Shown here: positions 1 through 64,000 of the stretch, piece after piece
How the letters are laid out: each line of letters starts with the position of its first letter
How positions within the stretch are numbered: position 1 is the first letter of the stretch
NCBI GenBank assembly: GCA_018693855.1
Contig: JABHMO010000043.1
Span: 72,154 to 136,153, forward strand
Length of the DNA: 64,000 nucleotides
Direction of reading: 5' to 3'
Origin: Candidatus Falkowbacteria bacterium
GTDB lineage: Bacteria; Patescibacteriota; Patescibacteriia; UBA11705; JABHMO01
The notes under the pieces: generated by a model
Told to the model about the DNA's origin: nothing
Database searches by the model: none
What the model saw: only the letters and a program-made list of their open reading frames with translations
Translations under genes and position numbers: made by a program

Positions 1-1
1 G

Positions 2-1048
2 GAAATAGTGACAGAAGCACATCTAAGTACACCAAGTGAAGCAAAAATTTTCGGACAAGAGATTCAGTTAATAATGAAACATCTGGAAGTCTCACATGCA
101 AACATGGAAAAAGGAGAGCTTCGATGTGATGCAAATATTTCATTACGTCCGGTTGGTGATATCAATTTATACACAAAGACTGAAATAAAAAATATTAACT
201 CTTTTCGAGCATTAGAAAGAGCTCTTCAGTTTGAAATAGAAAGACAGACAGTGCTTTGGCATAATAATATGGCACCGAAACAGCAAGAGACTCGTGGTTG
301 GGATGAAGGCAAGCAGGAAACGTATTCACAAAGAGTAAAAGAAGAAGAACATGATTATAGATATTTTCCAGAACCAGATTTACCACCACTTGAGATAAGT
401 GATGAGCAAATTAAAGAGATAAAAAGTCTTCAACATGAACTACCTCAAGCAAAAAGACGTAGATTCATGGAAATGTACAGTTTCACTGGAGAAGAAGCCA
501 AGATTTTAACAGAAAATAAAAAATTATCATTCTATACTGAACAAATCATTTCAGAACTAAAAGACTGGTTAAATACAATTGCCAAAGAAGAAGGGACTGA
601 AGAAGAAATTTGGGAAAAGAATAAAAAGAAACTTGTTAAACTAGTTTCAAATTGGTTAATCAACAAATTCATCCCGATAATCACCGAAAAGAAAATTTCA
701 TTCAAAAATAACAAAGTAACAGCTGAAAATTTCGCAGAGTTCATAACACTTGTCTACACAAGTAAAATCAACAGCGCAGCTGCCCAAATAATTCTTGAAG
801 AGATGATCAAAACAGGAGCTGATCCGTCTCATGTAATGGACGATAAAGACCTAAGCCAAATGGACAGTTCAAGTGACTTAATCGATATTGTAAAAAAAGT
901 TATCGACAGCAATACAGACCAAGTTGAAGAGTATAAATCAGGTAAAGAACCTGTAATTAAATTCCTTGTTGGACAAGTCATGAAAGAATCAAAAGGGAAA
1001 GCTAACCCGCAAAAAGCAGAGGAACTATTAAAGCAAAATATAAAATAG
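2..1048 (+). CDS. gatB: Asp/Glu-tRNA(Asn/Gln) amidotransferase subunit B, C-terminal part (5' end lies outside the window)
   Basis: The translation has a GatB-typical core (…GELRCDANISLRP…) and a C-terminal GatB/YqeY-type domain. The reading frame is open to the window edge. Confidence 0.85.
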   Translation, partial: EIVTEAHLSTPSEAKIFGQEIQLIMKHLEVSHANMEKGELRCDANISLRPVGDINLYTKTEIKNINSFRALERALQFEIERQTVLWHNNMAPKQQETRGWDEGKQETYSQRVKEEEHDYRYFPEPDLPPLEISDEQIKEIKSLQHELPQAKRRRFMEMYSFTGEEAKILTENKKLSFYTEQIISELKDWLNTIAKEEGTEEEIWEKNKKKLVKLVSNWLINKFIPIITEKKISFKNNKVTAENFAEFITLVYTSKINSAAAQIILEEMIKTGADPSHVMDDKDLSQMDSSSDLIDIVKKVIDSNTDQVEEYKSGKEPVIKFLVGQVMKESKGKANPQKAEELLKQNIK

Positions 1049-1054
1049 AGTATC

Positions 1055-1088
1055 AAAAAACCGAGAATGGTCATTCTCGGTTTTTTAT
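1055..1088 (+). terminator. Rho-independent terminator after gatB, built from a REP-like palindrome
   Basis: An A-run is followed by the hairpin CCGAGAATGG/TCATTCTCGG and then TTTTTT. It is the same palindrome family as the hairpin at 4293-4316 and those flanking the RAYT gene. Confidence 0.7.
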
Positions 1089-1134
1089 CTTGCGCATAAA
1101 AATGCCTAATTTTAGTTAAAAATGCCCCCAAAAC

Positions 1135-1163
1135 TTGACAAATAATTTTTATTAATATATAAT
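1135..1163 (+). promoter_or_regulatory. Consensus sigma70-type promoter (TTGACA-17-TATAAT) driving a short non-coding transcript
   Basis: TTGACA sits at 1135-1140, a 17-nt spacer follows, and TATAAT sits at 1158-1163. No plausible CDS lies downstream before the terminator at about 1236-1270. Confidence 0.55.
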
Positions 1164-1167
1164 TTGA

Positions 1168-1272
1168 GTACAAATTCACAAAAATGTGTTATATTACATC
1201 GACGGCGTGGGATACGTTTCCACAATCACCACGCCCCCCGGACTGCCCTCTTAGGCGGTCCGGTTTTCTTTT
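1168..1272 (+). ncRNA. Candidate small RNA of about 100 nt, identity unknown
   Basis: It is bounded by the consensus promoter and an intrinsic terminator (CCGGACTGCC…GGCGGTCCGG followed by TTTTCTTTTT). The region is locally GC-rich and has nested stems (GGCGTGG…CCACGCC; GTGGGA…TTCCAC). Only spurious ORFs overlap it. Confidence 0.4.
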
Positions 1273-2174
1273 TATTCATTTTTCAATATTTTATTCACTT
1301 GATTATAATTATCTATCCAACTAATTGTTCTATCCCTTTTAAACCAAGTCATCTGTCTCTTTGCATATCGCCTATTATCTCTTTGATTAAGTTCAATAGC
1401 ATCTTCCATACTAATCTCATCTTGCAAGTATTTTACCACATTTTTGTATCCAATTCCACTTAGAGCAGGTGATTTAGAATCTATTCCATTATCAAGCAAG
1501 TTCTTCACTTCCTCAACTAAACCTTCATCAAACTGTTCCTTGGCTCGTTTATCAAGCTTTTCGCACAGTTTTTCACGTTCAGTTTTCATTCCAAATTGGA
1601 CAAATTCATACTCTGACTCCCCTTTTTCAAAGGTCAGAGGCTCCCTTGTGCTTGAACAAATTTGGTATGCACGAAGCACTCTCCGAGAGTTAGTTGACTC
1701 AATTTTGTGTTCAATCTCCGGATCGATCTTTTTTATTTCTGATAATAAATATTCAATCCCTTTTGTTTTGAGTAGTTTCTCAGCTTTTTGTCTTAATTTA
1801 GGATCATATCCCTTGCCCAGCTGATAATTATTAACCAAAGCTGAGAGATATAAACCTGTTCCTCCAACAATGACAGGCAATTGATCAGGGTGATCTTTAA
1901 TACACTTTTTACAAGCCTTTAGCCAGTCATCAAGCGTAAATTCCTTATCCGGAGCAACTATGTTAACAAGACACTCTTCTATCCCCTTCCAGTAGTATTT
2001 TCCATTTTCAAGCTCAACTGGGTCCTTATTAGTCCCAATAGCCATTTTCTGATAGATCTGCCGTGAATCAGCCACAATCAAAAAACCATTAAAATCTTTA
2101 GCTATTTTATAAGCAATTTCAGATTTCCCTGAACCTGTCGGCCCAAGTACAATTATGACTTTCTTTTTATCCAT
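1272..2174 (-). CDS. miaA: tRNA dimethylallyltransferase
   Basis: The protein has an N-terminal P-loop (GPTGSGKS), an ADSRQIYQ motif, and the length and architecture typical of MiaA. Confidence 0.9.
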   Translation of the reverse strand: MDKKKVIIVLGPTGSGKSEIAYKIAKDFNGFLIVADSRQIYQKMAIGTNKDPVELENGKYYWKGIEECLVNIVAPDKEFTLDDWLKACKKCIKDHPDQLPVIVGGTGLYLSALVNNYQLGKGYDPKLRQKAEKLLKTKGIEYLLSEIKKIDPEIEHKIESTNSRRVLRAYQICSSTREPLTFEKGESEYEFVQFGMKTEREKLCEKLDKRAKEQFDEGLVEEVKNLLDNGIDSKSPALSGIGYKNVVKYLQDEISMEDAIELNQRDNRRYAKRQMTWFKRDRTISWIDNYNQVNKILKNE

Positions 2175-2219
2175 ATATTTGATACCATGATTATAACGAT
2201 ATTTAACTAATTTTACAAT

Positions 2220-2792
2220 ATGAAAACTATTTATCTAATCCATGGTTGGGACGGGAGTCCTAAGGAACCAATGCATCAATGGATTAAAACTCAACTTGAA
2301 CAAAAAGGATACACAGTCATTATTCCGAAAATGCCAGATCCTGAAGTACCAAAAATTGAAACATGGATCCCCTTTTTAACAGAAATCATACTGAACTTAG
2401 ATGAAAACAGTTATTTAATTGGACATAGCGTTGGTTGCCAAGCTGTTTTGCGATTTATGGAAACCTTGCCAGAAGAAATTAAACTTTCTGGAGTAATTTT
2501 GATCGCACCATGGATGCATCTTGATGAACAAACTATTAAGGATGAGGGGGAAGAAATTGTTGAGATTGCAAAACCTTGGATGGAAACACCAATCGATTGG
2601 AAAAAAGTTAAATCTCATACAAATAACTTTACTTGTCTTCTCTCTGACAATGATCCATACGTTCCCCTTTCAAATAAAGAACTATTCGAAAAAAGTCTTA
2701 ATGCAAAAATTATAATAGAAAAAAACAAAGGTCATTATACAGAAGACGATTCAATCATTGAAAATCAAACTGTAATTGATCTTATTCGTTAA
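2220..2792 (+). CDS. Alpha/beta serine hydrolase of the YdeN/RBBP9-like family
   Basis: It begins IHGWDGSP…HW, carries a GHSVG nucleophile elbow, and is about 190 aa long. Confidence 0.65.
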   Translation: MKTIYLIHGWDGSPKEPMHQWIKTQLEQKGYTVIIPKMPDPEVPKIETWIPFLTEIILNLDENSYLIGHSVGCQAVLRFMETLPEEIKLSGVILIAPWMHLDEQTIKDEGEEIVEIAKPWMETPIDWKKVKSHTNNFTCLLSDNDPYVPLSNKELFEKSLNAKIIIEKNKGHYTEDDSIIENQTVIDLIR

Positions 2793-2811
2793 TACTTCTA
2801 GCATTTTTCAT

Positions 2812-3918
2812 ATGAAACAAGCATTACAAGACCTAGTAAAACAAGCTGACATTCAAATTAATGGCGATCGACCTTGGGATATTCAAGTTAAAAATGAGGA
2901 CTTTTATAAACGAGTTCTGGCCGGTGGGTCTTTGGCTCTTGGAGAATCCTATATGGATGGTTGGTGGGAATGCGAAGCACTTGATCAGTTTATTGATCGA
3001 GTTTTAAGTATTGATTTGGATCAAAAAGTAAGGAATTCAAAAAGCTTACTTTGGAGTGTAGTAAAAGCAAAGCTTTTTAATCAACAAACAAGAACAAAAT
3101 CAAAAGTTGTTGGAGAAAAACATTATGATGTTGGTAATGATCTGTATCAACAAATGCTAGACAAAAACATGTGCTACAGTTGTGGGTATTGGAAAGAGGC
3201 TGACAACCTTGATGATGCACAGGAAGCAAAGCTTGATTTAATTTGCAAAAAATTAAAACTTAAACCAGGTATGACAGTTTTAGATATTGGTTGTGGCTGG
3301 GGCAGTTTTGCAAAATTCGCAGCAGAAAAATATCAAGTAAAAGTTGTTGGATTAACTATTTCAAAAGAACAAGCCAAACTAGCCAAAGAAAGATGTGAAG
3401 GACTTGATGTAGAAATTCGTCTCCAAGATTATAGAGATGTAAATGAAAAATTTGATAGAATTTTGTCAATTGGTATGTTTGAACATGTTGGATGTAAAAA
3501 TTACAGAGAATACTTCAAAACAGTTAACAGATGCCTTAAAGACAATGGATTAACGTTAATTCACACAATTGCAGGCAACAGATCAGTAACAGGAACTGAG
3601 CCTTGGATCGGTAAATATATTTTCGCAAATAGTATGCTCCCTTCAGCTGTTCAAATAACAAAAGCTTACGAGGGACTATTCAGACTTGAAGATTGGCACA
3701 ATTTTGGAACTTATTACGATACAACACTGATGGCATGGCACAAAAACTTCAATGACAACTGGGAAAAAATAAAAGACAACTACGATGAGCGTTTTTTCAG
3801 AATGTGGAACTACTATTTACTTTGCTGTGCAGGATCATTCCGATGTCACAAGAACCAACTCTGGCAGATCGTCTTTTCTAAGGTAAAATCAAAAAGCATC
3901 TATGAGAGCATTAGATAA
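2812..3918 (+). CDS. cfa: Cyclopropane-fatty-acyl-phospholipid synthase family SAM-dependent methyltransferase
   Basis: It has the SAM-binding motif DIGCGWGS and a Cfa-like N terminus (INGDRPWDIQVKNEDFYKRVL…GESYMDGWWE). The start was moved to ATG 2812 to match the Cfa N terminus. Confidence 0.85.
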   Translation: MKQALQDLVKQADIQINGDRPWDIQVKNEDFYKRVLAGGSLALGESYMDGWWECEALDQFIDRVLSIDLDQKVRNSKSLLWSVVKAKLFNQQTRTKSKVVGEKHYDVGNDLYQQMLDKNMCYSCGYWKEADNLDDAQEAKLDLICKKLKLKPGMTVLDIGCGWGSFAKFAAEKYQVKVVGLTISKEQAKLAKERCEGLDVEIRLQDYRDVNEKFDRILSIGMFEHVGCKNYREYFKTVNRCLKDNGLTLIHTIAGNRSVTGTEPWIGKYIFANSMLPSAVQITKAYEGLFRLEDWHNFGTYYDTTLMAWHKNFNDNWEKIKDNYDERFFRMWNYYLLCCAGSFRCHKNQLWQIVFSKVKSKSIYESIR

Positions 3919-3930
3919 TTATATATATCA

Positions 3931-4293
3931 ATGACATCTAACACTTCTTTTTCTATGAAAAAAACACTAACTTGGTTACCGAGAATTTTAACAATCATTT
4001 TCATCTGCTTCATCAGCATGTTTGCGCTAGATGCGTTTTCAGATCCAAACGGGTTTTGGTTAAATTTAGCAGGCTTTTTAATTCACTTAGTTCCAAGCTT
4101 TGCTTTAATTATCTGCCTAATTTTGGCATGGAAAAAACCGCTTATAGGCGGCATTATTTTTATATTTCTATCAGTTGTGTTCACTTTTGCATTCGACACT
4201 TATGAAGATGTAGTAACTTTGCTTATAATTTCATTCCCATTACTACTTGTAGGCATACTTTATCTTGTTGATTTTCACTTGCGTAAGAAATAA
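3931..4293 (+). CDS. Small integral membrane protein, hypothetical
   Basis: It encodes 120 aa with three or four hydrophobic helices and is followed directly by a terminator. Confidence 0.4.
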   Translation: MTSNTSFSMKKTLTWLPRILTIIFICFISMFALDAFSDPNGFWLNLAGFLIHLVPSFALIICLILAWKKPLIGGIIFIFLSVVFTFAFDTYEDVVTLLIISFPLLLVGILYLVDFHLRKK

Positions 4294-4323
4294 CCGAGAA
4301 TGCGCATTCTCGGTTATTTTTTA
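4293..4323. terminator. Bidirectional intrinsic terminator built from a REP-like palindrome
   Basis: The hairpin AACCGAGAATGCGCATTCTCGGTT is flanked by an A-run on one side and a T-run on the other. It lies between the convergent genes at 3931-4293 (+) and 4314-5588 (-). Confidence 0.7.
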
Positions 4324-5588
4324 ATAGTCCCTTTCAACACCCACTCTACCGCCTCTTTTACTTCTACGTCAATAAGATCACCTTCATTACAATCACAATC
4401 ATAAACACGAACTCTCTTCATCTCACGTGAATTGCCCTCACAAAATTCGGACGTTTTTTTATCTATTAAAACAGATACTGTTTTACCAATAAACTTCTTA
4501 CTTTTTTCAAGAGCAATCTTCATCATAACTGCGTGAAGTTCATGCCATCGACGTCGTTTCTCATCTTGAGAAACATCATCTTCAAGATTAGCAGAAGCTG
4601 TTCCACCTCTAGGTGAATAAGTTGCGTTAAATGAAATATCAAACTTAACTTTTTTATAAAATTTCAGAGTGTTTTCAAACATTTCTCTTGTTTCACCGGG
4701 AAAACCGAGCATAATGTCTGTACCTATTGCAATATTTGGATTAAATTTTCTTAACTTTTTTACAATACGAAAATAATCGCGCGCTGTATAGTTTCGATTC
4801 ATTGCTTTTAGAATATCATCATCACCACTTTGCAAAGGCAGATGTAAATAGTTCAATAATTTTGACAAACCTAAAGCATGCAAAACTTCATCACTCATAT
4901 CTTTTGGATGTGATGACGTAAAATGAATTCTTGATATATAATTAATTCGGTTAACTTCCCAAAGCAATTTCGCAAAATTATGATCATATGGATTGTCTTT
5001 TGCAAAATTTTCAACATCTACTGGATCATAAGAGTTTACATTTTGACCTAACAGTTGTATTTCTTTATAGCCCTTTTTTGCCAAAGCCTTAATTTCCGCT
5101 AAAACATCCTTCACTGTTCGACTAGTCTCTCTACCTCGGACATAAGGGACGGCACAGTATGAGCAATAATTATTACAGCCTGTCATAATTGGAACAAATG
5201 CTTGATAACTGTTTGAATATGATGGCAAAACATCAAAATAGTCTTCATTAACATATTCACTTTCATCATGTAAAAACTTCTCTAATTCAGAAAGATCTTT
5301 TATGTTGAAGATTAGATCAAACCGTTTTTTATACTTTTCTTTATCTTCAGGTAACACACAACCAGTCAATATTCGCTTAATTTGCGGTTTCTTTTCTAAT
5401 TCTTTAAGCAGCCCCAAAGCACGATCCATAGCAGTTTGTCTAACACTGCAAGCATTGATAACCACAAAATCAGCTTGTTCCATCTCATCAACAAGTGAAT
5501 ACTTTAAGTGTTCAAAAACAGACTTAATTCGCTCTGAATCAGACTTATTCATTTGGCAACCAAAGGTAATAATGTGGTATTTGCTCAT
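4314..5588 (-). CDS. miaB: Radical-SAM methylthiotransferase, MiaB-like tRNA 2-methylthioadenosine synthase
   Basis: It has an N-terminal MTTase domain (ITFGCQMN), the radical-SAM cluster CNNYCSYC, and a C-terminal TRAM-like region. Discrimination between MiaB and RimO is not certain. Confidence 0.75.
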   Translation of the reverse strand: MSKYHIITFGCQMNKSDSERIKSVFEHLKYSLVDEMEQADFVVINACSVRQTAMDRALGLLKELEKKPQIKRILTGCVLPEDKEKYKKRFDLIFNIKDLSELEKFLHDESEYVNEDYFDVLPSYSNSYQAFVPIMTGCNNYCSYCAVPYVRGRETSRTVKDVLAEIKALAKKGYKEIQLLGQNVNSYDPVDVENFAKDNPYDHNFAKLLWEVNRINYISRIHFTSSHPKDMSDEVLHALGLSKLLNYLHLPLQSGDDDILKAMNRNYTARDYFRIVKKLRKFNPNIAIGTDIMLGFPGETREMFENTLKFYKKVKFDISFNATYSPRGGTASANLEDDVSQDEKRRRWHELHAVMMKIALEKSKKFIGKTVSVLIDKKTSEFCEGNSREMKRVRVYDCDCNEGDLIDVEVKEAVEWVLKGTIKK

Positions 5589-5675
5589 AAGATGTAGCTA
5601 TTGCAATTTTATTTAATTTTACGTAAAATAGCATAACACATTAATAAAACAATATCAACAGACTACCACTTCATT

Positions 5676-6107
5676 ATGTACGAAAAAAGTGGTATAATTA
5701 TCAATATGTTAATTCACTTCTATAAAATTGTAAACAGTTTCAAGACAAATCCAGCAAAACGAGATAAACTAATCATTATTTCACTAATTTTGTCTGTAAT
5801 AATCAACCTTTTAATTTGGATTCTTATTTACACTAAATTAAAACCAGCCATCATACTGAGCGGAAAAGCGGAAGCTTTTATTCCCTTACACTACAACATT
5901 TACATGGGGATTGATTCATTTGGAAACTGGAAATGGATATTCTTATTACCAGTAATCGGATTATTGTTTACTTTTGCAAATGGCATTATTTCTTTCCTAC
6001 TTTATAACAAAAAAAAGATACTTAGTTACTTTCTATCGTTAACAATGCCTCTTATTCAAATTTTACTATTACTTTCGACTCTATTTATTGTTTTAATAAA
6101 TATTTAA
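5676..6107 (+). CDS. Hypothetical polytopic membrane protein
   Basis: It encodes 143 aa and is strongly hydrophobic with four predicted TM segments. It sits directly upstream of mraY. Confidence 0.4.
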   Translation: MYEKSGIIINMLIHFYKIVNSFKTNPAKRDKLIIISLILSVIINLLIWILIYTKLKPAIILSGKAEAFIPLHYNIYMGIDSFGNWKWIFLLPVIGLLFTFANGIISFLLYNKKKILSYFLSLTMPLIQILLLLSTLFIVLINI

Positions 6108-6108
6108 T

Positions 6109-7158
6109 ATGGAAACAGCAATTATGTTTAAAATTGGACTTCTATCTATCATATCGTTTTTAGTTGCTTTTTTTGCAACTCCGTTATTAACTCATTTTTT
6201 ATTCAAAAAGAAATTCGGCAAGCAAATCAGAGACTCAAAATCAGCTCCAATTTTCGCAGCACTGCATAAACAGAAAGCTGGGACACCAACAATGGGTGGT
6301 ATTCTAATTTGGGGAACAGTATTAGTTATTTCCTTAATTTTCGCTGCCCTTGCATACTTTGCCCCTGACACATTCTTTGAGAAATTAAATTTCCTAACAA
6401 GAGAACAAACATTACTTCCATTAGGTGCTTTGATTTTCACAGCCATTATCGGACTTGTAGATGACTATCTAGGTGTCAGAAAAATTGGTCCAAAGGGTGG
6501 TGGGTTAAATGTTGGTTATAAATTAGTATTATATACATTAATAGCAGCGATTGGAGCAGTTTGGTTTTATTTCAAATTAGATTGGGACGTTTTTCACGTT
6601 CCCTTTATTGGCAATTTTGAAATAGGTCTTTGGTATATTCCTATTTTTATATTAGTTTTAGTCGCAACGTCATTTTCAGTTAACGAGATAGATGGACTAG
6701 ATGGACTAGCTGGTGGAACTGTGGCTGCAGTTTTAGCAGCTCAAGGAGCGATTGCCTTTACTCAAGGTAAATTTGAATTAGCTGCTTTTATCGGAGTTCT
6801 AATAGGTGCCTTGATCGCTTTTCTTTGGTTCAATATCAACCCAGCACGATTTTTCATGGGAGATACTGGTTCAATGAGCTTAGGTATAACAATCGGAATT
6901 ATTGCCATGTTAACGAACACTGCCCTACTATTACCAATCATTGGATTCATCTTTGTTATTGAATCGCTATCAGTGATAATTCAATTACTATCTAAAAAAT
7001 TCCGACATAAAAAAGTCTTTTTATCAGCACCAATCCATCATCATTTCCAAGCCAAAGGTTGGACAGAACCAAAAGTAGTAATGAGATTCTGGTTAATCAG
7101 CGCTGTCAGCGCCGTCGCTGGAGTAATTATCTTTTTGATGGACAAAGGCTGGTATTAA
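6109..7158 (+). CDS. mraY: Phospho-N-acetylmuramoyl-pentapeptide transferase
   Basis: It carries the MraY motifs VDDYLGV, NEIDGLDGLAGG and FFMGDTGSMSLG and has a polytopic membrane profile. Confidence 0.95.
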   Translation: METAIMFKIGLLSIISFLVAFFATPLLTHFLFKKKFGKQIRDSKSAPIFAALHKQKAGTPTMGGILIWGTVLVISLIFAALAYFAPDTFFEKLNFLTREQTLLPLGALIFTAIIGLVDDYLGVRKIGPKGGGLNVGYKLVLYTLIAAIGAVWFYFKLDWDVFHVPFIGNFEIGLWYIPIFILVLVATSFSVNEIDGLDGLAGGTVAAVLAAQGAIAFTQGKFELAAFIGVLIGALIAFLWFNINPARFFMGDTGSMSLGITIGIIAMLTNTALLLPIIGFIFVIESLSVIIQLLSKKFRHKKVFLSAPIHHHFQAKGWTEPKVVMRFWLISAVSAVAGVIIFLMDKGWY

Positions 7159-7177
7159 GGGAACACAAAAATACAAA

Positions 7178-7240
7178 TAAGTTACAAATTTACAAATGTG
7201 TTTGGATAGGGTCATCTAAGTACATTTGTAAATTTGTATG
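7178..7240. promoter_or_regulatory. Perfect 16-bp inverted repeat (ACAAATTTACAAATGT / ACATTTGTAAATTTGT) in the mraY-murD spacer
   Basis: The two arms are exact reverse complements separated by about 22 nt. The surrounding sequence is rich in TTGTA/TACAA repeats. Confidence 0.5.
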
Positions 7241-7260
7241 CAATTTGTAATTTGTATTCT

Positions 7261-8583
7261 ATGAAGTTTCCTAATTATAAAAATAAAAAAGTACTTATAC
7301 TCGGTCTAGGTTTACTAGGGCGAGGAGTTAAGGATGCTATTTTTTTTGCTGAGAAGGGTGCTAGCGTTACAGTTACTGACTTAAAGTCAAAAGAAGAATT
7401 AACTGAATCACTTGAGAAGCTAAAACCATACGATATTAAATACACTCTAGGTGAGCATAAAAAAGAAGACATTATTGGATCTGACCTTATAATTCGAAAT
7501 GCAGCAGTACCAGCTGATTCAAAATTTTTAAAATTAGCACAAAAACATAAAATTCCTGTTGAGATGGACGAATCACTATTTGCAAAGTACTGCCCCTGCC
7601 CTATTATCGGAATCACTGGGACTCGCGGAAAAACAACTACAACAATTTTACTTGGAGAAGTTCTAAAAGAAAATATAAAAGATAAAAATATTTTAGTTGC
7701 TGGAAACCTTCAAGGTCAAGCGACCTTACCTCTAATTGATCAAGTAAAAAAAGACGATATCGTTATATTAGAACTATCAAGTTGGCAATTACAAGGATTT
7801 GAAAAAAATGAGATTTCTCCTCAGATAGCAATTTTCACAAACGTATATCCAGATCACTTAAACAGCTATAAAACAATAAAAGAGTATGTGGCTGATAAAA
7901 AGAATATTTATAAATTTCAAAAAAAATCAGATCATTGCATACTTAACAAAGAAAATGGCTATACAAATAAGTTAGAAAAAGAAGTTCCATCACAAATCAC
8001 TTGGTTTAGAAAAAAAGATGTTCCGAAAAAACTAAAAACTAAATTGCTAGGGAATCATAATCTAGAAAATATTGCAGCTACACTCGCAGTGACAAAAATT
8101 TTAGATATTCCAATAGAACAAGTAATAAAAAGCATTGAAAAGTTCAAAGGAGTTCCTCATCGACAAGAATTTGTAAAAAACATCAATGGAATTGATTTTA
8201 TTAATGATACTACAAGTACAACTCCAATTGCAGGTAAAAAAGCCTTAGATAGCATTACAACACCGATCATCTTAATTGCTGGTGGAGCAACGAAGAATTT
8301 GAATCTGAATCCATTTGCAAAAGCTATTACAAAAGAATGTAAAGCCGTTATCTTACTTGAAGGTACAGCCACTGACGAACTTGAAAGAAAAATTAGAAAA
8401 AATGGCGGGAAAGAACTTATCATTGATAGATTTGATGATTTTCAGGCAGCGATTGAAAAAGCTTATTCTCTAGCCTTACCAAATGACACAGTACTCCTGT
8501 CTCCAGGTGCAGCAAGCTTTGGTATATTTGCAAATGAGTTTGATAGAGGTGACCAGTTCAAAAGAATAGTTAATCAACTATGA
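7261..8583 (+). CDS. murD: UDP-N-acetylmuramoylalanine--D-glutamate ligase
   Basis: It has the Mur ligase ATP-binding motif GITGTRGKTTTT and an N-terminal Rossmann region KKVLILGLGLLG. Its position after mraY matches dcw-cluster order. The start was moved to ATG 7261. Confidence 0.9.
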   Translation: MKFPNYKNKKVLILGLGLLGRGVKDAIFFAEKGASVTVTDLKSKEELTESLEKLKPYDIKYTLGEHKKEDIIGSDLIIRNAAVPADSKFLKLAQKHKIPVEMDESLFAKYCPCPIIGITGTRGKTTTTILLGEVLKENIKDKNILVAGNLQGQATLPLIDQVKKDDIVILELSSWQLQGFEKNEISPQIAIFTNVYPDHLNSYKTIKEYVADKKNIYKFQKKSDHCILNKENGYTNKLEKEVPSQITWFRKKDVPKKLKTKLLGNHNLENIAATLAVTKILDIPIEQVIKSIEKFKGVPHRQEFVKNINGIDFINDTTSTTPIAGKKALDSITTPIILIAGGATKNLNLNPFAKAITKECKAVILLEGTATDELERKIRKNGGKELIIDRFDDFQAAIEKAYSLALPNDTVLLSPGAASFGIFANEFDRGDQFKRIVNQL

Positions 8584-9692
8584 GTAATCATCATAAACCT
8601 GATTATTTATTGATTATTGCTTTTGCCGCAATAATTCTTTTTGGACTGTTAATGCTCAGCAGTGCTGGCGCAGCCATTAGTTACCAACAGTTTGGAGACA
8701 GCTTTTATTTTGTAAAACATCAAATCTTACTTGGTTTAATTCCAGGTATTTTTTTATTGTTAATAATGGCAAAAATAAATTATCAGTTCTGGAAAAAGCT
8801 AACTATTCCCCTACTTGGAGCGTCAATATTTTTATTAATTCTTGTTTTCATACCTGGAGTGGGTGCTGAATTTGGAAGCGCCCGCAGTTGGGTTCACGTT
8901 GGAAATCTTTTCTCATTCCAACCAGCCGAGCTGGTAAAGATAACGTTCCTTCTTTATCTTGCCAACTGGTTAGAGAAAAGAGGCGCGACTGGAATAAAAG
9001 ACTTCTACTACGGATTTCTACCATTTTTATTTCTACTTGGAGTAATCTCCATTTTAATGATCAAACAACCTGACATGGGAACACTGTCAGTCATCATATT
9101 CATGAGTATGGCCGTGTTTTTTGCCTCTGGAGCGAAGATAAAACACGTAGCGATGATGGTTGGCGGAGGAGTAGCAGCTATTTACGCAATGATACTGTAC
9201 TCACCTTATCGTGCGGCTAGATTAACAACTTTCTTGCATCCAGAACTTGATCCTCAAGGGATTGGTTACCACATCAATCAAGCTTTTCTAGCAATTGGTT
9301 CAGGTGGATTTTGGGGAAGAGGATTTGGTCATAGTAGACAGAAATTTCAATACCTACCAGAAGCAATCGGTGACTCTATCTTCGCAATTATTGGAGAAGA
9401 GTTAGGATTCATCTTTTGCATTATAATTTTAGCACTGTTTATTTTCATCATGTACAGAGCAATCTTAGTCGCAAAAAGTTCAATTGATCAGTTCGGCAGA
9501 TTAGTTGTCATTGGAATTATCAGTTGGTTCACATTTCAAGCATTTTTCAACATTTCATCAATGATTGGTTTAACACCAATGACTGGAATTCCTTTACCTT
9601 TCATAAGTTATGGAGGAACAGCCCTTGCTGTGAACATGGCAGCAATTGGTATTTTGATTAATATTTCCAGACAAACAAAGAAGAGCAATTAA
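8580..9692 (+). CDS. ftsW: SEDS-family peptidoglycan glycosyltransferase FtsW
   Basis: It has ten TM segments and the SEDS family signature, sits downstream of murD, and has a 4-bp overlap consistent with translational coupling. Confidence 0.9.
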   Translation: MSNHHKPDYLLIIAFAAIILFGLLMLSSAGAAISYQQFGDSFYFVKHQILLGLIPGIFLLLIMAKINYQFWKKLTIPLLGASIFLLILVFIPGVGAEFGSARSWVHVGNLFSFQPAELVKITFLLYLANWLEKRGATGIKDFYYGFLPFLFLLGVISILMIKQPDMGTLSVIIFMSMAVFFASGAKIKHVAMMVGGGVAAIYAMILYSPYRAARLTTFLHPELDPQGIGYHINQAFLAIGSGGFWGRGFGHSRQKFQYLPEAIGDSIFAIIGEELGFIFCIIILALFIFIMYRAILVAKSSIDQFGRLVVIGIISWFTFQAFFNISSMIGLTPMTGIPLPFISYGGTALAVNMAAIGILINISRQTKKSN

Positions 9693-9699
9693 TTATATA

Positions 9700-9738
9700 A
9701 ACAAAAAAGACTTCTAAGTGAAGTCCTTTTTTATTACA
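9700..9738. terminator. Bidirectional terminator between ftsW (+) and the cysteine desulfurase gene (-)
   Basis: The hairpin AAGACTTC…GAAGTCCTT is flanked by A- and T-runs. Confidence 0.55.
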
Positions 9739-9751
9739 TTGATATATTTAT

Positions 9752-10918
9752 TTACGGTGCCATTTTTCGAAGTTTTTCAATAACAACTGAAAGAGCTTTT
9801 ATAAAAACAGCCACTTCGACTTCGCTATTAAATTTACTTAAAGAAATTCGGATACTTCCATGTGACCATTCAGGTTTTCGCCCCATTGCTGATAAAACGT
9901 GAGACGGTTCAAGTGAACCAGAAGAGCAAGCTGAGCCAGTTGAAATAGCAATGCCTTCCATATCTAGCATCATTAAAATACTTTCGCCTTCAGCTTTTAG
10001 AAAACTGACATTCAAAATATTTGGTAATGAAGTACTTAAATCACAGTTTATTTTAATATTATCTATTTTACTAATTTCTTTAACTAATTTATCTCTTACC
10101 TTTTTTACCTTTTTGAAATTTGCTTTACCTTCACTTGAAATAAGTTCAATCGCTTTTGCTAAACCAACTATCCCAGGAACGTTAGCTGTCCCAGGTCGAA
10201 CACCAAACTCTTGATGTCCACCAAACTGTACGGGTGAAAATTTGACACCTTTTTTAATAAACATTGCACCAATACCTTTTGGTCCGTTTATTTTATGGCC
10301 TGACATTGTTAAAAAATCACAGTTAAGTTCAGAGACGTCACAATCAAGATAGTTCACAGCTTGTACGGCGTCTGTATGGAAATATAGAGGTAATTTTTTG
10401 TCTCTTTTTTCATTCTCTGTTTTAATTAGTTCCCCAATTTCTTTAATTGGTTGAACAGAACCAACTTCATTGTTAGCATACATAACAGAGACTAAAACTG
10501 TATTTGATTTTATCAATTTTTGTAATTTACCAACTAGAACAACCCCATTTTCATCAACTGGAACATAATCAATTTTCACTCCCCTTTTCTTCATCTCTCG
10601 ACAAGTTTCAAGTACAGAAGGATGTTCAATTGCTGAACAAATAATATGTATATTCTCTTTGAATTTGTTTACAACTCCCTGAATCGCAATATTATTCCCT
10701 TCAGTTGCTCCCGCAGTAAAAATAATTTCTTGATTTTCACAATTGAAAAACTTAGCCACAGTTTCCCGTGCTTTTTCAACTGCATCAAGAGCAATCTGCC
10801 CTTGCGAGTGAACGGCATGAGGATTTGCAAAATGTTCCGTATAAAACGGAATCATCTCTGCAATCACCCTATCATCAACCTTAGTTGTAGCTGCATTGTC
10901 GTAGTATATATTCTTCAT
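9752..10918 (-). CDS. iscS: Cysteine desulfurase (class V aminotransferase, NifS/IscS-like)
   Basis: It has the PLP-lysine region SGHKINGPKGIGA and a C-terminal active-site-Cys loop (…STGSACSSG…). It lies in an operon with iscU and nfu. Confidence 0.85.
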   Translation of the reverse strand: MKNIYYDNAATTKVDDRVIAEMIPFYTEHFANPHAVHSQGQIALDAVEKARETVAKFFNCENQEIIFTAGATEGNNIAIQGVVNKFKENIHIICSAIEHPSVLETCREMKKRGVKIDYVPVDENGVVLVGKLQKLIKSNTVLVSVMYANNEVGSVQPIKEIGELIKTENEKRDKKLPLYFHTDAVQAVNYLDCDVSELNCDFLTMSGHKINGPKGIGAMFIKKGVKFSPVQFGGHQEFGVRPGTANVPGIVGLAKAIELISSEGKANFKKVKKVRDKLVKEISKIDNIKINCDLSTSLPNILNVSFLKAEGESILMMLDMEGIAISTGSACSSGSLEPSHVLSAMGRKPEWSHGSIRISLSKFNSEVEVAVFIKALSVVIEKLRKMAP

Positions 10919-10925
10919 AAAGAAA

Positions 10926-11088
10926 CGATGCTAATTTGCGAATTATGCGAATGCTGCGAACGCTTCGCCATGCTAATTTGCGAATTACGCGAATAGTTAA
11001 TATTCGTATCATTAGAGTAATTCGCAAATTAGCATCCCAGTACATTTTCGCATCATTCGCATAACATTCGCGGATTTGCATCGGTTTA
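10926..11088. repeat. Copy 1 of a roughly 160-bp imperfect palindromic intergenic element (MITE/REP-like)
   Basis: It contains GCTAATTTGCGAATTA(C/T)GCGAATA…TATTCGTA…TAATTCGCAAATTAGC. It fills the nfu-iscS spacer exactly and is near-identical to the copies at about 35929-36080, 36417-36535 and 46128-46292. Confidence 0.8.
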
Positions 11089-11313
11089 TATTTTTTCAAC
11101 ACCACTCACCTCTGGTATTTGTTTTTTAAGATAAGTTTCTATTCCTTGGTGAAGAGTAATTTCTGCCATGGGACAACCGTGGCATGCACCGGTTAATTTT
11201 ACCTTTACAATCCCCTCCTCCGTTACTTCAACAAATTCAACGTCTCCCCCATCTGCTTGTAGTGAAGGTCGAATTTCGTTTAGAACTTCTTGTATTTTCT
11301 TTTCGTCTATCAT
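11086..11313 (-). CDS. NifU-like C-terminal domain protein (Nfu-type Fe-S cluster carrier)
   Basis: It encodes 75 aa with a CxxC motif (GACHGCPMAEITL) characteristic of the Nfu/NifU C-terminal domain. Confidence 0.7.
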   Translation of the reverse strand: MIDEKKIQEVLNEIRPSLQADGGDVEFVEVTEEGIVKVKLTGACHGCPMAEITLHQGIETYLKKQIPEVSGVEKI

Positions 11314-11320
11314 AATTATA

Positions 11321-11362
11321 GTGAATCGAAGTAAATCGCAGTAAAGCGAAGTAAATCGAAGC
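11321..11362. repeat. Tandem array of 10-bp units (GTAAATCGAA-like) filling the iscU-nfu spacer
   Basis: The units are gtgaatcgaa, gtaaatcgca, gtaaagcgaa and gtaaatcgaa. The same unit family occurs at 40051-40110, 41891-41930 and 60821-60869. Confidence 0.75.
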
Positions 11363-11366
11363 TAGA

Positions 11367-11747
11367 TTATTTTTCTTTATTTTTATAATTAGTTATAGCG
11401 CTCTGTAATCCTTCTTCCGCTAGGATTGAACAGTGATATTTTACAGCGGGCACATCACCTCCTAAATGAGCGACTACATCGTCCTTTGTAATTGCTAACG
11501 CTTGATCAAAGGTTTTCCCTTTTGCAAGTTCAGTCAAAGCAGAGGAAGCTGCGATCGCAGCAGCACATCCAAGTGTTTCAAATTTAACATCTTTAATAAC
11601 TTCCTTATCTTTATCAACTTTAATATATATTTTCATGATGTCTCCACATTTAATATTTCCAACCTCACCAACTGCGTCAGCATCTTTAATAACACCTTGA
11701 TTTCGAGGTTTCTTAAAATGATCGAGTAATGTTTCACTATATTTCAT
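11367..11747 (-). CDS. iscU: Fe-S cluster assembly scaffold, IscU/NifU N-terminal domain
   Basis: It encodes 126 aa with three conserved Cys (…GNIKCGD…, LGCAAA…, …HCSILA…). Confidence 0.85.
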   Translation of the reverse strand: MKYSETLLDHFKKPRNQGVIKDADAVGEVGNIKCGDIMKIYIKVDKDKEVIKDVKFETLGCAAAIAASSALTELAKGKTFDQALAITKDDVVAHLGGDVPAVKYHCSILAEEGLQSAITNYKNKEK

Positions 11748-11829
11748 ATATGTTATGTTAAGAAATTTAATTTAAATTTAGATTCTCACTTTAATCTTTC
11801 AACTTTTTACTTTAATCTTTTCCCTATAT

Positions 11830-12213
11830 TTATAATGAGTTTAATGTTTTATTTTTTAGAACTTTTTCCAATGATTTATAGATTTCTACCCAGATACGAT
11901 GGACAGAGCAACCACCAGGTTTACAAACAGCTCCGTCAGCACATTTATACGGTTTAACATCACCTTCCAAAACGATGATAACATCAAAAAGTTTAATTTG
12001 TCCGGCTGGTTTAGCTAAATAGTATCCGCCCTTTTTACCAAGATCAGCTTTTACGATTTTGGCTTTTTTTAATGAGGCAAACATTCTTTCTAGATAAGCT
12101 AATGAAATCTTTTCTTCTTTTGCGACAGACGCCAAAGAAACCGCTTTTTTACCGGTTTTATCTAGCTGACTCAGGGCTCGCAAGCCATACTCTGTTCTAG
12201 TTGAAAATTTCAT
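11830..12213 (-). CDS. iscR: Rrf2-family transcriptional regulator (IscR-like)
   Basis: It has an N-terminal wHTH (RTEYGLRAL) and a Cys cluster (KCADGAVCKPGGCSVH), and is the first gene of the isc-like operon. Confidence 0.8.
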   Translation of the reverse strand: MKFSTRTEYGLRALSQLDKTGKKAVSLASVAKEEKISLAYLERMFASLKKAKIVKADLGKKGGYYLAKPAGQIKLFDVIIVLEGDVKPYKCADGAVCKPGGCSVHRIWVEIYKSLEKVLKNKTLNSL

Positions 12214-12242
12214 AATGCCGACTTAATTAGTAGGTTAAAGAC

Positions 12243-12271
12243 ATCATAACAATTTTGTAAAAAATTGTCAA
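12243..12271 (-). promoter_or_regulatory. Sigma70-type promoter for iscR (TTGACA-17-TATGAT on the minus strand)
   Basis: On the plus strand the -35 box is tgtcaa at 12266-12271 and the -10 box is atcata at 12243-12248, with a 17-nt spacer. It lies about 30 nt upstream of the iscR start. Confidence 0.55.
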
Positions 12272-12322
12272 TAATAAAAACAGCGCTGTTATTTACAGCC
12301 CTGTTACTTTTTATAAAAGTGA

Positions 12323-12745
12323 CTAGGTGCTTGGCATCATCACAGAGCACCAATCTTTTGAATCAACCGGTCGCTGCAATACGTCAAACCTATGTAGAGT
12401 ACCTTTTCCCGTCCTTGCATCATAGAATCCATTAAGAATCATCACTTTCAGGCTTAAACCGTCTTCACTCAGTATTTGTGGAGTAACACAGACGATTTGC
12501 AAGTCCCGTATTCTCACCAAGGATGACCACCTTGAACATCCAAGTATAAACAATTCAACCCTTTTTGATGTTTTATTCATTTTGTCTGATTCCACAATTC
12601 TAAAAATTTTGGACCTCCTACGAGTCAATGCTCGAAAAAAAGATCGTCCACGAGGCCCCTTACCTACTATCTCAAAAGGATCGAACGGAAAGTCAAAAAT
12701 ACAAGATGCTTTTTTTATAGGCAATTCAAGCTGGTTCCAAGTCAT
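12323..12745 (-). CDS. Hypothetical protein (140 aa); could alternatively be a non-coding or pseudogenic segment
   Basis: It has an AAGGAG Shine-Dalgarno 7 nt before the ATG, which is atypical for this genome. Local GC is elevated and there is no recognisable domain. An overlapping plus-strand ORF at 12582-12833 has equally atypical composition. A minus-strand promoter lies at about 12850 and a terminator at about 12285. Confidence 0.25.
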   Translation of the reverse strand: MTWNQLELPIKKASCIFDFPFDPFEIVGKGPRGRSFFRALTRRRSKIFRIVESDKMNKTSKRVELFILGCSRWSSLVRIRDLQIVCVTPQILSEDGLSLKVMILNGFYDARTGKGTLHRFDVLQRPVDSKDWCSVMMPST

Positions 12746-12893
12746 AACAATCTCCTTTAATCTAACTGATGTTGTTTATGCTACAACATGGATTATCTTT
12801 TTAGACCGAATATATAAGGTTACACAAAAATAACAAATTTGTCAATATACAAAAAAATCGCCTAACATGACGATTCATTTGTAATTATTTAAG

Positions 12894-13730
12894 TTATTTC
12901 TTGATAATCAAAATCCTCGCTTCACCACGCAGAATACTCATTGCTTTTTGCTCATCTGTCATATCAGCTTCGTAAAGTCGGATTGGTTCATCATTCTCAT
13001 CTTCTGGTAGATCATGGATTGCGTTTAGAACTGTTTTGAATTTGAATTTATAGCCTCTCCCACTCATAATACCAACGTCATTTGTAATAAACTGATCACC
13101 ATCATAGCCTCTTATTAAAATATAGTGATAGATTGGACCGAGGTTACTATAGTATGGATTTCCGAGTAGACGACCAGCTGTTGGTACAATTACAAGATTA
13201 CCATCAGCTAACTGATTTTTTATATTATCTAAACTGATGTCGTCAGTAATCTCAGTATTTAAGTTATAATACTCTCGCGCAATCTGATCCACTTCCGCGA
13301 GTGAAGTATCAGTATATGAACCGAATTTATCCATCTGCCAATCAACAACTGATTTGATTTCCTCATCCATCTGATCAGCTGTAATCGTTTGATTATTAAA
13401 GTAACGATGAGCTAAAATCAAAACTGCCTCTTCACATGCTTCCTGATATGGCATCCCCCAATTTCGATGTGGAGCTTGCGATTGGAATGGAACATCTAAA
13501 TCAATCATTGCTGCTGATAAATTTTCTTCTAAAACAGGATCCTCAACTTGATCAGCAGGTTCAACGTCTTCATCGTTACTAATTTCCACTGCGTCATTTT
13601 CATCTTGAAGTTCAGTTTCCTCAATTTTGGGGTCATTAGTACCACTTTCTTCCACAACAAAGTTCTCTGACTCATTAGTACAGGCAGTCAGAGAAAAAAC
13701 TAGTAAAATTAGTATAAATAGTTGCTTCAT
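12894..13730 (-). CDS. Lipoprotein with a C39-like (papain-fold) cysteine peptidase domain
   Basis: It has a signal peptide with a lipobox (LTAC) and an acidic low-complexity linker. The C-terminal domain has a Q…C (QEAC) and His (GPIYHY) arrangement resembling the Peptidase_C39-like family. Confidence 0.45.
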   Translation of the reverse strand: MKQLFILILLVFSLTACTNESENFVVEESGTNDPKIEETELQDENDAVEISNDEDVEPADQVEDPVLEENLSAAMIDLDVPFQSQAPHRNWGMPYQEACEEAVLILAHRYFNNQTITADQMDEEIKSVVDWQMDKFGSYTDTSLAEVDQIAREYYNLNTEITDDISLDNIKNQLADGNLVIVPTAGRLLGNPYYSNLGPIYHYILIRGYDGDQFITNDVGIMSGRGYKFKFKTVLNAIHDLPEDENDEPIRLYEADMTDEQKAMSILRGEARILIIKK

Positions 13731-13770
13731 AGTTACATTTTACTACAGATCGATAAATAACACAATCAGC

Positions 13771-13799
13771 TTGACATCTTCATTGAAATAATGTAGAAT
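13771..13799 (+). promoter_or_regulatory. Sigma70-type promoter for rpmA (TTGACA-17-TAGAAT)
   Basis: TTGACA sits at 13771-13776, a 17-nt spacer follows, and TAGAAT sits at 13794-13799. Confidence 0.6.
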
Positions 13800-13886
13800 G
13801 TTGATACACGTAAATATAAATTGGTTAAACGACTTAGCAGACCTCTTATTGGTCTTCTATAGCCCTCTTTAGCCTTCTTAATAAGT

Positions 13887-14171
13887 ATGGCACATAAAAA
13901 GGCAGGTGGAAGTACTAGTAATGGACGAGATTCCAATGCTCAACGGCTTGGTGTAAAAAGATACGGTGGACAAACTGTTGTATCTGGTAATATCTTGGTC
14001 CGACAACGAGGTACAAAATTTCACCCAGGTGAAAATGTAATGAAAGGTAAAGATGACACCCTTTTTGCAACTATCAACGGAATCGTTGAATTCACACATA
14101 AAAAAGTCAAAAAGTTCACTGGTAGATTAACCAAAAGAACTTTCATCAATATCGTTCCAGAAAAAAAATAA
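13887..14171 (+). CDS. rpmA: 50S ribosomal protein L27
   Basis: The protein begins [28 protein letters not shown]…[11 protein letters not shown], a clear L27 signature. Confidence 0.95.
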
Positions 14172-14183
14172 CTTCTTAAAAAA

Positions 14184-14212
14184 CTCAGCCGTAGGGCTGG
14201 GTTTTTTGTTTG
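14184..14212 (+). terminator. Intrinsic terminator after rpmA
   Basis: The hairpin CAGCCgtagGGCTG is followed by GGTTTTTTG. Confidence 0.65.
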
Positions 14213-14222
14213 ATGAATTTCA

Positions 14223-14876
14223 TTATGGCAGTTTATCAATCATATTTGTAAATTCTGAATTAAGGGATGACCAAGGATAATTCTGCCAACTTTCAGCAAT
14301 GCCGTGTTTAGAAGGGTTTCTATGGATGTAATTAAGTTTGTTCATTAAATCAGATTTATTCCTTGCATATCTATCATGAAAAGATTTATGCCATTTGAAT
14401 TTAGGATATTCCATCAAAGAATGCTTATTTATAAAATCATTTTTAAGTCTAGATAGTCTATTCCATCTATTCATTTGTTTTTCATATTGATTAATTAAAG
14501 AAATATCAATAGAATCTTTATTATCCCGAGAATGAGAATCTTTATTATCCTGAGAATGCGAGTCTTTATTATCCCGAGAATGCGGATTCTCGGGTACTGA
14601 AAGTTGATTATGGGAGAGGATTCTATTGATATTTTGGGAAGAATTCTTTTTTATTGATTTCATGATATTTGAAATGGATTCATCATTTGATCTAATGAGC
14701 ATATGAAAATGTTCTAAATTTATAATAAATGCAAAAAGATCAAAGCCATAATAATCCTTTGATTCTTTTATCTCATCAATTAAGCATCTGCTTAAAATAG
14801 GATTCTCAAAATATTCAATATTTCGAAACGTGTTTGTCGTCGTCAAATAATATTTCCCTTTATAAAAATTCCTCAT
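14223..14876 (-). CDS. REP-associated tyrosine transposase (RAYT) / IS200-like Y1 transposase
   Basis: It has a HuH motif (LEHFHML), and a C-terminal region typical of the IS200/Transposase_17 fold (…DRYARNKSDLMNKLNYIHRNPSKHG…). REP-like palindromes sit at its 5' end and inside the ORF. The start is placed at ATG 14874-14876; the ORF-track GTG start lies within the palindrome. Confidence 0.65.
   Translation of the reverse strand: MRNFYKGKYYLTTTNTFRNIEYFENPILSRCLIDEIKESKDYYGFDLFAFIINLEHFHMLIRSNDESISNIMKSIKKNSSQNINRILSHNQLSVPENPHSRDNKDSHSQDNKDSHSRDNKDSIDISLINQYEKQMNRWNRLSRLKNDFINKHSLMEYPKFKWHKSFHDRYARNKSDLMNKLNYIHRNPSKHGIAESWQNYPWSSLNSEFTNMIDKLP
14523..14594. repeat. Three tandem 24-bp units derived from the REP palindrome, lying inside the RAYT coding sequence
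   Basis: The units are atcccgagaatgagaatctttatt, atcctgagaatgcgagtctttatt and atcccgagaatgcggattctcggg. They encode the repeat HSRDNKDS/HSQDNKDS. Confidence 0.8.
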
Positions 14877-14893
14877 ATCTTTATTAATCAGTA

Positions 14894-14915
14894 CCCGAGA
14901 ATCCGCATTCTCGGG
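14894..14915. repeat. REP-like palindrome CCCGAGAATCCGCATTCTCGGG at the 5' end of the RAYT gene
   Basis: It is a perfect 9-bp-arm palindrome of the same family as the hairpins at 1061-1080, 4293-4316 and 14573-14594. Confidence 0.8.
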
Positions 14916-14949
14916 CACTGATTTGATTTTAATTATTATTAATTATAAC

Positions 14950-14979
14950 TAGGGACAACTTTGTCGTTGTCCCTAAATT
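14950..14979 (-). terminator. Hairpin terminator downstream of the 706-aa secreted protein gene
   Basis: It has perfect 10-bp arms, TAGGGACAAC/GTTGTCCCTA, followed by an AT-rich tract. Confidence 0.45.
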
Positions 14980-14997
14980 TTTGAATAAATTGTGTCA

Positions 14998-17118
14998 TTA
15001 CCAACACTGAATGCCTGGGAACCAAATCTCCCCTTCTCCATTCCCGCCGGCACGGCGATCGAATGGCAAGTTGCACTCAATCGTTGCAACCGTATGGTCA
15101 TAGCATGACCATAATGACGGGTACAGACAAGCACAGTTGAAATCAATCCATGGCTGACCTCGCAAACAGATATCACGAAGCGGGCTGTTGACGGTCACGC
15201 TCGGTGAGCCTATGGCTTCGCCAAAACTGGCGTACCAAGCATATGCCTGCATATCTGCCGGGCAAGTGAACGTGCACGTAACAAGGTCGTCCATACTTGG
15301 ACAATTATCTTGTTCTTCTGGCGAATCAGGCTCCATTTCAGCTTCAGGCTCATCCTCGATCTGATCTTGATCAGGTTGTTGAGGTGTATTACAAACACCA
15401 TTCAGACAACCAAACTGACAAGGAATGATTTCGCGATGGCAATAGCCTTCGTATAGACAGTATCCTGAAAACGAGACCTGATTATTACCATCACAACTGT
15501 CAAACGCATAGCAATCTTGCTCGGTTCGACAGCTAAGACAATGAGATACACCCTGACAAGGATCTTGTTCAGGTTCGATCTCGTCTTCAAGCTCTTCTGG
15601 TTCAGGTTCTGGCTCCACCAAATCCTGATCAGTGAACGTTTCCTGATAATAACACCCTGCCAAACCAAGACAGGTCGCGCCGTCAGGACAAAGTTTCCCT
15701 TCATCCGTAAACGAGTTACAGTTATCATCAAGCCCATTACATGACTCTGTTGCACCGGGATGCATGAGAGGATCTGCGTCATCGCAGTCCCCTTTGTTCA
15801 CAGTATACCCATCATTATCCATATCCATCTCGTTCTCATCATAGCTACCGCCAGTGATGTAGTACGAGTTCAGGCAACGATGAGCCATCTCCATTGTGAT
15901 ATCAGGGTCAAACAGCCGAAAACTGCCTTCTAGCTCGTTCTGATTAGCATGATAGAGGTATTTATCAGCATACCCCATCTCGTTGTATGCTTGCTCAGTT
16001 GAGAATGCCCGCAATCGGCCATTGCCAGAGGCAACGAAAACCACGCCGCGCCCAAATCCGGAAATCGGATAGTTGGGTTTAACAAGGGTGCCGTCACGCA
16101 CGTACAAGGTATCCATCAAGTCACATCGCCAGAAATACTGGTCTTCAGCTTGCTGATCCGTTAAAACTTGCAATCGTTCATCGATTGTCCAGCTTCGGTA
16201 AGCGAATTCTGAAGAGAACTCATACAGAGCGCAGTGACTTGAGTCGTGACTGGCTTTTTCATACAGAAGGATTGTGCCGTCTTCCACTTGGAAGAGTTCA
16301 CGAACTGGTTGCCAATCAACGATGAAACCATCATCGTAACAACTCAGTTCAAGGTCACTGACCTCAATCACCATGTCACGTGGAAAATCATGCGCTTCGA
16401 AAACCTGATCGCTATCGATCAGATTTTTCTTGCCATCAATGAGCACGTATACATCAGACTCGTTGACCGAGCTGATCAAAGCTCCATCTGGATGCCAAGT
16501 CACAACTTGCTCTTCAACGAAGAGTGAAGCACAGTTGGACGCTGTACGCCATGAATTGACGAATGTATCCAAATCGTAGCGATTGAACTGTCCAGCTGTT
16601 CGTCCTGGATCGTGAACAATCACTTCACTGTCGGTCATTCCGATGACGACCATGAAGTGTCCCAGTTTAGCTGTATTCATTTTGATATGAACAGCCACCA
16701 TGACGGGGTTGTCTTTTTCGATCTCCTGCCGGAGTTTATCGAGGTGACAGGCGTTACGTTTGATAACGAAGCCTGTTTGCCAATGATTTTCCAGCAATTT
16801 TTTGAGTTGCCCCATATTGGTTAGGTTGCCGTCATAGTGCTCAGCACCGTAACTTGTTTGCGGGACAATATAGTTGTTGTTATACAGCCAATCGATAGCT
16901 GTTTTCAGATGCTCGACCGTAGGTGAGAAATCTTGGAGATAACTCGCCATGATTAGAGCAGCGGTTGGTCCGCAATTGGAATTAAAACTCCAGTCGCCCG
17001 GAGGCGACTGGGGTAAAAATTGGACTTCGTCCAAGAGGATCTGATTGTTGTTCTCGGCCAAGACCGAACCGGTGATGGACACAAGAATCAGAATGACTAG
17101 AATAGCTACCTTTTTCAT
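14998..17118 (-). CDS. Secreted protein with an N-terminal C39-like cysteine peptidase domain and a C-terminal Cys-rich region of putative metal-binding repeats
   Basis: It has a signal peptide and a Cys/His peptidase arrangement (NSNCGPTAAL…, …GHFMVV…). The C terminus has repeated DCDD…NP…CNG.DDNC-type motifs and acidic PEPEPE linkers. GC content is markedly higher than the genome, and an AGGAG Shine-Dalgarno lies before the ATG. Confidence 0.5.
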   Translation of the reverse strand: MKKVAILVILILVSITGSVLAENNNQILLDEVQFLPQSPPGDWSFNSNCGPTAALIMASYLQDFSPTVEHLKTAIDWLYNNNYIVPQTSYGAEHYDGNLTNMGQLKKLLENHWQTGFVIKRNACHLDKLRQEIEKDNPVMVAVHIKMNTAKLGHFMVVIGMTDSEVIVHDPGRTAGQFNRYDLDTFVNSWRTASNCASLFVEEQVVTWHPDGALISSVNESDVYVLIDGKKNLIDSDQVFEAHDFPRDMVIEVSDLELSCYDDGFIVDWQPVRELFQVEDGTILLYEKASHDSSHCALYEFSSEFAYRSWTIDERLQVLTDQQAEDQYFWRCDLMDTLYVRDGTLVKPNYPISGFGRGVVFVASGNGRLRAFSTEQAYNEMGYADKYLYHANQNELEGSFRLFDPDITMEMAHRCLNSYYITGGSYDENEMDMDNDGYTVNKGDCDDADPLMHPGATESCNGLDDNCNSFTDEGKLCPDGATCLGLAGCYYQETFTDQDLVEPEPEPEELEDEIEPEQDPCQGVSHCLSCRTEQDCYAFDSCDGNNQVSFSGYCLYEGYCHREIIPCQFGCLNGVCNTPQQPDQDQIEDEPEAEMEPDSPEEQDNCPSMDDLVTCTFTCPADMQAYAWYASFGEAIGSPSVTVNSPLRDICLRGQPWIDFNCACLYPSLWSCYDHTVATIECNLPFDRRAGGNGEGEIWFPGIQCW

Positions 17119-17147
17119 GATTTTTCTCCTGTTTGCGTATTGCTAGT

Positions 17148-17777
17148 TTAGAACGAGAAGTTCTGGATGAAGTCTTTGAAAACTTCTTGAGCTTGACCTT
17201 CGTCAACTCCATTCACATGGAGAGCGATGTCGTAGACAAACTCGCCTGATCGGATGAAGTATCTCGGATCACCAAGATAGACGGCGTTGTGAGATGTCGC
17301 TTGGACAGTCTCATTATCGGTCAAAAAACTCAGGTCAACGGTTTCAAAGCCGGTCACGCTATCAGGATAGTACTTCGCGAAGAAGTCATCCCAGCCCTCT
17401 GAGCTTTGAGTTACGTTAACATTGATCAGAGCGTAGTAATTGGTATACTTCTGTGAATTGATCTCACTCTTGCCACTGACTTCGATATAGTAGTCGTCAG
17501 GGGCAGAGCCACCTAGGACAACTTCTTTGTCAGTGTTTTTTACTAGTAAAGAGTAGATCAGCTCATCATTCTCACCATGACGTTGTGCCAACTCGACGAA
17601 CCAGCCGTCTGGGTAGTTGAACTCAAAATCATTTGCAGTGTAAGCAATCCAATCACCGGCTGTAGTAGGCTCGTTGTCTTGCTTGCCTTCTTCGTACCGA
17701 GTACACCCGGAGATGAAGAGAGCTGTAGCGATCACAACGGCTACGATCAAAAAGTTACGAAATTGAAATTTACGCAT
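17148..17777 (-). CDS. Hypothetical lipoprotein
   Basis: Its signal peptide ends in a lipobox (FISGC). The gene is GC-rich and an AAGGAG Shine-Dalgarno lies 9 nt upstream. The start was moved to the internal ATG. Confidence 0.5.
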   Translation of the reverse strand: MRKFQFRNFLIVAVVIATALFISGCTRYEEGKQDNEPTTAGDWIAYTANDFEFNYPDGWFVELAQRHGENDELIYSLLVKNTDKEVVLGGSAPDDYYIEVSGKSEINSQKYTNYYALINVNVTQSSEGWDDFFAKYYPDSVTGFETVDLSFLTDNETVQATSHNAVYLGDPRYFIRSGEFVYDIALHVNGVDEGQAQEVFKDFIQNFSF

Positions 17778-18042
17778 ATCGATTTTCTCCTTTTCGAGGT
17801 TTGTTAGAATGGGTCCTCGTTTTACCCTTAACATACTAACGTTAGCATGCTAAAACTGATTGTCAATGGACAAGAAGGCCACAGCCTTCGTTTCCTATTT
17901 CGATTAAACCACACAAAGATTATTTTCCCCACGAAAATGTTATCCACACTCGTCAGAATATAAAAAACAGCGATTTTACTAAGGGAAAATCGCGTTTTTC
18001 TTGTCGAGGTAGGTCGTCAAGATTTTAGAGTTAAATTATTAC

Positions 18043-18080
18043 AAACAAAAAATCTCGAGTTTTTATCGAGATTTTTTATT
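18043..18080. terminator. Bidirectional hairpin terminator (AAAAATCTCGAG…TCGAGATTTTTT)
   Basis: An 11-bp stem is flanked by A- and T-runs, downstream of the minus-strand gene at 18089-18769. Confidence 0.55.
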
Positions 18081-18088
18081 CTATGAAA

Positions 18089-18769
18089 CTATTTGAAATA
18101 TTTATCATCCTTAACCAATTCAACCGCTTCATCATACATTTTTTGCAAATCATGATGTTCTTGCCAATTTATGAGCATAGCTTCTCTTAAATTTTCATGA
18201 ATTTTATATCCAAAATCCTTATCGTTTGTTATTTCTGTAAACGGACCATTCAAAATAACGGTTGAAGCTTCCTTTATAAACTCGTACTGCTCTCGAGTAA
18301 CTTGTTTCCAGATCTTTTCACCATAATATGCGAAGAATTGAAAATGTAACAGTTCATGAATGAAGGTCATCAAGTTACGATCAAGTGAATCATCGACGAC
18401 AAGCCAGACATAACCATTATCAAAACTATACGGGCATCTTTTTATTGTTGTAATAAAACAAGTAAAATCATCACGATATATTTTATGACCAGTTAAATTT
18501 TCCATTATCTGAAACAATTTGTCTTTACTGTCATCAAAACCTTGCTGAAGCGAAGACACAACTTTTTCTATATCAAAATCCTCATACAATTTTTCTAGAA
18601 TCGGTTTTAGATAGGCATAAGCTTCTGCCTCTGTTTTCCCAATAATAAACGGCCAATGCTTTTCGTCTATCCTTTGCTTCCAATCAACGCCATGAGAACT
18701 GTTATTACAAGCATGCCACCAGTTCCAAGTGTCTTTTTTGATATCTAGTTTCATTTCTATTGTTGGCAT
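18089..18769 (-). CDS. Hypothetical protein with an HExxH motif (possible zinc metallopeptidase fold)
   Basis: It encodes 226 aa with a FIHELLHFQF motif and no signal peptide. Composition is AT-rich and host-like. Confidence 0.4.
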   Translation of the reverse strand: MPTIEMKLDIKKDTWNWWHACNNSSHGVDWKQRIDEKHWPFIIGKTEAEAYAYLKPILEKLYEDFDIEKVVSSLQQGFDDSKDKLFQIMENLTGHKIYRDDFTCFITTIKRCPYSFDNGYVWLVVDDSLDRNLMTFIHELLHFQFFAYYGEKIWKQVTREQYEFIKEASTVILNGPFTEITNDKDFGYKIHENLREAMLINWQEHHDLQKMYDEAVELVKDDKYFK

Positions 18770-18894
18770 ATATAGAATATTATTGATAATAAATCCATAT
18801 ATATATTATATCATTGCCCTATAAGTAATAAAACAATGCCTTAACGTAAAACTTTTCACAATTTGACAAAATGCGTCAAAAATGCCAAACATCA

Positions 18895-18923
18895 TTGACA
18901 AATATTGATAAATGTACTATATT
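18895..18923 (+). promoter_or_regulatory. Sigma70-type promoter (TTGACA-17-TATATT) for the lipoprotein gene at 18975
   Basis: TTGACA sits at 18895-18900 and TATATT at 18918-18923. A GGAGGA Shine-Dalgarno lies 8 nt before the ATG. Confidence 0.55.
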
Positions 18924-18974
18924 GAAAATGAATAGTAGCTGTAACAAAAACCCCAAGCCTGTGGAGGAAAGATA

Positions 18975-19526
18975 ATGAAACGCTACACTTCGTTCTTTTA
19001 TATCATGCTTTTCGTATTTCTCCTGTCGCCGGCCTGCACCGGTGGCGGAGCGCCCGATCAGGGCGACAACGACGTCTACGACACAGATGAAGGTAACGTC
19101 GGCGACATCGATCAGATCGATGTGACTGACAACACCGAAATCAACGACGAAACGCCGAGCGACACGGCTGAGGAGCCGGTCGAAGAGGTTGAAGAGCCGG
19201 ACACGCAAATCGATCCACGTACTCCATTCCTGCCACTCGAGGGTGAATGGGAATGCGTAGAAGGTGATGGTTTTTACCAAGGAGATATCGTCAACCTACG
19301 TATTGCTGAATGGGACGCTGAACGGGAAGCCGTCAAGGTCATTGGCATCCAGCCATGTCCACGACTAGGCTTTTCGCAAAAAATCGCAGAAGATATTACG
19401 TTCTATGGTGCAATGGGCACTAAGTTCGAAGAAATTCTTTGCGACAACGGCACATTCAATCAAGGAATGAACATACTAACGTTCGATGCTGACGGAATCT
19501 TCTTCCAATACGAAAAACTGGAGTAG
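18975..19526 (+). CDS. Hypothetical acidic lipoprotein
   Basis: Its signal peptide ends in a lipobox (LSPAC), followed by a D/E-rich linker. The gene is GC-rich with a strong Shine-Dalgarno. A hairpin terminator lies at 19531-19562. Confidence 0.5.
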   Translation: MKRYTSFFYIMLFVFLLSPACTGGGAPDQGDNDVYDTDEGNVGDIDQIDVTDNTEINDETPSDTAEEPVEEVEEPDTQIDPRTPFLPLEGEWECVEGDGFYQGDIVNLRIAEWDAEREAVKVIGIQPCPRLGFSQKIAEDITFYGAMGTKFEEILCDNGTFNQGMNILTFDADGIFFQYEKLE

Positions 19527-19659
19527 TAAAGCCTGCTGGAACTTCGTCCACAGGCTTTTTCAATTCAAAAATCAATAGACAAAAACAGAGGCCTAATACC
19601 CCTGTTTTTATATTTTTTTTTATAACCATCAACGAACAAATGACTCAAGCAATAAACTT

Positions 19660-22600
19660 CTAGAAAAAATCCTGTGTACTTTGATCAGCAGCTGACTCTG
19701 GTCGAACATAAATATAAGAGCTGTACCACTGTCCTGTAGATTCATCAGATGATCTCATAAGACACTCACCATCGTTGCCATTTAGCCCGTCACCTAACTG
19801 GTAAACTTCTACAACATTTTGATTACACCAATTCCAATTGTCAGATACTGTAACGCGTGGTTTATATCGACACCACAGATTACCTTCTCGTAATACATGA
19901 CAATTTTCATTAACAACTTCATCGTCCTCGTCAACTGAACCACAAACAGGTAAACTCTCAGGTGAAGCACAAGTATAAGAATGAGAATAGTTAAAGTAAT
20001 CATCCGTACATGATTCAAAGGTATCACCCCAATTATCATAAGTATCAGTAGAGCAAGTGGCTGGTCTTCCAGTAAAATCAATTATACCATCACAATCAGA
20101 AGTTGAAGAGCAAGAATATCCAGGGATCATCTGACCATTATCTAGACACAGTCCAAGTTTTTCATGTTCTTGCCTTTGACATCTAGGTTTATGGTTTTTC
20201 AACTTACCAGTTGGTCCAGTTGGATCACTCTTATCTCCCCAATCAATTTTGACTTTTTTAATTGGCATTGCGTTTCTATCAGCCCATGCATAGAACTTCA
20301 AACTGACATCTGCTTGCGCACCAATTATTTCAACTGGCCCAGAACTGCTAGCACCGTCACCTGAAACAACTGTAATTGTGTTTGGAATAGCAGTATTAAT
20401 ATCATTATCATTAACAGTCTCAGCTACTCCCATTACAATCGGAGAATACACTTTATCGCCTAAACCTGCAGAAGAGTTAAAACTTTTCGTTAAATTATCC
20501 CAAGGCAAAGATGAAGTTGTATCTTCTACGTATTTCCATGCATACAAACCAACATTATCTCCAGCAGAAGTGCTATCATAGCTATGATCAAATACTGAAC
20601 TAGATTGAGCAAATAATCTTTTCAACTGCCAGTCCGAAACATTAGAGCTAGATTCCTTACTGATATCAAAACACATTGTTCCGCCGGCATAAGCAGCTTT
20701 AGAACCTAAGTTTAATCCTTGATCTACCACACCTTGACACTCTTTACGATTGGATTGAAGAGAAGATTCTCTAGAATTATCCTCACCAACCGCCAAATAA
20801 TTATACATGAAGAAACTACTAGTATCTTGAAGTGAGCTTGAATCATCAGGCAGAGCACCTAGAAAGCCACAAGCTTCAGGATATTCCAATGATTCTTCAA
20901 TAGACATTAGTGAAGCTTTTTCAGCGTCTAAATTACTTCCAATTAAATTATCCATTGAACCTCCGCTGAATGTATTACAGTTCGCCAAACCAACAGAACC
21001 TGTATCGCCACCACTTCTCACTTTATAATAATGATCTGAATAAATAGGACTAGAACTTGGAATTACCACGTACTTTGAGCAAACAGGAGCATCAGCTTCA
21101 TACAGCTCAATAGATGGTGTTCCTTGTCTTGTGATTAAATGCTTTGCCGCAATCATATTTGGTTCTTGATACTCTTTTGTATGTACTTGTCTATCAGAGT
21201 TATACTCTACTTGTATCTTTGCGTAGCAGTATTTAGTACCTAGACCACTTGGTTTCTTACAAGACATCTCCTCATCACAATCAGAATCACTATTACACAG
21301 ATTATCTGAACTTAAAGAATTTGTTGCATATCTAGTTCCTGAATCATTAATACAACTTAGATATTCACAGTCATCATCTGTACTTTCACAATTAGCATCG
21401 CCAGTATACAGTGCTCCACTAAACTTAAAATCTTCTTTTCCATCTCCATCATTATCAATATCGTCATCACACTGTTTTTTAGTTGTGTAAACACAATCCT
21501 CACAAAAGATATGATCACCTGAAGATGTATCTATACTATAAGAATGAACTCCGTTCGCTGTATAGTCTCTATTCAGGGCACTGCTTGCAAAATTCGGACC
21601 ATTATCAAAATACCATGAAAGTTTTGAATTATCAGCATTAGCATCTGTCACGCCAGTATACTCAGGAATGCATTCATGATGAGTAACAATAGTATCAGCA
21701 ATCTCTCGTTTATCACCAACACCTGGAACAAACGGACCTCCTTTATACAACTTCCATGATTTTGCATCAAAAAACGTTGTCAGACCTGGACGATATCCTT
21801 CTGGACAAACTGGTCCATTATAATCAGGACCAAAAGACCCTGTCCACGGATCTTCAATCGCAGCATCTCCATTGTTTTTAGCTCCACACTGTCTGAGGAG
21901 AGCTTTTGCAATAGTTAGTGAATCAAAAGCTTTCTGATTATAACTTGTTGGATCTGATGCTAAATTAGTTGTCCCAGCAATTAAACTATTAAAATAATCT
22001 TTATACTCTGGCCAATAATCATTACTAGGAACATTCGGCATATTATAATGAAGAGCGCCTTCATAACCATCTGAATAAGAATACATTCTATAAACATCCT
22101 CAAAAGAGGCTCCATGGAAGAACTCCCACCAAGGAGTACCATTAGTCCACTTCACATACGCAGAATTCCAATCAGATTGTTTATATTGCGTGTTTGGTTT
22201 CCAGTCACCGACCTTAGTATTCATCATATTTCCTTCGTTCTGTGTAATCGTAAATGACTGATCACCATCTTTACTATAAAAATTCCGAGGTGCAGCCAAC
22301 TCATCGTCATAATCCAGACTTAAATTGGAATTTAAACCATCATAATCACCACAACTTAAACTTCCGTCAGTTCTAGCAATGTAAGTATGACGTTTTTCCC
22401 ATCGCTCTGGTTCCACACAAAATTTAGGATCATCAGTACCTGCATATTCATCATCAATATAGAAACCAGCTTCTTCATGATTATCACGCAAATTGTTCAA
22501 ACCTTGCATGTTGTTTGTTGGATACCAGATTAAACATGGATGTTCTGATGTGTCATAAAGTACAGTTGATTCATCGTATTGCAAACAATATCCACTCAAA

Positions 22601-25600
22601 CCAGTATATTTAACTTTGTTCTTGTTTGCTTTTGCACATAAACCATTGTCTCCACAATCTTTAGTAGAGCAAGACTGATCTGTATCAATTACTGGATACT
22701 CTGAATCAGTGTCAGGAATTTTTTCAGGTGTTAAATCACAGGTACACGCAACATCTAAGTTATTCATACAGAATCCTGCATCAGGTGCTGGACTATAATC
22801 TGAATAGTTTGGATAGAACCGTTCATCAGAGCCATATCGATAACTCGTATAGAAACAACCATAATCTTTGTTATCACGTCCGGCAGGATTTTCTCGATGT
22901 GCAGAACTTAATGTAATAGTATTCACATTCTCATATCCTTCAACAGTATTTTCATCTATATATGATGGAAACGGAGATTCTTTCTGCGGATAAACTCGAC
23001 AACTCACAGCTGCTGAATCAGACAACGTTTCACTACCCGTTATAGACATTAAACATCTTCCATCAATATATTTACATTTTGCATCCAAGTCATTGTTACA
23101 CAGAGCACGACACTCGCTTCTAGTTGTATACTTATAACTAACTAATCTAAAATTCTCATCTGGGTATTCACATTTTGTATCACATGGATAATCTTCTCTT
23201 TCACCACATGAGTACGGTACATTATTTGGATTTGGACAAGAATTACCCGGTTCAACATAATTACCATCATCACATTTATTCAAATTACATTCTGTGTCAG
23301 TACTACAAATAGGATTTCCAACAGTACCACCACAGAATCGCGCTACTCTACAAATATTTGTACCCGTACAGTCATTATTGTTATAACATGCAACACCGGT
23401 GGACTCACCAGTTTCTCGACTATAACAGTACTTAGTGTTAACATCGATCGCTGTGTAATAGTTAAGTGGTGCCTTATCAACAATCGCATATCCAGAATAA
23501 TCCAAATCAAACCAACCCGTGTTTCTCGTTTTATATTTATCACCCGAAGTTAATGGTTCATTATTAGATAATAAATTTCTGGCAATTGGTGTTGTTACAA
23601 AATGTGCACATTTTCCATCAGCAGCAAGTTCTGTACATAAACCAAGCTCGTCACATTCTTCAACGTACGTATTGGCACGAGAGTCCCAACTCCAATGAGT
23701 ACTCTTACAGCCATACCAAGATGAACAAACTCTATCCTTCTTAACTTTAACAATTAAATTCGAGTCATTTTGTAATAATTTTCTAGCTGTACACTTGGCA
23801 TTTGTCTCAAGCAAATCTTCACTAATAGCCGTACTTCCCCCATCAGCACAAACAAATTGATCACCACTAACACCTGGAGCTGCATCTATCTGTTTTATTT
23901 TATCTAAACATAAATCAACCATGTCATTTCCAGCGTCCTCATAGATGGCCAGACATGCCTCCATTGCTCGACAATAAGTATATTCAGGAGAGCTACAATT
24001 TGGTTCAGTAATAATTGTATCTACATTATTATCATTATATTTCAGAGGCGACTGTGGTACATTCTCCTGTCTAACTTTGAAATATGTTTGATAAGCATTT
24101 CCAAGTTCATTACTTGACTGTGAAGTATCGCTTAACATCACACAACCAATATTTCTATCAACAGCACTATTACAACTTGTTTTATCAATATTTTCGTCGT
24201 TTAGATAATAGTAAGCCTTACCTCCATAATTTTTTAATAATGAAGCACCACTACCAACCATATTCTCTCGATCTGTTGGATCTAGGAAAGCAGTACATTT
24301 ATCAGCTTTGTTTTCACAAATTCCAACATAACCATCATAATCAGCGTCATCATTTCTAACAACATGATCCGTACCGTCATAATAATAATCTTTTGTTTCA
24401 CAAGGAATATCACCTTCATAATCATCTAAATCTGATTTTCTAATAAACCAACCTTCATAAGTATTACTTGCTCCAAGTAGAGAAACTGCTGTACCTTGAC
24501 GATATTCACAAACCCTATCATACGGATTTCTAAAATAGTAATTTGAACCATCCTTGTCAGTAAACTCTTCACATCCCTCTTCCGTTTCAGAACACAGAAT
24601 ATTTGAGTTCAATAAGTTATCAGGATTTATTACATAGAACTCTTCATCATATATACCTTGACCTTCTTTTTCTTTAACCACAGTACTACTGACTGTTGGA
24701 ATTAATAATAGATTCCCCGGATTATTTGGATCTTCAATAGAAACGCTTTGATTTGAAACAACGGTTAATTCAGGTTTCCCAACCGCAGTACAACCTTTTG
24801 ACCCAGCAGGACAACGACTATCATCATTTAAAACGAGATACAACCATTCATCAGCTCCGAAATTAATATATGACTTATCAGGATCTACCGATCCTGCCTG
24901 TTCAACTGGTGATGTATTTGCTGCAATTTCAATTGATTTTGGTTGATAGTCCTGACTGTTCTTTGTATCTATAACAGCTTCACAACCAACCTTGCTTTCA
25001 TCACAAAGTGAACTAAATCCTTTTAGATAATGAGTTGCACCATCTTTATCATTATACTCACGACATCCAACCATTGCTCGAGGTAGATCTCGAGTTGTGC
25101 TGTTTAATGTTATATCATTATCACAAGTCACAGGAATATCCCATGAATCTTTTATCAAATAATTAACATCATTCTTTTGAGCAATCTTATAATTATCTAT
25201 ATAGAAAGTGTTTTCACCAATAGACATAATCTCTACAGTTAAATTTGCTGAGATATTACCCTGAACTAAGAAATTAAATGTTTTGTACTCCCAATTTGAC
25301 TGACTAACACTAACAACACCAGAATCAAACGTTTCTCCACTAGGAGTTCCATCAGTAACAATCACTCGAATATCTGACGTTGCTGAACTTGCATCAGCTT
25401 TAATCCAGAAAGACAAAGCGTAATCGCCAAAACCACTTGCGACCAAATTTGTATATTCAGGTTTCGTACTTAATGTTTGTGAAACACCTCCAAAAACCAA
25501 GATTGGACCTTGATCTCTTGATTCAACTCTAAGAATTCTTTTCTGTTCTTCCTGTGATACATAATCAAATGCAGCACTTTTCTCTTCCCAATCAGAGAAG

Positions 25601-28600
25601 TTTGTTTCCAAAATAGTCTGTTCATCACCAGCAAAATTACCTCTATACTCTCGACATCCAGCACTATCAGAATCACAGGTTATACCTTCTCCAGGAATAG
25701 CCATGAAAATACATTCATTGTTCTGCCAAACACCTTTTCGCTGTTCACACTGAGACTGAGCTAGGACTGTAACAAACTGAGTACCTGTAAATTCAGTATA
25801 ATCTTGATATTGAAGAGTTCTTCTGTATGGATGACAGTTTTCACTACAAGAAATAACCTGAGAACTTAATCGATATGAAGCTTTTCCATCCTCATCGTAA
25901 TACTCTAGACAATCAGGGTTAGATTTACCTGCAAAAACATCAGCATTACAGCTAGCAGCGTTTGTCGCAGCGTCCAAAGTCGCGGGTTGAGTAACGTTGC
26001 TATCAGATTTCAAATAATGTGATTTTAACTGATATCCAGCATCTTCACTTGATTCCCAAGTAAAGTACATTGCACAACTACTTTCATTTTCAGGAACTTT
26101 CACGCAATGTTTCAACTGTTTGTAATACTCTTTTCCTTCCCCACCAACAGCTAGTTCGTCTAAATTAGTAAACTCTTCACAACCAACATTCTGAGCATCA
26201 CACTTCTCAGCACTTCTTGTAATTAAATATATAGGAAACTCTTCTTGTTCATAAAAAGTTTCTTCTTTTTTGAATGATTTATAACCAGCACACTCTTGCG
26301 GACAGTAATCTTGTGCTGAAGCAATACCGTAAACCTCACTTCCACCATCAGTTGGTCTATACTCATCACAACCAACTTCCTTTGCAGTACAGATCTCTGC
26401 AAAGTTTTCACAACCTCGTGGAAATGGACCTTGATCTTGGTTAGTCGCTGCTGTGCTTGCTAAAACAACTGAACTATCATACGGAGTTCCATAAATAGAA
26501 GCACTATTATAGCTAGTATCATAACAACCAATATACGAAGGCGCTTTTTGAACATAATTAATATTATTCAATGTAGAATCAGCACCATACGGTACGTATG
26601 AATGAGTTAAACCTTCCGCAGGAAAACTAATCTCCTCAACCATAATATCATCAATCTTCGCTCCTCCTGTTACTGTGAAAATCGGTTGTATCCAGATCCT
26701 ATTTTCTCGTAAAAAAGTTAAATCACTATTTTGAATATTGTTTGGAACAGTCTCAATTATTGAATAAATTCTATCCCAACTACCAGCAACAACCTCATCA
26801 CTACTATAAGAGCTAAAGTCTGTTGTTGTGTACAGAGTTGGTTTCGCAGCAGAGACGTGCGGTGAATACAGGTCAATTGCAACAGTTGAGCTATCTGATT
26901 CTTTTTTAATAAAAGCGGAAACAACAAAGTACCGTTTATTCTTCTTATAAACATTACCTATCTTCGGTCCATTTAAAACACCACTACTAGCAAAACTAAC
27001 AGCTGCAGTTCCTGACATTGCATCGTCAACCAAGAAACAGTTACTACCTCCACAATTAATACCAGCAGCTAAATTAGCATCATCCATTGCGCCTACATAT
27101 TCTTCAAAACTACTGTTTGGAGCTTGGTTTGAACCATAATCAACTTTTGTTCTAACAACTTCTGTACAACCTTCATCTGTTCGAGAACAACTTTGTGCTT
27201 CAACATTTTTATTTAATCTTATAATTGAATTACTAATATTATCATGAGAATAATCACTATTTTCATCATCTAACCAGTTCCACTGGTCTGTTACTTTTGA
27301 CATAGCAAGAGCGTACCATGAGCAACCAGCATTTGCACCATCACACATTCTATTATCAACTGTTTTATATACATAACCTTCAGTTCCACCACCTCGAATC
27401 TTCAAGCTTTTACAACTATCAAATGAAGCGAAACATTCATTTCCACCGAACTTCCAACTGTTCTTTTCTGCGGCACAGTATCCCCATGACTCACATTCTC
27501 CATTATCACTTTCCTTAATACAAGTCTTTACATCAGCACAATAAGAATTACGAGCATTTGTTCCTGGTGCAAGTAATTCTTCACCGTATCCTTCAATTTC
27601 ACATTTTGCTTTAGGGTATTTTAATATCCAATTTGGATTAATTAACCCTTCATACGGACTACCTGAAATATTAAACCCGTCTATTACTGTATTTAACGAG
27701 ACATTACCACCCGATGTTTCATTTAGAGTCGCAGCAATCTCCCAACCAATAGGTATAACTCGAGAGGTTCTAAGCTTTACTAAATTTGAATAACAAAAAC
27801 CTAACTCATAACAAGTATCAGTTGAATTTCTTGCATCATTTTTATGTATAATAGGTTTGTTACCATTGATATATTCCTGTTCAATAGCTTGAGCAACTGT
27901 TAAAGGTTCTCTTTGAGTTGCCATTCGAACAGCTTGCGCAAAGTTATGATCCATTACACAGTTGAACATGGTTGCATTTTTTGGACAACTAACAAAGTCA
28001 GATAATAGATTTATTTCCTTTGGATTATAATTTACACTAACTTTTTGTACTGTTGAATTAGCAAAAGATCTTTCGATTCTATCATCTCTTTTTTGTTGAC
28101 TTAAGTATCCAAAAGCAGCTCCCTGTGGTGGCACATACTCATCTGCTTCACTCTTAATACCAAAATCAAGTAATTTTTGAGTAGCAACTTTTAATCCCTG
28201 AGAAACAAATGTTGTTAAAAAAGCACTTAAAACTGCTGCGGGAATATCAGACATAACATGCATAGCAGGACCAAGTTCCGTTTTTTCCGCTTCCTGAATA
28301 GCTGAGACTTCATTCATGATATACCCACGCCTCAACCAGGCTGGAGTGGTAATATCTTTTCCAGAAATACTAGTTTTTGCTTTCATTCCTTGTCCTTCTC
28401 GTCGCTGTTCTTTCTCTGCAGAGAGAAGCTCGGCTTTAGTCTTATTTAATTGACCTTCAACAGTTAAAGCTATTCCGATATCAGCAGTTTCACGACTGGT
28501 TGCCACTTCCCAGCCAGACTCGAGCATCTTACCAGTCATAAAAGCAGCCAATTTATTTGGATCGTCTTTATATAAGGACTCATATGAACGATATTTTTCT

Positions 28601-29190
28601 GCTAGACTTGCACCAAGTGCTTCATAGTTACCTTTAATTTTAGTAAAAGTACAAAGAGGTTTCTCCTGCTCTTGATCATCCGGAATATCAAGTCCAAGTG
28701 TAATCTGCATTTTCAAACTAACATCAGGATCACAGATATCAAATCCAAGAGAATCCCAAACAGAGCCACGCAATGAATCTAAAAACTTACCAGTCGTATT
28801 ATCCACTATATCTTTTTGGAACTTTGCCCAAGTTTTTGAATAAAACATTGGATCACCTTTACCTTGCATGGCTTTTAGTGATTCAATAGCAGCCGTCCTA
28901 GCCAGACTTACCATTGCATTCCTCATTGTCAAAGCTGCCGTCAATTTAATCGAATTCCATAATTCAACAGTAATCGCCTCTTCAAGCTCATCAGCCAATT
29001 CATTCGCAGTATCAGTAAACCACTGATTAATATCTGTAGCTAAAGAAGTCGATTCAATCGCTTCTAACGCTGGAGCAGAGACAACTTGTCCAAACGCAAC
29101 ACCTGGTGCAACCAATTGAAAACAAACCAAAAATATAACGACTTTTGTAAATAGACGATTTAAACGATTAGGTCGATGAGAAGAATTCAT
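19660..29190 (-). CDS. Giant secreted Cys-rich protein (3176 aa), probably a cell-surface or adhesin protein
   Basis: It is a single uninterrupted ORF with host-like codon usage and an N-terminal signal peptide. It is extremely rich in Cys, Asn, Asp and Gly, with many CxxC/CxC clusters. The membrane-anchored TSP3-repeat protein gene sits immediately upstream. Confidence 0.7.
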   Translation of the reverse strand: MNSSHRPNRLNRLFTKVVIFLVCFQLVAPGVAFGQVVSAPALEAIESTSLATDINQWFTDTANELADELEEAITVELWNSIKLTAALTMRNAMVSLARTAAIESLKAMQGKGDPMFYSKTWAKFQKDIVDNTTGKFLDSLRGSVWDSLGFDICDPDVSLKMQITLGLDIPDDQEQEKPLCTFTKIKGNYEALGASLAEKYRSYESLYKDDPNKLAAFMTGKMLESGWEVATSRETADIGIALTVEGQLNKTKAELLSAEKEQRREGQGMKAKTSISGKDITTPAWLRRGYIMNEVSAIQEAEKTELGPAMHVMSDIPAAVLSAFLTTFVSQGLKVATQKLLDFGIKSEADEYVPPQGAAFGYLSQQKRDDRIERSFANSTVQKVSVNYNPKEINLLSDFVSCPKNATMFNCVMDHNFAQAVRMATQREPLTVAQAIEQEYINGNKPIIHKNDARNSTDTCYELGFCYSNLVKLRTSRVIPIGWEIAATLNETSGGNVSLNTVIDGFNISGSPYEGLINPNWILKYPKAKCEIEGYGEELLAPGTNARNSYCADVKTCIKESDNGECESWGYCAAEKNSWKFGGNECFASFDSCKSLKIRGGGTEGYVYKTVDNRMCDGANAGCSWYALAMSKVTDQWNWLDDENSDYSHDNISNSIIRLNKNVEAQSCSRTDEGCTEVVRTKVDYGSNQAPNSSFEEYVGAMDDANLAAGINCGGSNCFLVDDAMSGTAAVSFASSGVLNGPKIGNVYKKNKRYFVVSAFIKKESDSSTVAIDLYSPHVSAAKPTLYTTTDFSSYSSDEVVAGSWDRIYSIIETVPNNIQNSDLTFLRENRIWIQPIFTVTGGAKIDDIMVEEISFPAEGLTHSYVPYGADSTLNNINYVQKAPSYIGCYDTSYNSASIYGTPYDSSVVLASTAATNQDQGPFPRGCENFAEICTAKEVGCDEYRPTDGGSEVYGIASAQDYCPQECAGYKSFKKEETFYEQEEFPIYLITRSAEKCDAQNVGCEEFTNLDELAVGGEGKEYYKQLKHCVKVPENESSCAMYFTWESSEDAGYQLKSHYLKSDSNVTQPATLDAATNAASCNADVFAGKSNPDCLEYYDEDGKASYRLSSQVISCSENCHPYRRTLQYQDYTEFTGTQFVTVLAQSQCEQRKGVWQNNECIFMAIPGEGITCDSDSAGCREYRGNFAGDEQTILETNFSDWEEKSAAFDYVSQEEQKRILRVESRDQGPILVFGGVSQTLSTKPEYTNLVASGFGDYALSFWIKADASSATSDIRVIVTDGTPSGETFDSGVVSVSQSNWEYKTFNFLVQGNISANLTVEIMSIGENTFYIDNYKIAQKNDVNYLIKDSWDIPVTCDNDITLNSTTRDLPRAMVGCREYNDKDGATHYLKGFSSLCDESKVGCEAVIDTKNSQDYQPKSIEIAANTSPVEQAGSVDPDKSYINFGADEWLYLVLNDDSRCPAGSKGCTAVGKPELTVVSNQSVSIEDPNNPGNLLLIPTVSSTVVKEKEGQGIYDEEFYVINPDNLLNSNILCSETEEGCEEFTDKDGSNYYFRNPYDRVCEYRQGTAVSLLGASNTYEGWFIRKSDLDDYEGDIPCETKDYYYDGTDHVVRNDDADYDGYVGICENKADKCTAFLDPTDRENMVGSGASLLKNYGGKAYYYLNDENIDKTSCNSAVDRNIGCVMLSDTSQSSNELGNAYQTYFKVRQENVPQSPLKYNDNNVDTIITEPNCSSPEYTYCRAMEACLAIYEDAGNDMVDLCLDKIKQIDAAPGVSGDQFVCADGGSTAISEDLLETNAKCTARKLLQNDSNLIVKVKKDRVCSSWYGCKSTHWSWDSRANTYVEECDELGLCTELAADGKCAHFVTTPIARNLLSNNEPLTSGDKYKTRNTGWFDLDYSGYAIVDKAPLNYYTAIDVNTKYCYSRETGESTGVACYNNNDCTGTNICRVARFCGGTVGNPICSTDTECNLNKCDDGNYVEPGNSCPNPNNVPYSCGEREDYPCDTKCEYPDENFRLVSYKYTTRSECRALCNNDLDAKCKYIDGRCLMSITGSETLSDSAAVSCRVYPQKESPFPSYIDENTVEGYENVNTITLSSAHRENPAGRDNKDYGCFYTSYRYGSDERFYPNYSDYSPAPDAGFCMNNLDVACTCDLTPEKIPDTDSEYPVIDTDQSCSTKDCGDNGLCAKANKNKVKYTGLSGYCLQYDESTVLYDTSEHPCLIWYPTNNMQGLNNLRDNHEEAGFYIDDEYAGTDDPKFCVEPERWEKRHTYIARTDGSLSCGDYDGLNSNLSLDYDDELAAPRNFYSKDGDQSFTITQNEGNMMNTKVGDWKPNTQYKQSDWNSAYVKWTNGTPWWEFFHGASFEDVYRMYSYSDGYEGALHYNMPNVPSNDYWPEYKDYFNSLIAGTTNLASDPTSYNQKAFDSLTIAKALLRQCGAKNNGDAAIEDPWTGSFGPDYNGPVCPEGYRPGLTTFFDAKSWKLYKGGPFVPGVGDKREIADTIVTHHECIPEYTGVTDANADNSKLSWYFDNGPNFASSALNRDYTANGVHSYSIDTSSGDHIFCEDCVYTTKKQCDDDIDNDGDGKEDFKFSGALYTGDANCESTDDDCEYLSCINDSGTRYATNSLSSDNLCNSDSDCDEEMSCKKPSGLGTKYCYAKIQVEYNSDRQVHTKEYQEPNMIAAKHLITRQGTPSIELYEADAPVCSKYVVIPSSSPIYSDHYYKVRSGGDTGSVGLANCNTFSGGSMDNLIGSNLDAEKASLMSIEESLEYPEACGFLGALPDDSSSLQDTSSFFMYNYLAVGEDNSRESSLQSNRKECQGVVDQGLNLGSKAAYAGGTMCFDISKESSSNVSDWQLKRLFAQSSSVFDHSYDSTSAGDNVGLYAWKYVEDTTSSLPWDNLTKSFNSSAGLGDKVYSPIVMGVAETVNDNDINTAIPNTITVVSGDGASSSGPVEIIGAQADVSLKFYAWADRNAMPIKKVKIDWGDKSDPTGPTGKLKNHKPRCQRQEHEKLGLCLDNGQMIPGYSCSSTSDCDGIIDFTGRPATCSTDTYDNWGDTFESCTDDYFNYSHSYTCASPESLPVCGSVDEDDEVVNENCHVLREGNLWCRYKPRVTVSDNWNWCNQNVVEVYQLGDGLNGNDGECLMRSSDESTGQWYSSYIYVRPESAADQSTQDFF

Positions 29191-29216
29191 AATATTTTAT
29201 TTTAAGTAAATATAAA

Positions 29217-30044
29217 TTATTGTTGTGCTTGAGCTTCAGCAAGAGCTCTTGAAAAGATAGATTTAAGGTCTTCATCAGAAACTTGATCCAAATCTGAATC
29301 ACTATAACCGTTCTGTCGTAACATTTCCCTTATTTGGTCTGCAGAATAGTTATATGGATCAACAACATCCGTACCAGTAGACAAATCCATATCCTGCATA
29401 GCATTAAACGCATCTGGATTTTCTTTTATTGCGGCTGTATAGAAAGCGACTAACTGTTCATCAGTAAATTGGTCAACTTGAGCTTGAGTCGCAACGCCAG
29501 ATTCTAGAATTAGAGCTCGGAGTGTATCAACAGGAGGAACAACTATTTCTTCATCGGGCACGTCCAGCAAACTGTCAGTTCCGCCCTCTCCACCATTTCC
29601 TGATCCAGAAAAACAGGTATATCCATCTGGACAGTTTGGATCTGTCCCTGCATAGATCTCTTCATAATCAGAAAGTCCATCACTATCACTATCAGCAAGA
29701 AACACGCTTGTTTCATAAACAAACTCTTCATCGTAATCATTTATTCCATCCGCGTCTGTATCTTTTTGCCGAAGAGCAATTGAATCTTCATTATCGTTTA
29801 ACAGTTCCTTAACATCAACTGCGTTATCACCTTTATTTTGAGCGACTTCAGCCAAAGGAACATTTAACAAAGCACTCATTCGAGCAAAACCAATCAAAAC
29901 TATGACAAATAAAATTATCACAAATCCAATAATAACTGTTTTGCGTCTTTTGTTATTTTTTTCTAATAGAGCCTGATCTTCTTCACTTACAACCACTTCG
30001 CCTTCGATCGGCTCTTGGTTTTCACCAGAGAATTCTTCATTCAT
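29217..30044 (-). CDS. Single-pass membrane protein with thrombospondin type-3-like Ca-binding repeats
   Basis: It has one TM helix and acidic DxDxDGxxDxxE repeats (DTDADGINDYDE, DSDSDGLSDYEE). It is paralogous to the genes at 44239-45435 and 45535-46119. Confidence 0.6.
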   Translation of the reverse strand: MNEEFSGENQEPIEGEVVVSEEDQALLEKNNKRRKTVIIGFVIILFVIVLIGFARMSALLNVPLAEVAQNKGDNAVDVKELLNDNEDSIALRQKDTDADGINDYDEEFVYETSVFLADSDSDGLSDYEEIYAGTDPNCPDGYTCFSGSGNGGEGGTDSLLDVPDEEIVVPPVDTLRALILESGVATQAQVDQFTDEQLVAFYTAAIKENPDAFNAMQDMDLSTGTDVVDPYNYSADQIREMLRQNGYSDSDLDQVSDEDLKSIFSRALAEAQAQQ

Positions 30045-30135
30045 AAGCTAAATAAAACAAAAAAATAATTTTGTTCTTTAAACAAATGATTTCACTAAAT
30101 TTATTATACCATAAATTCACTCTTCTAACTAAAAA

Positions 30136-30150
30136 AATAGTGGATAATAT
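30136..30150. promoter_or_regulatory. Candidate operator palindrome GTGGATAaTATCCAC upstream of the TSP3/giant-protein operon
   Basis: It has perfect 7-bp arms around a single central nucleotide, about 90 bp upstream of the 30044 start. Confidence 0.3.
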
Positions 30151-30249
30151 CCACATTCTTTTCCACTAAAATTAGTTAAATATTTTTCGTTTGATTAATC
30201 GCGAAAAATTGTACTTAAAACAACGTTAGTGATAAAAGTTTACTTAACG

Positions 30250-30620
30250 AAATTGGATTCCTGCCTACGCAGGAATGACGATTTGAAGGTACGTTATTCC
30301 AATACACCAAGGGGTCTGGGGGGCGACTGTCTAAGCGTCATTAATCAACGCACAAAAAGTCGCTAAATAGAACATAGTGAGTTTTAGCTCCCCAGCAGTT
30401 TTCTTGCCTTGCCGAAGCTTATGTAATAGCGAAGGCGGGTGGTTACTTTTGGCGCCAAAAGCAACTCGACCGAGAGGGCGAAAAATCAACGCAGCAAACA
30501 ATATTCAATTTTCGACATATTTTCACCGAATCCACAAATTTTACCTGGTGTATTATAAAGATCCCTCCAGCCCATCCTACGCTAATAGCTTCGGAGGGCA
30601 GGCAAGGTCGGGATGACAAA
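30250..30620. ncRNA. Candidate structured RNA of unknown class in a 600-bp gene-free, GC-elevated spacer
   Basis: It has long-range complementarity (CCTTGCCGAAGCTTAT…ATAGCG at 30407-30437 with CGCTAATAGCTTCGGAGGGCAGGCAAGG at 30572-30603), an internal palindrome CTTTTGGCGCCAAAAG, and GGG/CCC-rich stems. No convincing ORF is present. The strand is undetermined. Confidence 0.3.
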
Positions 30621-30640
30621 AGATTAAGAGAACAAACACA

Positions 30641-31459
30641 CTATCCAAAAAGCTTCACCAACTTCTTCCAATCATCCAACTCCAACTCCTGAGCCCTCAC
30701 ATTCTCATCCAAACCTAACTCTTCAAAAAAACTATGCAATAATTTTTTATCAAAACTTTTACCTAAATTCCCAATCAACTTCTTTCGTTTGCTTGAAAAT
30801 CCAGTTTTAATTAACTTGAAAAACAGATCCTGCTCTTTCCGAGATAAGTCAGATTTCAACAACTCGAGCCGAATCACAACACTCTTAACTTTTGGGGCCG
30901 GAAAAAAACAGCTTTCTGAAACAGTGAACAAAATTTTCGGTTTGGAAAAAAGCTGTACACTCAAAGCTAAAATATTCATGTCCGGCGACTTCGCCAACAT
31001 CCTCTCCCCCACTTCCTTCTGAATCATCAAAACCATTTCACTTGGTTTGTTTTTGGCTTCTAAAAATTTTCTAATGAAATTACTGGTAATCGAGTATGGC
31101 AAATTAGCAACAATCTTATAATTCTTCCCTAAATTTTTCGTAATTTCCTTTTCCTCAACTTTCAGAACATCCTTATGAAGCAACTTCAAATTAGAGGATT
31201 CACTATACTCATCCTCTAAAAATTGATGTAATTTTCGATCAAATTCAACTGCCAACACCTTTTTTGACTTATCAATCAACTTTGCTGTTAACGATCCAAA
31301 TCCAGGCCCCACCTCCAAAACTCGATCAGTTTTTTTTATATTCGATTCACGTACAATTTTATTCAAAATATTATCATCAATCAAAAAATTCTGCCCACGC
31401 AACTTCGTAGGATGAATCCCCAACTTTTCCAAGTTTTCCATCAAAACAGATATTTTCAT
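30641..31459 (-). CDS. rsmA: 16S rRNA (adenine1518/1519-N6)-dimethyltransferase
   Basis: It carries RGQNFLIDDNIL, and has the SAM motif VLEVGPGFGSLT. Confidence 0.9.
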   Translation of the reverse strand: MKISVLMENLEKLGIHPTKLRGQNFLIDDNILNKIVRESNIKKTDRVLEVGPGFGSLTAKLIDKSKKVLAVEFDRKLHQFLEDEYSESSNLKLLHKDVLKVEEKEITKNLGKNYKIVANLPYSITSNFIRKFLEAKNKPSEMVLMIQKEVGERMLAKSPDMNILALSVQLFSKPKILFTVSESCFFPAPKVKSVVIRLELLKSDLSRKEQDLFFKLIKTGFSSKRKKLIGNLGKSFDKKLLHSFFEELGLDENVRAQELELDDWKKLVKLFG

Positions 31460-31462
31460 AAA

Positions 31463-32101
31463 CTATATTTTCATTGACTTAATTTCAGACGCAATACGTT
31501 TTGCTAATTTTGCATGTTCTGCAGAGTCAAAATGCACACCATCAGTACCAACTGGCAAATCACTTGAATCTACTAATTTACAACCATTCGTTTTTGCTAT
31601 TTGAGAATATGTTTTTTTAAATAACTTAGATTTCGCCGTACCACCAACGTAGTATTTAGCATAATCAGTTTTTTCATTAATAATGGGAGGAACAACCAAA
31701 ACTAATTTCGGCTGTATAGATCTAAATTGCGATTTTCTTGCCAAGATAACTTTCACAAAATGCTTTTCCAGCAATTTTCCAATCTGTTTTGTTGTTTTTC
31801 GATAACTTGCCTTTAACTCATTTGTACCTAACATAAGAACAACTGCGTCAATGGGATCATGAGAATCTAAACATGGAATAATATATTGACTTCCGCTTCT
31901 CCCCTCTTTCCCTGGCCGTTTGTCATCAGAAACCAACGTTCGACTAATCAATCCTTCTTCAATAATTTCAAAATTACGTCCAAGTAATTTTTGCAAAACT
32001 TTTGGAAACCGAATATTCTCTCCAAATCTTTCATGATCAGAATCAGGAATATATCCCCAGACATAAGAATCGCCAAAACATAAGATCCTCTTTTTGCTCA
32101 T
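31463..32101 (-). CDS. SGNH/GDSL-family hydrolase
   Basis: It has GDS(Y) block I (LCFGDSYVWGY) and a DGVHF catalytic block near the C terminus. The start was moved to the internal ATG. Confidence 0.7.
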   Translation of the reverse strand: MSKKRILCFGDSYVWGYIPDSDHERFGENIRFPKVLQKLLGRNFEIIEEGLISRTLVSDDKRPGKEGRSGSQYIIPCLDSHDPIDAVVLMLGTNELKASYRKTTKQIGKLLEKHFVKVILARKSQFRSIQPKLVLVVPPIINEKTDYAKYYVGGTAKSKLFKKTYSQIAKTNGCKLVDSSDLPVGTDGVHFDSAEHAKLAKRIASEIKSMKI

Positions 32102-32108
32102 ATAGTTA

Positions 32109-33119
32109 TTATTCTTCAAAATCAAGTTTCAAATAATCTAAGACGTCCAGTTTCTTTTCTTCAGAAATAAACTCTGGTTGATTATCGTTAATTTTAATTG
32201 GGTAAAAATCTATCTTCTTAACACCCTCCAAAGAAAAAGAAACTTGAGCAATCACACCTTGCAAGGCGGTTGCTGGCCAATTTTCAGGATAGATTAAGTT
32301 ACCTAAACCGTATAAGATATACTTGTTTTTATATACTTCTGTCTGCTGAACGAGATTTGTTCCATTACCAATAACTAAATCAGCTCCTAAATCAATCGCC
32401 CTGCGAGCAAACGATTCCTGAGTTTTTGAGACGGTTCGTTTATTCTCAAGACCTGAATGCATAGAAACAATCAAGAAGTTAACTTGTTCACGATACTTTT
32501 TCATATCTTTTTCCAAATCTTGCAGATTCATCATAAAAACACCAGCCGTAGTTTCGGTTGCTTGATGAATTGCTGGACCATAACTGTAACAAAGGAATCC
32601 AAACTTAACGTTCTCAACTTCTACAATTGCCAATTTATTCTGATCACTATTCACTGATGCCCCACAAAAATCGATCTCACTATTTTGCAACAGCTGAACA
32701 GTTTCAATCAAATCATCTTGACCATTCTCCATCACCTTATCATTCGCTAAATCAACAATTGCAATATTATTATCAGACAAGAAGAAACTGTCCTCTAACG
32801 GATTGTTAATATTAGCAAAAACAAAATCTGAATCCACTAATTTTTCTTTAACTAATTGCGGTAAAGTTGAACGCTGTCTCTCAGGACTTAGCGTCAAATC
32901 TGGCGCGAAAGTTACTTTTATTTCCAAATCCTGTCTCTGTTCAAGCAACTCTTGAGCTCTTTTTTGTTTCACAAACTTATCAAGCGAAATCAAACCATCG
33001 CCCTCAAGTTGCGACACAGTGTAGATATCATCTCCGTCCAGTCCACCATTCTGCCACATTAGAAAAGCACCTGCAGCGAGGCAGACTAGACCGAATAGGA
33101 TTATAATTATTTTTTTCAT
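32109..33119 (-). CDS. CapA/PGA_cap-family metallophosphatase-like protein with an N-terminal membrane anchor
   Basis: The pattern …LIVSMHSGLE…ADLVIGNGTNLVQ matches the CapA signature, with the HPH triad replaced by NGT, so it may be non-catalytic. It has an N-terminal TM anchor. Confidence 0.55.
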   Translation of the reverse strand: MKKIIIILFGLVCLAAGAFLMWQNGGLDGDDIYTVSQLEGDGLISLDKFVKQKRAQELLEQRQDLEIKVTFAPDLTLSPERQRSTLPQLVKEKLVDSDFVFANINNPLEDSFFLSDNNIAIVDLANDKVMENGQDDLIETVQLLQNSEIDFCGASVNSDQNKLAIVEVENVKFGFLCYSYGPAIHQATETTAGVFMMNLQDLEKDMKKYREQVNFLIVSMHSGLENKRTVSKTQESFARRAIDLGADLVIGNGTNLVQQTEVYKNKYILYGLGNLIYPENWPATALQGVIAQVSFSLEGVKKIDFYPIKINDNQPEFISEEKKLDVLDYLKLDFEE

Positions 33120-33284
33120 AGAATCGCAAGGAGACTATACGGGGCCAGCCCGCAATGTCTACGCATAGCGTTGCTGGCGGGCTAAACGAGGCCATTAAGG
33201 AGGCTAACCCCAAATTATGTCACTCCGGACACGCCTGCCCTCCGTAGTTTTCTAAACGAAGGTGGGATCCGGAGTCTGGCCAAG
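33120..33284. repeat. Composite GC-rich leader/intergenic element (AGAATCGCAAGG-GGCTATA motif, a 52-bp conserved core, and an ACTCCGGA…TCCGGAGT hairpin)
   Basis: The 52-bp core GGGGCCAGCCCGCAATGTCTACGCATAGCGTTGCTGGCGGGCTAAACGAGGC is near-identical at 45446-45500. The AGAATCGCAAGG(R)G(R)CTATA part is shared with the hisS leader at 59231-59272. The hairpin is shared with the element at 57826-57856. Confidence 0.75.
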
Positions 33285-33298
33285 TAAAAAAGCCGAAC

Positions 33299-34396
33299 TT
33301 ACCCTTTTGCAACCTGTTTTAAGTGAGCCTCGATAAACTCGATCAAGTTACCATCTAAAACTGAGTCAACTTGATCAGTTTGAAAATCTGTTCGATGATC
33401 TTTGACCATCTTATAGGGATGTAATACGTATGATCTAACTTGATTTCCCCAGGCAGCTTCGCTGAACTCGCCTCTTAATTTCTGTTTTTCTTCCTCAACT
33501 TCAGTTTCATGATATTTTTGTAATTTTGATTTTAGAACTTTTAACGCAGTTTCCTTATTCTGCTGTTGTGATCGTTCATTTTGACAAGTCACAACGATTT
33601 TTGTTGGTAAATGAGTAATCCGAACAGCACTATCAGTTGTATTTACACCTTGCCCACCATGACCACCTGACCGATAGGTATCGATTCTTAAATCCTTTTC
33701 GTCAATTACTAGATCAACAACTTCATCTACATGAGGCAGCACTTCAGCTAAAGCAAACGAAGTGTGTCTCATCTTTTCTGCGTCAAATGGAGAAATTCTA
33801 ACTAATCTGTGAACACCTGCTTCTGATTTCAAAAACCCATATGCATTATACCCTTTTACTTCAAACATGACACTCTTTATCCCTGCTTCTGATCCTGCAG
33901 ACACATTTATAATCTGAGTTTGCCAATCATTCTTTTCCGCAAAACGTAAAAACATTCGCAACAACATCTCAGCCCAATCTTGAGCATCAGTTCCACCAGC
34001 ACCAGCGTGGATTGCCATGATCGCGTTACTATGATCATATTTATCCGAAAACATGACGTTTAGTTCCAGTTTATTCATTGTTTTTTCAATAGTAGCGAGC
34101 TGAGACTCTATCTCTTTTCTCAAATTAACGGTTTTATCATCCTTATCAATTTCAGTAATTTCAAAAAGGTCTTTCAAATCCCGTTTTACTTTGTCCCAAA
34201 TTTCAACTTCAAATTCAAGGTGACTGGACTCCTGACTAATCTTTTTTGCCCTATCATTATCAGACCAAAAACCAGACTCCCCCATTTTCGATTGAAGCAG
34301 TATTATCTCTTGACGTTTTTCATCAACTTTAGCAATCTGCCAGAGTGAGTTCAGACGGTCTTTTAGATGAGTTATTTTATTTATCAAATCTTGCAT
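33299..34396 (-). CDS. prfB: Peptide chain release factor 2
   Basis: It has the GGQ motif (SGGHGGQGVNTTDS) and the SPF tripeptide (VRISPFD) that specifies RF2. The ORF is contiguous with no programmed frameshift site. Confidence 0.9.
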   Translation of the reverse strand: MQDLINKITHLKDRLNSLWQIAKVDEKRQEIILLQSKMGESGFWSDNDRAKKISQESSHLEFEVEIWDKVKRDLKDLFEITEIDKDDKTVNLRKEIESQLATIEKTMNKLELNVMFSDKYDHSNAIMAIHAGAGGTDAQDWAEMLLRMFLRFAEKNDWQTQIINVSAGSEAGIKSVMFEVKGYNAYGFLKSEAGVHRLVRISPFDAEKMRHTSFALAEVLPHVDEVVDLVIDEKDLRIDTYRSGGHGGQGVNTTDSAVRITHLPTKIVVTCQNERSQQQNKETALKVLKSKLQKYHETEVEEEKQKLRGEFSEAAWGNQVRSYVLHPYKMVKDHRTDFQTDQVDSVLDGNLIEFIEAHLKQVAKG

Positions 34397-34711
34397 AGAA
34401 ATGAGTACAGGTAAATATGTGTAAAGACAAGTAAAAATATGAAAATATAAGCGAGTCTAGACAAGTCTAAGTAAATCCAAGTCTGACTACATAACCACTT
34501 AGCTCTTATCGTTCATCGCCCATTTATCTCAATTTACGTTTAAAAGACTCTAATTTCAGTTGTCCTATTTATTGGGACAACTGACCAACTTCAACTATAC
34601 GATTTTTTCGAACAGTTCTTTTTATAAAAGTTCAGTTGGTTACAACTTGTAACCAACGAACTTACCTTTGGATAAAAGTGTGATTGATTTGGATTTTTTA
34701 TCAAATTCAAC

Positions 34712-35920
34712 TTACTCTTCCCTCTCTTCCAACTTCACCTTCACAATCATTTCCTCTCCATCTCGCACAACTTTTAATTCAACCTCATCGCCAGGTTTAT
34801 ATTTAGCGATTTCATTAACAAGGGAATGAGTATCGTCTAACTGTTGGTTATTAACTTCTACAATAATATCACCTTCAGCTAAACCTGCCTTATCAGCGGG
34901 AGAATCTTCAACAACAGCTAACGCATCAGGACTGTCACCTCGGATGATCAAAGATCCATAATCAACGCTTAAACCATTCTTTTCAGCAATTGACTCATTT
35001 ATCTCGACATATCTAACTCCAAGCCAAGGACGGACAATTCTGCCATTCTCAAGCACGCTTGTAACAATAGTCTTAGCCTTATTTATAGGTATTGCAAACC
35101 CAAGAGAACTACCTTGAGCATTGATGGCTGTGTTAATTCCAATAACCTGTCCTGAAATATTTAATAACGGTCCACCAGAGTTTCCAGGATTAATAGCTGC
35201 ATCTGTTTGAATAGCGCTGTCAAGCACTTCCGCACTACCAAAACTATCACTTGCCACCACTCGACGATCAATTCCACTGACAACACCTCGAGTAACTGTA
35301 TTATTATATTCTCCGAGTGCATTGCCGATTGCAATAACAGTTTGTCCAATCTGTATATTATCAGAATCGCCCAGTTCAATTACAGCTAGATCTGTTGCTT
35401 CAATTTTCAACACAGCAATATCTAGAACTAAGTCTCTACCGAGAACAGTTGCTTTATATTCAGTTCCGTCATTTAGAATAACTGTGTAATCAGCGGCTTC
35501 ATCTTCAACGACGTGACGATTAGTCAGAACTAAACCACTTTCATCAAAAACAAACCCACTACCAGTTGCAACCTCTCTTTTCCCACTAGAATTCGGTTCA
35601 TCATAAAAAAAGAACGGCAAAACACTTGGCCCTGTTTGATCATAATAACTTTCAAGTTCTTTAGTTGCCACAATACTAACAACTGCCGGACTGGCCTTCT
35701 TCACGACCTCTATCGTTGGTGAATCTTCTGTAATACTAATAACTGTATCATCGCCTTGACTGTTCACCTGATTTGCAATATTCGTTTGCAAAAACGATCT
35801 TCCCCAAGAAGTATTTTCCAAATACGGTTTCAAAAAGAATGACCCAAAAGCACCACCGACGGCGCCTACGATTAGACTTAGTAGGATTAAGATTAGGAGT
35901 TGATTTGATAATTTATGCAT
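34712..35920 (-). CDS. htrA: HtrA/DegP-family serine protease with a C-terminal PDZ domain
   Basis: It carries the trypsin-fold motifs TNRHVV, GNSGGPLLN, and has a PDZ region and an N-terminal membrane anchor. Confidence 0.85.
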   Translation of the reverse strand: MHKLSNQLLILILLSLIVGAVGGAFGSFFLKPYLENTSWGRSFLQTNIANQVNSQGDDTVISITEDSPTIEVVKKASPAVVSIVATKELESYYDQTGPSVLPFFFYDEPNSSGKREVATGSGFVFDESGLVLTNRHVVEDEAADYTVILNDGTEYKATVLGRDLVLDIAVLKIEATDLAVIELGDSDNIQIGQTVIAIGNALGEYNNTVTRGVVSGIDRRVVASDSFGSAEVLDSAIQTDAAINPGNSGGPLLNISGQVIGINTAINAQGSSLGFAIPINKAKTIVTSVLENGRIVRPWLGVRYVEINESIAEKNGLSVDYGSLIIRGDSPDALAVVEDSPADKAGLAEGDIIVEVNNQQLDDTHSLVNEIAKYKPGDEVELKVVRDGEEMIVKVKLEEREE

Positions 35921-35928
35921 ATAAAGGT

Positions 35929-36080
35929 GATGCTAATCTGCGAATGACATGCGAATGCCGCGAACGCTTCGCTATGCTAATTTACGAATTACACGAATAA
36001 TAATTATTATTATTCGTATCATTCGCAAGGACATTCGCATCATTCGCATGTCATTCGCAGATTCGCATCGCGTTCCGCGA
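35929..36080. repeat. Copy 2 of the roughly 160-bp palindromic intergenic element
   Basis: It reads ATGCTAATCTGCGAATGACATGCGAATGCCGCGAACGCTTCGCTATGCTAATTTACGAATTACACGAATA…, then TATTCGTATCATTCGCA… It starts 9 bp upstream of the htrA start codon. Confidence 0.8.
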
Positions 36081-36134
36081 TTAACTAAATAGAACCAAAA
36101 CTTACGTTCTGGTCAAATTATATATATTTTAAAA

Positions 36135-36407
36135 TCATTTAAGTAAATTTTCTAAGAAAGAAGCTGATGGACCTTGATTGAGTTCATTCAAAGTTCCCAT
36201 TATCTCTTTGTACTGATCCATTGTACTACTGAGGTAAGGGACAGCGAAGATAAGACCAATTGCAACTGGGATTACGATGACAAGTACTTTAATCACGCCA
36301 AAAACTCGTTGCCACATAATATATCGTTTCACCTTTTGCAGATCTTCATGAATTTCCTTACTGAATTCCAAATTTTTTTTAAGAAGTTTTAATAGTTCCT
36401 CCTGCAT
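36135..36407 (-). CDS. Small hypothetical membrane protein (90 aa)
   Basis: It has one TM helix and is flanked on both sides by copies of the palindromic element. It is a low-confidence gene. Confidence 0.3.
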   Translation of the reverse strand: MQEELLKLLKKNLEFSKEIHEDLQKVKRYIMWQRVFGVIKVLVIVIPVAIGLIFAVPYLSSTMDQYKEIMGTLNELNQGPSASFLENLLK

Positions 36408-36416
36408 ATAGACGCG

Positions 36417-36535
36417 ATACTAATCCACGAATGCATGCGAATGATACGAATGCTTCGCTATACTAATTTACGAACTACGCGAATAATTGAGTTCGTGGTG
36501 CGATTATTGGTATCGCGATTAGTATCATTAGTATT
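36417..36535. repeat. Copy 3 (more diverged) of the roughly 160-bp palindromic intergenic element
   Basis: It reads ATACTAATCCACGAATGCATGCGAATGATACGAATGCTTCGCTATACTAATTTACGAACTACGCGAATA… and fills the spacer between nrdG and the small ORF. Confidence 0.7.
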
Positions 36536-36551
36536 ATTTGTATATTAGTAT

Positions 36552-37244
36552 TTAAACCCCACGAAGTTCGCAAAGCTCGAACCAATCTTTTATTTCTTCT
36601 ATTATACCATCTAATTCTTTTTTTGTGTATGGACGAGTTTGACTATGTTTTGGATCGACTAGTTTTTCAGCTGGCATGAACTGCTGAATGAAGTATTTTT
36701 TTGCTCCTTTGATCTGTTGTGCCATCTCGATAATGTCTGATCTAGGATGAAGTGGTGGTAGCACAGTTGATCGAAACTCGTGTTCAACTGTTGATTCTTT
36801 TATCAGTTCAAAACTCCTTTTAATCTTTTCAACATCAATCTCACGATCAACAACTTGATTATATTTTTTCCAAGGTGCTTTTATATCCATAGCTATGTAA
36901 TCAAGCAAGTCGTCTTTAATTAAAAGCTCTATAACTTCTGGTTTTAATCCATTAGTGTCTAGTTTAACTAAAAAATTTTGATCCTTAACTTTTTTAATAA
37001 ACTCATAAAGATCTGGCTGCAAAGTCGGTTCTCCACCAGTAATACAAACCCCATCAATCAACTTCTTCCGTTCATTTAGAAACTCAAAAAACAACGACTC
37101 ATCAATCAAATCAGCGCTGCAGTTAACTAATTCCGGATTATGACAAAACGGACAGTTTAAATTACAACCAACCGTAAAAATGGTCGCTGCGACTTTACCT
37201 GGAAAATCCAGTAAAGTAGTTCGTTGTAGTCCACCGATTTTCAT
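36552..37244 (-). CDS. nrdG: Anaerobic ribonucleoside-triphosphate reductase activating protein (radical SAM)
   Basis: It has the CNLNCPFCHN radical-SAM cluster near the N terminus, is about 230 aa, and sits immediately downstream of nrdD. Confidence 0.85.
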   Translation of the reverse strand: MKIGGLQRTTLLDFPGKVAATIFTVGCNLNCPFCHNPELVNCSADLIDESLFFEFLNERKKLIDGVCITGGEPTLQPDLYEFIKKVKDQNFLVKLDTNGLKPEVIELLIKDDLLDYIAMDIKAPWKKYNQVVDREIDVEKIKRSFELIKESTVEHEFRSTVLPPLHPRSDIIEMAQQIKGAKKYFIQQFMPAEKLVDPKHSQTRPYTKKELDGIIEEIKDWFELCELRGV

Positions 37245-37431
37245 AGAAGATTTAAATTACTTGTACCTTTATATGTTCATCTTATCTTGATGAGTTGAGC
37301 AAGTCAAATATTTTAAATTAGCCTCATTGATAGCCTCATATAGCCCCATTAGTATTAAAAAAGCCTAAAGCAATGAGTCTTAAATTTTTAGATACTAAAA
37401 ACTTAGGACTTAAAACTTTAGGCAGAAGCAC

Positions 37432-37578
37432 CTATTCTTTTGTAGCGCAAACTTTATAGTTAGTTCTATCATCAAATTCTGCCTTTTTTCCATTGTTCCA
37501 TCTGTTGATAGGACTTAGATAACCAACGACTCTAGAATAAACCTCGCATTTTGTTCTTTCTAATTTTTGTGAAGCCAT
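37432..37578 (-). CDS. Separate 48-aa ORF encoding the NrdD glycyl-radical motif (C-terminal NrdD fragment)
   Basis: My own translation gives MASQKLERTKCEVYSRVVGYLSPINRWNNGKKAEFDDRTNYKVCATKE. The YSRVVGYL…WNNGKKAEF stretch matches the class III RNR glycyl-radical consensus (E. coli …YSRVTGYLG…WNDGKRAEF). It is absent from the ORF track because it is shorter than 60 aa. Confidence 0.6.
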   Translation of the reverse strand: MASQKLERTKCEVYSRVVGYLSPINRWNNGKKAEFDDRTNYKVCATKE

Positions 37579-37664
37579 AGTAAATAGAAATTGGAAATTA
37601 GAAATTTGAAATCAGGGTAGTCAATCAGACAAATCCTTATTTCAGTTTCATTTCCTATTTATTT

Positions 37665-39833
37665 TTATTTTTGAATTGGACTCTCAGGTTGAACAACTGG
37701 GGCAGGGGCTGCTTCTTGTGTTTGAATAGGGCTTTCAGGTTGAACTACTGGGGTAGGAACTTCCTCTAATTTTTGAGTTGGAGCTTCGACTTGATAGTTT
37801 TGTCCTTCGAAATAACCTTTTTCTTGATCACAGTAAGGACAGTATTCGTGCTCACCAGCAATATAACCATGGACTGGGCAAACACTGAAAGTTGGAGTTA
37901 AAGTAAAGTATGGTAATTTGAAATTCTCAGCAATTTTTCTAACTAATGCCTTTGTACTTTCAACTGAAGGCAACTTTTCACCAACAAACCCGTGCAAAAC
38001 TGTTCCACCTGTATATTTTGTTTGCAGGTCATCTTGCAGCTTAAGTGCTTCAAAAATATCATCAGTATGTCCAACTGGTAGATGTGATGAATTTGTATAG
38101 TATGGATCAGCACCTTGAGTTTTAACAGCTGTTTCATTAGCCGCGATAATCTCTGGATATTTTTCTTTATCAAGTTTTGCGAATCGGTATGATGTTCCCT
38201 CAGCAGGAGTTGCTTCTAGATTAAACAGTTCATTTGTTTCATTCTGATAATCCATCATCCTCTCTCTCATGAAATCAAGAACCTGACCAGCGAACCGGTG
38301 TCCTTCTTCTGTTGTTATATCAACTTTTAATAAATTGATAATCGCTTCATTTAAACCATTTAAACCGATTGTATTGAAATGATTTTTCCAATAAGTACCA
38401 AATCGTTCTTTTATTGCAGACAGATAATGTCTTGAATATGGATAAAGTCCTCCATCAATGAATTTTTCTAGAATTGTTCTCTTAATCATCAAACTTTCCT
38501 TACCAAGATCCATCAATTCTGACAATTGAGTAAAGAACTCTTCCTTCGTATTGGCAGCATATCCAATTCGAGGTAAATTAATCGTTACTACCCCAATACT
38601 TCCTGTTAATGGATTCGCACCAAACAGTCCACCACCTCGTTTTCGAAGTTCTCTATTATCAAGACGCAGACGACAACACATACTTCTTGCATCGTCTGGA
38701 CTCATATCACTGTTAATAAAGTTTGAAAAATAAGGAATACCGTACTTGGCAGTCATATCCATAATCTGCTCAATAATTGGCGCGTCCCAGTCCCAATCAC
38801 TTGTTACATTATAAGTTGGGATAGGCCAACTCAGAACTCTTCCTCGTTGATCACCTTCAAGCATTACCTCAATAAACGCTTTGTTAAACATATCCATCTC
38901 AACCTGGAACTCACCATAAGTCTCTTTCTGAGGTTTCCCTGATATAATAACTGCTTCATTTGCTAATGTTGATGGAGAAAATAGGTCTAAAGTTACATTT
39001 GTAAACGGTGTCTGGAACCCAACTCGAGTTGGTACGTTCATATTAAACAAAAATGTCTGAACTTTCTGTTTGACTTCTTCATAAGTTAATCCATCGTATC
39101 GAATAAAAGGTGCCAGTAATGTATCTAAACTAGCCACAGCTTGAGCTCCAGCAGCTTCACCTTGCAGAGTATAAAAGAAATTAACTAACTGACTCAAAGC
39201 ACTTCCAAAATGTTTCGCTGGTTTACTCTCAACTTTGCCACGAACACCGCCGAAACCACGGACCAAAAGGTCCTGAAGATCCCAACCGCAACAGTATGGA
39301 CTTAGAAGTTGCAAATCGTGAATATGTAAATCGCCAGAAACATGAGCGTTTTTAATATTTTCTGGATAGACTTTGTTCAACCAATAGTTAGCACTAATAG
39401 TTGAAGCAACGTAGTTATTCAGCCCTTGTAGAGAGTAGTCCATGTTTGAGTTTTCTTTTACTTTCCAATCAAGTTGTTTCAGGTATCCTTCCATTAGTTC
39501 ATCAGAATTAACCATTGACTCAATGTCTCTCATCTTTGATCTCTGATCACGATAAATTATGTAAGATTTAGCTACTTTGATCAGTTTCTGTTCAATTAAA
39601 ATCTCTTCTACGATATCTTGAATCTCCTCAACCGCAGGGATTGATCGTTCATGAAATTTCTTATTAATCCTTTCAACTACTAAATCAGCAACAGCTTCAG
39701 CTTTCTCCTGGTTTGGTTCACCAACAGCTCGCATTGCATTAAAAACAGCGCTATTTATATTATCTTGATCAAAATCAACAATTTTATTGTTTCTTTTCAC
39801 GATTTGGATAATCTGATTGCCTTGATAAACCAT
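37665..39833 (-). CDS. nrdD: Anaerobic ribonucleoside-triphosphate reductase (class III), main body, with an N-terminal ATP-cone
   Basis: It has an ATP-cone at the N terminus, the class III RNR core, and a Cys-rich Zn-ribbon region (CPVHGYIAGEHEYCPYC). It then ends in a Pro-rich repeated tail (PVVQPESPIQ x2) without a glycyl-radical motif. Confidence 0.9.
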   Translation of the reverse strand: MVYQGNQIIQIVKRNNKIVDFDQDNINSAVFNAMRAVGEPNQEKAEAVADLVVERINKKFHERSIPAVEEIQDIVEEILIEQKLIKVAKSYIIYRDQRSKMRDIESMVNSDELMEGYLKQLDWKVKENSNMDYSLQGLNNYVASTISANYWLNKVYPENIKNAHVSGDLHIHDLQLLSPYCCGWDLQDLLVRGFGGVRGKVESKPAKHFGSALSQLVNFFYTLQGEAAGAQAVASLDTLLAPFIRYDGLTYEEVKQKVQTFLFNMNVPTRVGFQTPFTNVTLDLFSPSTLANEAVIISGKPQKETYGEFQVEMDMFNKAFIEVMLEGDQRGRVLSWPIPTYNVTSDWDWDAPIIEQIMDMTAKYGIPYFSNFINSDMSPDDARSMCCRLRLDNRELRKRGGGLFGANPLTGSIGVVTINLPRIGYAANTKEEFFTQLSELMDLGKESLMIKRTILEKFIDGGLYPYSRHYLSAIKERFGTYWKNHFNTIGLNGLNEAIINLLKVDITTEEGHRFAGQVLDFMRERMMDYQNETNELFNLEATPAEGTSYRFAKLDKEKYPEIIAANETAVKTQGADPYYTNSSHLPVGHTDDIFEALKLQDDLQTKYTGGTVLHGFVGEKLPSVESTKALVRKIAENFKLPYFTLTPTFSVCPVHGYIAGEHEYCPYCDQEKGYFEGQNYQVEAPTQKLEEVPTPVVQPESPIQTQEAAPAPVVQPESPIQK

Positions 39834-40050
39834 AGATATAGTAATTTAAGATTAATTTTAGAAAATTAGAGAGAAAAAAAACCAGTACCCACTTGTACCT
39901 CAGTTTTCAAACTTTTCTTACCTCTATTTTACCCCATATCGAACCTTACAGCAACTTTCACAAATACTAATTTTATCATCTAAATTTCAATCAAAATCCA
40001 GCGTCGTAAATTTCTACGTTTTAAACTGTGGATAAAGTTGGGAAGCGGAG

Positions 40051-40110
40051 CGAAGTAAATCGAGGTAAATCGAGGTAAATCGGAGTGAATCGCAGTTAAT
40101 CATAATGATT
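40051..40110. repeat. Tandem array of 10-bp units (GTAAATCGAG-like) upstream of nrdD
   Basis: The units include gtaaatcgag x2, gtaaatcgga, gtgaatcgca and gttaatcata. Confidence 0.7.
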
Positions 40111-40246
40111 AATCGATAACTAGAAAAACTAACCTCCTATAGCCTTCTTTGCGACTAAAAAAGCACCCGCAATTTTACTCACGAGCACTTTCATATGATT
40201 AAAGTTCGTACTGTTCGTACATTAGTTCGTAGTTCGTAATATTACC

Positions 40247-41521
40247 CTACATCATCTTCCTCCGAATAAACGCCGGAATCTCCAAATCCTCATCATCAGC
40301 ATTCGCTTCTCCGGGCTTTGAAATGACTTCTTCTGGTTTAATTCTATCAACATCTTTTTCTTCAGGATTTAACGTATCTTGCTCTAACTTCTTGGCATCG
40401 TAACTAAAAGGACTCTGTACTGGAGTAGAAGCTGGTGCAACAGGTGTTGAAACTGGAGCTGGTCGTTCTTCTACTTTTTCTTCCCTTCTCGGTTCTTGAG
40501 CAACGAAGTAATGAGGAGTTTTATCAAGCGCATTATTAGACTGACGAATAATATTGCTTTGCCCAGGAATGTCGTCGAAACCAGTTGCGACAACAGTGAT
40601 CTTTAACTGATCCTTTAGATTTTCATCAACAACCGCTCCAAAGATAATCTTAGCATCACCATCAACTGACTCAGTAATTGATTTCGCAGCTTCACTGACT
40701 TCGTACATTGTTAAATCAGGTCCACCTGTAATTGTAAATAGAATACCTTTTGCTCCTTCAATAGACATTTCGAGCAATGGACTTGAGATAGCAGATTTCG
40801 CAGCTTCAATCGCCCTGTTATCACCTGAAGACTCACCCATTCCCATTAACGCAGAACCACTATCTGACATAATTGTCTTAACATCAGCGTAATCAACGTT
40901 AATTAAACCTGGAAGCGTAATTAATTCTGAAATACCTTGAACACCTTGTCTTAACACTTCATCAACAACTCCGAAAGCTTCAAGTAATGGTGTCTTTTTA
41001 TCAATAATCTGCCAAATTCTATCGTTTGGAATAGTAATTAGTGTATCAACTTTATTTTTAAACTCTTTCAGCGCTTCCTCAGCAATCGTTTTTCTTGGAC
41101 CACCTTCAAATGAGAACGGTTTTGTAACAACAGCAATTGTCAAAGCGCCCAACTCTTTTGCGATTTCAGCGATTTTTGGAGCAGCACCTGAACCAGTTCC
41201 ACCACCAAGACCACAGGTTATAAATACTAAATCAGCACCTTTTAACATTTCACGAATCTCATTTTGAGACTCTTCTGCTGATTTACGACCAACAGCCGGG
41301 TTCATACCAGCGCCAAGCCCTTTTGTGGTGCTTTTACCAATATGAATTTTATTAGAAGCTAAATTAGACTGCAACGCTTGTAGATCAGTATTAGCCACTA
41401 AAAATTCAACCCCTTTGATTCGACATTGAATCATACGATTGATTGCGGCTCCTCCTCCCCCTCCAACACCTACAACTTTGATTTTTGCAAATGTTTGAAT
41501 TTCTGGTTTTACTTCTGGCAT
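40247..41521 (-). CDS. ftsZ: Cell division GTPase FtsZ
   Basis: It has the tubulin signature [10 protein letters not shown] and an N-terminal [13 protein letters not shown], with an acidic and Pro-rich C-terminal tail. Confidence 0.95.
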
Positions 41522-41890
41522 AGATTATAAAGTTTATTAAGTTTAAATAGTTAAAAAAGTTAAAATAGTTTTTAGGTAATTGAGAAAATATAAAAAACAC
41601 AGACAAAAACAAACCATCTTTTGGTTAATCATTTATTTTTGTTATGTGTTTTTGTTTTTACTGACTCTTTATTTTTGTTTTCTAACTTTTTATTTTTTCT
41701 TTTTATTTTTCTAGATATCCCTTTTCAATTATTTAACTTTCATTACCTCAATTTCAACCCAATATCCTCAATTTCAACTTAATCTCCTTTTTTATTTTTG
41801 TTTTATGATTCACAATCTGCTCCGATTTACTGCCGCTTTTATTTTACAGATGTGCTATCGCAGACTAAAGTCGTACGTGAAATTATGGCG

Positions 41891-41930
41891 TTTACTTCGA
41901 TTTACACCGATTCACTTCGATTTACTTCCC
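41891..41930. repeat. Tandem array of 10-bp units (TTTACTTCGA-like) in the ftsA-ftsZ spacer
   Basis: The units are tttacttcga, tttacaccga, ttcacttcga and tttacttccc. These are the reverse-complement orientation of the family at 11321-11362. Confidence 0.7.
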
Positions 41931-41932
41931 AT

Positions 41933-43183
41933 CTACGATACCAAATTCTTAAACCAACCCTTAACTTTCCCCGCAGCATCCTTTACTGACTGTAAATTAT
42001 TCAATGTAAACTTTGACCCACCTGCTCCACCTCCTTGATTAAATCCCCAAAGTACAAGACCAAGTGCTGTGCAGTATGTTGGCTCATTCACCTTATCAAC
42101 CGCTGTATTGAATTTCTTATTTATTCCAAGTGAAACAGGTAACATTGTTTTTCGTTTTGAAACAGGTACAATGCCTGCTAATTTCGAACCTCCACCGATT
42201 AACACGAGTCCTGCTGGTAACAATCCACTTCTGTTTATCTTCTGTAACTCTAAGTCTACTTTTTCAAAGATTTCTTCTGTTCTAGCTTCAATTATTTCAG
42301 CAATATATTTTTTAGAGAAAGCTTGATCATCTCCACCAAAGTCACGTAAGTTGATCTCGTCAGTTTTTTCAAAGCTACTTGGTGAAGCACTTCCAATATC
42401 AAGTTTTATTCGTTCAGAAACATCAAGTGATGTTTGCAATCCAATCGCTAAATCAGCTGTAATATGATCAGATCCTACTGGTAAAACAGAAATATGGATT
42501 AGATCACCCTCTTCATACACTGCCAACTTAGTTGTCGCAGCTCCGATATCAACCAAACAAACTCCTAACTCTTTTTGTCTTACACTTAGAACTGATTCAC
42601 TAGCTGCTAGAGTTCCAAAAACTAAATCATTTATATCAATACCTGCTCGATAAACACATTTCGTAACATTACTAATCTGAGAACTAAGTCCTCGTACAAC
42701 TTGAGTTGTTACTTCCAGCCGAATACCACTCATGCCAACTGGATCCTTCACACCTGTTTGATTATCTATTGAAAATGTTTTTGGAATGACATGCAGTACT
42801 TCATAATTAACAGGAGCTGCCACACTTCGAGCTGCTTCAATAACTCTTTCTACATCAGTCTCTTGAATCTCGCCACTAGTTTTTGTAATAGCAATTACAC
42901 CATTGCTTTCTTGTGATCGGATATGAGATCCACCAACTCCAACGTAAACATTTTCAATTGGCAACCCAATCATTCGTTCAGCTTTTTCTAGGGCAGCAGA
43001 AATACTACTGACAGAATCTTCAATACTAACAATTGAGCCTTTATTAAGACCTTGAGCAGGAACGTCAATAACTCCAATGATGTTAAGTTGTTCACTTTCA
43101 TTGGTTTTGACAATTTGTCCTACAACAATCCTAATATTAGATGACCCAATATCAAGCCCAGCAATGATATGTTCGTTTGCCAT
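41933..43183 (-). CDS. ftsA: Cell division protein FtsA (actin-like ATPase)
   Basis: It has an N-terminal IAGLDIGSSNIR phosphate-1 motif and the FtsA architecture, and lies upstream of ftsZ. Confidence 0.9.
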   Translation of the reverse strand: MANEHIIAGLDIGSSNIRIVVGQIVKTNESEQLNIIGVIDVPAQGLNKGSIVSIEDSVSSISAALEKAERMIGLPIENVYVGVGGSHIRSQESNGVIAITKTSGEIQETDVERVIEAARSVAAPVNYEVLHVIPKTFSIDNQTGVKDPVGMSGIRLEVTTQVVRGLSSQISNVTKCVYRAGIDINDLVFGTLAASESVLSVRQKELGVCLVDIGAATTKLAVYEEGDLIHISVLPVGSDHITADLAIGLQTSLDVSERIKLDIGSASPSSFEKTDEINLRDFGGDDQAFSKKYIAEIIEARTEEIFEKVDLELQKINRSGLLPAGLVLIGGGSKLAGIVPVSKRKTMLPVSLGINKKFNTAVDKVNEPTYCTALGLVLWGFNQGGGAGGSKFTLNNLQSVKDAAGKVKGWFKNLVS

Positions 43184-43337
43184 AATAATAATTTTCTATA
43201 TCTTAAATTATAGTATATTTTTTTGATTCTGCCAAACAAAAACTGTGAACATCAAAAAAGACCTAAAATAGCCTTGAATCAAATTGTTTTGCACACTAAA
43301 TTAGTTCAGGCAAAACAATGTCTTAAATAAAAACTTG

Positions 43338-43700
43338 TTACATTGCAAGAAAATAAGGTAAAAATATGATCAATCCTATAATAACACTAGTTATTGCTGC
43401 GATGAAAACGATTGAGCTCATCACATCCTTTATTTCTTTGACGTAAAGATGAACACGAGGTTTCAACATATCAACAAACCGTTCAAATACAGTGTTGAGC
43501 ATCTCCAAAATAAGAACCATTGCGATCATTAAAATAACTAATGCCCATTCCCAAACTTTTATTTGAAAATAAAAACTTAAAAATAAGACAAAAATACCAG
43601 CAATCAGATGTATCCGAAAATTTTGTTCTCGTTTAATTAACGAACCTAATCCTGAAAAAGAGTACTTAAAACTTTTCAAAAGTCGCTTAAATCTGATCAT
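43338..43700 (-). CDS. dgkA: Diacylglycerol/undecaprenol kinase family protein
   Basis: It encodes 120 aa with three TM helices and the motifs EQNFRIH and EMLNTVFE of the DgkA family. Confidence 0.75.
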   Translation of the reverse strand: MIRFKRLLKSFKYSFSGLGSLIKREQNFRIHLIAGIFVLFLSFYFQIKVWEWALVILMIAMVLILEMLNTVFERFVDMLKPRVHLYVKEIKDVMSSIVFIAAITSVIIGLIIFLPYFLAM

Positions 43701-44118
43701 ATTTATTCAAAATTTTTGTTTCTAAACTTTCCATTTTCTCAGCCTCCTTCTCTTTCATGTGATCATACCCAATAAGATGCAAAAATCCATGTAAAACCAG
43801 GCGGTTCATCTCTTTTTTCAAACTATGCTTCATCTGTTTAGCCTGTTTCTTTGCGACTGATAAACAGACAAGGATTTCACCCAGCGGCTCTTCCCTGCTC
43901 AATCGGTCATCATTCTCAAATGACAAAACATCAGTCACCTGATTTTTCTTTCGGTAAATACTATTAAACTGTTTTATCTTTGTTTCACCAACAATCCCCA
44001 AAGAAACCGTTTCTTCACTACTTTTCTTCGCCTGCTTCTGAGCCAGATTCAACAGTCTTTCCAAACTCCTCCGACAAACATGCGTCTTCGTTGTATTATT
44101 CATCTCTAAATTTATCAT
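43687..44118 (-). CDS. ybeY: rRNA maturation endoribonuclease YbeY
   Basis: It has the HGFLHLIGYDH metal-binding motif and is about 143 aa. Its end overlaps the dgkA start by 14 bp. Confidence 0.85.
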   Translation of the reverse strand: MINLEMNNTTKTHVCRRSLERLLNLAQKQAKKSSEETVSLGIVGETKIKQFNSIYRKKNQVTDVLSFENDDRLSREEPLGEILVCLSVAKKQAKQMKHSLKKEMNRLVLHGFLHLIGYDHMKEKEAEKMESLETKILNKYDQI

Positions 44119-44238
44119 ATTGCGGATGTGCGGATCATTTGCAGATTATGCAGATTAATATTTTGATAAAGTAAAATAATGTCTATTACAATTAGATATG
44201 ACTTTAAGAATGGGATTCCAATCCGCAATATCTGCAAC

Positions 44239-45435
44239 CTAAGGGCACGCCGCAAACTCACAATCCGGCCCAGTCCTCCCAACAGAACTACCATCCGGAC
44301 AGATCTTAGCTTCCTCGGTACAAGCAATTACATTATCAATCGGTTCATCTGGCGCAACAGGTGCTTCAGCAAAGTCCCCTTCAATAAAGTTAAAACTATC
44401 AACCATCATCTTAAACATTGCAGGATAAAAAGCCTCTACTTTCTGACCAATTCCATAGTTGATAACGTAGACCATGTCTTGCTTTGCAATGAAAACAGTA
44501 AATCCATCCGGTGATTCAATAACTGGGATATCGTAATGATTGTTGTAAAATTTCAACTGAGTTCTAGTTGCTCGTGGATTCAACCGTAGATACCAATCAA
44601 CAATAGATTCTTCAGAATTCTTGTTCGCAATGAATACATTAACAAACTCATTATTACTTGAAGTAAACAGTACATCTTCAGTATCAAGAGGATCAAGTGA
44701 ATCAGCTAACCAACTTTTTGGATATAGAAGTTTATAACTGTACATTGTATTCTCATACTCTGCAACAAAATCACCTTCTTCTAACTTTACCATACTTTGA
44801 GTTGGACTGTAAAAATTCATTAACTCAGAACCATCAGCATAACCATCACCATCTGAATCAGCAATTGTTGCGTTTGTGTTAATTAAAAGTTCTTCCTGAT
44901 CAGTCAGACCATCATTATCACTATCAACTGATGCCATAACATTTACATTGAATCGATTTGCATAACTATAATCAAACTCTTTCGCAGGTACTAAATTATC
45001 AGGTAAAACATCATCAACTGGATCATCCGCTGGCTCCTCTGTATCTAATTCATCAGGTTGTGGTTCATCAGCATCATCTTGATCAACGACTGGATCAACT
45101 GTCTGAGGTTCGAAAACAACTTGATTTTGATTATCTTCACTAGAAGGTAAATATGTATAGACAAGTAATCCAATTGAAGCTAAAACTAAAATTGCTAGAA
45201 TTACCATGATAAGAATAACACCCAGTTTACTCTTCTTATGTTTAGGTGCGCCGTTAGAAGGTTTAGAAGCAGTTGCAGTCCCCTTTGATCCTTTTGTCGC
45301 AGAAACTGTTTTGTCCCCTAAATAATACTCCATGGGCATAGTATGAACTTGCTCATCTTGTGGAGATTTTTCTTGTTCTTCTTTAAGCGGTTTATTTACT
45401 TTATTGTCTAATTTTGGTTGTTCATCGTCAAACAT
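44239..45435 (-). CDS. Single-pass membrane protein with TSP3-like Ca-binding repeats and a C-terminal Cys-containing region
   Basis: It has a TM helix (GVILIMVILAILVLASIGLL), an acidic linker, and DSDNDGLTDQEE / DSDGDGYADGSE repeats. The start was moved to ATG 45433-45435 because the ORF-track N terminus is encoded by the 52-bp repeat element. Confidence 0.55.
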   Translation of the reverse strand: MFDDEQPKLDNKVNKPLKEEQEKSPQDEQVHTMPMEYYLGDKTVSATKGSKGTATASKPSNGAPKHKKSKLGVILIMVILAILVLASIGLLVYTYLPSSEDNQNQVVFEPQTVDPVVDQDDADEPQPDELDTEEPADDPVDDVLPDNLVPAKEFDYSYANRFNVNVMASVDSDNDGLTDQEELLINTNATIADSDGDGYADGSELMNFYSPTQSMVKLEEGDFVAEYENTMYSYKLLYPKSWLADSLDPLDTEDVLFTSSNNEFVNVFIANKNSEESIVDWYLRLNPRATRTQLKFYNNHYDIPVIESPDGFTVFIAKQDMVYVINYGIGQKVEAFYPAMFKMMVDSFNFIEGDFAEAPVAPDEPIDNVIACTEEAKICPDGSSVGRTGPDCEFAACP

Positions 45436-45522
45436 AGGAAAAGGGGCCAGCCCGCAATGTCTACGCATAGCGTTGCTGGCGGGGCTAAACGAGGCTATAC
45501 GAGGCTATAAAAGGCTTTCGGA
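45436..45522. repeat. Second copy of the 52-bp GC-rich core plus GAGGCTATA direct repeats, immediately upstream of the start codon
   Basis: The sequence GGGGCCAGCCCGCAATGTCTACGCATAGCGTTGCTGGCGGGGCTAAACGAGGCTATACGAGGCTATAAAAGGC is near-identical to 33140-33192. Confidence 0.75.
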
Positions 45523-45534
45523 TAGTCCTTGTAA

Positions 45535-46119
45535 TTAATTTATATTCAAATTGTCTTTAGCTTCTTGAAAATTCAATAACTTACCTGCCCCGTTGGGGTT
45601 GTATCCGGATTGAACCTCTTGTCCGTCAAGATAACCATCATTGTCACTATCTGTATCATTTGGATCTGTTTTATAAAACATAATCTCATCTCGATCAAAA
45701 AGTCCATCATTATCACTGTCAGCCTTGCGAGGATTTGTTTTATACTGTTTTTCTTCCTCGTTAGTTAATCCATCAAAATCAAAATCATCACCACTTGCTT
45801 CTTCAATCTGTTTTTTGACTTCATCAACATCTTCATTCATTCCTAAACCTTCAGTTTGATCAACCTGCGCTTCTTCATAGTCTTCTGGGACTGGAATATA
45901 CGTCTGATGATAAACTTTATTTCGATAATAAGCCAAAGCTCCTCCAGCAATTACAACTACTACTACAATAACAATAACAATCTTCCATGGAAACTTTTTC
46001 TTTTCTAAAACAGGTTCTGGACTAACATCCGAACTTTCAACTTGAGATTGTACTGGCGCTTCTTTCGGCCCAGCATCAACCTCATCAAAAATATCCTCAA
46101 CTTGTTTATCTTCATCCAT
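45535..46119 (-). CDS. Single-pass membrane protein with TSP3-like Ca-binding repeats
   Basis: It has a TM helix (WKIVIVIVVVVVIAGGALAYY) and DSDNDGLFDRDE / DSDNDGYLDGQE repeats. It is paralogous to 29217-30044 and 44239-45435. Confidence 0.6.
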   Translation of the reverse strand: MDEDKQVEDIFDEVDAGPKEAPVQSQVESSDVSPEPVLEKKKFPWKIVIVIVVVVVIAGGALAYYRNKVYHQTYIPVPEDYEEAQVDQTEGLGMNEDVDEVKKQIEEASGDDFDFDGLTNEEEKQYKTNPRKADSDNDGLFDRDEIMFYKTDPNDTDSDNDGYLDGQEVQSGYNPNGAGKLLNFQEAKDNLNIN

Positions 46120-46127
46120 ATATATTG

Positions 46128-46292
46128 ATGCTAATCTGCTAATGATATGCGAATGCCGCGAACGCTTCGCTATGCTAATTTACGAATTACACAAATAGTT
46201 AACTATTCGTAGTATTCGTGTAATTCGCAAATTAGCATCTCAGCAATTTTCGTATCATTCGCATGCTTTTCGTGGATTAGCATCGGTTTACT
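46128..46292. repeat. Copy 4 of the roughly 160-bp palindromic intergenic element
   Basis: It is near-identical to copies 1 and 2. It spans from 9 bp upstream of the TSP3 gene start to the TAA stop of the 2830-aa gene; the stop lies inside the element terminus …CATCGGTTTA, as also seen in copy 1 with nfu. Confidence 0.8.
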
Positions 46293-49200
46293 TATAAATA
46301 TAATCACAATCCCCACCACTAATACAAATATCACCAGTAGCTGTTTTTCTCTTTGGTAATACTCTGAATTCATTATAGAAACGGAACCCTTGCTTTTCAG
46401 TGTTGTAGCCAGCTGCATAACCATCTAAAGTGAAATCTATATTGTAAGCATTTGGTCCTAAAGCTTGATAATGATAAACAGGGTTATCTGAAATTATACT
46501 ATAAACAGTTGAATAGAACTCTGGTAAGTTTGCTCCAGTAACATCACTACTGTAACAAGTATACTTATCGTAATCATGATCACCGTCAGACGCGGCACTT
46601 GGACAGATTGAACACCACTGACCAGGTACAACACACTGTTTCTGACCTTGGCAATAAAGTTCAACTGAACCAGCACTTAAATCCTGACAGATCTCACCCT
46701 GCGGTGTTGGATTTGTTGTTGCTTGTTCCCAAACAAAATGATTATCAGGATCAACAGGCAACGCACCACCAAGCATACTACCAAAAACCCTTTGCCAACT
46801 TGGCCAAACACTAAACGTCTCCCCTCTTACATATGTACCACTTTCTAACTGAGGAACCTTATTACTATTTTGAGAACGATAACCATCAAGTAATAAATGA
46901 ACTAAATTAATATCTTGAACTCGTCGAATATCTTTCATGACTGACTGTTTCGCTGTTGTTCCAGTTGTACCTTCTGACAAGTTGTTAATATTAAACTTAA
47001 TCGTCTCAATCATTTGAGAGAAAATATTTTGCGTATTTGAATTTGCACCTGAATTATATCCGAGTAAGTAGATATTATTATAAAGAGTTCCTGTTGTTGA
47101 AATATTACCAGCTGCAATATAGACTGAGTTATCTTCTTTTCCACCTTGATAACAAAACTTGCCAGTTGAACTTTCTAAACAATCAATATCTAAAGATGAA
47201 ATATTACCAGCATTTGGTGCATATTTCATATACCATAACTCTGGAGCCAGTGCTTCAGGGTTTTCATATATTCGAAGAGAGATAACATCCTCTGATTCGT
47301 CAAAATTATCATCTAACGCAACGTCAGTTCGACTTAAGAAATACTGTGCAAGTAAAGCTGGCTCTTCCCAATTATCATTAGCGTCATTACACTTCGGATC
47401 TTCCAGATCACTTAATCCATTCAAATCATTATCAATACCATCTTGGCACTGTTTAATAACTTGATCAGGATTTGCAGGGGTTTTTTGTCCTGCTTCAACA
47501 AAATCACTAAATATATCAGTTGATAGTACTTTTAATTTAGGTAAATCATCATGTTCTCCAGCCATTAAACATTTTCCATTACCAATCTCCGAACAGTCAG
47601 TATCAGAACTACAAGATGTAACTCCATCAGAACAAACAAGTGGAGCTCGACATAGCTGATCACCAATACCAGCACAGTCAGCATCATCGTAACAAGCTTG
47701 ACCATTGTAACAACTTTTCACAAGTGGCTGACCTAAATCACGACAGTAGAAAAGACCAACATTATAAATTTTGTGATATAGATGAGTTAAGTATCCTGAA
47801 TCAGTACCATACATACTAAAATCACCACTGTAATCAGTTGGAGCCCAAAGTTTGCTGCAGATAAACACTTCTAGATTTGAGTAACCAGAAACTGATGCGC
47901 CGCCAGTACTACTATCACTAACAGTATCATCTGTTATAATAGTTTTTGCCTCAATCGCTGTTTGTCCATTTTTATTGAAACTAGCAACATTAACTTTACT
48001 TGGATCTTCTGTGTCCACATAAGAACCAACATTTGCGATTGAAGTATCTAAACTGTTCCATGCCCATTTCCAACTATAAACATTAGGAATGCTTTGAATT
48101 GGCTGATCATAGTTTTGAGCAATTGCTTGATACTCTGCATTCACATTAGGTTTTGTTACAAATCGATCAGCTGGATTGATATAAACATTGTTCACTCGGC
48201 AAATCTCATCACCAGTTGTAAAACTAGTTCCAATACTACTTGCTTTACCGCAAACATTTTCAATACTATTAAACTCTAAATTATATTTTGTATTTTCACC
48301 TAATAAATAATGAGGAACAACTAAAACCTCTGTATTTCCAAAAGAATTTTCCGTTACTGAGAAATTAAATCCAACATCACAACGTTTCGGAGCAGCTGCC
48401 CAACCACTTTTTACTAATAAATCACGAACAGTTAACTTGACTTTTTGGTATCCATTATAGATAGACTGTTTAACGGCTTTGACTGGATTTTTAGTAAACT
48501 TATAGTTTAAACTATTAACAGCCACACCATCGCCAGTTATTGATTGATAGTACTGTGTCATTTCGTCCTTTAATAAGAGCTGTTCAAAAACAGTAAACTC
48601 ATCAATTGCTCCATCAAACCCAGCCCAGTCAAGCTGAGGATTTTCCATTCTATTACCAATTGATAAATCATCTAAAGCAACTTTCGTAACTAATGAGAAA
48701 GTGCTTTTACTTTTTCCTTGTCCATCAATATTAACAAAAATATTACCTAGACCATCATAACTAATCATGATATGAGACCACACGTTTTCAGGAATTCTCA
48801 TACCTGAAAAATTATTTATTCGAGGATCACCTTTCTCGCCAGTTTTCAATAACAGTATGTTCCCCTTAAAGACAGCTAAACCAATTGATTCATTTGAGCC
48901 ATCAGCGGAAGCAGTGAATATAGTCTTTGGCTCAGCGGCAAGACTAGCAGGGTTTATCCAAGCACTAACTGTCCAAGGTTTAGCCTGACCAAATGAAGAA
49001 GTTGATGTTTTGACAACAGAATCTTGGCCATCGAATTCAAGAGCTTGTCCGACCTGTCCGTCAACAAACACTCCAGCTACGACTTCTGCTTGATTATTTA
49101 GAATTGAATCATAAGTAGACTGACCAGAGCCTTCATCAAAACCATAATGAGAGATCACAACAGGTAGATCAACCGGACAAGTTTCATTAGCTGGAATTTC

Positions 49201-52200
49201 TTTGGTTAATTTAAGACTATCTCTATTTAGACTAATAGGATTTATCTTGCCATCAAACGTAGCGTAAATTAGAGAGTTAGTACAAACATCTGTATCATTA
49301 TCAGTTGGTTTTATATCAGTTAATGTAACCTGAGGTAATAAACACTGTTGAGTTACATAACTTAACTCTGACGAACCAGTCACTTCGACAGCTTCTTCTA
49401 CTGCTTTTGCTTCGATATCAGTGTCTCCCTCGGTAAATAAAGATAAGTAGTTAAAATTGAACAAACAAGAACCACCACTAGTGAAACAAACATTTGCAGG
49501 ATCGGCAAGTAAAGTATTAATAGCAGGATTAACAGTTGCTGTTTGATACGGTCCAACATTAGTACCAGCCGCAGTATCACATTCAGGATCTTCACTGTTT
49601 TCAATCACGCCATTTCCACAAAGTTCTTGATTAGAACCAGTTTTTAGACATTTATTATTACAACCTTCAGGCATTGTACAAACACATCCATCATCTCCAT
49701 AAGAACAAGATTGACCATCCTTCACGCAGATTGCTTCACACTCTTCATCAATTCCAGCAACACCATCTAGATCTTGCAGAATACCATTACCACAACAAGG
49801 TGTTAAAGAATATCCAGGAACAGTACAGGTACAGTTTATTGGTACTTTTTCACTACATTCTATTGAAGTGTCTTCTTGACAGTATAGTTTATTTAATGAA
49901 CCACAAGTAGGGAACCCTTGCCAGACACAAGAAGCTGTACAGTATGGGTTTAAATCTTCACCAATTTTCGTATCACACTCTTCTCCTTCGTCAACCAGAC
50001 CATTACCACAAAGTTTGTCTGCATCTTCAAGATCAGCTTCATTATTACCAACAACTAAACAACTATTACTACAAAAATCCGGTTTAGCTGCGTTATATGT
50101 ACCCGCGGTTACAGTTGCGATTCTATCCTCTACACTACTCCAGTCCCAATCATACTGATACGCATTCAGAGGCTGACCTGTTGCACTACAGCTATCAGGA
50201 ACACTAAATGGAGTTGATACATAATCAACTGTTTGACCAGCTGTCTGAGAAACAAAATCAGATGGAGCAACTTCAACTCTATCAATTAGACATTTACCGT
50301 CCCCTTCCTTTGTTCTAAATGTCCAACTAAATGAATCTAATAACACCGTTTCACCACCTTCATAATCACCAGCCAATTCACAAGATTTATCTGGACTATA
50401 ATATGTATAATTTGTTCCTCTTAATAACGCAGCAAAATCATCTGTAAGTTCTAACAGTTCATCAGTTACTAAATTTTGACATTTGAAATCAATCGCTATC
50501 AACTCTTTACATTTTGCAGCTGCAGGATCTTTTGCGTAAGATTTGAATGAGTTACTATCAGAATCAAAACAACCACAAGCAAAATCAACTTTTTCATCAC
50601 CGTCAGCATCATAACCGCCTGTTTTATCAATCTTACCATTTTCATTATCATCTTCTCTGTTAGCACAGTCACCTGAACCACTTTGAGTACTGTAATTTAG
50701 CCCTGCTAGATTCTCACCACTCACACTTGTTACGTCGTCCATAACAATTGCTCGATAACTTGTATCTGGTGATAGATCTTGAGCTAAATTAATGTCTAAT
50801 CTATTTACATAATGGCCACTACCATCATTACTATATGTATAGTTAATATTTGCAGAATTTAAATTAACAGCTGTACCATAGGTCACACACTCTGAAGTTA
50901 CACATGGATACAGTTTTAGATTTGCAGGAGCCTCAACAGAGGTCGCATTCATCTTAGTATTGAAATGTGCTTGAATTTGAGTATTAATACATGCTGAATC
51001 ACATCGCGGAAAATAATTAACTACTTTCGGATCGATAAAATCGATCAATAAACCAGCATCTTTTGTTAAATTCTTAACAACAGTTCCAGTCGTTGTTTCA
51101 ACATTAACTGCAGCTGAGGTTCTAACTGTAATTGGATTAGATTTATCAGTTTGAATATCTGCTGATACTAGTCCATTCTGAATTAAATCTGATTTTATTT
51201 GATAGATACCAAAATCTTTACGAACAGTAACATACTCGCTCGCACTAATATATTTATCTACATCAAACGTACCAACAACTGGACAGATCTCATATTGATC
51301 TCCGTAAACTCGGCATAGATGTCCAAATAACTCTACCTTTGCTCGATCACTTTCAAAAGGCAACTGCCAATTCCAATCTTCATCACCTAAATTTAATATT
51401 TCACATTGATTTAATCCGCTAACTTTATAAATTTCTTGTTCATCAACTGTTTCGATCAAACCTTGAGCAGGAGTTATAGCAATGTCTGTTGGTAAACAGT
51501 CATCTGCTTTTGTTTTAAATTTCCAACGATAGCTGTTTGGCATTGTATAAACAGGATCTGTTCCACTCGCCGTAGCACCAGCCACACCAAACTCACCACC
51601 AAGGATCTCTACTTGATACCAAGTATTTCCAACTAAAGGAGTATCTATTTCTAATCGAGAAACAGTTTCACAAGTAGTGACATCATCAACATCAGTAGTA
51701 CAGATATTATCAGACAACTTATTTGCCGCTGTTAAAGTTGCATATTCGGTCGTAATACAGTCACCATCAGAACAGCTATCTAAATCACAGTTTGGAATAG
51801 ACTCCCCCGTTGTATCAGGAGTACTACACTGTTTTGTTTTTACTTTTACAACTTGACCAGTTTCTGTTGCCTGCGCTTCAAAACTTGGCCAAGACATTAC
51901 AGTATTAAAGGTCGCTGAAATTACTGAATTTTTACAAACAGTTCTTTTATTTTTCATCGGAGCTGGTGAAGCCATTAAATTATTTTCCGCGTCACAACTT
52001 CGTTCTATCACTTTTGGATATTTTGGTAATGCACCTGTACTCACCATCCAAGAAAACTCTGTTTCGCCAAAATCAGCGTCTTCACTACAACCTTCCACTA
52101 TATCTTTACAAATACCACTTGAACAACAGGTCTCACCTGTTAAACAACTGTTATTTGTACAGCTGCCAACTCGAAATCCTACCTGATTACTTACTGCATC

Positions 52201-54780
52201 AAGAGTATCTTCGTTGGCTAAATAAATATTTCCACTAAAATCAGTTTCAGAAACTTTTGCCCCAAGAATGCTTTCCTTCTGCCAATCATATCCTTGTTCT
52301 ACAGTTAAAAACGATTCAACCTTACCTCCATTTTCAAAAACAATATCGTAAACAGAATCATTCTCAAAATTTTCACCAAACAAATTGAAAACTGTATTAA
52401 CTGGACCATTATTTGGACTTAATTGACAGATACCTGGCCCTGGTTTTTCTGAATTGATTGTAAGGTTAATTGGAGCACTTTCTAAATTAGAAGAACTATA
52501 AACTCGAATCTGGATATCTTTTGTACCAGTTTCAATTGCAACTTCTTCTGGAATCTTCACAGAGATCTCACCATCCGTCCATCCTGATTCACCACAACTT
52601 AGTTCACCAACGTAGGCTCTATCAATATCAATAAAATCAACTCGACCTGCACTATTCCCAAAGTTTACACCTTTTAATGTGATTAACTGCTGTGCTGGAG
52701 CTGGATCTGGATTTACTGAATTGATCTGTGGTAGATTCGCAGGTGCTTCAATCTTAAATTTATATGGATTACTATAAATATCTCGACAGATACAGTCATC
52801 TACCTCATCACAAGTTGAAACTTCTGTACAAGCACAAGTCTCATCACCTATATTATCAATACAATCAGGACACGAGATACATTGTTCCCCTGCCTTTAAC
52901 ACAACAGTACTATAACCATTTGCTAAATTTGGTATTTGTAAATTTGTAATTGATACATTATCCCAAGCACCACCACCTTGCATTGAAGCAATGACTTGAT
53001 CAAAATATAAATCAGAGTCACCTCTACTATTACCGAAACCACTACCTTCTACATTAACTAAACCGGAAACTGGCCCTGCCGCACAATCGGTTTCACCTGA
53101 TTGTTGACACTCTTGCTCTGAGACAGCACAGATGCCGGGCATCTGCAGATTTTCATCATAAACAAAATCATCTTGCCAACCACGATCATTCTCAGTATCA
53201 TCGTACAGTTCGTATCGATTTATGATCTTAACTGGTCCAGTTATTACACCACTATCAGGAACTCTAACGATAATCTGATCATCTCGCCAAGAAGAGTTTG
53301 TATCACAACTAAACTCACCGGTCATATAACCTTCGGAACAGTTTTCACCACTTGAACATGAGAAGTAAACAGAACTAGTATCAGTTTTATAAGACGAGAA
53401 ACCATTTCCAACAATAGTTACAAGATTACCTGGTCCACCACGTGGTAAAACAACATTATCAATCGTTGGCAGGGTCTTGCACTGTCCCTCTAGACAAACT
53501 CCGGATGCACAGTCAGAATCCTGAGTACAACCACCACTACATGACGGGCAAGCAGGATTTGTACTTGAACAATCGATCTCCCCTAGTTCATCACAACAGT
53601 CTGACGGAACAATATTGAAATTTTTCTTTTTTATTTTTGTATGGTCAGCTAGGTCAACTGCTGCTGCCACAACTTTGTGGGAACCTAGTTCATAATCAGA
53701 ACTTTCTGGCCAAGGATCTGAATAAGTATAACTTGTAGGTGAATCATTTAAGACAACCTGATAAATAGTAGAGAAATCTTCCCATGAATCAGCGTCTGCT
53801 AGATCAACTTGGAAAAGTAACATTGATAATGCAACGTCGTCACTTCCAAAGATGGAAACGTCCATAGGAACAGCTGAGCCCTGACAGATACTAGTATTAT
53901 AAGAAGGGTTTTCTATTACAACAGAAGGATCTCTTTTGTCACAAACCGAACCAGTGTTGAATTCAGAGACACAGTCACTTATACCATTACAACTCAGAGT
54001 CAATTTTTCACCATCACGATCAGTTTGTATTGACTGTAATACGTTTGGAGTAACGGTAACTTTATATGCACTATCTTTATCAAAACAGTTTTGATCTTCA
54101 CAATCACTACATACCTTATCTGGCACAAATTTTACAATTCGATTTTCATTAAATAAGTTGAACTCACCAGGAACTTCCTCAAAAGTTCCGTCCACACTTT
54201 TTTCAACCTTAACATTATTCTCTATATCTGTAGCTGAGCTACTATCAAGTGGATAGTTGAACATTAACTTAACAGGGAAAGAGTATAGTACCGTATCGCC
54301 CTCTGGGACAAGGTCTACTTCCAAAGTTCGGAAACCTGATACAACTATCGTACCGTTTCCATTCCCATCACCATCACCTGATGAATTATAATTATTTGCA
54401 TCGAGTAAACTATCAAACACAAAAGCCGTTATAGCATACGCTGACAAAATTATTGCTAGACCTATAGCAGCTGAAATTAAAATCTTTTTCGCGTTACCAA
54501 TCTTCTCTTCACTACCGCCAGCTGTCATGTAGACGAAACCACCATACAGAACTAAGCCTATTGCTAAAACACCAAGAAAACCAAGTATAACTTTCAGTAT
54601 TCTTCCAATAATCGCTTTTGGATCTTCATTTCCAAGATCAGTCTGTTCCGCGACAGTATCCAACCCGTCTTGAATATTATTCTGAGCAAAAATAGGTTGA
54701 ACAGAGAGTAATACGAAAAATAAAGCGACAACTATAAAAATAGCACCAAATAATTTTTTGTTTTTAAGTTTGTTAAGCAT
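46288..54780 (-). CDS. Giant surface protein (2830 aa) with an N-terminal VirB2/TrbC-pilin-like two-TM module and a huge Cys-rich extracellular region
   Basis: It has a signal peptide, then two TM helices separated by a short loop (…VLYGGFVYMTAGGSEEKIGNAKKILISAAIGLAIILSAYAITAF…). This is followed by IPT/TIG-like segments (…GGPGNLVTIVGNGF…), a LamG/concanavalin-like segment (…WTVSAWINPASL…), and many CxxxxC clusters. Confidence 0.7.
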   Translation of the reverse strand: MLNKLKNKKLFGAIFIVVALFFVLLSVQPIFAQNNIQDGLDTVAEQTDLGNEDPKAIIGRILKVILGFLGVLAIGLVLYGGFVYMTAGGSEEKIGNAKKILISAAIGLAIILSAYAITAFVFDSLLDANNYNSSGDGDGNGNGTIVVSGFRTLEVDLVPEGDTVLYSFPVKLMFNYPLDSSSATDIENNVKVEKSVDGTFEEVPGEFNLFNENRIVKFVPDKVCSDCEDQNCFDKDSAYKVTVTPNVLQSIQTDRDGEKLTLSCNGISDCVSEFNTGSVCDKRDPSVVIENPSYNTSICQGSAVPMDVSIFGSDDVALSMLLFQVDLADADSWEDFSTIYQVVLNDSPTSYTYSDPWPESSDYELGSHKVVAAAVDLADHTKIKKKNFNIVPSDCCDELGEIDCSSTNPACPSCSGGCTQDSDCASGVCLEGQCKTLPTIDNVVLPRGGPGNLVTIVGNGFSSYKTDTSSVYFSCSSGENCSEGYMTGEFSCDTNSSWRDDQIIVRVPDSGVITGPVKIINRYELYDDTENDRGWQDDFVYDENLQMPGICAVSEQECQQSGETDCAAGPVSGLVNVEGSGFGNSRGDSDLYFDQVIASMQGGGAWDNVSITNLQIPNLANGYSTVVLKAGEQCISCPDCIDNIGDETCACTEVSTCDEVDDCICRDIYSNPYKFKIEAPANLPQINSVNPDPAPAQQLITLKGVNFGNSAGRVDFIDIDRAYVGELSCGESGWTDGEISVKIPEEVAIETGTKDIQIRVYSSSNLESAPINLTINSEKPGPGICQLSPNNGPVNTVFNLFGENFENDSVYDIVFENGGKVESFLTVEQGYDWQKESILGAKVSETDFSGNIYLANEDTLDAVSNQVGFRVGSCTNNSCLTGETCCSSGICKDIVEGCSEDADFGETEFSWMVSTGALPKYPKVIERSCDAENNLMASPAPMKNKRTVCKNSVISATFNTVMSWPSFEAQATETGQVVKVKTKQCSTPDTTGESIPNCDLDSCSDGDCITTEYATLTAANKLSDNICTTDVDDVTTCETVSRLEIDTPLVGNTWYQVEILGGEFGVAGATASGTDPVYTMPNSYRWKFKTKADDCLPTDIAITPAQGLIETVDEQEIYKVSGLNQCEILNLGDEDWNWQLPFESDRAKVELFGHLCRVYGDQYEICPVVGTFDVDKYISASEYVTVRKDFGIYQIKSDLIQNGLVSADIQTDKSNPITVRTSAAVNVETTTGTVVKNLTKDAGLLIDFIDPKVVNYFPRCDSACINTQIQAHFNTKMNATSVEAPANLKLYPCVTSECVTYGTAVNLNSANINYTYSNDGSGHYVNRLDINLAQDLSPDTSYRAIVMDDVTSVSGENLAGLNYSTQSGSGDCANREDDNENGKIDKTGGYDADGDEKVDFACGCFDSDSNSFKSYAKDPAAAKCKELIAIDFKCQNLVTDELLELTDDFAALLRGTNYTYYSPDKSCELAGDYEGGETVLLDSFSWTFRTKEGDGKCLIDRVEVAPSDFVSQTAGQTVDYVSTPFSVPDSCSATGQPLNAYQYDWDWSSVEDRIATVTAGTYNAAKPDFCSNSCLVVGNNEADLEDADKLCGNGLVDEGEECDTKIGEDLNPYCTASCVWQGFPTCGSLNKLYCQEDTSIECSEKVPINCTCTVPGYSLTPCCGNGILQDLDGVAGIDEECEAICVKDGQSCSYGDDGCVCTMPEGCNNKCLKTGSNQELCGNGVIENSEDPECDTAAGTNVGPYQTATVNPAINTLLADPANVCFTSGGSCLFNFNYLSLFTEGDTDIEAKAVEEAVEVTGSSELSYVTQQCLLPQVTLTDIKPTDNDTDVCTNSLIYATFDGKINPISLNRDSLKLTKEIPANETCPVDLPVVISHYGFDEGSGQSTYDSILNNQAEVVAGVFVDGQVGQALEFDGQDSVVKTSTSSFGQAKPWTVSAWINPASLAAEPKTIFTASADGSNESIGLAVFKGNILLLKTGEKGDPRINNFSGMRIPENVWSHIMISYDGLGNIFVNIDGQGKSKSTFSLVTKVALDDLSIGNRMENPQLDWAGFDGAIDEFTVFEQLLLKDEMTQYYQSITGDGVAVNSLNYKFTKNPVKAVKQSIYNGYQKVKLTVRDLLVKSGWAAAPKRCDVGFNFSVTENSFGNTEVLVVPHYLLGENTKYNLEFNSIENVCGKASSIGTSFTTGDEICRVNNVYINPADRFVTKPNVNAEYQAIAQNYDQPIQSIPNVYSWKWAWNSLDTSIANVGSYVDTEDPSKVNVASFNKNGQTAIEAKTIITDDTVSDSSTGGASVSGYSNLEVFICSKLWAPTDYSGDFSMYGTDSGYLTHLYHKIYNVGLFYCRDLGQPLVKSCYNGQACYDDADCAGIGDQLCRAPLVCSDGVTSCSSDTDCSEIGNGKCLMAGEHDDLPKLKVLSTDIFSDFVEAGQKTPANPDQVIKQCQDGIDNDLNGLSDLEDPKCNDANDNWEEPALLAQYFLSRTDVALDDNFDESEDVISLRIYENPEALAPELWYMKYAPNAGNISSLDIDCLESSTGKFCYQGGKEDNSVYIAAGNISTTGTLYNNIYLLGYNSGANSNTQNIFSQMIETIKFNINNLSEGTTGTTAKQSVMKDIRRVQDINLVHLLLDGYRSQNSNKVPQLESGTYVRGETFSVWPSWQRVFGSMLGGALPVDPDNHFVWEQATTNPTPQGEICQDLSAGSVELYCQGQKQCVVPGQWCSICPSAASDGDHDYDKYTCYSSDVTGANLPEFYSTVYSIISDNPVYHYQALGPNAYNIDFTLDGYAAGYNTEKQGFRFYNEFRVLPKRKTATGDICISGGDCDYIYK

Positions 54781-54890
54781 GGGAAATACTGTAAGTTTTT
54801 ACAAATTACGTATAATTGCAAATAAACAAATTAAGCTTCTACTTTACTAATTTGTACATTTGTAAGTATCTGTAATTAAAAAGATAAAGA

Positions 54891-56930
54891 CTATCGTCCT
54901 GGTAAGCTACATTCAGATACACCGGCTTGATCTTCAAGCTGGTAAGTGTCTCCAATGTAAACAGGGCAACACGAAGTACCACGATTATTCGCTGTTATAG
55001 AACCACAATCTGTATTTAAGTCTTCTTCTCTACTCGGATTAAAACAGTTTTGTCGCAAATCTTTGACCTGACTTTTTATAACTGGGAAATAGATAGGAAT
55101 AACAGGAGGGTCCGCAGTTTCAAGAGCGCTCGAGAAAGGGCCATGAGTAATAAATATCTTTTTCATATCAGTTACTTTGTTTCCGTCAGCATCAAGATTG
55201 TATCCCATATTAGGATCAACCCAAGCATCAAATGGCTCAGAACCAGATCTTTCACCATAAATTTTCACTTCCCTATCAACTGAGTATGGTTCCAGACTTT
55301 CATTAAACTCTGCTGCTAAAGTTTGATCTACCATAACTTGCTCTGTATTATGATCAGGACTCAAACCAATAATATACGGAGCATCTAAATCAACCTCAGC
55401 ACCTGTTTGGAAACTCCAATCGAAATTATCAAAAGCAGGACCGTCTGATGTACCATTGCTATCACCATCTAAAGAGTTTGACGAAGTATCAACAATTCCC
55501 GTACCAGGTGTTCCAGTATTTCCGTCACCGGTTAATTCAGCCGCCGTAATTAGATTGTCTATTAAAGAATTTTCAGGTAAACAGAAAGCTTTCTCACCAC
55601 AAGTGGTATAAGCTCCTGATGAACATTCCGTACTACTTAAAAACTGAACTGTTTTATATCCATTCAATCCGACTCGCCAATTACCAGGAACATGAGAAGT
55701 TGCGCAGGTTCCATTAGCTTCGCCTGAATTTAGTTTTACTTGAATTTCATTATCATCATCACCAGCGCTACAGTCTTGCAACTGTTCCAATGGTGGAATT
55801 ATCGGTTCACTAAAATTCACTACTATAATTTGATTAAGATAAACACCACCGTCCTCCCCTATCGTGTCATTTTTTATAGTAGCATCTATTCCAGCCTGAT
55901 CTAATGGAATAACTGACTCAACAACTGGTGGAGTCAAATCAAGAAAAGTGCCAGTTACAAAACGCCATTGATAGTCCTGACCAACCGAGAACACGCTATT
56001 TCCATCTGAATTAGTTATAGAGTTAGTTAAGTGAACAATATAAGCAACATCATCGGATTGAGAACCTAAATGCTCAGTTTGACTGTTGCCGTATGGATTG
56101 ATAACAATAGTTCGACGATCAGCTGTTAAGAAAGCATAAGTGTCTCCTGTAGAACCAAGGAAATCACTAGCTGGTGCATCTTCAATAATCAAATCAGCAC
56201 ACTGTCCAGGAGTACGATCAGTATCGTCAGTTGGCCAGTTTCCCATAGCATCACATCGAAATATTCTAATATTGTTTGTTTTTAAGGCTCCGCACATCTT
56301 TCCGTCACCAAGCAAAGCATCAGGACATCCGCTTGAATCAGATAAATCAATTACAGAATTTTCATCAATTGAATCTCTGAATGTAACCATTATCATTGTA
56401 TTTCTAGATACATCATCTTGTTCTGGTTCTGGATAATGACTCTGGATCACACTTCCAAAAGCGCCGCCAGAAAGACTATAACCTTGCGGTCCAATTCCAG
56501 CAATGTTAACTCCTCCACCACCGTCTCTATCACCTATTAAGGAATCAAATATAAAAGCTGTTATTGCATACGCACTTAAAATAATAACTAAACCAATTGC
56601 AGCGTTAATTAAAACTTTCTTTGCTTTATCAACTTTATCTTGTTGACCACCTGCGGTCATGTATAGGAATCCTCCGTACAGGACTAGAGATAAAGCAATC
56701 ACACCAAGGAATCCCATTATTGCTTTAATTATTCCACCAATAATTGAAGTTAAACTATTGGTTGGCAGGTCAGTCTGTTCAGCAATTGCATCAAGATCCT
56801 GATTAATTGTTTCCTGCAAGTCTCCTTGAGCCTGGACAACTGGAGCAAATAAAAAAACCGCCAATAAAAACACAAAACAACTGGCAGTTATTTTAATAAT
56901 TAACTGAAAATTTTTATCAGTTTTTTTCAT
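54891..56930 (-). CDS. Paralogous surface protein (about 680 aa) with the same N-terminal pilin-like two-TM module
   Basis: Its N-terminal 130 aa are about 70% identical to the 2830-aa protein (…IAEQTDL…GFLGVIALSLVLYGGFLYMTAGGQQDKVDKAKKVLINAAIGLVIILSAYAITAF…). The start is probably ATG 56928-56930; the ORF-track GTG start lies 3 bp upstream. Confidence 0.65.
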   Translation of the reverse strand: MKKTDKNFQLIIKITASCFVFLLAVFLFAPVVQAQGDLQETINQDLDAIAEQTDLPTNSLTSIIGGIIKAIMGFLGVIALSLVLYGGFLYMTAGGQQDKVDKAKKVLINAAIGLVIILSAYAITAFIFDSLIGDRDGGGGVNIAGIGPQGYSLSGGAFGSVIQSHYPEPEQDDVSRNTMIMVTFRDSIDENSVIDLSDSSGCPDALLGDGKMCGALKTNNIRIFRCDAMGNWPTDDTDRTPGQCADLIIEDAPASDFLGSTGDTYAFLTADRRTIVINPYGNSQTEHLGSQSDDVAYIVHLTNSITNSDGNSVFSVGQDYQWRFVTGTFLDLTPPVVESVIPLDQAGIDATIKNDTIGEDGGVYLNQIIVVNFSEPIIPPLEQLQDCSAGDDDNEIQVKLNSGEANGTCATSHVPGNWRVGLNGYKTVQFLSSTECSSGAYTTCGEKAFCLPENSLIDNLITAAELTGDGNTGTPGTGIVDTSSNSLDGDSNGTSDGPAFDNFDWSFQTGAEVDLDAPYIIGLSPDHNTEQVMVDQTLAAEFNESLEPYSVDREVKIYGERSGSEPFDAWVDPNMGYNLDADGNKVTDMKKIFITHGPFSSALETADPPVIPIYFPVIKSQVKDLRQNCFNPSREEDLNTDCGSITANNRGTSCCPVYIGDTYQLEDQAGVSECSLPGR

Positions 56931-57024
56931 CACCTCCAGGAATGAGTTAATACAGTTAATAAAGTTAAAATAGGTTAAACTAAATTAACAAAACATTAAC
57001 AATTTCACTCAAATATCAATTTTT

Positions 57025-57468
57025 TTATTTTAGTTTTTCTTCTAAAACTTTTCTAACTACTCCGCCATCAGCCTGGCCACCCACACGCTGCATGACTGCG
57101 CCCATGACTTTTCCGAAATTAGATTTATCTTCATCAGACAAAGTTGTTAAAACTTCATCAACAATCGAACCGATTGATCCTTCATCTAACTGTTCAGGTA
57201 AAAATTTTTCTAAAATTTTTATTTCAGACAGTTCTTTATCTGCCAAATCAGACCGATCAGCAGCTGAAAAAGAATCAGCAGAATCTTTTCTTTTCTTAAC
57301 TTCAGTCTTCAAGACAGCTAGAACTTCTTCATCTTTCAACTCTCGTTTAATTTCGATTTCTTTGTTCTTTAGACTACTTTTCAGCATTCTCAAAACAGAC
57401 AAATCTAGTTCTTGTTTTGCTTTGAAAGCAGTTAAGAATTCTTGTTCGATTTGCTTTTGTAATTGCAT
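57025..57468 (-). CDS. yqeY: GatB/YqeY-domain protein
   Basis: It encodes 147 aa and its C-terminal region (…GKVMGAVMQRVGGQADGGVVRKVLEEKL) is typical of YqeY. Confidence 0.7.
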   Translation of the reverse strand: MQLQKQIEQEFLTAFKAKQELDLSVLRMLKSSLKNKEIEIKRELKDEEVLAVLKTEVKKRKDSADSFSAADRSDLADKELSEIKILEKFLPEQLDEGSIGSIVDEVLTTLSDEDKSNFGKVMGAVMQRVGGQADGGVVRKVLEEKLK

Positions 57469-57514
57469 AGTAATTATAGCAAAAATTTCTGTTAATTAAA
57501 AACAGTTGTACACA

Positions 57515-57766
57515 TTATCGACCACCTCTTCGTTTACCTTTAAATCGATCTTCAGGTAACTTGCCGATTTTCTTTAGAAATTGAATTTTGTCCTTGTATT
57601 TCTTTCGAGCAACTGCAACAGTCTTTTGCAAATTTCGACTTTCATCCTTTGCGTGATAACGTTTTGATTTGAATTCAAAAATCACACCACTTTGAATAAG
57701 TCTCTTGTTAAATCGTCTCAAAAATGACTCAAATGATTCCCCCTTTTTTCGTTTTGCTTCTAACAT
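57515..57766 (-). CDS. rpsU: 30S ribosomal protein S21
   Basis: It encodes 83 aa, is strongly basic, and matches the S21-like pattern (…ESFESFLRRFNKRLIQSGVIFEFKSKRYH…). Confidence 0.7.
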   Translation of the reverse strand: MLEAKRKKGESFESFLRRFNKRLIQSGVIFEFKSKRYHAKDESRNLQKTVAVARKKYKDKIQFLKKIGKLPEDRFKGKRRGGR

Positions 57767-57780
57767 GTTATAACTCCTTG

Positions 57781-57856
57781 ATTATTAGAGGGCTAGAGAG
57801 GGCTACAGAAGGCTTTATCTATACTGAGTCACTCCGGCAAAAGCCGGAGTCTGACC
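57781..57856. repeat. GGCTA-motif direct repeats plus the ACTCCGGC…GCCGGAGT hairpin in the rpsU leader
   Basis: It reads GAGGGCTAGAGAGGGCTACAGAAGGCTTT followed by GAGTCACTCCGGCAAAAGCCGGAGTCTGACC. It is the same family as the element at 33120-33284. Confidence 0.7.
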
Positions 57857-57895
57857 AGATTCAAAAGCCATCCTTATCCTTTTTAACCATCCTAA

Positions 57896-59230
57896 TTATT
57901 TTTTCTTCTTATAAATTTCTTTTAATCTTTTTTTAACTTCAGGAACAACGTTACTTAGACTGATGACTTCTTGGATACCGCTATCTTCTTCTCTGACAAT
58001 GATAGTGCCTTCGGTTACTTCCTTTTGACCTAGAATCAGAATGATTTTTGCTTTACATTTTCGAGCTAGATCCAACTGTGATTTCAGTGCTCCTTTTGAA
58101 AAATTAGCTTTGACTGAAAAATTCTCTGCTCGCAAAGCTTCAAAGAAAGTAAATGCTTTCTGTCTGGCCTGTTCACTCAATTGAGCAACAAACACATCCG
58201 GACCCTTTTTTGCTGGTAATTCAACTTGTTGATGTCGGATTTCAGAGACTAAACGTTCTATTCCAAAACTAAATCCTGACATTGGAGTACTTTCTCCACC
58301 TAGCATTTCAATTAAATTATCACAACGACCACCACCTGCTAAAACAATAGTTTCTCTTCCTTCCTGAGGAGGTGTTGTTATTTCAAAAATAGTTTTCGTA
58401 TAGTAATCAAATGTTCTTGAAAGAGTTGGGTCAAGAGTGTATTCAACTTTCACTTCATCTAGATACTCTAAAACCTTAAATAAATGGTTACGACAGTCAT
58501 CACACAAGAAATCAACTGTTTGCGGAGCATCTTCAAATGCTTTTACACAACGTTGACTGTTACATTGAAAAACTTTCAATGGATCTTTTGTAATCAACTT
58601 TCTTAGATCAGCAGGGATAGCAGCTCGTTTTGATTTCAAGTACTCTGCTAAAACTTTTTTATATTCTGGTCGACATAACGTACAACCGACACTATTTAAT
58701 TTTACTTGTCCATTTATTCCTAAATTTTTCATCAAGAAATGTGCCATGATAACAAGTTCACCATCAATTGCCGCTGACTCGTCTCCAACAATTTCGAAAT
58801 CAACTTGAGAGAACTGTCTCAGTTTATTTGTTTCTATTTTACCTTGACGGAACATTGATCCCCAAGTATAAACTTTTAACGGCATCTGAGAAGCGCTCAT
58901 GTTGTGATCGATAAAAGCTCGAGCAATAGAAGCAGACGCTTCTGGTCTCAAACAAAGTTTTTCACCTCGATCAGTAAAAACAAAAGCCTCTTTTTCTAAA
59001 ACATTATTCTGCCTAAATAAAGAATGATTAAAAAGTTCAAACTTTTCCAAAAGTGGAGTTTCCATACGATGATAACTGTAATCAGAGATCAATCGTCTAA
59101 CCTGATTCTCAACAAAATTCCAATGCTTCGCATCATTTGGCAAAACATCTTTCATACCCTTAACAACGGGTGGAGTTTTAATTGTCTTTATAGGTTCTCT
59201 TGGTTGTTCTTCTTTTTTTCTTCTAGGCAT
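57896..59230 (-). CDS. hisS: Histidine--tRNA ligase
   Basis: It has class II aaRS motifs, a HisRS-specific N terminus (…GMKDVLP…), and a C-terminal anticodon-binding domain. Confidence 0.9.
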   Translation of the reverse strand: MPRRKKEEQPREPIKTIKTPPVVKGMKDVLPNDAKHWNFVENQVRRLISDYSYHRMETPLLEKFELFNHSLFRQNNVLEKEAFVFTDRGEKLCLRPEASASIARAFIDHNMSASQMPLKVYTWGSMFRQGKIETNKLRQFSQVDFEIVGDESAAIDGELVIMAHFLMKNLGINGQVKLNSVGCTLCRPEYKKVLAEYLKSKRAAIPADLRKLITKDPLKVFQCNSQRCVKAFEDAPQTVDFLCDDCRNHLFKVLEYLDEVKVEYTLDPTLSRTFDYYTKTIFEITTPPQEGRETIVLAGGGRCDNLIEMLGGESTPMSGFSFGIERLVSEIRHQQVELPAKKGPDVFVAQLSEQARQKAFTFFEALRAENFSVKANFSKGALKSQLDLARKCKAKIILILGQKEVTEGTIIVREEDSGIQEVISLSNVVPEVKKRLKEIYKKKK

Positions 59231-59272
59231 AGAATCGCAAGGGGGCTATAGGGGGCGAAGGAGGCTATAGAA
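59231..59272. repeat. GGCTATA-motif leader element abutting the hisS start codon
   Basis: The sequence AGAATCGCAAGGGGGCTATAGGGGGCGAAGGAGGCTATAG shares a 25-nt near-identical leader with the capA-like gene at 33120-33140. Confidence 0.75.
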
Positions 59273-59359
59273 AACTACTTTTGAAAAAGCAAAATCCTAT
59301 TTATTTAGTCTCCTCACCGCACAGCCAATTTGTATATTTGTATTTAAGCTCTAATAAAT

Positions 59360-59941
59360 CTAGTATTCGATATTATCAAAAAAAGTTAATCTCCAGACAG
59401 GCCAACCTCGGAACCAGACTTTTCCGACGATTAGATCTCGATCAACTGGACCAAAACTTCGAGAATCAAGACTGTACTCTCGATTATCACCCAAAACATA
59501 GTATTCATCAGCGCCAAGTGTCCACGTAGTAGTACCTCTGGTTCTAGCACCGTCTTCTAAATAGATTGCTTCATCAAGAATCATTTTCTTATCATCACTA
59601 TGCACGTAAACCATGTTATCTTTTATTTCAACTTTTTCACCCGGTAGTCCGATTATTCTTTTAATGAAATACTGTGATGGATCTTTTGGATATTTGAAAA
59701 CGATAATATCACCTCGGACAGGATCACCAAATCTATAACCAATTTCATTAATGATCAAATACTCATGATCATAAAAACTTGGCTCCATTGAAGCACCTTT
59801 TACATAAAAGGGCTGTATTAAAAAATATCTAACTGGAATAATGATAGCTAATGAAACAGCTACAACCTTGACTAAATCCCAAACAAATTGCAGAGTTTTC
59901 TGCATTGGGCTTAATTCTTCAAAATACTCTCTTTCACTCAT
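59360..59941 (-). CDS. lepB: Signal peptidase I
   Basis: It has the S26 catalytic regions (…KGASMEPSF…, …GDNREYSLDSRSFGPV…). The start was moved to ATG 59939-59941; upstream of it lies a GGCTATA-type motif at 59950-59978. Confidence 0.85.
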   Translation of the reverse strand: MSEREYFEELSPMQKTLQFVWDLVKVVAVSLAIIIPVRYFLIQPFYVKGASMEPSFYDHEYLIINEIGYRFGDPVRGDIIVFKYPKDPSQYFIKRIIGLPGEKVEIKDNMVYVHSDDKKMILDEAIYLEDGARTRGTTTWTLGADEYYVLGDNREYSLDSRSFGPVDRDLIVGKVWFRGWPVWRLTFFDNIEY

Positions 59942-60136
59942 AAAACAAAGAAGGCTATACAGGGCTAAAGAAGGCTTAAAAATAAACAAAATTAAGACCT
60001 TTTTCACTCTCTTAGGTGTTAAGTTGCCATTATTATAACAAATTTTCAAACTTAATGCAAGTTTATCAAATAGAATGTTTTGTTAATAAATTTACAAAAA
60101 GAAAAAGACGACGCAAGACGCCGTCACTAGCAATGT

Positions 60137-60664
60137 TTAGCCAAAATCACGATCACGTTCATCTAATCTTTTTTTCCGAAAAGAGGTGTGCATCAGACTA
60201 CTACCACTTGGCCACTTTTCAGGTGTTCTTTCAAGCTCATAGTTTAGCTCCAGATACCTAACAGACCGTGGAACTCCAGCGATAATTCGTCTAAAATACA
60301 GCGCCAATTCAGAACCTGCAATCAACTTGAACCCAACACTTGTCATAGAACCATACAACTTTGTTCGGAAAAAGTACCGTGCAAGAAATGTTTCTTCATA
60401 CAAACTGCCAAAAAAGGCAAGCCTCAATTCCTTCACATCCTCCATCCATGACGTCCATTCATGAGGATTACTAAGGAAAAAGAGATAATCAGGATCACTC
60501 TTCTGTACAAGTTTTTTATATCTCAATAAAAGGTCATATCCTCTTTTCTTTTCGCTTTCAGGGAGTTTTTCCCACAGACGAACGAGATCCATCAAGCTGA
60601 GATCCAACCTAAACCGTAAACGTAAATTTTGCAACATTTCTTGAGCAGTTTTTGGTTCTGACAT
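60137..60664 (-). CDS. Hypothetical protein (175 aa)
   Basis: It has host-like composition and is basic. No recognisable motif was seen. Confidence 0.4.
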   Translation of the reverse strand: MSEPKTAQEMLQNLRLRFRLDLSLMDLVRLWEKLPESEKKRGYDLLLRYKKLVQKSDPDYLFFLSNPHEWTSWMEDVKELRLAFFGSLYEETFLARYFFRTKLYGSMTSVGFKLIAGSELALYFRRIIAGVPRSVRYLELNYELERTPEKWPSGSSLMHTSFRKKRLDERDRDFG

Positions 60665-60820
60665 CGATCACCCTCCCGTGATGAATGTGACGAGACAAAC
60701 AACTACTAATTATAGAGAAAATCACGATTTTGTCAAGCTTGTTAATTAATTAACTTTAGGGTATAATATCTACACGAAGAACACATAATCTTTATTAGAT
60801 TTTATTTTAAAATTAATACT

Positions 60821-60869
60821 TACTTCGATTCACTCCGCTTTACATCGATTTACCTCGATTCACCTCCCT
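60821..60869. repeat. Tandem array of 10-bp units (TACYTCGATT-like) abutting the start codon of the LCP gene
   Basis: The units are tacttcgatt, cactccgctt, tacatcgatt, tacctcgatt and cacctcccta, followed directly by the ATG. Confidence 0.7.
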
Positions 60870-62291
60870 ATGACTCCAAATTTCAAATCAAAACCAATAG
60901 AAGTAGATACAAAGGTCAATCTTTTGGACCAGAACGATAATAGACGACCAAAAGGTAAGAAAATTTTTAAAGTTAGTAAATTCATTATATATCTACTGGC
61001 TGTTATGATTGTGGCGTTTTTTGTATTCTCTTTTCAAGTTTTATTCACTGATAATAGCATTTCAAAAATCTTTGCTGGAAAAACAGGGTTTTTCGCGCAA
61101 CTAACAAGCTTGGCAGGAAACAGTTCTCCCCTATCCGGTGAAGCAGAAGACCGAATAAATATTTTACTACTTGGAATGGGTGGAGCTGGACATGATGGTC
61201 CATATCTAACAGACACAATAATGTTAGCCAGCATAAAACCATCAACGAAAAAAGTTTCAATGGTTAGTATTCCTCGTGACCTACTTGTTGAGATTCCTGG
61301 TTATGGTTATTGGAAGATTAATAACGCTAACGCTTTTCATGAACAGAAAAACGCTGGCAATGGCGGAGATCTGACAAAGGAAGTTGTTTCAAAAACTTTT
61401 GACATCCCAATTCATTATTATGTTAGAATAGATTTTGCTGGTTTTGAAAAAATCATTGACGAAATTGATGGAGTAAAAATAAATGTTGATAACAGTTTTA
61501 CTGATTACCAATACCCAACAAGTGATCACAAATATCAAGTTGTTTCATTTGAAACAGGAAATCAAACAATGGATGGTGAGACTGCTCTGAAATACTCTCG
61601 TAGTCGACATGGAAACAATGGCGAAGGATCTGATTTTGCAAGAAGTCAACGACAACAAAAAGTTCTGCAAGCGTTCAAACAAAGATTACTATCATACGAC
61701 TTTTTATTAAATCCAACAAAAATTAAAAAATTATCAAGAACATTATCTGACCATATTCGCACAGACCTTGAACTTTGGGAGACAATTAAATTAGCTCAAT
61801 TAGTCAAAGAAGTTGATACTGAAAATATTATTACAGAAGTGCTTGATGATAGTCCGGATGGATATCTTTATGCAAACATTGTAAATGAAGCCTACGTACT
61901 ATTACCAAAAGGAGACTCATTTTCTTACATCAATCATTTAATTAAGAATATTTTCAATCAAAACGATGAACAAGTCATTGCCGAAATAGAAGAAACTCAA
62001 GTCACAGTTGAAATCCGAAATGGAACAACGACTCCGGGACTCGCGTCTATCAATTCACAAGATTTGAAGTTCAAAGGATTCAAAATTTCAAAGATCGGAA
62101 ATGCACCTGTTCAAGATTACGAAAAAACACTTATTTACAAACTTTCTAATACTGTTTCTGAAAAAGAGACTGTATTAAAAGAAAAATATAATACAGAAAT
62201 ACTAGAAATAGCTATTCCTGATTGGGTAAAAGATCAAGCCGCTCCAGATTTAGATTACTTTGTAATTCTGGGTACGGATTTGAGTAAGTAA
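60870..62291 (+). CDS. LytR-CpsA-Psr (LCP) family cell-envelope phosphotransferase
   Basis: It has an N-terminal TM anchor and the LCP core (…LLLGMGGAGHDGPYLTDTIMLASI…SIPRDL…). A C-terminal LytR_C-like domain is present. Confidence 0.8.
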   Translation: MTPNFKSKPIEVDTKVNLLDQNDNRRPKGKKIFKVSKFIIYLLAVMIVAFFVFSFQVLFTDNSISKIFAGKTGFFAQLTSLAGNSSPLSGEAEDRINILLLGMGGAGHDGPYLTDTIMLASIKPSTKKVSMVSIPRDLLVEIPGYGYWKINNANAFHEQKNAGNGGDLTKEVVSKTFDIPIHYYVRIDFAGFEKIIDEIDGVKINVDNSFTDYQYPTSDHKYQVVSFETGNQTMDGETALKYSRSRHGNNGEGSDFARSQRQQKVLQAFKQRLLSYDFLLNPTKIKKLSRTLSDHIRTDLELWETIKLAQLVKEVDTENIITEVLDDSPDGYLYANIVNEAYVLLPKGDSFSYINHLIKNIFNQNDEQVIAEIEETQVTVEIRNGTTTPGLASINSQDLKFKGFKISKIGNAPVQDYEKTLIYKLSNTVSEKETVLKEKYNTEILEIAIPDWVKDQAAPDLDYFVILGTDLSK

Positions 62292-62458
62292 AAAGGTTAA
62301 TCAAAACGTTAACCAAGTTAATCGAAAGGTTAACCGAGTTAGTCGCAAGATTTCTCACCCAGACTAGACGGCTAATTCTTATTAGATTACGGGTTTGAAA
62401 CTTGTGCGGTCGTATGACCGTATGACAAGGACGAAGGAATTAATCTTAAAACATCACT

Positions 62459-63859
62459 ATGCGAAAACATATAACAGATAAAAATATAGTTTCATTAATA
62501 GGTCGTACCAACGTAGGTAAATCGACTCTATTTAATAAACTGACAGAAAAAAAAGCTGCGCTTATTTCAAATGTAGCTGGGACAACTCGAGACAGAAGGT
62601 TTGGAGAGGTTTTATGGCGAGGAGAAACTTTTGTAATCTCAGACACTGCTGGTCTTGATGTAGAGTCTGAAGCTGAGATTGATATTGAATCAATCAAGAA
62701 AGCCAAGCAAGCATTAAAAGAGTCTGCTTTAGTTTTATTTGTTGTAGAAGCTGGTGACGGACTGATGCCTCAAGATAAAGAGTTTAACAAATTAATTAAA
62801 AAACAGAATAAAAACATAGTTTTAGTTGTCAATAAAGTTGATAACCCGACAAGATTGAATCAAATTGGTGAGTTTGAGAAACTGGGAATTAAAAACAGTT
62901 TCGCAGTAAGTGCAAAAACAGGTGCAGGACTAGGAGATCTACTTGATTATGTTTATGATAATTTGAAACTTGATAAAAAAGAAAAAGAAGAAGCGAAACT
63001 TACTCAAGAAGAGAAAGATCTAATTGCAAATGAGATTAAAATTGCGATTTTAGGTAAACCAAACGTTGGAAAGTCTTCATTAATCAACAGTATTATTGGA
63101 AAAGATGAAGTAATCGTTTCACCAATCGCACATACAACGAGAGAAAGCCAAGATCTAACAATTGAGTATAAAAAAGAAGATAAAAAATACAGGCTGACTT
63201 TTATTGACACTGCTGGCATGATTAAAAAAAGAAAAATCAGCGACAAATTTCAAGAACAAAGTATTGAACAAAGTTTAGGATCACTTGCTTACAGTGACCT
63301 TGCACTTCTAGTTATCGATGCGGACAAAGAGATCACAGCTCAAGATAAAAACATTGCCAAAGAAATTCTTGAAAGAAGTAAATCTTTAATGTTTATCGTT
63401 AACAAATGGGATCTAGTAAAAGACAAGGACACACATAGTGATAAAGTTTATATTGAGTTCCTACACCGATCATTCCCCTACTTAACTTGGGCACCAGTCA
63501 TCTTCACTTCAGCTAAAACAGGATTTCGAGTAGCCAGATTAATTGATGAAGTTCTTGAAATTAATGACAATCAAACTAAAAAAATATCAGAACAAGAGTT
63601 AGCTGAATTCAAGAGATTCATTATCAGAAAACAGTCTCCGAAAAAAACAAAAGGTACTAAACCACCTTTCATCCATATCATCAGACAGATAAAAACAAAA
63701 CCTCAGACTTTTGAAATCATTGCTGACACAGCCGACAACATCCATTTCTCATACCGTAGATTCATAACAAATCAACTAAGAGAAAAATACGGACTTTGGG
63801 GTTGTGGAGTGAAGTTGGTTTTAACAGAAAAAAATCCGAAAAAATCTCATCAAACATAA
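62459..63859 (+). CDS. der: Ribosome-associated GTPase Der/EngA
   Basis: It has two tandem GTPase domains with G1 motifs GRTNVGKST and GKPNVGKSS, and a C-terminal KH-like domain. Confidence 0.95.
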   Translation: MRKHITDKNIVSLIGRTNVGKSTLFNKLTEKKAALISNVAGTTRDRRFGEVLWRGETFVISDTAGLDVESEAEIDIESIKKAKQALKESALVLFVVEAGDGLMPQDKEFNKLIKKQNKNIVLVVNKVDNPTRLNQIGEFEKLGIKNSFAVSAKTGAGLGDLLDYVYDNLKLDKKEKEEAKLTQEEKDLIANEIKIAILGKPNVGKSSLINSIIGKDEVIVSPIAHTTRESQDLTIEYKKEDKKYRLTFIDTAGMIKKRKISDKFQEQSIEQSLGSLAYSDLALLVIDADKEITAQDKNIAKEILERSKSLMFIVNKWDLVKDKDTHSDKVYIEFLHRSFPYLTWAPVIFTSAKTGFRVARLIDEVLEINDNQTKKISEQELAEFKRFIIRKQSPKKTKGTKPPFIHIIRQIKTKPQTFEIIADTADNIHFSYRRFITNQLREKYGLWGCGVKLVLTEKNPKKSHQT

Positions 63860-64000
63860 TTAGCCATTCTCCCCACCCGCCCGCCCTAATTTGTGCTGGC
63901 GCACGGCCGGTTTCGTTCGCTTTCACTCACTCAACCATTATTTAGTTATCTATCAACCTTAAAAACTAAACTCAATCCAAACAAATTGGTAGATTTGTAG

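What the first reader, a model, noticed from the sequence alone, without database searches (positions are those of the whole stretch)
30200..30640. GC-elevated 0.6-kb gene-free spacer with long-range complementarity, a candidate structured RNA
The gap between rsmA and the TSP3 gene is far longer than other spacers and richer in G+C. The segments 30407-30437 and 30572-30603 can pair over about 25 bp, enclosing about 135 nt that contain a perfect palindrome, CTTTTGGCGCCAAAAG, and GGG/CCC stems. Only a spurious 79-aa ORF overlaps. I could not find RNase P, tmRNA or SRP signature sequences by eye, so the class is unknown.
Basis: seen in the sequence. Interest (0 to 1): 0.5.

Follow-up and report, generated by a model that had tools for sequence, protein, structure and literature searches.

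The report
Hairpin-repeat cluster in a gene spacer
The GC-rich gap after rsmA in this candidate-phyla-radiation bacterium is best read as a patchwork of hairpin-forming DNA repeats, of the type that small single-strand nucleases recognise in other bacteria, built around a roughly 300-base conserved non-coding unit of unknown role; it matches no recognisable structured RNA gene.

Summary
The RNA-gene reading finds little support. Rfam gives nothing, even at E<=10. The long-range helix is absent from the homologous spacers I could read. RNAalifold finds no covariation.

The helix exists because its two arms (30403-30439 and 30570-30609) are inverted copies of one palindromic module. The second copy sits inside a GTC-A..T-C hairpin. 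That type recurs at 30253-30280, 33219-33278 and 57828-57856. It matches the NTS/SRM repeats that Ssn GIY-YIG single-strand nucleases cleave (24 of 28 to the Neisseria NTS consensus; identical 26-mer in a Rickettsia plasmid).

In one relative, a 109-aa single-domain GIY-YIG gene flanked by similar hairpins lies one gene downstream. The orthologous spacer ranges from 133 to 596 nt, or more than 1 kb, with the modules shuffled.

Between the two hairpins lies a unit of about 300 nt (30252-30559, minus strand). It is conserved in relatives and tandemly duplicated in one. It could still be a new small RNA (about 0.2).

Verdict: a REP/BIME-like or NTS-like repeat cluster in a Patescibacteria genome. 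Modest interest.

The parts
30641..31459 (-). rsmA (16S rRNA dimethyltransferase), the upstream gene; no canonical terminator follows it in this genome
   Evidence: Pfam RrnaAD 192 bits. Relatives L178 and L183 have a REP-type hairpin plus T7 directly after the stop codon.
30560..30617 (-). Composite hairpin 'X2'. The outer part is an NTS/SRM-like clamp (TGTC-ATCCC ... GGGAT-C). Nested in its loop is an X-type module (GCCTGCCCTCCGAAGC...CGTAGGATGGGC).
   Evidence: Sequence. Aligns with the 33219-33278 element and with the other clamp hairpins. Folds as DNA at -10.6 kcal/mol, z -2.3. The 12-mer GCCTGCCCTCCG is shared with 33233-33244.
30552..30557 (-). TATAAT hexamer just downstream of X2; a possible -10 box for a minus-strand transcript of the unit. 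It has no convincing -35 box and is not conserved in relatives.
   Evidence: Sequence. The promoter scan did not report it.
30252..30559 (-). Conserved non-coding unit of about 300 nt: a degenerate 5' part, hairpin H1, hairpin H2 with a variable tip, the H3 domain, a tail and a terminal clamp hairpin
   Evidence: nhmmer with a profile built from these same four copies recovers them and no others: L178 5044-5378, L187 2-239 and L187 274-556. blastn block of 98 nt at 76.5%, E 7e-10, and 37-nt blocks at 92%. Alignment A4.
30442..30465 (-). H1: a 10-bp hairpin containing the perfect 16-nt palindrome at 30446-30461
   Evidence: (I10). Kept in L187 copy 2. In L178 and L187 copy 1 it is remodelled to UUUUUU-ACGC-AAAAAA, that is one G-C to U-A exchange plus one added pair.
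30403..30439 (-). H2 / X1: a hairpin whose stem (CCYGCCU / AGGCARG) is conserved and whose tip varies between copies. This is the proximal arm of the long-range helix.
   Evidence: The tip CGCTATTACATAAGCTTC is identical in L187 copy 1, which carries an extra 31-nt hairpin inserted after it. L187 copy 2 and L178 have unrelated tips.
30316..30395 (-). H3 domain: outer helix CUGGGG / CCCCAG enclosing an inner 6-bp helix and the conserved GCGUUGAUU
   Evidence: The outer helix is invariant. The inner helix differs in sequence (GCGACU/AGUCGC here, AUUCGC/GCGAAU in relatives) but lies at an analogous place. A second GCGTTGATT copy sits at 30484-30492 (D3).
30311..30321 (-). CCCCAGACCCC, conserved in every copy, including the fragment in the closest relative L186
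30253..30280 (-). NTS/SRM-like hairpin CGTCATTCCTGCGTAGGCAGGAATCCAA (8-bp stem, GUAG loop) that closes the unit
   Evidence: 24 of 28 positions match the published NTS consensus; two of the four differences are one compensatory C-G to U-A exchange (sequence against PMC11893778). A 26-nt stretch is 100% identical in Rickettsia plasmid CP084575, which has 5 copies in 3 kb. DNA fold -7.7 kcal/mol, z -5.1. This hairpin accounts for the weak Rfam FtrB hit.
30196..30228 (-). AT-rich block conserved with L186 (88%); contains a promoter-like TTATCA-16-TACAAT on the minus strand
30131..30154 (-). Hairpin GTGGATATTATCCAC followed by a T-run: terminator-like, and at the same time two inverted DnaA-box-like 9-mers. 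Conserved in all relatives that have the TSP3 gene.
   Evidence: Terminator scan. Conserved in L186, L187, L180 and L190. The DnaA-box resemblance rests on my own knowledge of the consensus TTATCCACA.
30103..30111 (-). Extended -10 promoter TGGTATAAT of the TSP3 and giant-protein operon
   Evidence: Sequence. The surrounding 132 nt are 94% identical in L186. The same motif occurs in L180, L184, L187 and L190.
29217..30044 (-). 275-aa TSP3-repeat protein gene, followed by a 3176-aa giant protein gene (19660-29190)

Best explanation
The spacer is a cluster of GC-rich, hairpin-forming repeat modules in an AT-rich Patescibacteria (Falkowbacteria-like) genome. The closest analogies are a REP/BIME mosaic and a Neisseria NTS cluster.

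Two hairpins of the NTS/SRM type mark its ends: GTC, then a palindrome that starts with A and ends with T, then C. One of them carries a second palindromic module (X) nested in its loop. An inverted, diverged copy of that X module forms hairpin H2 of the unit lying between them. That is why 30403-30439 and 30570-30609 can pair over about 30 bp.

Shown: the hairpins are multi-copy and appear in other spacers. They are inserted or absent at different places in orthologous spacers. They nest inside one another. In one relative, similar hairpins flank a small single-domain GIY-YIG nuclease gene.

Inferred: the modules act as single-stranded hairpins. As ssDNA they would be recognised or cleaved by an Ssn-like GIY-YIG nuclease, which would also account for their spread. 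By analogy with Neisseria this could modulate recombination of incoming DNA next to the variable giant surface-protein genes. As RNA they would lie in the rsmA read-through transcript and serve as its 3' stabiliser or terminator; X2 occupies the place where relatives have a REP-type terminator.

The unit of about 300 nt between them is an older, vertically inherited part of the same mosaic. Its function is unknown.
For: 1. Repeat family. GTCAYYCCNR occurs 7 times in the window against 1.75 expected, with 0 of 100 shuffles reaching 7. Four of these are hairpins with the same GTC...C frame: 30253-30280 (minus), 30560-30617 (minus), 33219-33278 (plus) and 57828-57856 (plus).

2. Identity with a known repeat. 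The hairpin matches NTS (CGTCATTCCCGCGMAVGCGGGAATCYRG) at 24 of 28 positions. It has the GTC upstream and the C directly after the palindrome, which the paper found critical for cleavage and binding respectively (PMC11893778). A 26-mer is identical in a Rickettsia plasmid, which has 5 copies in 3 kb. The published SRM pattern matches hairpins in two other CPR loci, L018 and L019.

3. Nuclease link. In L190 (rsmA 53% identical) the order is rsmA, a 133-nt spacer, a 283-aa gene, a hairpin, a 109-aa single-domain GIY-YIG gene (Pfam 66.6 bits), a hairpin, then the giant gene. Its flanking arms, TGTCACACTGAGCCTGCCGAAGTGCGACAT, align with X2, with 33219 and with the H2 5' arm (GTCAY..CCTGCC..GAAG).

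4. Presence/absence and mosaicism. The orthologous spacer is 133 nt (L190) or 161 nt (L184) with no hairpins. It is 255 nt in L191, with a GTCATTCC..GGGATGAC hairpin, 542 nt in L180, 580 nt in L178, 596 nt in the window, and more than 1 kb in L187. L178 and L187 hold the same modules in different order and copy number. L187 copy 1 has a 31-nt hairpin inserted into the H2 tip. The closest relative, L186 (TSP3 protein 82% identical, promoter 94%), has different clamp hairpins at different places. By eye only, the H2 tip of L187 copy 2 resembles a stretch of the L180 spacer; the blastn did not report it.

5. The long-range helix is specific to this lineage; its distal arm has no counterpart in L178 or L187.

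6. Assemblies of the relatives break inside the array, as expected for repeats.

7. The genome runs other palindromic-repeat systems too. A RAYT gene lies at 14223-14918 (NCBIfam REP_Tyr_transpos, 85.5 bits against a cut-off of 80) with its own REP hairpins.
Against: - No GIY-YIG gene is present in the 64-kb window (tblastn and motif scan). The rest of the genome could not be searched.
- None of the window's four hairpins passes the published SRM search pattern strictly.
- The L190 nuclease's nearest solved relatives are UPF0213 proteins. Membership of the Ssn clade (cd10448) could not be tested.
- Every known copy of the 300-nt unit lies in the same orthologous spacer, and none is dispersed elsewhere in the window. 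That pattern fits a locus-specific functional element better than a mobile repeat.
- Core blocks of the unit are more conserved (76-92%) than a control spacer (44%) or rsmA third codon positions (55%).
- No function of the hairpins, whether termination, cleavage or recombination, was tested.
Confidence: 0.55

Rival explanations
1. The unit of about 300 nt (30252-30559), possibly extended to the terminator at 30131-30154, is a gene for a lineage-specific structured small RNA. It is duplicated in tandem in some relatives. The NTS-like hairpins and variable tips are tolerated insertions or terminators.
For: - Conserved blocks in relatives whose flanking proteins are only 60-70% identical: 98 nt at 76.5%, E 7e-10, and 37-nt blocks at 92%.
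- A control spacer is unalignable (44%, against a shuffle level of 45%).
- The stems of H1, H2 and H3 are kept while the H2 tip is replaced by unrelated sequence, as in the variable stem-loops of real RNAs.
- H1 shows a G-C to U-A exchange plus an added pair. The inner H3 helix differs in sequence but is present in both lineages.
- All copies sit in the same orthologous spacer.
- GC is enriched in an AT-rich genome, and the fold z-score is -2.9 (plus strand) or -1.8 (minus strand).
Against: - No Rfam match at any threshold.
- The RNAalifold covariation term is positive on both strands. The alignment contains effectively only two lineages.
- Wobble evidence is mixed: three positions favour the plus strand and one the minus strand.
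- No promoter or terminator is conserved for either strand.
- The window copy lacks the 5' GGGG..UUUCGAA..CCCC hairpin of the relatives.
- In the closest relative, L186, the region just 5' of CCCCAGACCCC is replaced by a clamp hairpin.
- In overall identity the unit (55%) is no better than rsmA third codon positions.
Confidence: 0.22
2. A MITE-like non-autonomous transposon about 208 bp long (30403-30609), bounded by terminal inverted repeats of about 40 bp.
For: The imperfect inverted repeats are real: duplex -40 kcal/mol, 0 of 100 shuffles.
Against: - The interior (H1 and the degenerate 5' part) and one arm (H2) are shared with relatives that lack the other arm. The segment was therefore not inserted as one piece.
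- No flanking target-site duplication is visible (TTTT on one side, GTCG on the other).
- There is no second copy in the window.
Confidence: 0.05
3. An invertible (phase-variable) promoter segment flanked by the inverted repeats, controlling the downstream surface-protein operon.
For: Inverted repeats flank 128 bp that include a TATAAT hexamer. The segment lies upstream of giant surface-protein genes.
Against: - All 13 independent assemblies of this species have the same orientation.
- No recombinase gene was seen among the 17 nearby ORFs that were scanned.
- A terminator-like hairpin and a strong conserved promoter lie between the segment and the operon.
- The inverted repeat is not conserved in relatives.
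Confidence: 0.03
4. A decayed gene remnant or a small protein gene.
For: ORFs of 56-79 aa overlap the region. The distance between the two clamp hairpins (about 280 nt) is close to the size of the GIY-YIG gene in L190.
Against: - No Pfam hits.
- tblastn with the L190 GIY-YIG protein finds nothing in the window, L178 or L187.
- Searching an alignment of ORFs translated from the relatives' units found nothing among 5.8 billion proteins.
- The 79-aa ORF has only two marginal hits, to long repetitive proteins.
- Frame-breaking indels separate the relatives.
Confidence: 0.03

Closest known systems
NTS / SRM hairpin repeats and Ssn single-domain GIY-YIG ssDNA nucleases (Neisseria dRS3/NTS; also Wolbachia, Rickettsia and others; PMC11893778)
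   Same: - Short hairpin with an oriented frame: GTC upstream, a palindrome running from A to T, and C directly after.
- 24 of 28 positions match the NTS consensus. The 26-mer is identical in a Rickettsia plasmid.
- Multi-copy, intergenic and clustered near surface-protein genes.
- In a relative, a 109-aa single-domain GIY-YIG gene is flanked by hairpins on both sides, as in NTS-ssnA-NTS.
- The host is a symbiont-type lineage, as are the SRM-rich taxa listed in the paper.
   Different: - The window hairpins fail the published SRM search pattern.
- Some have loops expanded by 30-45 nt of nested palindromic sequence. The SRM pattern allows loops of 0-5 nt only.
- No ssn gene lies within the 64-kb window.
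- The L190 nuclease's closest solved relatives are UPF0213 proteins, and its cd10448 membership is untested.
- Patescibacteria are not mentioned in the main text of the paper.
- Cleavage is untested.
REP / BIME / REPIN elements with RAYT transposases (enterobacteria, Pseudomonas)
   Same: - Intergenic clusters of imperfect palindromes arranged as mosaics whose module order and copy number vary between loci and strains.
- Inverted doublets that form long hairpins (REPIN-like), as X1 and X2 do.
- Positioned at the 3' ends of genes.
- A RAYT gene is present in this window (14223-14918).
   Different: - The REP hairpin that flanks the RAYT here (CCCGAGAATCCGCATTCTCGGG) belongs to a different family from the hairpins in the focal spacer.
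- There is no GTAG-type head.
- The 300-nt unit is far larger than a REP.
Rickettsia palindromic elements and yeast mitochondrial GC clusters (from my own knowledge)
   Same: GC-rich palindromic modules that spread in AT-rich, reduced genomes and insert into one another or into other features.
   Different: No sequence relation was tested. Those elements also insert into coding genes, which was not seen here.
Rfam FtrB (Francisella sRNA B, RF02748)
   Same: Shares the GUCAUUCCNGCGUAGGCNGGAAUC hairpin (27.6 bits, E 0.035).
   Different: The score is far below the gathering threshold (66 bits). Outside the hairpin the match is weak: 82 nt aligned to a 115-position model, with most of one stem-loop (26 of 28 positions) missing. 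The hit most likely reflects the same widespread hairpin repeat embedded in FtrB.

Membership tests
NTS/SRM (Ssn-related motif) hairpin repeats | Inverted repeat of 20-50 nt that forms a hairpin | tested here: met
   30253-30280: 8-bp stem, DNA fold -7.7 kcal/mol, z -5.1. 57824-57860: -12.2 kcal/mol, z -6.9. 33215-33282 and 30556-30621: z -2.5 and -2.3.
NTS/SRM (Ssn-related motif) hairpin repeats | Oriented flanks: GTC directly 5' of the palindrome and C directly 3' of it (critical for cleavage and binding in PMC11893778) | tested here: met
   All four window hairpins, and those of L186, L187, L178 and L019, read GTC-A...T-C.
NTS/SRM (Ssn-related motif) hairpin repeats | Match to the published degenerate SRM pattern HGTCWYN(0-2)YYVSBRHN(0-5)WNVSBRGN(0-2)RNCYNB | tested here: not met
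   None of the four window hairpins matches strictly. The one match in the window, at 2315-2343, was not examined; shuffles give 0.1 matches on average. L018 and L019 (other CPR genomes) each match once. The 30253-30280 hairpin matches the NTS consensus at 24 of 28 positions and a Rickettsia repeat at 26 of 26.
NTS/SRM (Ssn-related motif) hairpin repeats | Multi-copy in the genome, above chance | tested here: inconclusive
   Seven GTCAYYCCNR sites against 1.75 expected, with 0 of 100 shuffles reaching 7. Only 4 hairpins were found, and only 64 kb of the genome is available.
NTS/SRM (Ssn-related motif) hairpin repeats | Genome encodes an Ssn (cd10448 single-domain GIY-YIG) gene, usually flanked by the motif | tested here: inconclusive
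   None in the window. Relative L190 has a 109-aa single-domain GIY-YIG gene flanked by related hairpins. Its nearest solved structures are UPF0213 proteins. cd10448 membership is not testable with these tools.
NTS/SRM (Ssn-related motif) hairpin repeats | Site-specific cleavage of the ssDNA form by the cognate nuclease | not testable with these tools
   Needs biochemistry.
REP/BIME with RAYT | A RAYT gene in the genome whose flanking REPs belong to the same family as the repeats in question | tested here: not met
   A RAYT is present (NF047646, 85.5 bits). Its REP (CCCGAGAATCCGCATTCTCGGG, at 14888-14926) differs from the focal hairpins and is absent from 30045-30640.
REP/BIME with RAYT | Mosaic clusters with variable module order and copy number | tested here: met
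   L178 and L187 share the modules that I labelled P, Q, Q', core and clamp, in different order and number.
Any Rfam family (RNase P, tmRNA, SRP, 6S, riboswitches, introns and the rest) | Covariance-model score at or above the gathering threshold | tested here: not met
   0 hits in the window at gathering score. 0 credible hits at E<=10 in the spacer. 0 hits in L187 at E<=10 and none in the spacers of L178, L186, L187 or L180 at E<=1. ARAGORN finds no tRNA or tmRNA.
MITE | Terminal inverted repeats plus a target-site duplication, inserted as one unit, multi-copy | tested here: not met
   Terminal-repeat-like arms are present. There is no target-site duplication and no second copy. The interior is shared with relatives that lack one arm.
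Invertible promoter (inverton) | Both orientations present in populations; a nearby site-specific recombinase | tested here: not met
   All 13 assemblies are collinear. No recombinase was found among the 17 neighbouring ORFs scanned. Read-level data were not available.

The most novel reading that the evidence does not exclude
The unit of about 300 nt (H1, H2 with a swappable tip, the H3 domain with CCCCAGACCCC and GCGUUGAUU, and in relatives a 5' hairpin with a T-loop-like UUCGAA loop) is a previously undescribed structured RNA. It would be confined to a marine Falkowbacteria-related lineage, tandemly amplified in some members, always encoded between rsmA and the giant surface-protein operon, and bracketed by NTS-like hairpins that serve as its processing or termination sites.
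Probability: 0.2. Interest if true: 0.55.

Novelty: new variant of a known kind. Interest (0 to 1): 0.35.

Why it matters
If this reading is right, NTS/SRM-type hairpin repeats and a flanked single-domain GIY-YIG gene extend into the Candidate Phyla Radiation. So far they have been described mainly in Pseudomonadati symbionts and pathogens.

CPR organisms have tiny genomes and very little non-coding DNA, and they are thought to depend on DNA uptake. A system that marks ssDNA next to hypervariable giant surface-protein genes could shape how these episymbionts recombine and vary their surface, as proposed for Neisseria.

The hairpin-within-hairpin growth seen here is a variant that the published search pattern misses. 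Such repeats may therefore be under-counted.

There is also a practical point. These GC-rich clusters mimic structured RNAs in AT-rich genomes and break metagenome assemblies, so recognising them avoids false ncRNA calls. The 300-nt unit remains a small open question.

Tried and rejected
- Rfam at gathering score and at permissive E-values, on the window and on four relatives: nothing.
- ARAGORN: nothing.
- A tmRNA-like or tRNA-like reading of the plus strand (5' GGGGU..., 3' T-loop-like GAGUUCGAAACUC...ACCCCAC in relatives). Rejected on inspection of the sequences: there is no D-arm, the acceptor and T stems are mismatched, no tag reading frame is conserved between the window and L187, the window copy lacks the T-loop hairpin, and the unit occurs in tandem copies.
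- A tRNA gene split by a group I intron, prompted by PMC13011429. Rejected for the same reasons, and there is no Intron_gpI hit.
- TIGR-Tas arrays (PMC12045711). From the abstract seen and my own recollection of roughly 36-nt units and a Tas protein; the paper was not opened. No short periodicity was seen in the spacer's repeats. No tas gene was looked for.
- The search for related loci with rsmA in genome contigs and in metagenome contigs.
- Four exact-pattern scans of viral contigs: 0 hits.
- blastn against phages: nothing. Against plasmids: only the Rickettsia hairpin.
- Searching an alignment of ORFs translated from the relatives' units, to catch spurious ORF calls in other genomes: nothing.
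- Same-species contigs (13 sequences) are about 100% identical and so useless for covariation. Their only 3 SNPs all fall in H1-H2.
- An unrestricted duplexfold shuffle test was meaningless. I replaced it with a windowed test.
- A regex scan for GIY-YIG ORFs across all loci found none. The L190 gene came from the precomputed Pfam column.
Full report
**Context.** The window is AT-rich (GC 0.363). Nearly all genes from 9.7 to 60.7 kb lie on the minus strand. NCBI names the identical 275-aa protein 'Candidatus Falkowbacteria bacterium'. The best named rsmA relatives are Falkowbacteria, Buchananbacteria and other Patescibacteria, at about 47-50%.

The finding lies in the 596-nt gap at 30045-30640. 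On one side is rsmA (30641-31459, minus). On the other is a 275-aa TSP3-repeat gene (29217-30044, minus), followed by a 3176-aa protein gene.

**Observation check.** GC rises to 0.45-0.49 between 30300 and 30600. The 16-nt perfect palindrome is at 30446-30461. The long-range complementarity is real. The strongest duplex between any two 45-nt segments of the spacer is 30396-30440 with 30567-30611, at -40.4 kcal/mol. Dinucleotide shuffles give -26.6 +/- 2.8, and none of 100 reaches the observed value. The duplex is far stronger than the two local hairpins.

The ORFs in the gap have no Pfam match. The 79-aa ORF has no real relatives among 1.84 billion representative proteins.

Two details are wrong. 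The gap is not far longer than the others: 35921-36551 is 631 nt between ORFs of at least 120 aa, and several gaps exceed 400 nt. It is also not the only GC-rich gap: 33120-33298 has GC 0.54.

**Known RNA families.** Rfam finds nothing in the window at gathering thresholds. At E<=10 the only notable match in the spacer is 27.6 bits to FtrB, and that match rests on the 8-bp hairpin at 30257-30280. ARAGORN finds no tRNA or tmRNA. The homologous regions of relatives are equally blank.

**Relatives.** Thirteen assemblies of the same species carry an essentially identical spacer, with 3 SNPs, all in 30416-30456. They give no covariation and show no inversion.

More distant relatives were reached through protein homologues of rsmA and of the TSP3 protein and their contigs. 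The gene order rsmA, spacer, gene of about 280 aa, giant gene is widely kept. The spacer is not:
- 133 nt in L190 and 161 nt in L184, both AT-rich and holding only a hairpin and a TGGTATAAT-type promoter.
- 255 nt in L191, with a GTCATTCC..GGGATGAC hairpin.
- 542 nt in L180 and 580 nt in L178.
- More than 1 kb in L187.

**A conserved unit.** On the rsmA strand, 30559 down to 30252 is homologous to L178 5044-5378 and to two tandem copies in L187, at 2-239 and 274-556. The profile behind one search was built from these same four copies, so it shows only that no further copy exists in the held loci. Independent support comes from blastn: one 98-nt block at 76.5% (E 7e-10) and 37-nt blocks at 92%.

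The unit contains:
- H1, the palindrome hairpin.
- H2, with stem CCYGCCU/AGGCARG.
- An H3 domain, CUGGGG...CCCCAG, enclosing the conserved GCGUUGAUU.
- CCCCAGACCCC, then a tail.
- A terminal GTCATTCC..GGAATCC hairpin.

Overall identity is only 55%, about the same as rsmA third codon positions.

The H2 tip differs completely between copies. In L187 copy 1 a 31-nt hairpin is inserted into the very tip sequence that the window has. By eye, the tip of L187 copy 2 resembles a stretch of the L180 spacer, but the blastn did not report that similarity.

The window copy lacks the 5' GGGG..UUUCGAA..CCCC hairpin of the relatives. In the closest relative, L186, the region next to CCCCAGACCCC holds a different hairpin. 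Several relatives' contigs end inside the array, as repeats tend to cause.

**Structure tests.** RNAalifold on the four copies gives positive covariation terms on both strands, meaning none. The alignment holds effectively two lineages, and the window is partly misaligned in H3.

A hand count shows the helices are kept. In the window, however, three transitions are rescued as G-U only on the plus strand and one only on the minus strand. There is no consistent coding strand, which is what DNA-level palindromes or drift would give.

**What the arms are.** The distal arm lies in 30560-30617 (minus). That segment reads TGTC-ATCCC...GGGAT-C with an inner module GCCTGCCCTCCGAAGC..CGTAGGATGGGC. The element at 33219-33278 has the same two-layer build and shares the 12-mer GCCTGCCCTCCG. 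The proximal arm (H2) is an inverted, diverged copy of the inner module. Two copies of a palindromic module are necessarily complementary to each other, and that accounts for the helix.

**The outer clamp is a known repeat type.** Simple forms occur at 30253-30280 (minus) and 57828-57856 (plus), and in L186, L187, L178, L018 and L019.

A full-text search for the sequence led to the Ssn paper (PMC11893778). According to that paper:
- NTS = CGTCATTCCCGCGMAVGCGGGAATCYRG.
- NTS and the broader SRM hairpins are cut, as ssDNA only, by small single-domain GIY-YIG nucleases (Ssn).
- The ssn genes are typically flanked by the motif.
- The motifs cluster near surface and virulence genes and are abundant in symbionts.

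The window hairpin CGTCATTCCTGCGTAGGCAGGAATCCAA matches NTS at 24 of 28 positions, and two of the differences form one compensatory pair. It keeps the GTC and the 3' C that the paper found critical. It is identical over 26 nt to a repeat in a Rickettsia plasmid that has five copies in 3 kb. It does not pass the paper's degenerate search pattern; hairpins in L018 and L019 do.

**Nuclease link.** In L190 a 109-aa single-domain GIY-YIG gene (Pfam 66.6 bits) sits between the 283-aa gene and the giant gene. Hairpins flank it on both sides. Their arms, TGTCACACTGAGCCTGCCGAAGTGCGACAT, align with X2, with 33219 and with the H2 5' arm.

Its nearest solved relatives are UPF0213 proteins. Whether it belongs to the Ssn clade could not be tested. 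No such gene is present in the 64-kb window.

**Other repeat systems in the window.** A RAYT gene lies at 14223-14918 (NCBIfam 85.5 bits against a cut-off of 80) with its own REP hairpin. The same hairpin type forms the rsmA terminator in L178 and L183. In the window, X2 occupies that position.

**Reading.** The spacer is best described as a mosaic of hairpin repeats, NTS/SRM-like plus nested modules, built around an older conserved unit.

Shown: repetition, similarity to NTS, nesting, presence/absence in orthologous spacers, and the flanked GIY-YIG gene in a relative.

Inferred: action as ssDNA targets of an Ssn-like nuclease, a role in recombination near the surface-protein genes, and a role as rsmA 3' hairpins.

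The main rival is that the unit is a new small RNA. It stays open at about 0.2. The reasons are that all copies sit in one orthologous spacer and that core blocks are better conserved than a control spacer (44%, at shuffle level).

Noticed in passing
window 14223-14918 (minus), with 14520-14600 and 14888-14926: A REP-associated tyrosine transposase gene (NCBIfam NF047646, 85.5 bits against a cut-off of 80; Pfam Y1_Tnp). The hairpin CAGTACCCGAGAATCCGCATTCTCGGGCACTG sits at its 5' end. Three tandem partial copies (TATTATCCCGAGAATG...) lie inside the reading frame. Hairpins of the same type occur at 4290-4325 and form the rsmA terminator in relatives L178 and L183.
   Followed up: partly
window 33141-33206 and 45443-45507; L180 5040-5077: A GC-rich hairpin element (…CCCGCCNGCAACGCTATGCGTAGACATTGCGGGC…) is present twice in the window at 92.5% identity. 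It is also present at 95-97% in the rsmA spacer of a relative whose rsmA is only 54% identical. This suggests a mobile or strongly constrained module.
   Followed up: partly
window 33219-33278 (plus) and 57828-57856 (plus): Two further NTS/SRM-like hairpins (GTCACTCCGG...CCGGAGTC). The first carries a nested GCCTGCCCTCCG module. Both lie between minus-strand genes.
   Followed up: partly
L190 4778-5334: In a relative, a 109-aa single-domain GIY-YIG gene is inserted between the TSP3-like gene and the giant gene. It is flanked on both sides by long hairpins that end in TGTCACACTGAGCYTGYCGAAGTGCGACAT. The protein's C-terminus (GASAGSA) is encoded by the right-hand hairpin.
   Followed up: partly
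L187 1-1054: More than 1 kb of gene-free DNA upstream of the TSP3 homologue. It holds two tandem copies of the 300-nt unit plus extra modules, including three GGAC-loop-GTCC mini-hairpins at about 545-650. The contig starts inside a unit.
   Followed up: partly
window 30131-30154 and the equivalent sites in L180, L186, L187 and L190: The conserved hairpin upstream of the TSP3 promoter (GTGGATATTATCCAC plus a T-run) consists of two inverted 9-mers, each matching the DnaA-box consensus TTATCCACA at 8 of 9 positions. It could be a terminator, an operator, or both. GC skew shows no origin here.
   Followed up: no
window 13850-13887 and 57767-57815 (also 33186-33210 and 45485-45510): A CT-rich repeated motif, TAGCCCTCT-N-TAGCC(C/T)TCT(A/T)AATAA, lies directly upstream of the start codons of rpmA (L27) and rpsU (S21). 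Related TAGCCTC repeats lie upstream of two other genes. This may be a shared leader or an anti-Shine-Dalgarno-like element.
   Followed up: no
window 10930-11040 and 46171-46240: A family of long AT-rich palindromes (ATGCTAATTTGCGAATTAC...GTAATTCGCAAATTAGCAT), with RNA fold energies of -25 to -30 kcal/mol, in two distant spacers.
   Followed up: no
window 19660-29190 and 46288-54780: Two giant ORFs, of 3176 and 2830 aa. The first has no Pfam domain at all. The second was not scanned. Relatives keep a giant gene of 2973-3645 aa at the same place as the first.
   Followed up: no
window 30416-30456 (alignment A1, columns 185, 202 and 225): The only three SNPs among 13 same-species assemblies of the 596-nt spacer all fall within H1-H2. 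Two are in a single low-coverage contig, so they may be sequencing errors at hairpins.
   Followed up: no
L189 (Rickettsia plasmid CP084575) 636-1079 and 1501-1528: Five copies of a hairpin identical to the window's, GTCATTCCTGCGTAGGCAGGAATC. Four of them are arranged as two inverted doublets about 30 nt apart. The fifth overlaps the 3' end of an annotated IS256 transposase CDS.
   Followed up: partly

What the first reader, a model, noticed from the sequence alone, without database searches (positions are those of the whole stretch)
37432..39833. The NrdD glycyl-radical domain is encoded as a separate 48-codon ORF downstream of the nrdD body
The main nrdD ORF ends after its Zn-ribbon in a Pro-rich tandem repeat (…PVVQPESPIQ… twice) and a stop, with no glycyl-radical motif. 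An 86-bp spacer follows. Then an ATG opens a 48-aa ORF, MASQKLERTKCEVYSRVVGYLSPINRWNNGKKAEFDDRTNYKVCATKE, carrying the canonical class III RNR glycyl-radical consensus (RVxGY…W.DGK.AEF). I checked that stop codons separate the two ORFs in the relevant frames, so a single frameshift error cannot fuse them. The spacer is too short for an intron. Two interpretations remain: a naturally split class III RNR with a stand-alone radical subunit, analogous to the GrcA/YfiD spare-part idea, or a recently disrupted gene.
Basis: seen in the sequence. Interest (0 to 1): 0.7.

Follow-up and report, generated by a model that had tools for sequence, protein, structure and literature searches.

The report
Two-piece anaerobic ribonucleotide reductase
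The oxygen-sensitive enzyme that makes DNA building blocks is here naturally built from two proteins, with the roughly 48-residue loop that carries its radical encoded as a separate small gene; the same arrangement is conserved in many bacteria and archaea, phages carry the small gene alone, and I found no paper describing it.

Summary
On the minus strand a 722-aa NrdD body (ATP-cone, catalytic barrel, Zn ribbon) ends in a Pro-rich tandem repeat. An 86-nt spacer follows, then a 48-aa ORF carrying the glycyl-radical loop, then nrdG. This is not an artefact or a decaying gene. The region is base-identical in three other assemblies, and several stops block every frame. 119 of the 120 nearest NrdD clusters also lack the loop. 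About 50 of 80 related genomic loci are split at the same point (Patescibacteria, DPANN archaea, Campylobacterota, Desulfuromusa, Synergistales). These include the complete genome of the cultured Caminibacter pacificus. The small ORF has its own ATG and is under purifying selection. In lineages that use Shine-Dalgarno sites it has one and is often translationally coupled. In some lineages nrdG or thyX lies between it and the body. At least 150 distinct 50%-identity families of stand-alone peptides exist. In phage contigs, 76 of the 80 best loci carry the small gene with no NrdD body or NrdG within 10 kb. Best reading: a two-subunit class III RNR with a trans-acting, replaceable radical subunit, functionally like GrcA/YfiD but not homologous to it. 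No report was found, and a 2026 review credits spare-part proteins to formate-lyases only.

The parts
37665..39833 (-). nrdD body (722 aa): ATP-cone, 10-stranded barrel with SMCCR finger-loop motif, Zn ribbon, disordered tail; no glycyl-radical loop
   Evidence: Pfam ATP-cone (res 9-99) + NRDD 1-531/562; NF006126 1033 bits against a cut-off of 548; PDB relatives are NrdD of T. maritima, P. copri and T4
39537..39809 (-). ATP-cone (residues 9-99 of the body)
   Evidence: PF03477 E=7e-19
37830..37880 (-). Zn-ribbon ligands C652-x2-H655 ... C665-x2-C668, followed by the conserved D-E-E-x-G-Y motif of split-type bodies
   Evidence: aligns to the T. maritima NrdD Zn ribbon 584-612; C652, H655, C665, C668, E671, G673 invariant in 54 sequences
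37667..37776 (-). 51-nt tandem repeat (2.2 copies) encoding the Pro-rich C-terminal tail; tail length and sequence are not conserved among relatives
37579..37664 (-). 86-nt intercistronic spacer containing an imperfect hairpin; sequence not conserved among relatives; no Shine-Dalgarno sequence, promoter or terminator consensus found
37432..37578 (-). Small gene (48 aa) for the radical-bearing subunit: K-C-E-V-Y-S-R-V-V-G19-Y loop plus C-tail; Gly19 codon at 37522-37524
36552..37244 (-). nrdG, radical-SAM activase (NrdG2 type, 230 aa)
   Evidence: TIGR02495 209 bits against a cut-off of 131

Best explanation
This locus encodes a naturally two-subunit class III (anaerobic) ribonucleotide reductase. 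The 722-aa body supplies the ATP-cone, the catalytic barrel with its cysteine finger loop, and the Zn ribbon. A separately translated 48-aa peptide supplies the buried loop whose Gly19 is converted to the glycyl radical by the adjacent radical-SAM activase NrdG. The peptide inserts non-covalently into the barrel, and the radical then shuttles to the finger-loop cysteine as in fused NrdD. What is shown: the gene split, its conservation, independent translation signals, purifying selection, and autonomy of the small gene. What is inferred: complex formation, activation of the peptide by NrdG, and the benefit. My proposed benefit is that the oxygen-labile part becomes a cheap, exchangeable module. 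O2 cleaves glycyl-radical proteins at the radical glycine, so only about 50 residues need to be remade. The free peptide is also directly accessible to the activase. Phages exploit this by carrying the small gene alone.
For: 1. Not an error. The region 37420-37700 is 100% identical in three independent metagenome assemblies, and the 48-aa protein is on 18 contigs. Multiple stops lie in all frames.
2. The split is fixed in the lineage. 119 of the 120 closest NrdD clusters (67-88% identity) end after the Zn ribbon without RVxGY.
3. The split is widespread. About 50 of 80 GTDB loci are split at the same point, in Patescibacteria, DPANN archaea, Campylobacterota, Desulfuromusa and Synergistales. 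Well-supported split clades are interleaved with fused clades in the tree.
4. An isolate has it. In Caminibacter pacificus CP027432.2 the order is a 698-aa body, a 55-aa ORF (WP_123353108.1), then nrdG, tightly packed.
5. The peptide is translated independently. Every peptide start assigned in the split loci is an ATG. A Shine-Dalgarno-like site precedes it in 10/11 DPANN and 14/14 Campylobacterota loci, with spacers of -32 to +44 nt apart from one 224-nt case (L068), including overlapping stop/start.
6. Purifying selection acts on the peptide: pN 0.17 against pS 0.81, median dN/dS 0.11 over the 43 of 153 pairs with unsaturated synonymous sites.
7. Gene order varies. It is body-nrdG-peptide in Synergistales and body-thyX-peptide in Caldisericaceae.
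8. The family is large. All 217 retrieved short clusters carry the motif. In an exhaustive search of 1.84 billion representatives, the best 150 hits are all 48-93 aa.
9. Trans action is implied. 76 of the 80 best viral loci carry an orphan peptide gene among tail-fibre, endolysin and RecE/RecT genes, with no NrdD body or NrdG within 10 kb.
10. It is structurally plausible. The cut maps to the 3-residue linker between the Zn ribbon (T. maritima residue 612) and the Gly621 loop. The glycyl-radical domain is a mobile module that must leave the barrel for activation (PMC4493059; PMC11226230).
Against: There is no direct evidence here that the peptide is expressed, binds the body, or is activated. 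AlphaFold2 on a body+peptide chimera gave a good barrel but pLDDT below 50 for residues 672-770, so docking was not modelled. In the window itself the small ORF has no Shine-Dalgarno sequence, and a hairpin precedes it. The adaptive rationale (cheap repair, exchangeability) is inferred by analogy. The split could instead be selectively neutral. The complete phage genomes were not scanned, so a distant NrdD body on the same phage cannot be excluded for the long contigs.
Confidence: 0.85

Rival explanations
1. The split is real and functional but selectively neutral. A stop and a restart arose in a flexible linker and were tolerated because the loop binds the barrel tightly. There is no repair or exchange advantage.
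For: The cut lies in a short surface linker. Body tails and spacers are highly variable and look unconstrained. Fused and split forms are interleaved in the tree.
Against: Orphan copies in phages, relocation behind nrdG or thyX, several different cut geometries and an invariant Cys at -4 found only variably in fused forms all point to a module used in trans, not a frozen accident.
Confidence: 0.3
2. Recently disrupted gene (pseudogene in decay).
For: No glycyl loop on the main ORF; a low-complexity repeat at its end.
Against: The same split is found in hundreds of lineages down to 45% identity. The peptide shows dN/dS of about 0.1. The body is intact and conserved, with all catalytic motifs. 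The split is present in an isolate genome.
Confidence: 0.01
3. Sequencing or assembly artefact in this window.
For: None beyond the unusual arrangement.
Against: The DNA is identical in three other assemblies. Five stops lie in the connecting frame. The arrangement is conserved in relatives.
Confidence: 0.005
4. The two ORFs are joined at expression, by ribosomal bypass or frameshift, by an intron, or by protein trans-splicing, to give a normal fused NrdD.
For: In the window the body ends CAA AAA TAA and the peptide begins ATG GCT TCA CAA AAA, a possible take-off/landing match.
Against: The codon match is not conserved in relatives. Spacers range from -32 to +743 nt, with overlapping ORFs or whole genes in between. 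The small ORF has its own Shine-Dalgarno sequence and ATG. Tails of 6-46 aa and N-extensions of 8-25 aa are far too short for split-intein halves. Spacer sequence is not conserved.
Confidence: 0.02
5. The small protein is only a spare part for a different, fused NrdD elsewhere in the genome, and the truncated body is inactive.
For: This is the GrcA/YfiD precedent. Orphan copies exist in phages.
Against: The body is strongly conserved and always syntenic with the peptide and nrdG. Small CPR and DPANN genomes are unlikely to keep a 2.1-kb dead gene.
Confidence: 0.03

Closest known systems
GrcA/YfiD of E. coli and Y06I of phage T4 (autonomous glycyl radical cofactors for pyruvate formate-lyase)
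   Same: A small stand-alone protein carries the glycyl-radical loop of a glycyl-radical enzyme and works in trans with a large catalytic partner and that partner's activase. There is a phage-encoded version. The logic is replacement of the O2-cleaved part (PMC8683613; PMC13450708).
   Different: GrcA is a PFL-type domain of 127 aa that backs up a full-length PFL. Here the peptide is NrdD-type: only PF13597/NrdD models hit it. It is about 48 aa, and the partner lacks the loop altogether, so it is an obligatory subunit. The 2026 review states that spare-part proteins are known only for formate-lyases.
Canonical single-chain NrdD (T. maritima 4COI/4U3E, P. copri 8P23, phage T4 1H78)
   Same: The same family, motifs (ATP-cone, SMCCR finger loop, Zn ribbon, RVVGY loop) and nrdG partner.
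   Different: In those enzymes the Zn ribbon, Gly loop and C-tail are one C-terminal domain of the same chain. Here the chain is cut between the Zn ribbon and the Gly loop.
Split class II RNR NrdJa/NrdJb (Pseudomonas aeruginosa)
   Same: An RNR catalytic polypeptide divided into two genes at the C-terminal region (PMC9669993).
   Different: It belongs to a different class, with an AdoCbl cofactor. The second piece is a large IscU-like/Zn-finger domain for re-reduction, not the radical-bearing element.
Genes-in-pieces nrdA of Aeromonas phage Aeh1 and interrupted phage nrdD genes
   Same: RNR genes are split and remain functional (Aeh1 from my own knowledge; the phage survey is PMC3653736).
   Different: Those splits are caused by inserted homing endonucleases or introns in single phages, in the middle of the gene. 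This one is a clean, conserved cut in cellular lineages with no mobile element in the spacer.
Small subunits of other glycyl-radical enzymes (benzylsuccinate synthase beta/gamma, HPAD gamma)
   Same: Multisubunit glycyl-radical enzymes with small partner proteins (my own knowledge; PMC13450708).
   Different: Those small subunits do not carry the radical glycine.

Membership tests
Class III ribonucleotide reductase (NrdD) | Sequence match to curated NrdD models above the cut-off | tested here: met
   Body: NF006126 1033 bits (cut-off 548), TIGR02487 522 bits (cut-off 326), Pfam NRDD E=5e-181
Class III ribonucleotide reductase (NrdD) | Finger-loop cysteine(s) and C-terminal Zn-binding site | tested here: met
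   S384-M-C386-C387-R and C652/H655/C665/C668 are invariant in 54 aligned sequences; the Zn ribbon aligns to that of T. maritima NrdD
Class III ribonucleotide reductase (NrdD) | Glycyl-radical motif RVxGY on the same polypeptide, C-terminal to the Zn site | tested here: not met
   It is absent from the 722-aa ORF and present on the separate 48-aa ORF, which covers profile positions 531-562/562
Class III ribonucleotide reductase (NrdD) | Adjacent radical-SAM activase NrdG | tested here: met
   TIGR02495 NrdG2 209 bits (cut-off 131) at 37244..36552; syntenic in relatives
Class III ribonucleotide reductase (NrdD) | Glycyl radical formation and NTP reduction | not testable with these tools
   Needs anaerobic biochemistry and EPR
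GrcA/YfiD autonomous glycyl radical cofactor | Small stand-alone protein carrying a glycyl-radical-enzyme loop | tested here: met
   48 aa with an invariant S-R-V-V-G-Y; 217 of 217 stand-alone homologues carry the motif
GrcA/YfiD autonomous glycyl radical cofactor | Homology to the PFL-type glycyl radical domain / GrcA family models | tested here: not met
   Pfam and NCBIfam scans of the peptide return only NrdD models; the PDB profile search returns only NrdD chains
GrcA/YfiD autonomous glycyl radical cofactor | Backs up a full-length partner enzyme that has its own loop | tested here: not met
   The partner body lacks the loop in the window and in 119 of 120 nearest clusters. Whether the phage orphans rescue fused host enzymes is unknown.
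GrcA/YfiD autonomous glycyl radical cofactor | Radical installed on the free small protein by the partner's activase; restores activity after O2 cleavage | not testable with these tools
   Inference only
Split intein / protein trans-splicing | N-intein (about 100 aa) at the end of the first ORF and C-intein (about 35 aa, ending HN, followed by C/S/T) at the start of the second | tested here: not met
   Tails are 6-46 aa, unconserved and low-complexity; peptide N-extensions are 8-25 aa
Programmed translational bypass (T4 gene 60 type) | Conserved matched take-off and landing codons, and a coding gap of fixed size with a conserved structure | tested here: not met
   The codon match occurs in the window only. 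Gap size varies from -32 to +743 nt, and other genes are sometimes inserted.

The most novel reading that the evidence does not exclude
The roughly 50-residue peptide is a free, exchangeable protein 'radical cofactor'. NrdG activates it off the enzyme. It then plugs into the NrdD barrel, possibly clamped through its invariant Cys next to the body's Zn ribbon, and is swapped out after oxygen damage. Phages carry their own copies to take over or boost host deoxynucleotide synthesis. That would be the first spare-part or auxiliary radical subunit for a ribonucleotide reductase, and the smallest known glycyl-radical protein.
Probability: 0.45. Interest if true: 0.85.

Novelty: new variant of a known kind. 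Interest (0 to 1): 0.74.

Why it matters
Glycyl-radical enzymes are thought to carry their radical on the catalytic chain. The only known exception in trans is GrcA/YfiD for pyruvate formate-lyase, and reviewers have openly asked whether other such enzymes have spare parts. This finding bears on that question in several ways.
- An essential enzyme of DNA precursor synthesis has its radical loop as a separate mini-protein in whole lineages: CPR bacteria, DPANN archaea, vent Campylobacterota and others. Phages carry that mini-protein alone.
- It gives a minimal, natural substrate for studying how NrdG activates its target.
- It gives a testable model for repair after oxygen damage in organisms living at oxic-anoxic interfaces.
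- It identifies a new kind of phage auxiliary gene.
- It corrects annotation. The truncated bodies look complete, and the small ORFs are often labelled hypothetical or missed, which also biases RNR phylogenies that filter on the glycyl motif.
- A cultured organism with a complete genome, Caminibacter pacificus, makes it directly testable.

Tried and rejected
1. AlphaFold2 of a body+peptide chimera without an alignment gave mean pLDDT 35, which is useless.
3. The accepted alignment (chimera + 1 fused + 52 split bodies) modelled the barrel, but residues 672-770 had pLDDT below 50. Docking, and the idea that peptide Cys11 sits near the Zn site, could therefore not be examined.
4. In a sandbox test, MAFFT misplaced 49 of 50 short peptides when they were mixed with full-length bodies, so a block alignment was not possible.
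5. An Rfam scan of the roughly 870-nt insertion in the L056 small gene found no group I intron model. 'Intron' remains a guess based on the LAGLIDADG ORF and the frame logic.
6. My dN/dS figure for the body's C-terminus is probably out of register and is not used.
7. The promoter/terminator scan found nothing in the spacer.
8. The bypass, intein, intron, pseudogene and artefact readings were considered and rejected (see the rival explanations).
9. A single-protein body query found nothing in viral contigs; the alignment query did.
10. The neighbour-joining tree has weak deep nodes, so the number of independent split events could not be fixed.
Full report
**What is in the window**

On the minus strand the ORF 39833..37665 encodes a 722-aa protein. 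It has an ATP-cone (residues 9-99) and an NrdD catalytic domain. That domain matches Pfam NRDD over profile positions 1-531 of 562, and the NCBIfam equivalog NF006126 over positions 3-655 of 684 at 1033 bits against a cut-off of 548. The protein ends with a Zn ribbon (C652-P-V-H655 ... C665-P-Y-C668). After that comes a low-complexity tail encoded by a 51-nt tandem repeat of 2.2 copies at 37667-37776. An 86-nt spacer follows, and then an ATG opens a 48-aa ORF (37578..37432). This ORF matches exactly the missing end of the models: Pfam positions 531-562 and NF006126 positions 649-683. It contains K-C-E-V-Y-S-R-V-V-G19-Y-L-S-P-I-N-R-W-N-N-G-K-K-A-E-F. The NrdG2-type activase gene follows at 37244..36552.

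In the peptide's frame, five stops separate the two ORFs. The body's frame has two stops and the third frame has several. One refinement applies. The glycyl-radical domain as structural papers define it comprises the Zn site, the buried Gly loop and a C-terminal tail (PMC11226230). Here the Zn site stays on the body, and only the loop plus tail is separate. By alignment, the cut falls between residue 612 (end of the Zn ribbon) and residue 616 (start of YMRIVG621Y) of the solved T. maritima NrdD.

**It is not an artefact and not decay**

The 48-aa protein occurs on 18 contigs. The stretch 37420-37700 is base-for-base identical in three assemblies from other samples, each with the same 722-aa body, spacer and nrdG.

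- Of the 120 closest NrdD protein clusters (67-88% identity), 119 end shortly after the Zn ribbon with no RVxGY motif.
- Of 80 related loci from GTDB species genomes, about 50 are split at the same point and about 20 are fused. The rest are truncated by contig ends.
- Split loci come from the Falkowbacteria/Kuenenbacteria part of Patescibacteria, DPANN archaea, Campylobacterota (Nautiliaceae, Sulfurospirillum, Sulfurovum), Desulfuromusa and Synergistales.
- In a neighbour-joining tree of the bodies, the split forms make well-supported clades (Campylobacterota 100%, core Patescibacteria 100%). These are interleaved with fused clades. Deep nodes are weak, so the number of origins is open.
- The arrangement is present in a cultured organism with a finished genome, Caminibacter pacificus CP027432.2. 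There a 698-aa body is followed after a 2-nt gap by a 55-aa ORF (RefSeq WP_123353108.1), which overlaps nrdG by 7 nt.

**The small ORF is a gene of its own**

- Every peptide start I assigned in the split loci is an ATG.
- A Shine-Dalgarno-like site precedes it in 10 of 11 DPANN loci and 14 of 14 Campylobacterota loci. Spacers there run from -32 to +44 nt, apart from one 224-nt case (L068). Many have overlapping stop and start, which is the signature of translational coupling.
- Among 18 Patescibacteria relatives, synonymous sites are saturated (pS 0.81) while pN is 0.17. The median dN/dS is 0.11 over the 43 of 153 pairs with unsaturated synonymous sites.
- Gene order varies. In Synergistales, including a 2.95-Mb contig, the order is body, nrdG, peptide. 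In Caldisericaceae it is body, thyX-like gene, peptide.
- Body tails (6-46 aa) and spacers are not conserved.

These facts rule out ribosomal bypass, an intron, or trans-splicing as ways of re-joining the two parts. The CAA-AAA match between the end of the body and the start of the peptide occurs only in the window.

**Size of the family**

All 217 short clusters I retrieved carry [ST]-R-[VI]-x-G-Y. An exhaustive HMMER search of 1.84 billion 50%-identity representatives gave 5,233 hits at E ≤ 0.001. The best 150 are all 48-93 aa long.

The cysteine four residues before the S/T-R is invariant in the stand-alone peptides (217 of 217). In fused relatives it is Cys or Thr. The only exception found is Desulfuromusa. 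There the body ends C-P-H-H and the peptide begins M-A-T-K-C-D-G-K-T-E-V-Y-S-R, as if the last Zn ligand had moved onto the peptide.

Other cut geometries also exist. Some peptides start M-(A)-K-C-G-R-K-C-E-V-Y-S-R. One 84-aa protein contains the whole Zn ribbon plus the loop and has no nrdD upstream. A metal-mediated clamp between the subunits is a tempting idea, but I could not test it.

**Phages**

Searching viral contigs with the peptide profile found at least 577 encoding stretches. Of the best 80 loci, 76 carry a short stand-alone ORF. These amount to 62 distinct peptides of 36-103 aa. None of the 76 has an NrdD body or NrdG within 10 kb on either side, in 1.14 Mb examined. Their neighbours are tail-fibre, endolysin, RecE/RecT, HNH and peptidase genes. 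Two contigs carry two different copies. Some viral peptides share the GYLSP/GFLSP signature of the Falkowbacteria and Synergistales enzymes.

A phage gene for the loop alone makes sense only if the peptide works in trans with a host body and host activase. This is the strongest indirect support for the exchangeable-subunit reading. It parallels T4 Y06I, the phage homologue of YfiD.

**Mechanism proposed**

- Shown: two genes, co-conserved with nrdG, with the small one autonomous and constrained.
- Inferred: the peptide is activated by NrdG, and its loop inserts into the barrel next to the SMCCR finger loop. Catalysis then proceeds as in fused NrdD.
- Two known facts make this plausible. The Gly residue is buried and the C-terminal domain must swing out for activation (PMC4493059). 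The domain is highly mobile in cryo-EM and HDX studies (PMC11226230).
- The likely benefit is cheap replacement of the part that oxygen destroys, together with easy access for the activase. A neutral origin cannot be excluded.

AlphaFold2 could not settle the docking. The barrel was modelled confidently, but the tail and peptide were not.

**Comparison with what is known**

The enzyme is a class III RNR in all tested respects except that the radical motif sits on a second chain. The small protein works like GrcA/YfiD but is not a member of that family, because it hits only NrdD models. It is also obligatory rather than a back-up.

Split RNRs are known for class II (NrdJa/b) and for phage genes interrupted by mobile elements. 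Full-text searches found no description of a split NrdD or of an RNR-type autonomous radical peptide. [quoted passage not shown] A 2021 paper speculates that others might exist. Annotation pipelines do label some of the small ORFs 'anaerobic ribonucleoside-triphosphate reductase', so the databases have seen them even though the literature, as far as I could search it, has not.

**Verdict**

This is a real, conserved feature that appears not to have been described. It is a new variant of a known enzyme kind, with a functional analogy to the PFL spare-part system and an unexpected phage dimension. Confidence that it is a natural two-subunit enzyme is about 0.85. Confidence in the exchange-and-repair rationale is about 0.45.

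Noticed in passing
Viral loci L253-L328 (also L093-L172): 76 of the 80 best viral-contig matches are orphan NrdD-type glycyl-radical peptide genes (62 distinct, 36-103 aa). They sit among tail-fibre, endolysin and RecE/RecT genes, with no NrdD body or NrdG within 10 kb. Two contigs carry two copies each.
   Followed up: partly
L056:6713-7795 (Caldisericaceae) and L052:2946-3053: The small glycyl-radical gene is itself interrupted exactly after the radical Gly (...SRVVG*). The interruption is about 870 nt and holds a LAGLIDADG-type ORF in another frame, and the rest of the peptide resumes in the original frame. This is probably a group I intron, but no Rfam hit was found. The gene order here is body, thyX-like gene, peptide.
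   Followed up: partly
L024:3986-6930 and L091:2233-5153 (Synergistales type): The gene order is nrdD body, nrdG, small peptide gene, so the activase lies between the two halves.
   Followed up: yes
L058, L075, L077, L079 bodies; proteins P0136, P0141, P0155, P0195: NrdD bodies of about 1,000-1,050 aa carry an insertion of about 330 aa, and P0195 has a LAGLIDADG_3 Pfam hit. These are probably inteins inside split-type NrdD bodies.
   Followed up: no
window:37579-37664 and the equivalent spacers of 24 Patescibacteria loci: The spacers are unrelated in sequence, yet 15 of 25 fold into hairpins far more stable than shuffled controls (mean z -2.8). The L002 spacer is about 15 tandem copies of a 19-nt unit. 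The role is unknown (mRNA processing, stability or attenuation?), and no control on other intergenic regions was run.
   Followed up: partly
All stand-alone peptides; window 37546-37548 (Cys11 codon): The Cys four residues before S/T-R is invariant in 217 of 217 cellular stand-alone peptides, but is Cys or Thr in fused NrdDs, and is Cys in 49 of 62 phage orphans. It may be an inter-subunit metal or disulfide contact with the body's Zn ribbon.
   Followed up: partly
L040, L041 (Desulfuromusa type); P0078/P0087/P0094; P0093 = L087:337-591; L286, L314, L327: Other cut positions exist. In one, the body ends CPHH and the peptide starts MATKCDGK. Some peptides start M(A)KCGRKCEVYSR. Proteins of 84-103 aa contain the whole Zn ribbon plus the Gly loop, and the cellular example has no nrdD body upstream.
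   Followed up: partly
L300 (= L144):3211-6419, viral contig: The small peptide ORF lies immediately upstream of an NrdD body that is itself interrupted by about 1 kb between residues 230 and 222. This reverses the usual gene order.
   Followed up: no
window:35924-36074 and 36434-36533: A repeated palindromic intergenic element flanks the 90-aa ORF downstream of nrdG. It has 41-nt arms that are 88% complementary, and a second 54-nt copy at 87% identity lies 486 nt away. It is REP-like or terminator-like.
   Followed up: no

What the first reader, a model, noticed from the sequence alone, without database searches (positions are those of the whole stretch)
44239..56933. Giant surface proteins that begin with a duplicated VirB2/TrbC-pilin-like module, clustered with TSP3-repeat membrane proteins
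The 2830-aa and 680-aa proteins each start with a signal peptide, then two TM helices joined by a short loop; this is the topology and approximate sequence pattern of conjugative/T4SS pilins. After this module they continue into a very large Cys-rich ectodomain. The module is about 70% identical between the two proteins. Immediately downstream on the same strand lie two paralogous single-pass proteins with thrombospondin type-3 Ca-binding repeats (DxDxDGxxDxxE). A pilin-type membrane module fused to an adhesin-scale ectodomain is not a standard architecture. It may be a cell-surface attachment apparatus, plausible for an epibiotic small-genome bacterium. The whole five-gene block is co-directional with minimal spacers.
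Basis: partly seen in the sequence, partly recalled or inferred. Interest (0 to 1): 0.8.

Follow-up and report, generated by a model that had tools for sequence, protein, structure and literature searches.

The report
Conjugative-type pilin anchors fused to giant surface proteins
In this ultra-small bacterium (Candidatus Falkowbacteria) and its relatives, a conserved four-gene block encodes two large surface proteins whose membrane anchors are true homologues of small secretion-system pilins, plus two calcium-binding membrane proteins; this fused architecture is common in nature but I found no description of it.

Summary
The 679/680-aa and 2830-aa proteins each begin with a signal peptide and a two-helix hairpin. 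The hairpin scores above Pfam's cut-off for T4SS_pilin (PF18895) and is 30-48% identical to stand-alone 120-145-aa pilins. The two downstream proteins are single-pass membrane proteins with bacterial TSP3 repeats. Corrections: there are four genes, not five, and the spacers are 66-168 bp.

New here:
- The ~650-aa fusion is a large family: 557 clusters at E<=1e-30, and 141 of the top 149 carry the hairpin.
- The block lies in a fixed housekeeping context in nearly all 80 related genomes: signal peptidase, HisRS, S21, YqeY, ~650-aa pilin fusion, 2200-3500-aa pilin fusion, TSP3, TSP3, YbeY, DAGK, FtsA, FtsZ.
- No VirB4 lies nearby.
- The fused hairpins have the same consensus and conservation as free pilins, and the two in one genome co-evolve.
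- The smaller protein's ectodomain is a rod of Ig-like domains.

Best reading: these are modular VirB2-like pilins, the T4SS counterpart of modular type IV pilins, which display adhesin or scaffold modules on the cell surface. Whether they enter a pilus or stay in the membrane is not resolved. I rate it a new variant of a known kind, moderately high interest.

The parts
54891..56933 (-). Gene for the 679/680-aa modular pilin ('P680'). It comprises a signal peptide (about residues 1-34), a VirB2-like hairpin, a Gly-rich linker, four to five Ig-like (Big_5-type) domains and a Cys-containing tail.
   Evidence: ORF. PF18895 34.7 bits and Big_5 40.9 bits. AF2 model pLDDT 79, pTM 0.72; residues 160-630 are all-beta, and linker 133-152 and tail 634-679 are low confidence. 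Foldseek top hits are S-layer protein SbsC and the Ig-like domains of LdtMt2. NCBI name is 'TrbC/VirB2 family protein'.
56532..56759 (-). Pilin hairpin of P680 (residues about 59-134): TM1, loop YMTAGGQQDKVDKAKK, TM2.
   Evidence: Pfam stretch 59-127. Hydrophobic segments 60-96 and 104-134. It is the most conserved part of the family: top-residue frequency 0.64 against 0.41 for the ectodomain.
46288..54780 (-). Gene for the 2830-aa giant modular pilin ('G2830'). It comprises a signal peptide, a VirB2-like hairpin and a Cys-rich ectodomain with IPT/TIG, Big_5 and LamG domains. It has no other TM segment.
   Evidence: ORF. PF18895 33.2 bits, Laminin_G_3 66 bits, Big_5 27 bits. TIG at residues about 438-474 and 684-774. 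114 Cys, and TM segments only at the N-terminus. Orthologues of 2200-3500 aa are present in about 64 related loci and alignable over most of the length.
54397..54621 (-). Pilin hairpin of G2830 (residues about 54-128).
   Evidence: Pfam stretch 54-120. 73% identical to the P680 hairpin core. AF2 helices 54-86 and 91-132.
48562..49032 (-). LamG / concanavalin-A-like lectin domain of G2830 (residues 1917-2073). It is a lineage-specific insertion.
   Evidence: Laminin_G_3 E 5.6e-18. This region is covered by only about 2 of 64 giant orthologues.
45535..46119 (-). 194-aa single-pass membrane protein: acidic cytoplasmic N-terminus, one TM segment, and three extracellular TSP3 Ca-binding repeats.
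   Evidence: TSP3_bac 48.8 bits in 3 stretches. TM 40-67. Orthologues follow the giant in related loci.
44239..45468 (-). 409-aa single-pass membrane protein with TSP3 repeats, a PsbP-like domain and a C-terminal Cys motif.
   Evidence: TSP3_bac 28.2 bits. TM 77-110. The PsbP hit is weak: 19.7 bits, below cut-off. Orthologues are present in related loci.

Best explanation
What it is (high confidence). This is a conserved four-gene cell-envelope module of Falkowbacteria and related Patescibacteria. It encodes two 'modular VirB2-like pilins' and two Ca-binding single-pass membrane proteins.

How it most likely works (inferred).
1. Both large proteins are exported by Sec and cut by signal peptidase I.
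2. The PF18895 hairpin sits in the membrane. Its Lys-rich loop faces the cytoplasm and both ends face outward.
3. The C-terminal ectodomain therefore lies outside the cell on a flexible Gly-rich linker. In P680 it is an Ig-like rod; in the giant it is a roughly 2700-aa Cys-rich TIG/Big_5/LamG array.
4. The fused hairpins keep the same sequence constraints as the free pilins, and the two in one genome co-evolve. I therefore infer that the hairpin is a working pilin module, not only an anchor.
5. On this reading the hairpins associate with each other and with the short pilins encoded elsewhere in these genomes. They are handled by the same (T4SS-type) pilin machinery. The ectodomains would then be presented at the tip, base or side of a short pilus or stalk.
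6. This would supply the adhesin or tip function that Patescibacteria T4SSs otherwise lack, since no VirB5 or PrgB has been found.
7. The TSP3 proteins would act as Ca-dependent membrane partners of the giant ectodomain.

The logic is that of modular type IV pilins, applied to a conjugative-type pilin.
For: Shown:
- PF18895 is above cut-off in both proteins.
- The hairpins are 30-48% identical to stand-alone pilins, with the invariant loop.
- The hairpin consensus is the same in 77 P-type, 69 G-type and 62 free pilins, with equal conservation (0.62-0.64). It is the best-conserved part of P680.
- Within-genome P-G hairpin identity is 0.62, against 0.50-0.52 for all between-genome classes. The genome's own G is the best G partner in 26 of 65 genomes; permutation 0 of 10000.
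- The linker is disordered and the ectodomain is an Ig-like rod.
- One relative (GCA_964485795.1) carries both this block (L020) and an array of 16 short PF18895 pilins (L091). One array member is as close to the P and G hairpins (56%) as these are to each other.
- The block is conserved in essentially all 80 related loci.

From the literature:
- In all solved conjugative pili the charged loop lines the lumen and both termini are on the outside (bioRxiv 10.64898/2025.12.18.695078). A C-terminal module is therefore topologically displayable.
- Patescibacteria T4SSs have VirB2-like pilin arrays, which are essential in S. epibionticum. No PrgB-type adhesin was detected (PMC12102498, PMC10633639, PMC12857230).
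- Modular type IV pilins with LamG or vWA modules are an established precedent (PMC8179133).
Against: - No VirB4, VirB6 or VirD4 lies in the 64-kb window or in about 10 kb beyond each end. The context is housekeeping.
- No pilus made of PF18895 proteins has been observed experimentally.
- A 550-2700-aa folded domain on a pilin would be hard to pack into a helical pilus or pass through the wall, except at a tip or at low frequency.
- P680 and the giant evolve only moderately faster than housekeeping genes (31% and 26% identity where HisRS is at 40%). That fits a structural envelope component as well as an adhesin.
- Fold searches of the hairpin are non-discriminating.
- The free-pilin comparison set was chosen by similarity to the query, so equal conservation is partly built in.
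- I could not show that this genome encodes a T4SS.
Confidence: 0.45

Rival explanations
1. Static surface layer or fibril. The hairpin serves only as a membrane anchor, possibly an oligomerising one. The Ig-like rod protein and the giant form a permanent envelope scaffold: an S-layer-like canopy with a stalk, or surface spikes. The TSP3 proteins stabilise it with Ca2+. The T4SS is not involved.
For: - The block has an almost invariant position among housekeeping and division genes, with no T4SS gene nearby.
- Sequence divergence is moderate and orthologues align over the full length.
- The domains are Big_5 (SbsA-type), and the top structural match is the S-layer protein SbsC.
- A second, unrelated giant in the window that lacks a pilin hairpin is also paired with a TSP3 single-pass protein, and that pair recurs in L100. 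This suggests a general 'giant surface protein plus TSP3 partner' theme.
Against: - A plain anchor would not need the pilin-specific loop and Gly positions. These are kept as strongly as in free pilins over class-level divergence.
- The two hairpins co-evolve within genomes.
- No SLH or other wall-binding domain was found.
Confidence: 0.35
2. Host-specific attachment adhesins. The ectodomains bind the host cell surface of an epibiotic lifestyle, and host range is set by variable modules. This is independent of how the proteins are anchored.
For: - Lectin-type LamG, TIG and Ig-like domains are present.
- The LamG segment and other stretches (residues about 1300-1500, 1800-2200 and 2700-2830) are lineage-specific.
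- Patescibacteria are generally host-dependent (PMC10633639).
Against: - Most of the giant and all of P680 are conserved orthologously across several candidate phyla-level groups: Falkow-, Magasanik-, Uhr- and Komeilibacteria. That is unusual for receptors that track diverse hosts.
- There is no experimental host link for this lineage.
- This reading overlaps with the other two and is about function, not mechanism.
Confidence: 0.15
3. Artefact or chance. The hairpin is an ordinary signal-anchor, or the giant ORFs are assembly or annotation artefacts.
For: Fold searches return only generic helical hairpins. PF04956 is below cut-off.
Against: - PF18895 is above cut-off with E about 1e-8, and the module is up to 48% identical to free pilins.
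- Identical proteins occur on 13-17 independent contigs from several assemblies.
- The architecture recurs in more than 60 species-level genomes.
Confidence: 0.02

Closest known systems
Patescibacteria VirB2-like pilins (Pfam PF18895 T4SS_pilin), including the pilin arrays in or near T4SS loci, essential in Southlakia epibionticum (PMC10633639, PMC12102498)
   Same: The signal peptide plus two-helix hairpin has the same consensus (..LG.LG.ia....lYgGF.WMTAGG..ekv.kAKk.l...IGL.IILSAYAIt.Fv). It scores above the family cut-off. Relatives carry arrays of the short form in the same genome.
   Different: These proteins are 679 and 2830 aa instead of about 110-150 aa, with a linker and a large ectodomain at the C-terminus. 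They sit in a fixed housekeeping locus far from any virB4. The papers read here screened for or discussed small pilins only, and none mentions such fusions.
Canonical conjugative pilins TrbC/VirB2/TraA (PF04956) of Gram-negative T4SSs, and PrgF-type VirB2-like proteins of Gram-positive plasmids
   Same: The topology is the same: a leader, two TM helices and a short charged cytoplasmic loop. A profile-profile alignment to real VirB2/TrbC sequences is in register over the hairpin (72% probability, E 3.3e-5).
   Different: PF04956 is below cut-off. There is no adjacent virB3 or virB4. Nothing suggests cyclisation or acetylation. The giant C-terminal extension is unknown for this family.
Modular type IV pilins, e.g. 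Streptococcus sanguinis PilB (vWA) and PilC (LamG), and CofB, TcpB and GspK (PMC8179133)
   Same: The design logic is the same: a small N-terminal pilin 'carrier' module, a short flexible linker, and bulky adhesin or lectin modules (including PF13385 LamG). These proteins are proposed to sit at the filament tip, and are common in Patescibacteria.
   Different: The pilin superfamily and machinery are unrelated. Type IV pilins have a class III signal peptide with the G|FxxxE motif and a single N-terminal helix, and they are assembled by PilB/PilC-type machines. Here there is a Sec/SPase I signal and a two-helix VirB2-type hairpin.
VirB5/TraC-type pilus-tip adhesins and PrgB-type surface adhesins of T4SSs
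   Same: They fill the proposed role: presenting an adhesive module at the distal end of a T4SS structure. Patescibacteria lack recognisable VirB5 and PrgB (PMC12102498).
   Different: There is no sequence or fold relationship. VirB5 is not a pilin homologue, and PrgB is sortase-anchored to the wall.
S-layer proteins with Big_5/SbsA-type Ig-like domains (SbsC, 4uic), and two-component archaeal S-layers with a membrane-anchored stalk
   Same: The ectodomain is an elongated chain of Ig-like domains. A large protein and a smaller membrane-anchored protein are encoded side by side. Ca-binding partners are present.
   Different: There is no SLH or wall-polymer-binding domain. The anchor is an N-terminal pilin hairpin. 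Lattice formation is untested.

Membership tests
Pfam PF18895 T4SS_pilin (Patescibacteria VirB2-like pilins) | Profile score at or above the gathering threshold | tested here: met
   33.2 bits (G2830, residues 54-120) and 34.7 bits (P680, residues 59-127) against a cut-off of 26.6. Precomputed Pfam on public copies agrees.
Pfam PF18895 T4SS_pilin (Patescibacteria VirB2-like pilins) | Cleavable signal peptide, then two TM helices joined by a short charged loop, with both ends outside | tested here: met
   Hydrophobicity segments. AF2 helices 7-31, 54-86 and 91-132. The loop MTAGGxxxKxxxAKK is Lys-rich. The cleavage site was read by eye only.
Pfam PF18895 T4SS_pilin (Patescibacteria VirB2-like pilins) | Small protein (about 100-150 aa) consisting of the hairpin only | tested here: not met
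   679 and 2830 aa. The closest free pilins are 113-147 aa.
Pfam PF18895 T4SS_pilin (Patescibacteria VirB2-like pilins) | Encoded in or near a T4SS cluster (virB4, virB6, virB3) | tested here: not met
   No such gene lies in the 64-kb window or about 10 kb beyond either end, nor in the +-10 kb flanks as annotated against the window's genes. The literature finds only 1135 of 1948 assemblies with a pilin near virB4 (PMC12102498), so this feature is not strict.
Pfam PF18895 T4SS_pilin (Patescibacteria VirB2-like pilins) | Polymerises into an extracellular pilus | not testable with these tools
   This needs multimer modelling or microscopy. It has not been shown for any PF18895 protein in the papers read.
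TrbC/VirB2 conjugative pilins (PF04956) | Profile score at or above the gathering threshold | tested here: not met
   G2830 scores 14.2 bits against 27.9 (E 0.052), although colinear over profile positions 6-96 of 98. P680 has no hit. Some close free homologues carry both PF18895 and PF04956.
TrbC/VirB2 conjugative pilins (PF04956) | Remote homology to authentic VirB2/TrbC sequences | tested here: inconclusive
   hhalign of A1 against an alignment of 7 VirB2/TrbC proteins gives 72% probability, E 3.3e-5, over 58 columns of the hairpin in register. TM composition may inflate the score. PDB sequence search found nothing.
TrbC/VirB2 conjugative pilins (PF04956) | Fold match to solved pilins (TraA, VirB2, TrwL) | tested here: inconclusive
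NCBIfam NF045849 (Mbov_0395 pilin-like conjugal transfer protein of mycoplasma ICEs) | Score at or above the curated cut-off (40 bits) | tested here: not met
   38.1 bits (P680) and 26.8 bits (G2830). These are related proteins, not members.
Modular type IV pilins (IPR012902 N-terminal module) | Class III signal peptide with the prepilin-peptidase motif G|F/M-xxxE and a single hydrophobic N-terminal helix | tested here: not met
   The N-termini read MKKTDKNFQLIIKITASCFVFLLAVFLFAPVVQAQ... and MLNKLKNKKLFGAIFIVVALFFVLLSVQPIFAQ.... Neither has the motif, and no T4P pilin family appears in the Pfam or NCBIfam scans. The resemblance is in function only.
Bacterial TSP3 repeat proteins (PF18884) | Profile score at or above cut-off, with DxDxDGxxDxxE repeats | tested here: met
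   48.8 bits in 3 stretches for the 194-aa protein and 28.2 bits for the 409-aa protein, against a cut-off of 25. The repeats are visible in the sequence.
S-layer proteins of monoderm bacteria | Ig-like Big_5 domains plus a wall-anchoring module (SLH or equivalent) and lattice formation | tested here: inconclusive
   Big_5 is present and SbsC is the top fold match. No SLH or other wall-binding domain was found. Lattice formation is not testable here.

The most novel reading that the evidence does not exclude
These are the first recognised 'modular conjugative-type pilins'. On this reading, a whole class-level lineage of Patescibacteria builds its host- or surface-contact organelle by fusing VirB2-like hairpins to an Ig-like rod and to a roughly 2700-aa lectin-bearing giant. 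The two hairpins co-assemble on the T4SS platform as the tip complex, a VirB5 substitute, of a pilus made from the short pilins encoded in separate arrays. The TSP3 proteins act as Ca-dependent accessory factors.
Probability: 0.3. Interest if true: 0.8.

Novelty: new variant of a known kind. Interest (0 to 1): 0.62.

Why it matters
VirB2-like pilins in monoderm bacteria and in Patescibacteria are a recent and still open topic. They are essential in the one genetically tractable species. No pilus made of them has been seen, and no adhesin has been assigned to these T4SSs.

A conserved pair of pilin hairpins carrying large ectodomains gives concrete candidates for the missing contact or adhesin component. 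It also gives a testable prediction: co-assembly with VirB6-like proteins and short pilins. Finally, it is a warning that size-filtered pilin screens (50-150 aa) and domain-only annotation ('TrbC/VirB2 family protein') hide a major architecture.

If the proteins instead form a static envelope layer, they would be candidates for the unidentified surface layer of these ultra-small cells.

Tried and rejected
2. The afdb50 fold library was not available.
3. Word-indexed homologue searches were uninformative. The giant's C-terminal 630 aa and the N-terminus of the second giant gave 2 and 1 hits. The search with the hairpin alone returned only short proteins and missed the query proteins themselves, so it says nothing about the length distribution. 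The exhaustive search was used for that instead.
4. Promoter and terminator scan of the block: counts were at or below shuffled expectation, so there is no operon evidence either way.
5. Replication origin near 61 kb, which would have meant high gene dosage. The GC-skew change follows the gene strand switch, and DnaA-box-like matches are at chance level (20 against 21.6 expected) with no cluster. Rejected.
6. Recent gene conversion between the two hairpins in this genome. Third-codon-position identity is only 0.47, and 25 of 51 identical-residue codons are identical. The within-genome similarity is therefore maintained at protein level or stems from old conversion.
7. Relation between the two giants in the window: none beyond a short Cys-rich stretch (E 9e-4).
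8. Pam pili of Saccharibacteria (bioRxiv 10.64898/2026.03.03.709456) are a different system: Ig-like pilins assembled by donor-strand exchange, with no hairpin.
9. The exact-sequence look-up of the 680-aa GTG-start product failed. The ATG-start 679-aa product is the one on record.

Full report
**Organism and setting.** The window is AT-rich (about 36% GC). It has no tRNA or Rfam hit. Identical proteins occur on 13-17 public contigs, including NCBI MAGs named Candidatus Falkowbacteria bacterium (GCA_018656425.1 and a 147.6-kb contig) and marine metagenomes. Every other gene scanned in the window is housekeeping or envelope-related. The list includes GatB, MiaA, MraY, MurD, FtsW, IscS/NifU, KsgA, RF, HtrA, NrdD/NrdG, FtsZ, FtsA, DAGK, YbeY, YqeY, S21, HisRS, signal peptidase, LytR and Der. 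No VirB4-, VirB6- or VirD4-like gene is present in the window or in the roughly 10 kb beyond each end that public gene calls cover.

**Check of the observation.** Four co-directional minus-strand genes fill 44239-56933, encoding proteins of 680 aa (679 from the ATG), 2830, 194 and 409 aa. There are four, not five.
- Both large proteins match Pfam T4SS_pilin (PF18895) above the gathering threshold: 34.7 and 33.2 bits against 26.6.
- Both are just below the cut-off of the mycoplasma ICE pilin-like family NF045849.
- TrbC/VirB2 (PF04956) is only a weak, colinear hit for the giant: 14.2 bits.
- The topology is a signal segment and then two helices joined by the loop YMTAGGxxxKxxxAKK.
- The two hairpin cores are 73% identical (51 of 70), and 55% over 130 aa. 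Outside the module the two proteins are unrelated.
- The giant has 114 Cys and no further TM segment.
- Its domains are IPT/TIG at residues about 438-474 and 684-774, Big_5 at 1250-1361, and a LamG lectin domain at 1917-2073.
- The 194-aa and 409-aa proteins are single-pass membrane proteins with TSP3_bac repeats above cut-off.

**The module is a true pilin homologue.** Aligned with 16 stand-alone PF18895 proteins of 113-147 aa, the two modules are 30-48% identical, with invariant G81, F82, G88, G89, G107, I110 and I117. A profile of this alignment aligns in register with authentic VirB2/TrbC proteins: hhalign gives 72% probability, E 3.3e-5. That supports remote homology without proving it. 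Fold searches of the AF2 hairpin model cannot discriminate, because a helical hairpin matches thousands of structures. NCBI's pipeline already names the 679-aa protein 'TrbC/VirB2 family protein'. It leaves the full-length giant as hypothetical.

**The fusion is widespread, not a curiosity.** An exhaustive HMMER scan of 1.84 billion cluster representatives with the 679-aa protein gave 557 proteins at E<=1e-30. Of the 149 best hits other than the query itself, 141 carry the N-terminal hairpin; most of the rest are N-terminally truncated fragments or long proteins matched in many short stretches. Typical length is 550-760 aa.

A scan of one genome per species returned 80 loci (from at least 581 matches). 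They come from Falkow-, Magasanik-, Uhr- and Komeilibacteria and unnamed Patescibacteria. Many records titled 'uncultured Gammaproteobacteria' are evidently mislabelled.

My ORF calling and BLAST against the window's genes show an almost invariant order:
- signal peptidase (63 of 78 loci), HisRS (66), S21 (58), YqeY (55);
- the ~650-aa pilin fusion;
- a second pilin-bearing ORF directly downstream, in 72 of 78 loci. Four of the other six end at the contig edge. The 40 of these ORFs that end inside their locus have a median length of about 3000 aa;
- one or two TSP3 single-pass proteins, in 21 of 29 loci with enough sequence;
- YbeY, DAGK, FtsA and FtsZ.

**Evolutionary behaviour.** P680 aligns over its full length to its orthologues at a median 31% identity, where HisRS and YqeY are at 40-41%. 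The giant is at about 26%, and its top HSPs cover 40-60% of its length. Most of the giant (residues 1-1300, 1500-1700, 2200-2300 and 2500-2700) is shared by 50-60 of 64 orthologues. The LamG region and some other segments are lineage-specific.

Within P680 the hairpin is the best-conserved part: top-residue frequency 0.64, against 0.41 for the ectodomain. The consensus and conservation of the hairpin cannot be told apart in P-type fusions, giants and free pilins. One caveat applies: the free pilins were selected by similarity to the query.

Hairpins of the two fusions in the same genome are more alike (mean 0.62) than any between-genome class: P-P 0.51, G-G 0.52, P-G 0.50. The genome's own giant is the best-matching giant hairpin in 26 of 65 genomes and ranks in the top three in 41; permutation gives 0 of 10000. 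After an ancient duplication, all P-G pairs should be equally distant. The excess therefore indicates co-evolution or past gene conversion. In this genome there is no recent conversion tract, since third-position identity is 0.47.

**Structure of the smaller fusion.** AF2 with 33 homologues gives pLDDT 79 and pTM 0.72. The model has the hairpin, a disordered Gly-rich linker (133-152), an all-beta ectodomain (160-630, mostly pLDDT > 90) and a low-confidence Cys-bearing tail. Foldseek matches the S-layer protein SbsC and the Ig-like domains of LdtMt2. The ectodomain is thus a chain of Ig-like domains.

**Free pilins in the same lineage.** In GCA_964485795.1 the block (L020) co-exists with an array of 16 tandem short PF18895 genes on another contig (L091). 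The array includes a 427-aa protein made of four tandem hairpins and has no VirB4 within 10 kb. One array member is 56% identical to both fused hairpins, the same as these are to each other.

**Literature.**
- Patescibacteria T4SSs are related to monoderm conjugation systems. They usually lack relaxase and a PrgB-type adhesin. They carry VirB2-like pilins, often in arrays of 2-11 (PMC12102498).
- The pilin array is essential in Southlakia epibionticum (PMC10633639), and whether a pilus is made is still open (PMC12857230).
- In solved conjugative pili both pilin termini are outside and the loop lines the lumen (bioRxiv 10.64898/2025.12.18.695078). That screen considered only proteins of 50-150 aa.
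- Modular type IV pilins, some with LamG modules, are an established analogue in an unrelated pilin family (PMC8179133).
- None of the papers found by seven full-text searches describes a VirB2-type hairpin fused to a large ectodomain. Absence from this library does not prove that no description exists.

**Interpretation.**
- Shown: a conserved four-gene envelope module. Two of its surface proteins are anchored by genuine PF18895 hairpins that remain under pilin-like constraint and co-evolve.
- Inferred: the hairpin is a functional pilin module. It lets the Ig-like rod and the giant be handled by the pilin machinery and displayed at the tip or base of a short pilus or stalk (confidence about 0.45).
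- Main rival (about 0.35): a static, membrane-anchored surface layer or fibril in which the hairpin merely anchors or oligomerises. The housekeeping context, the moderate evolutionary rate, the S-layer-like domains and the absence of nearby T4SS genes favour it.
- A host-specific adhesin role (about 0.15) is compatible with either mechanism. The broad conservation gives it only weak support.
- The TSP3 proteins are probably Ca-dependent partners. A second, unrelated giant in the window is also paired with a TSP3 single-pass protein, and that pair recurs in L100.

**Verdict.** This is a new variant of a known kind, the Patescibacteria VirB2-like pilins, and it parallels the modular type IV pilins. 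Interest is moderately high.

Noticed in passing
window 19660-30044 (-); L100:362-4165: A second giant gene (19660-29190) encodes a 3176-aa protein with a signal peptide, 121 Cys, no Pfam hit and no pilin hairpin. It is directly preceded by another single-pass TSP3_bac protein (29217-30044, 275 aa). A 37%-identical homologue of the giant in L100 is also preceded by an orthologous 288-aa TSP3 single-pass protein. 'TSP3 membrane protein plus giant surface protein' therefore looks like a recurring pair.
   Followed up: partly
window 12894-17834: There is a GC spike (0.45 against about 0.36) over a 706-aa protein with a Peptidase_C39-like domain and a MopE metal-binding motif (14998-17118). Next to it lie an IS200-like Y1 transposase (14223-14918), a second C39-like protein (12894-13730) and a PsbP_2 protein (17148-17834). 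This may be acquired DNA.
   Followed up: no
L091:8339-17587 (GCA_964485795.1, the same MAG as L020): An array of 16 tandem PF18895 pilin genes of 109-225 aa, plus a 427-aa protein that consists of four tandem pilin hairpins. No VirB4 lies within 10 kb. Pilin-module multiplication thus occurs both between genes and within one polypeptide.
   Followed up: partly
L011, L012, L014, L019, L020 and many others: Dozens of public MAG records titled 'uncultured Gammaproteobacteria bacterium' (binchicken co-assemblies), and single ones titled Udaeobacter or Kapaibacterium, carry this Patescibacteria-specific syntenic block. The organism labels are almost certainly wrong.
   Followed up: no
window 44239-45468 (-), residues about 236-409 of the 409-aa protein: After its TSP3 repeats, the 409-aa protein has a weak PsbP-like domain (19.7 bits, below cut-off) and a C-terminal motif CxxxxxxCPDGSxVxRxGPDCEFxxCP. 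A related 'DPNCPDGYTCF' motif occurs in the 275-aa TSP3 protein and its L100 orthologue.
   Followed up: no
window 9752-60664: Nearly every gene across about 50 kb lies on the minus strand, with matching negative GC skew. The orientation and skew switch at about 60.7-61 kb. No DnaA-box cluster was found, so this is not evidence for an origin.
   Followed up: yes
L078:6015-8018, L088:9992-11788: In two related loci a 600-670-aa open frame runs antisense to the P680-like gene and displaced it in my greedy ORF calling. It is probably a chance antisense ORF.
   Followed up: no
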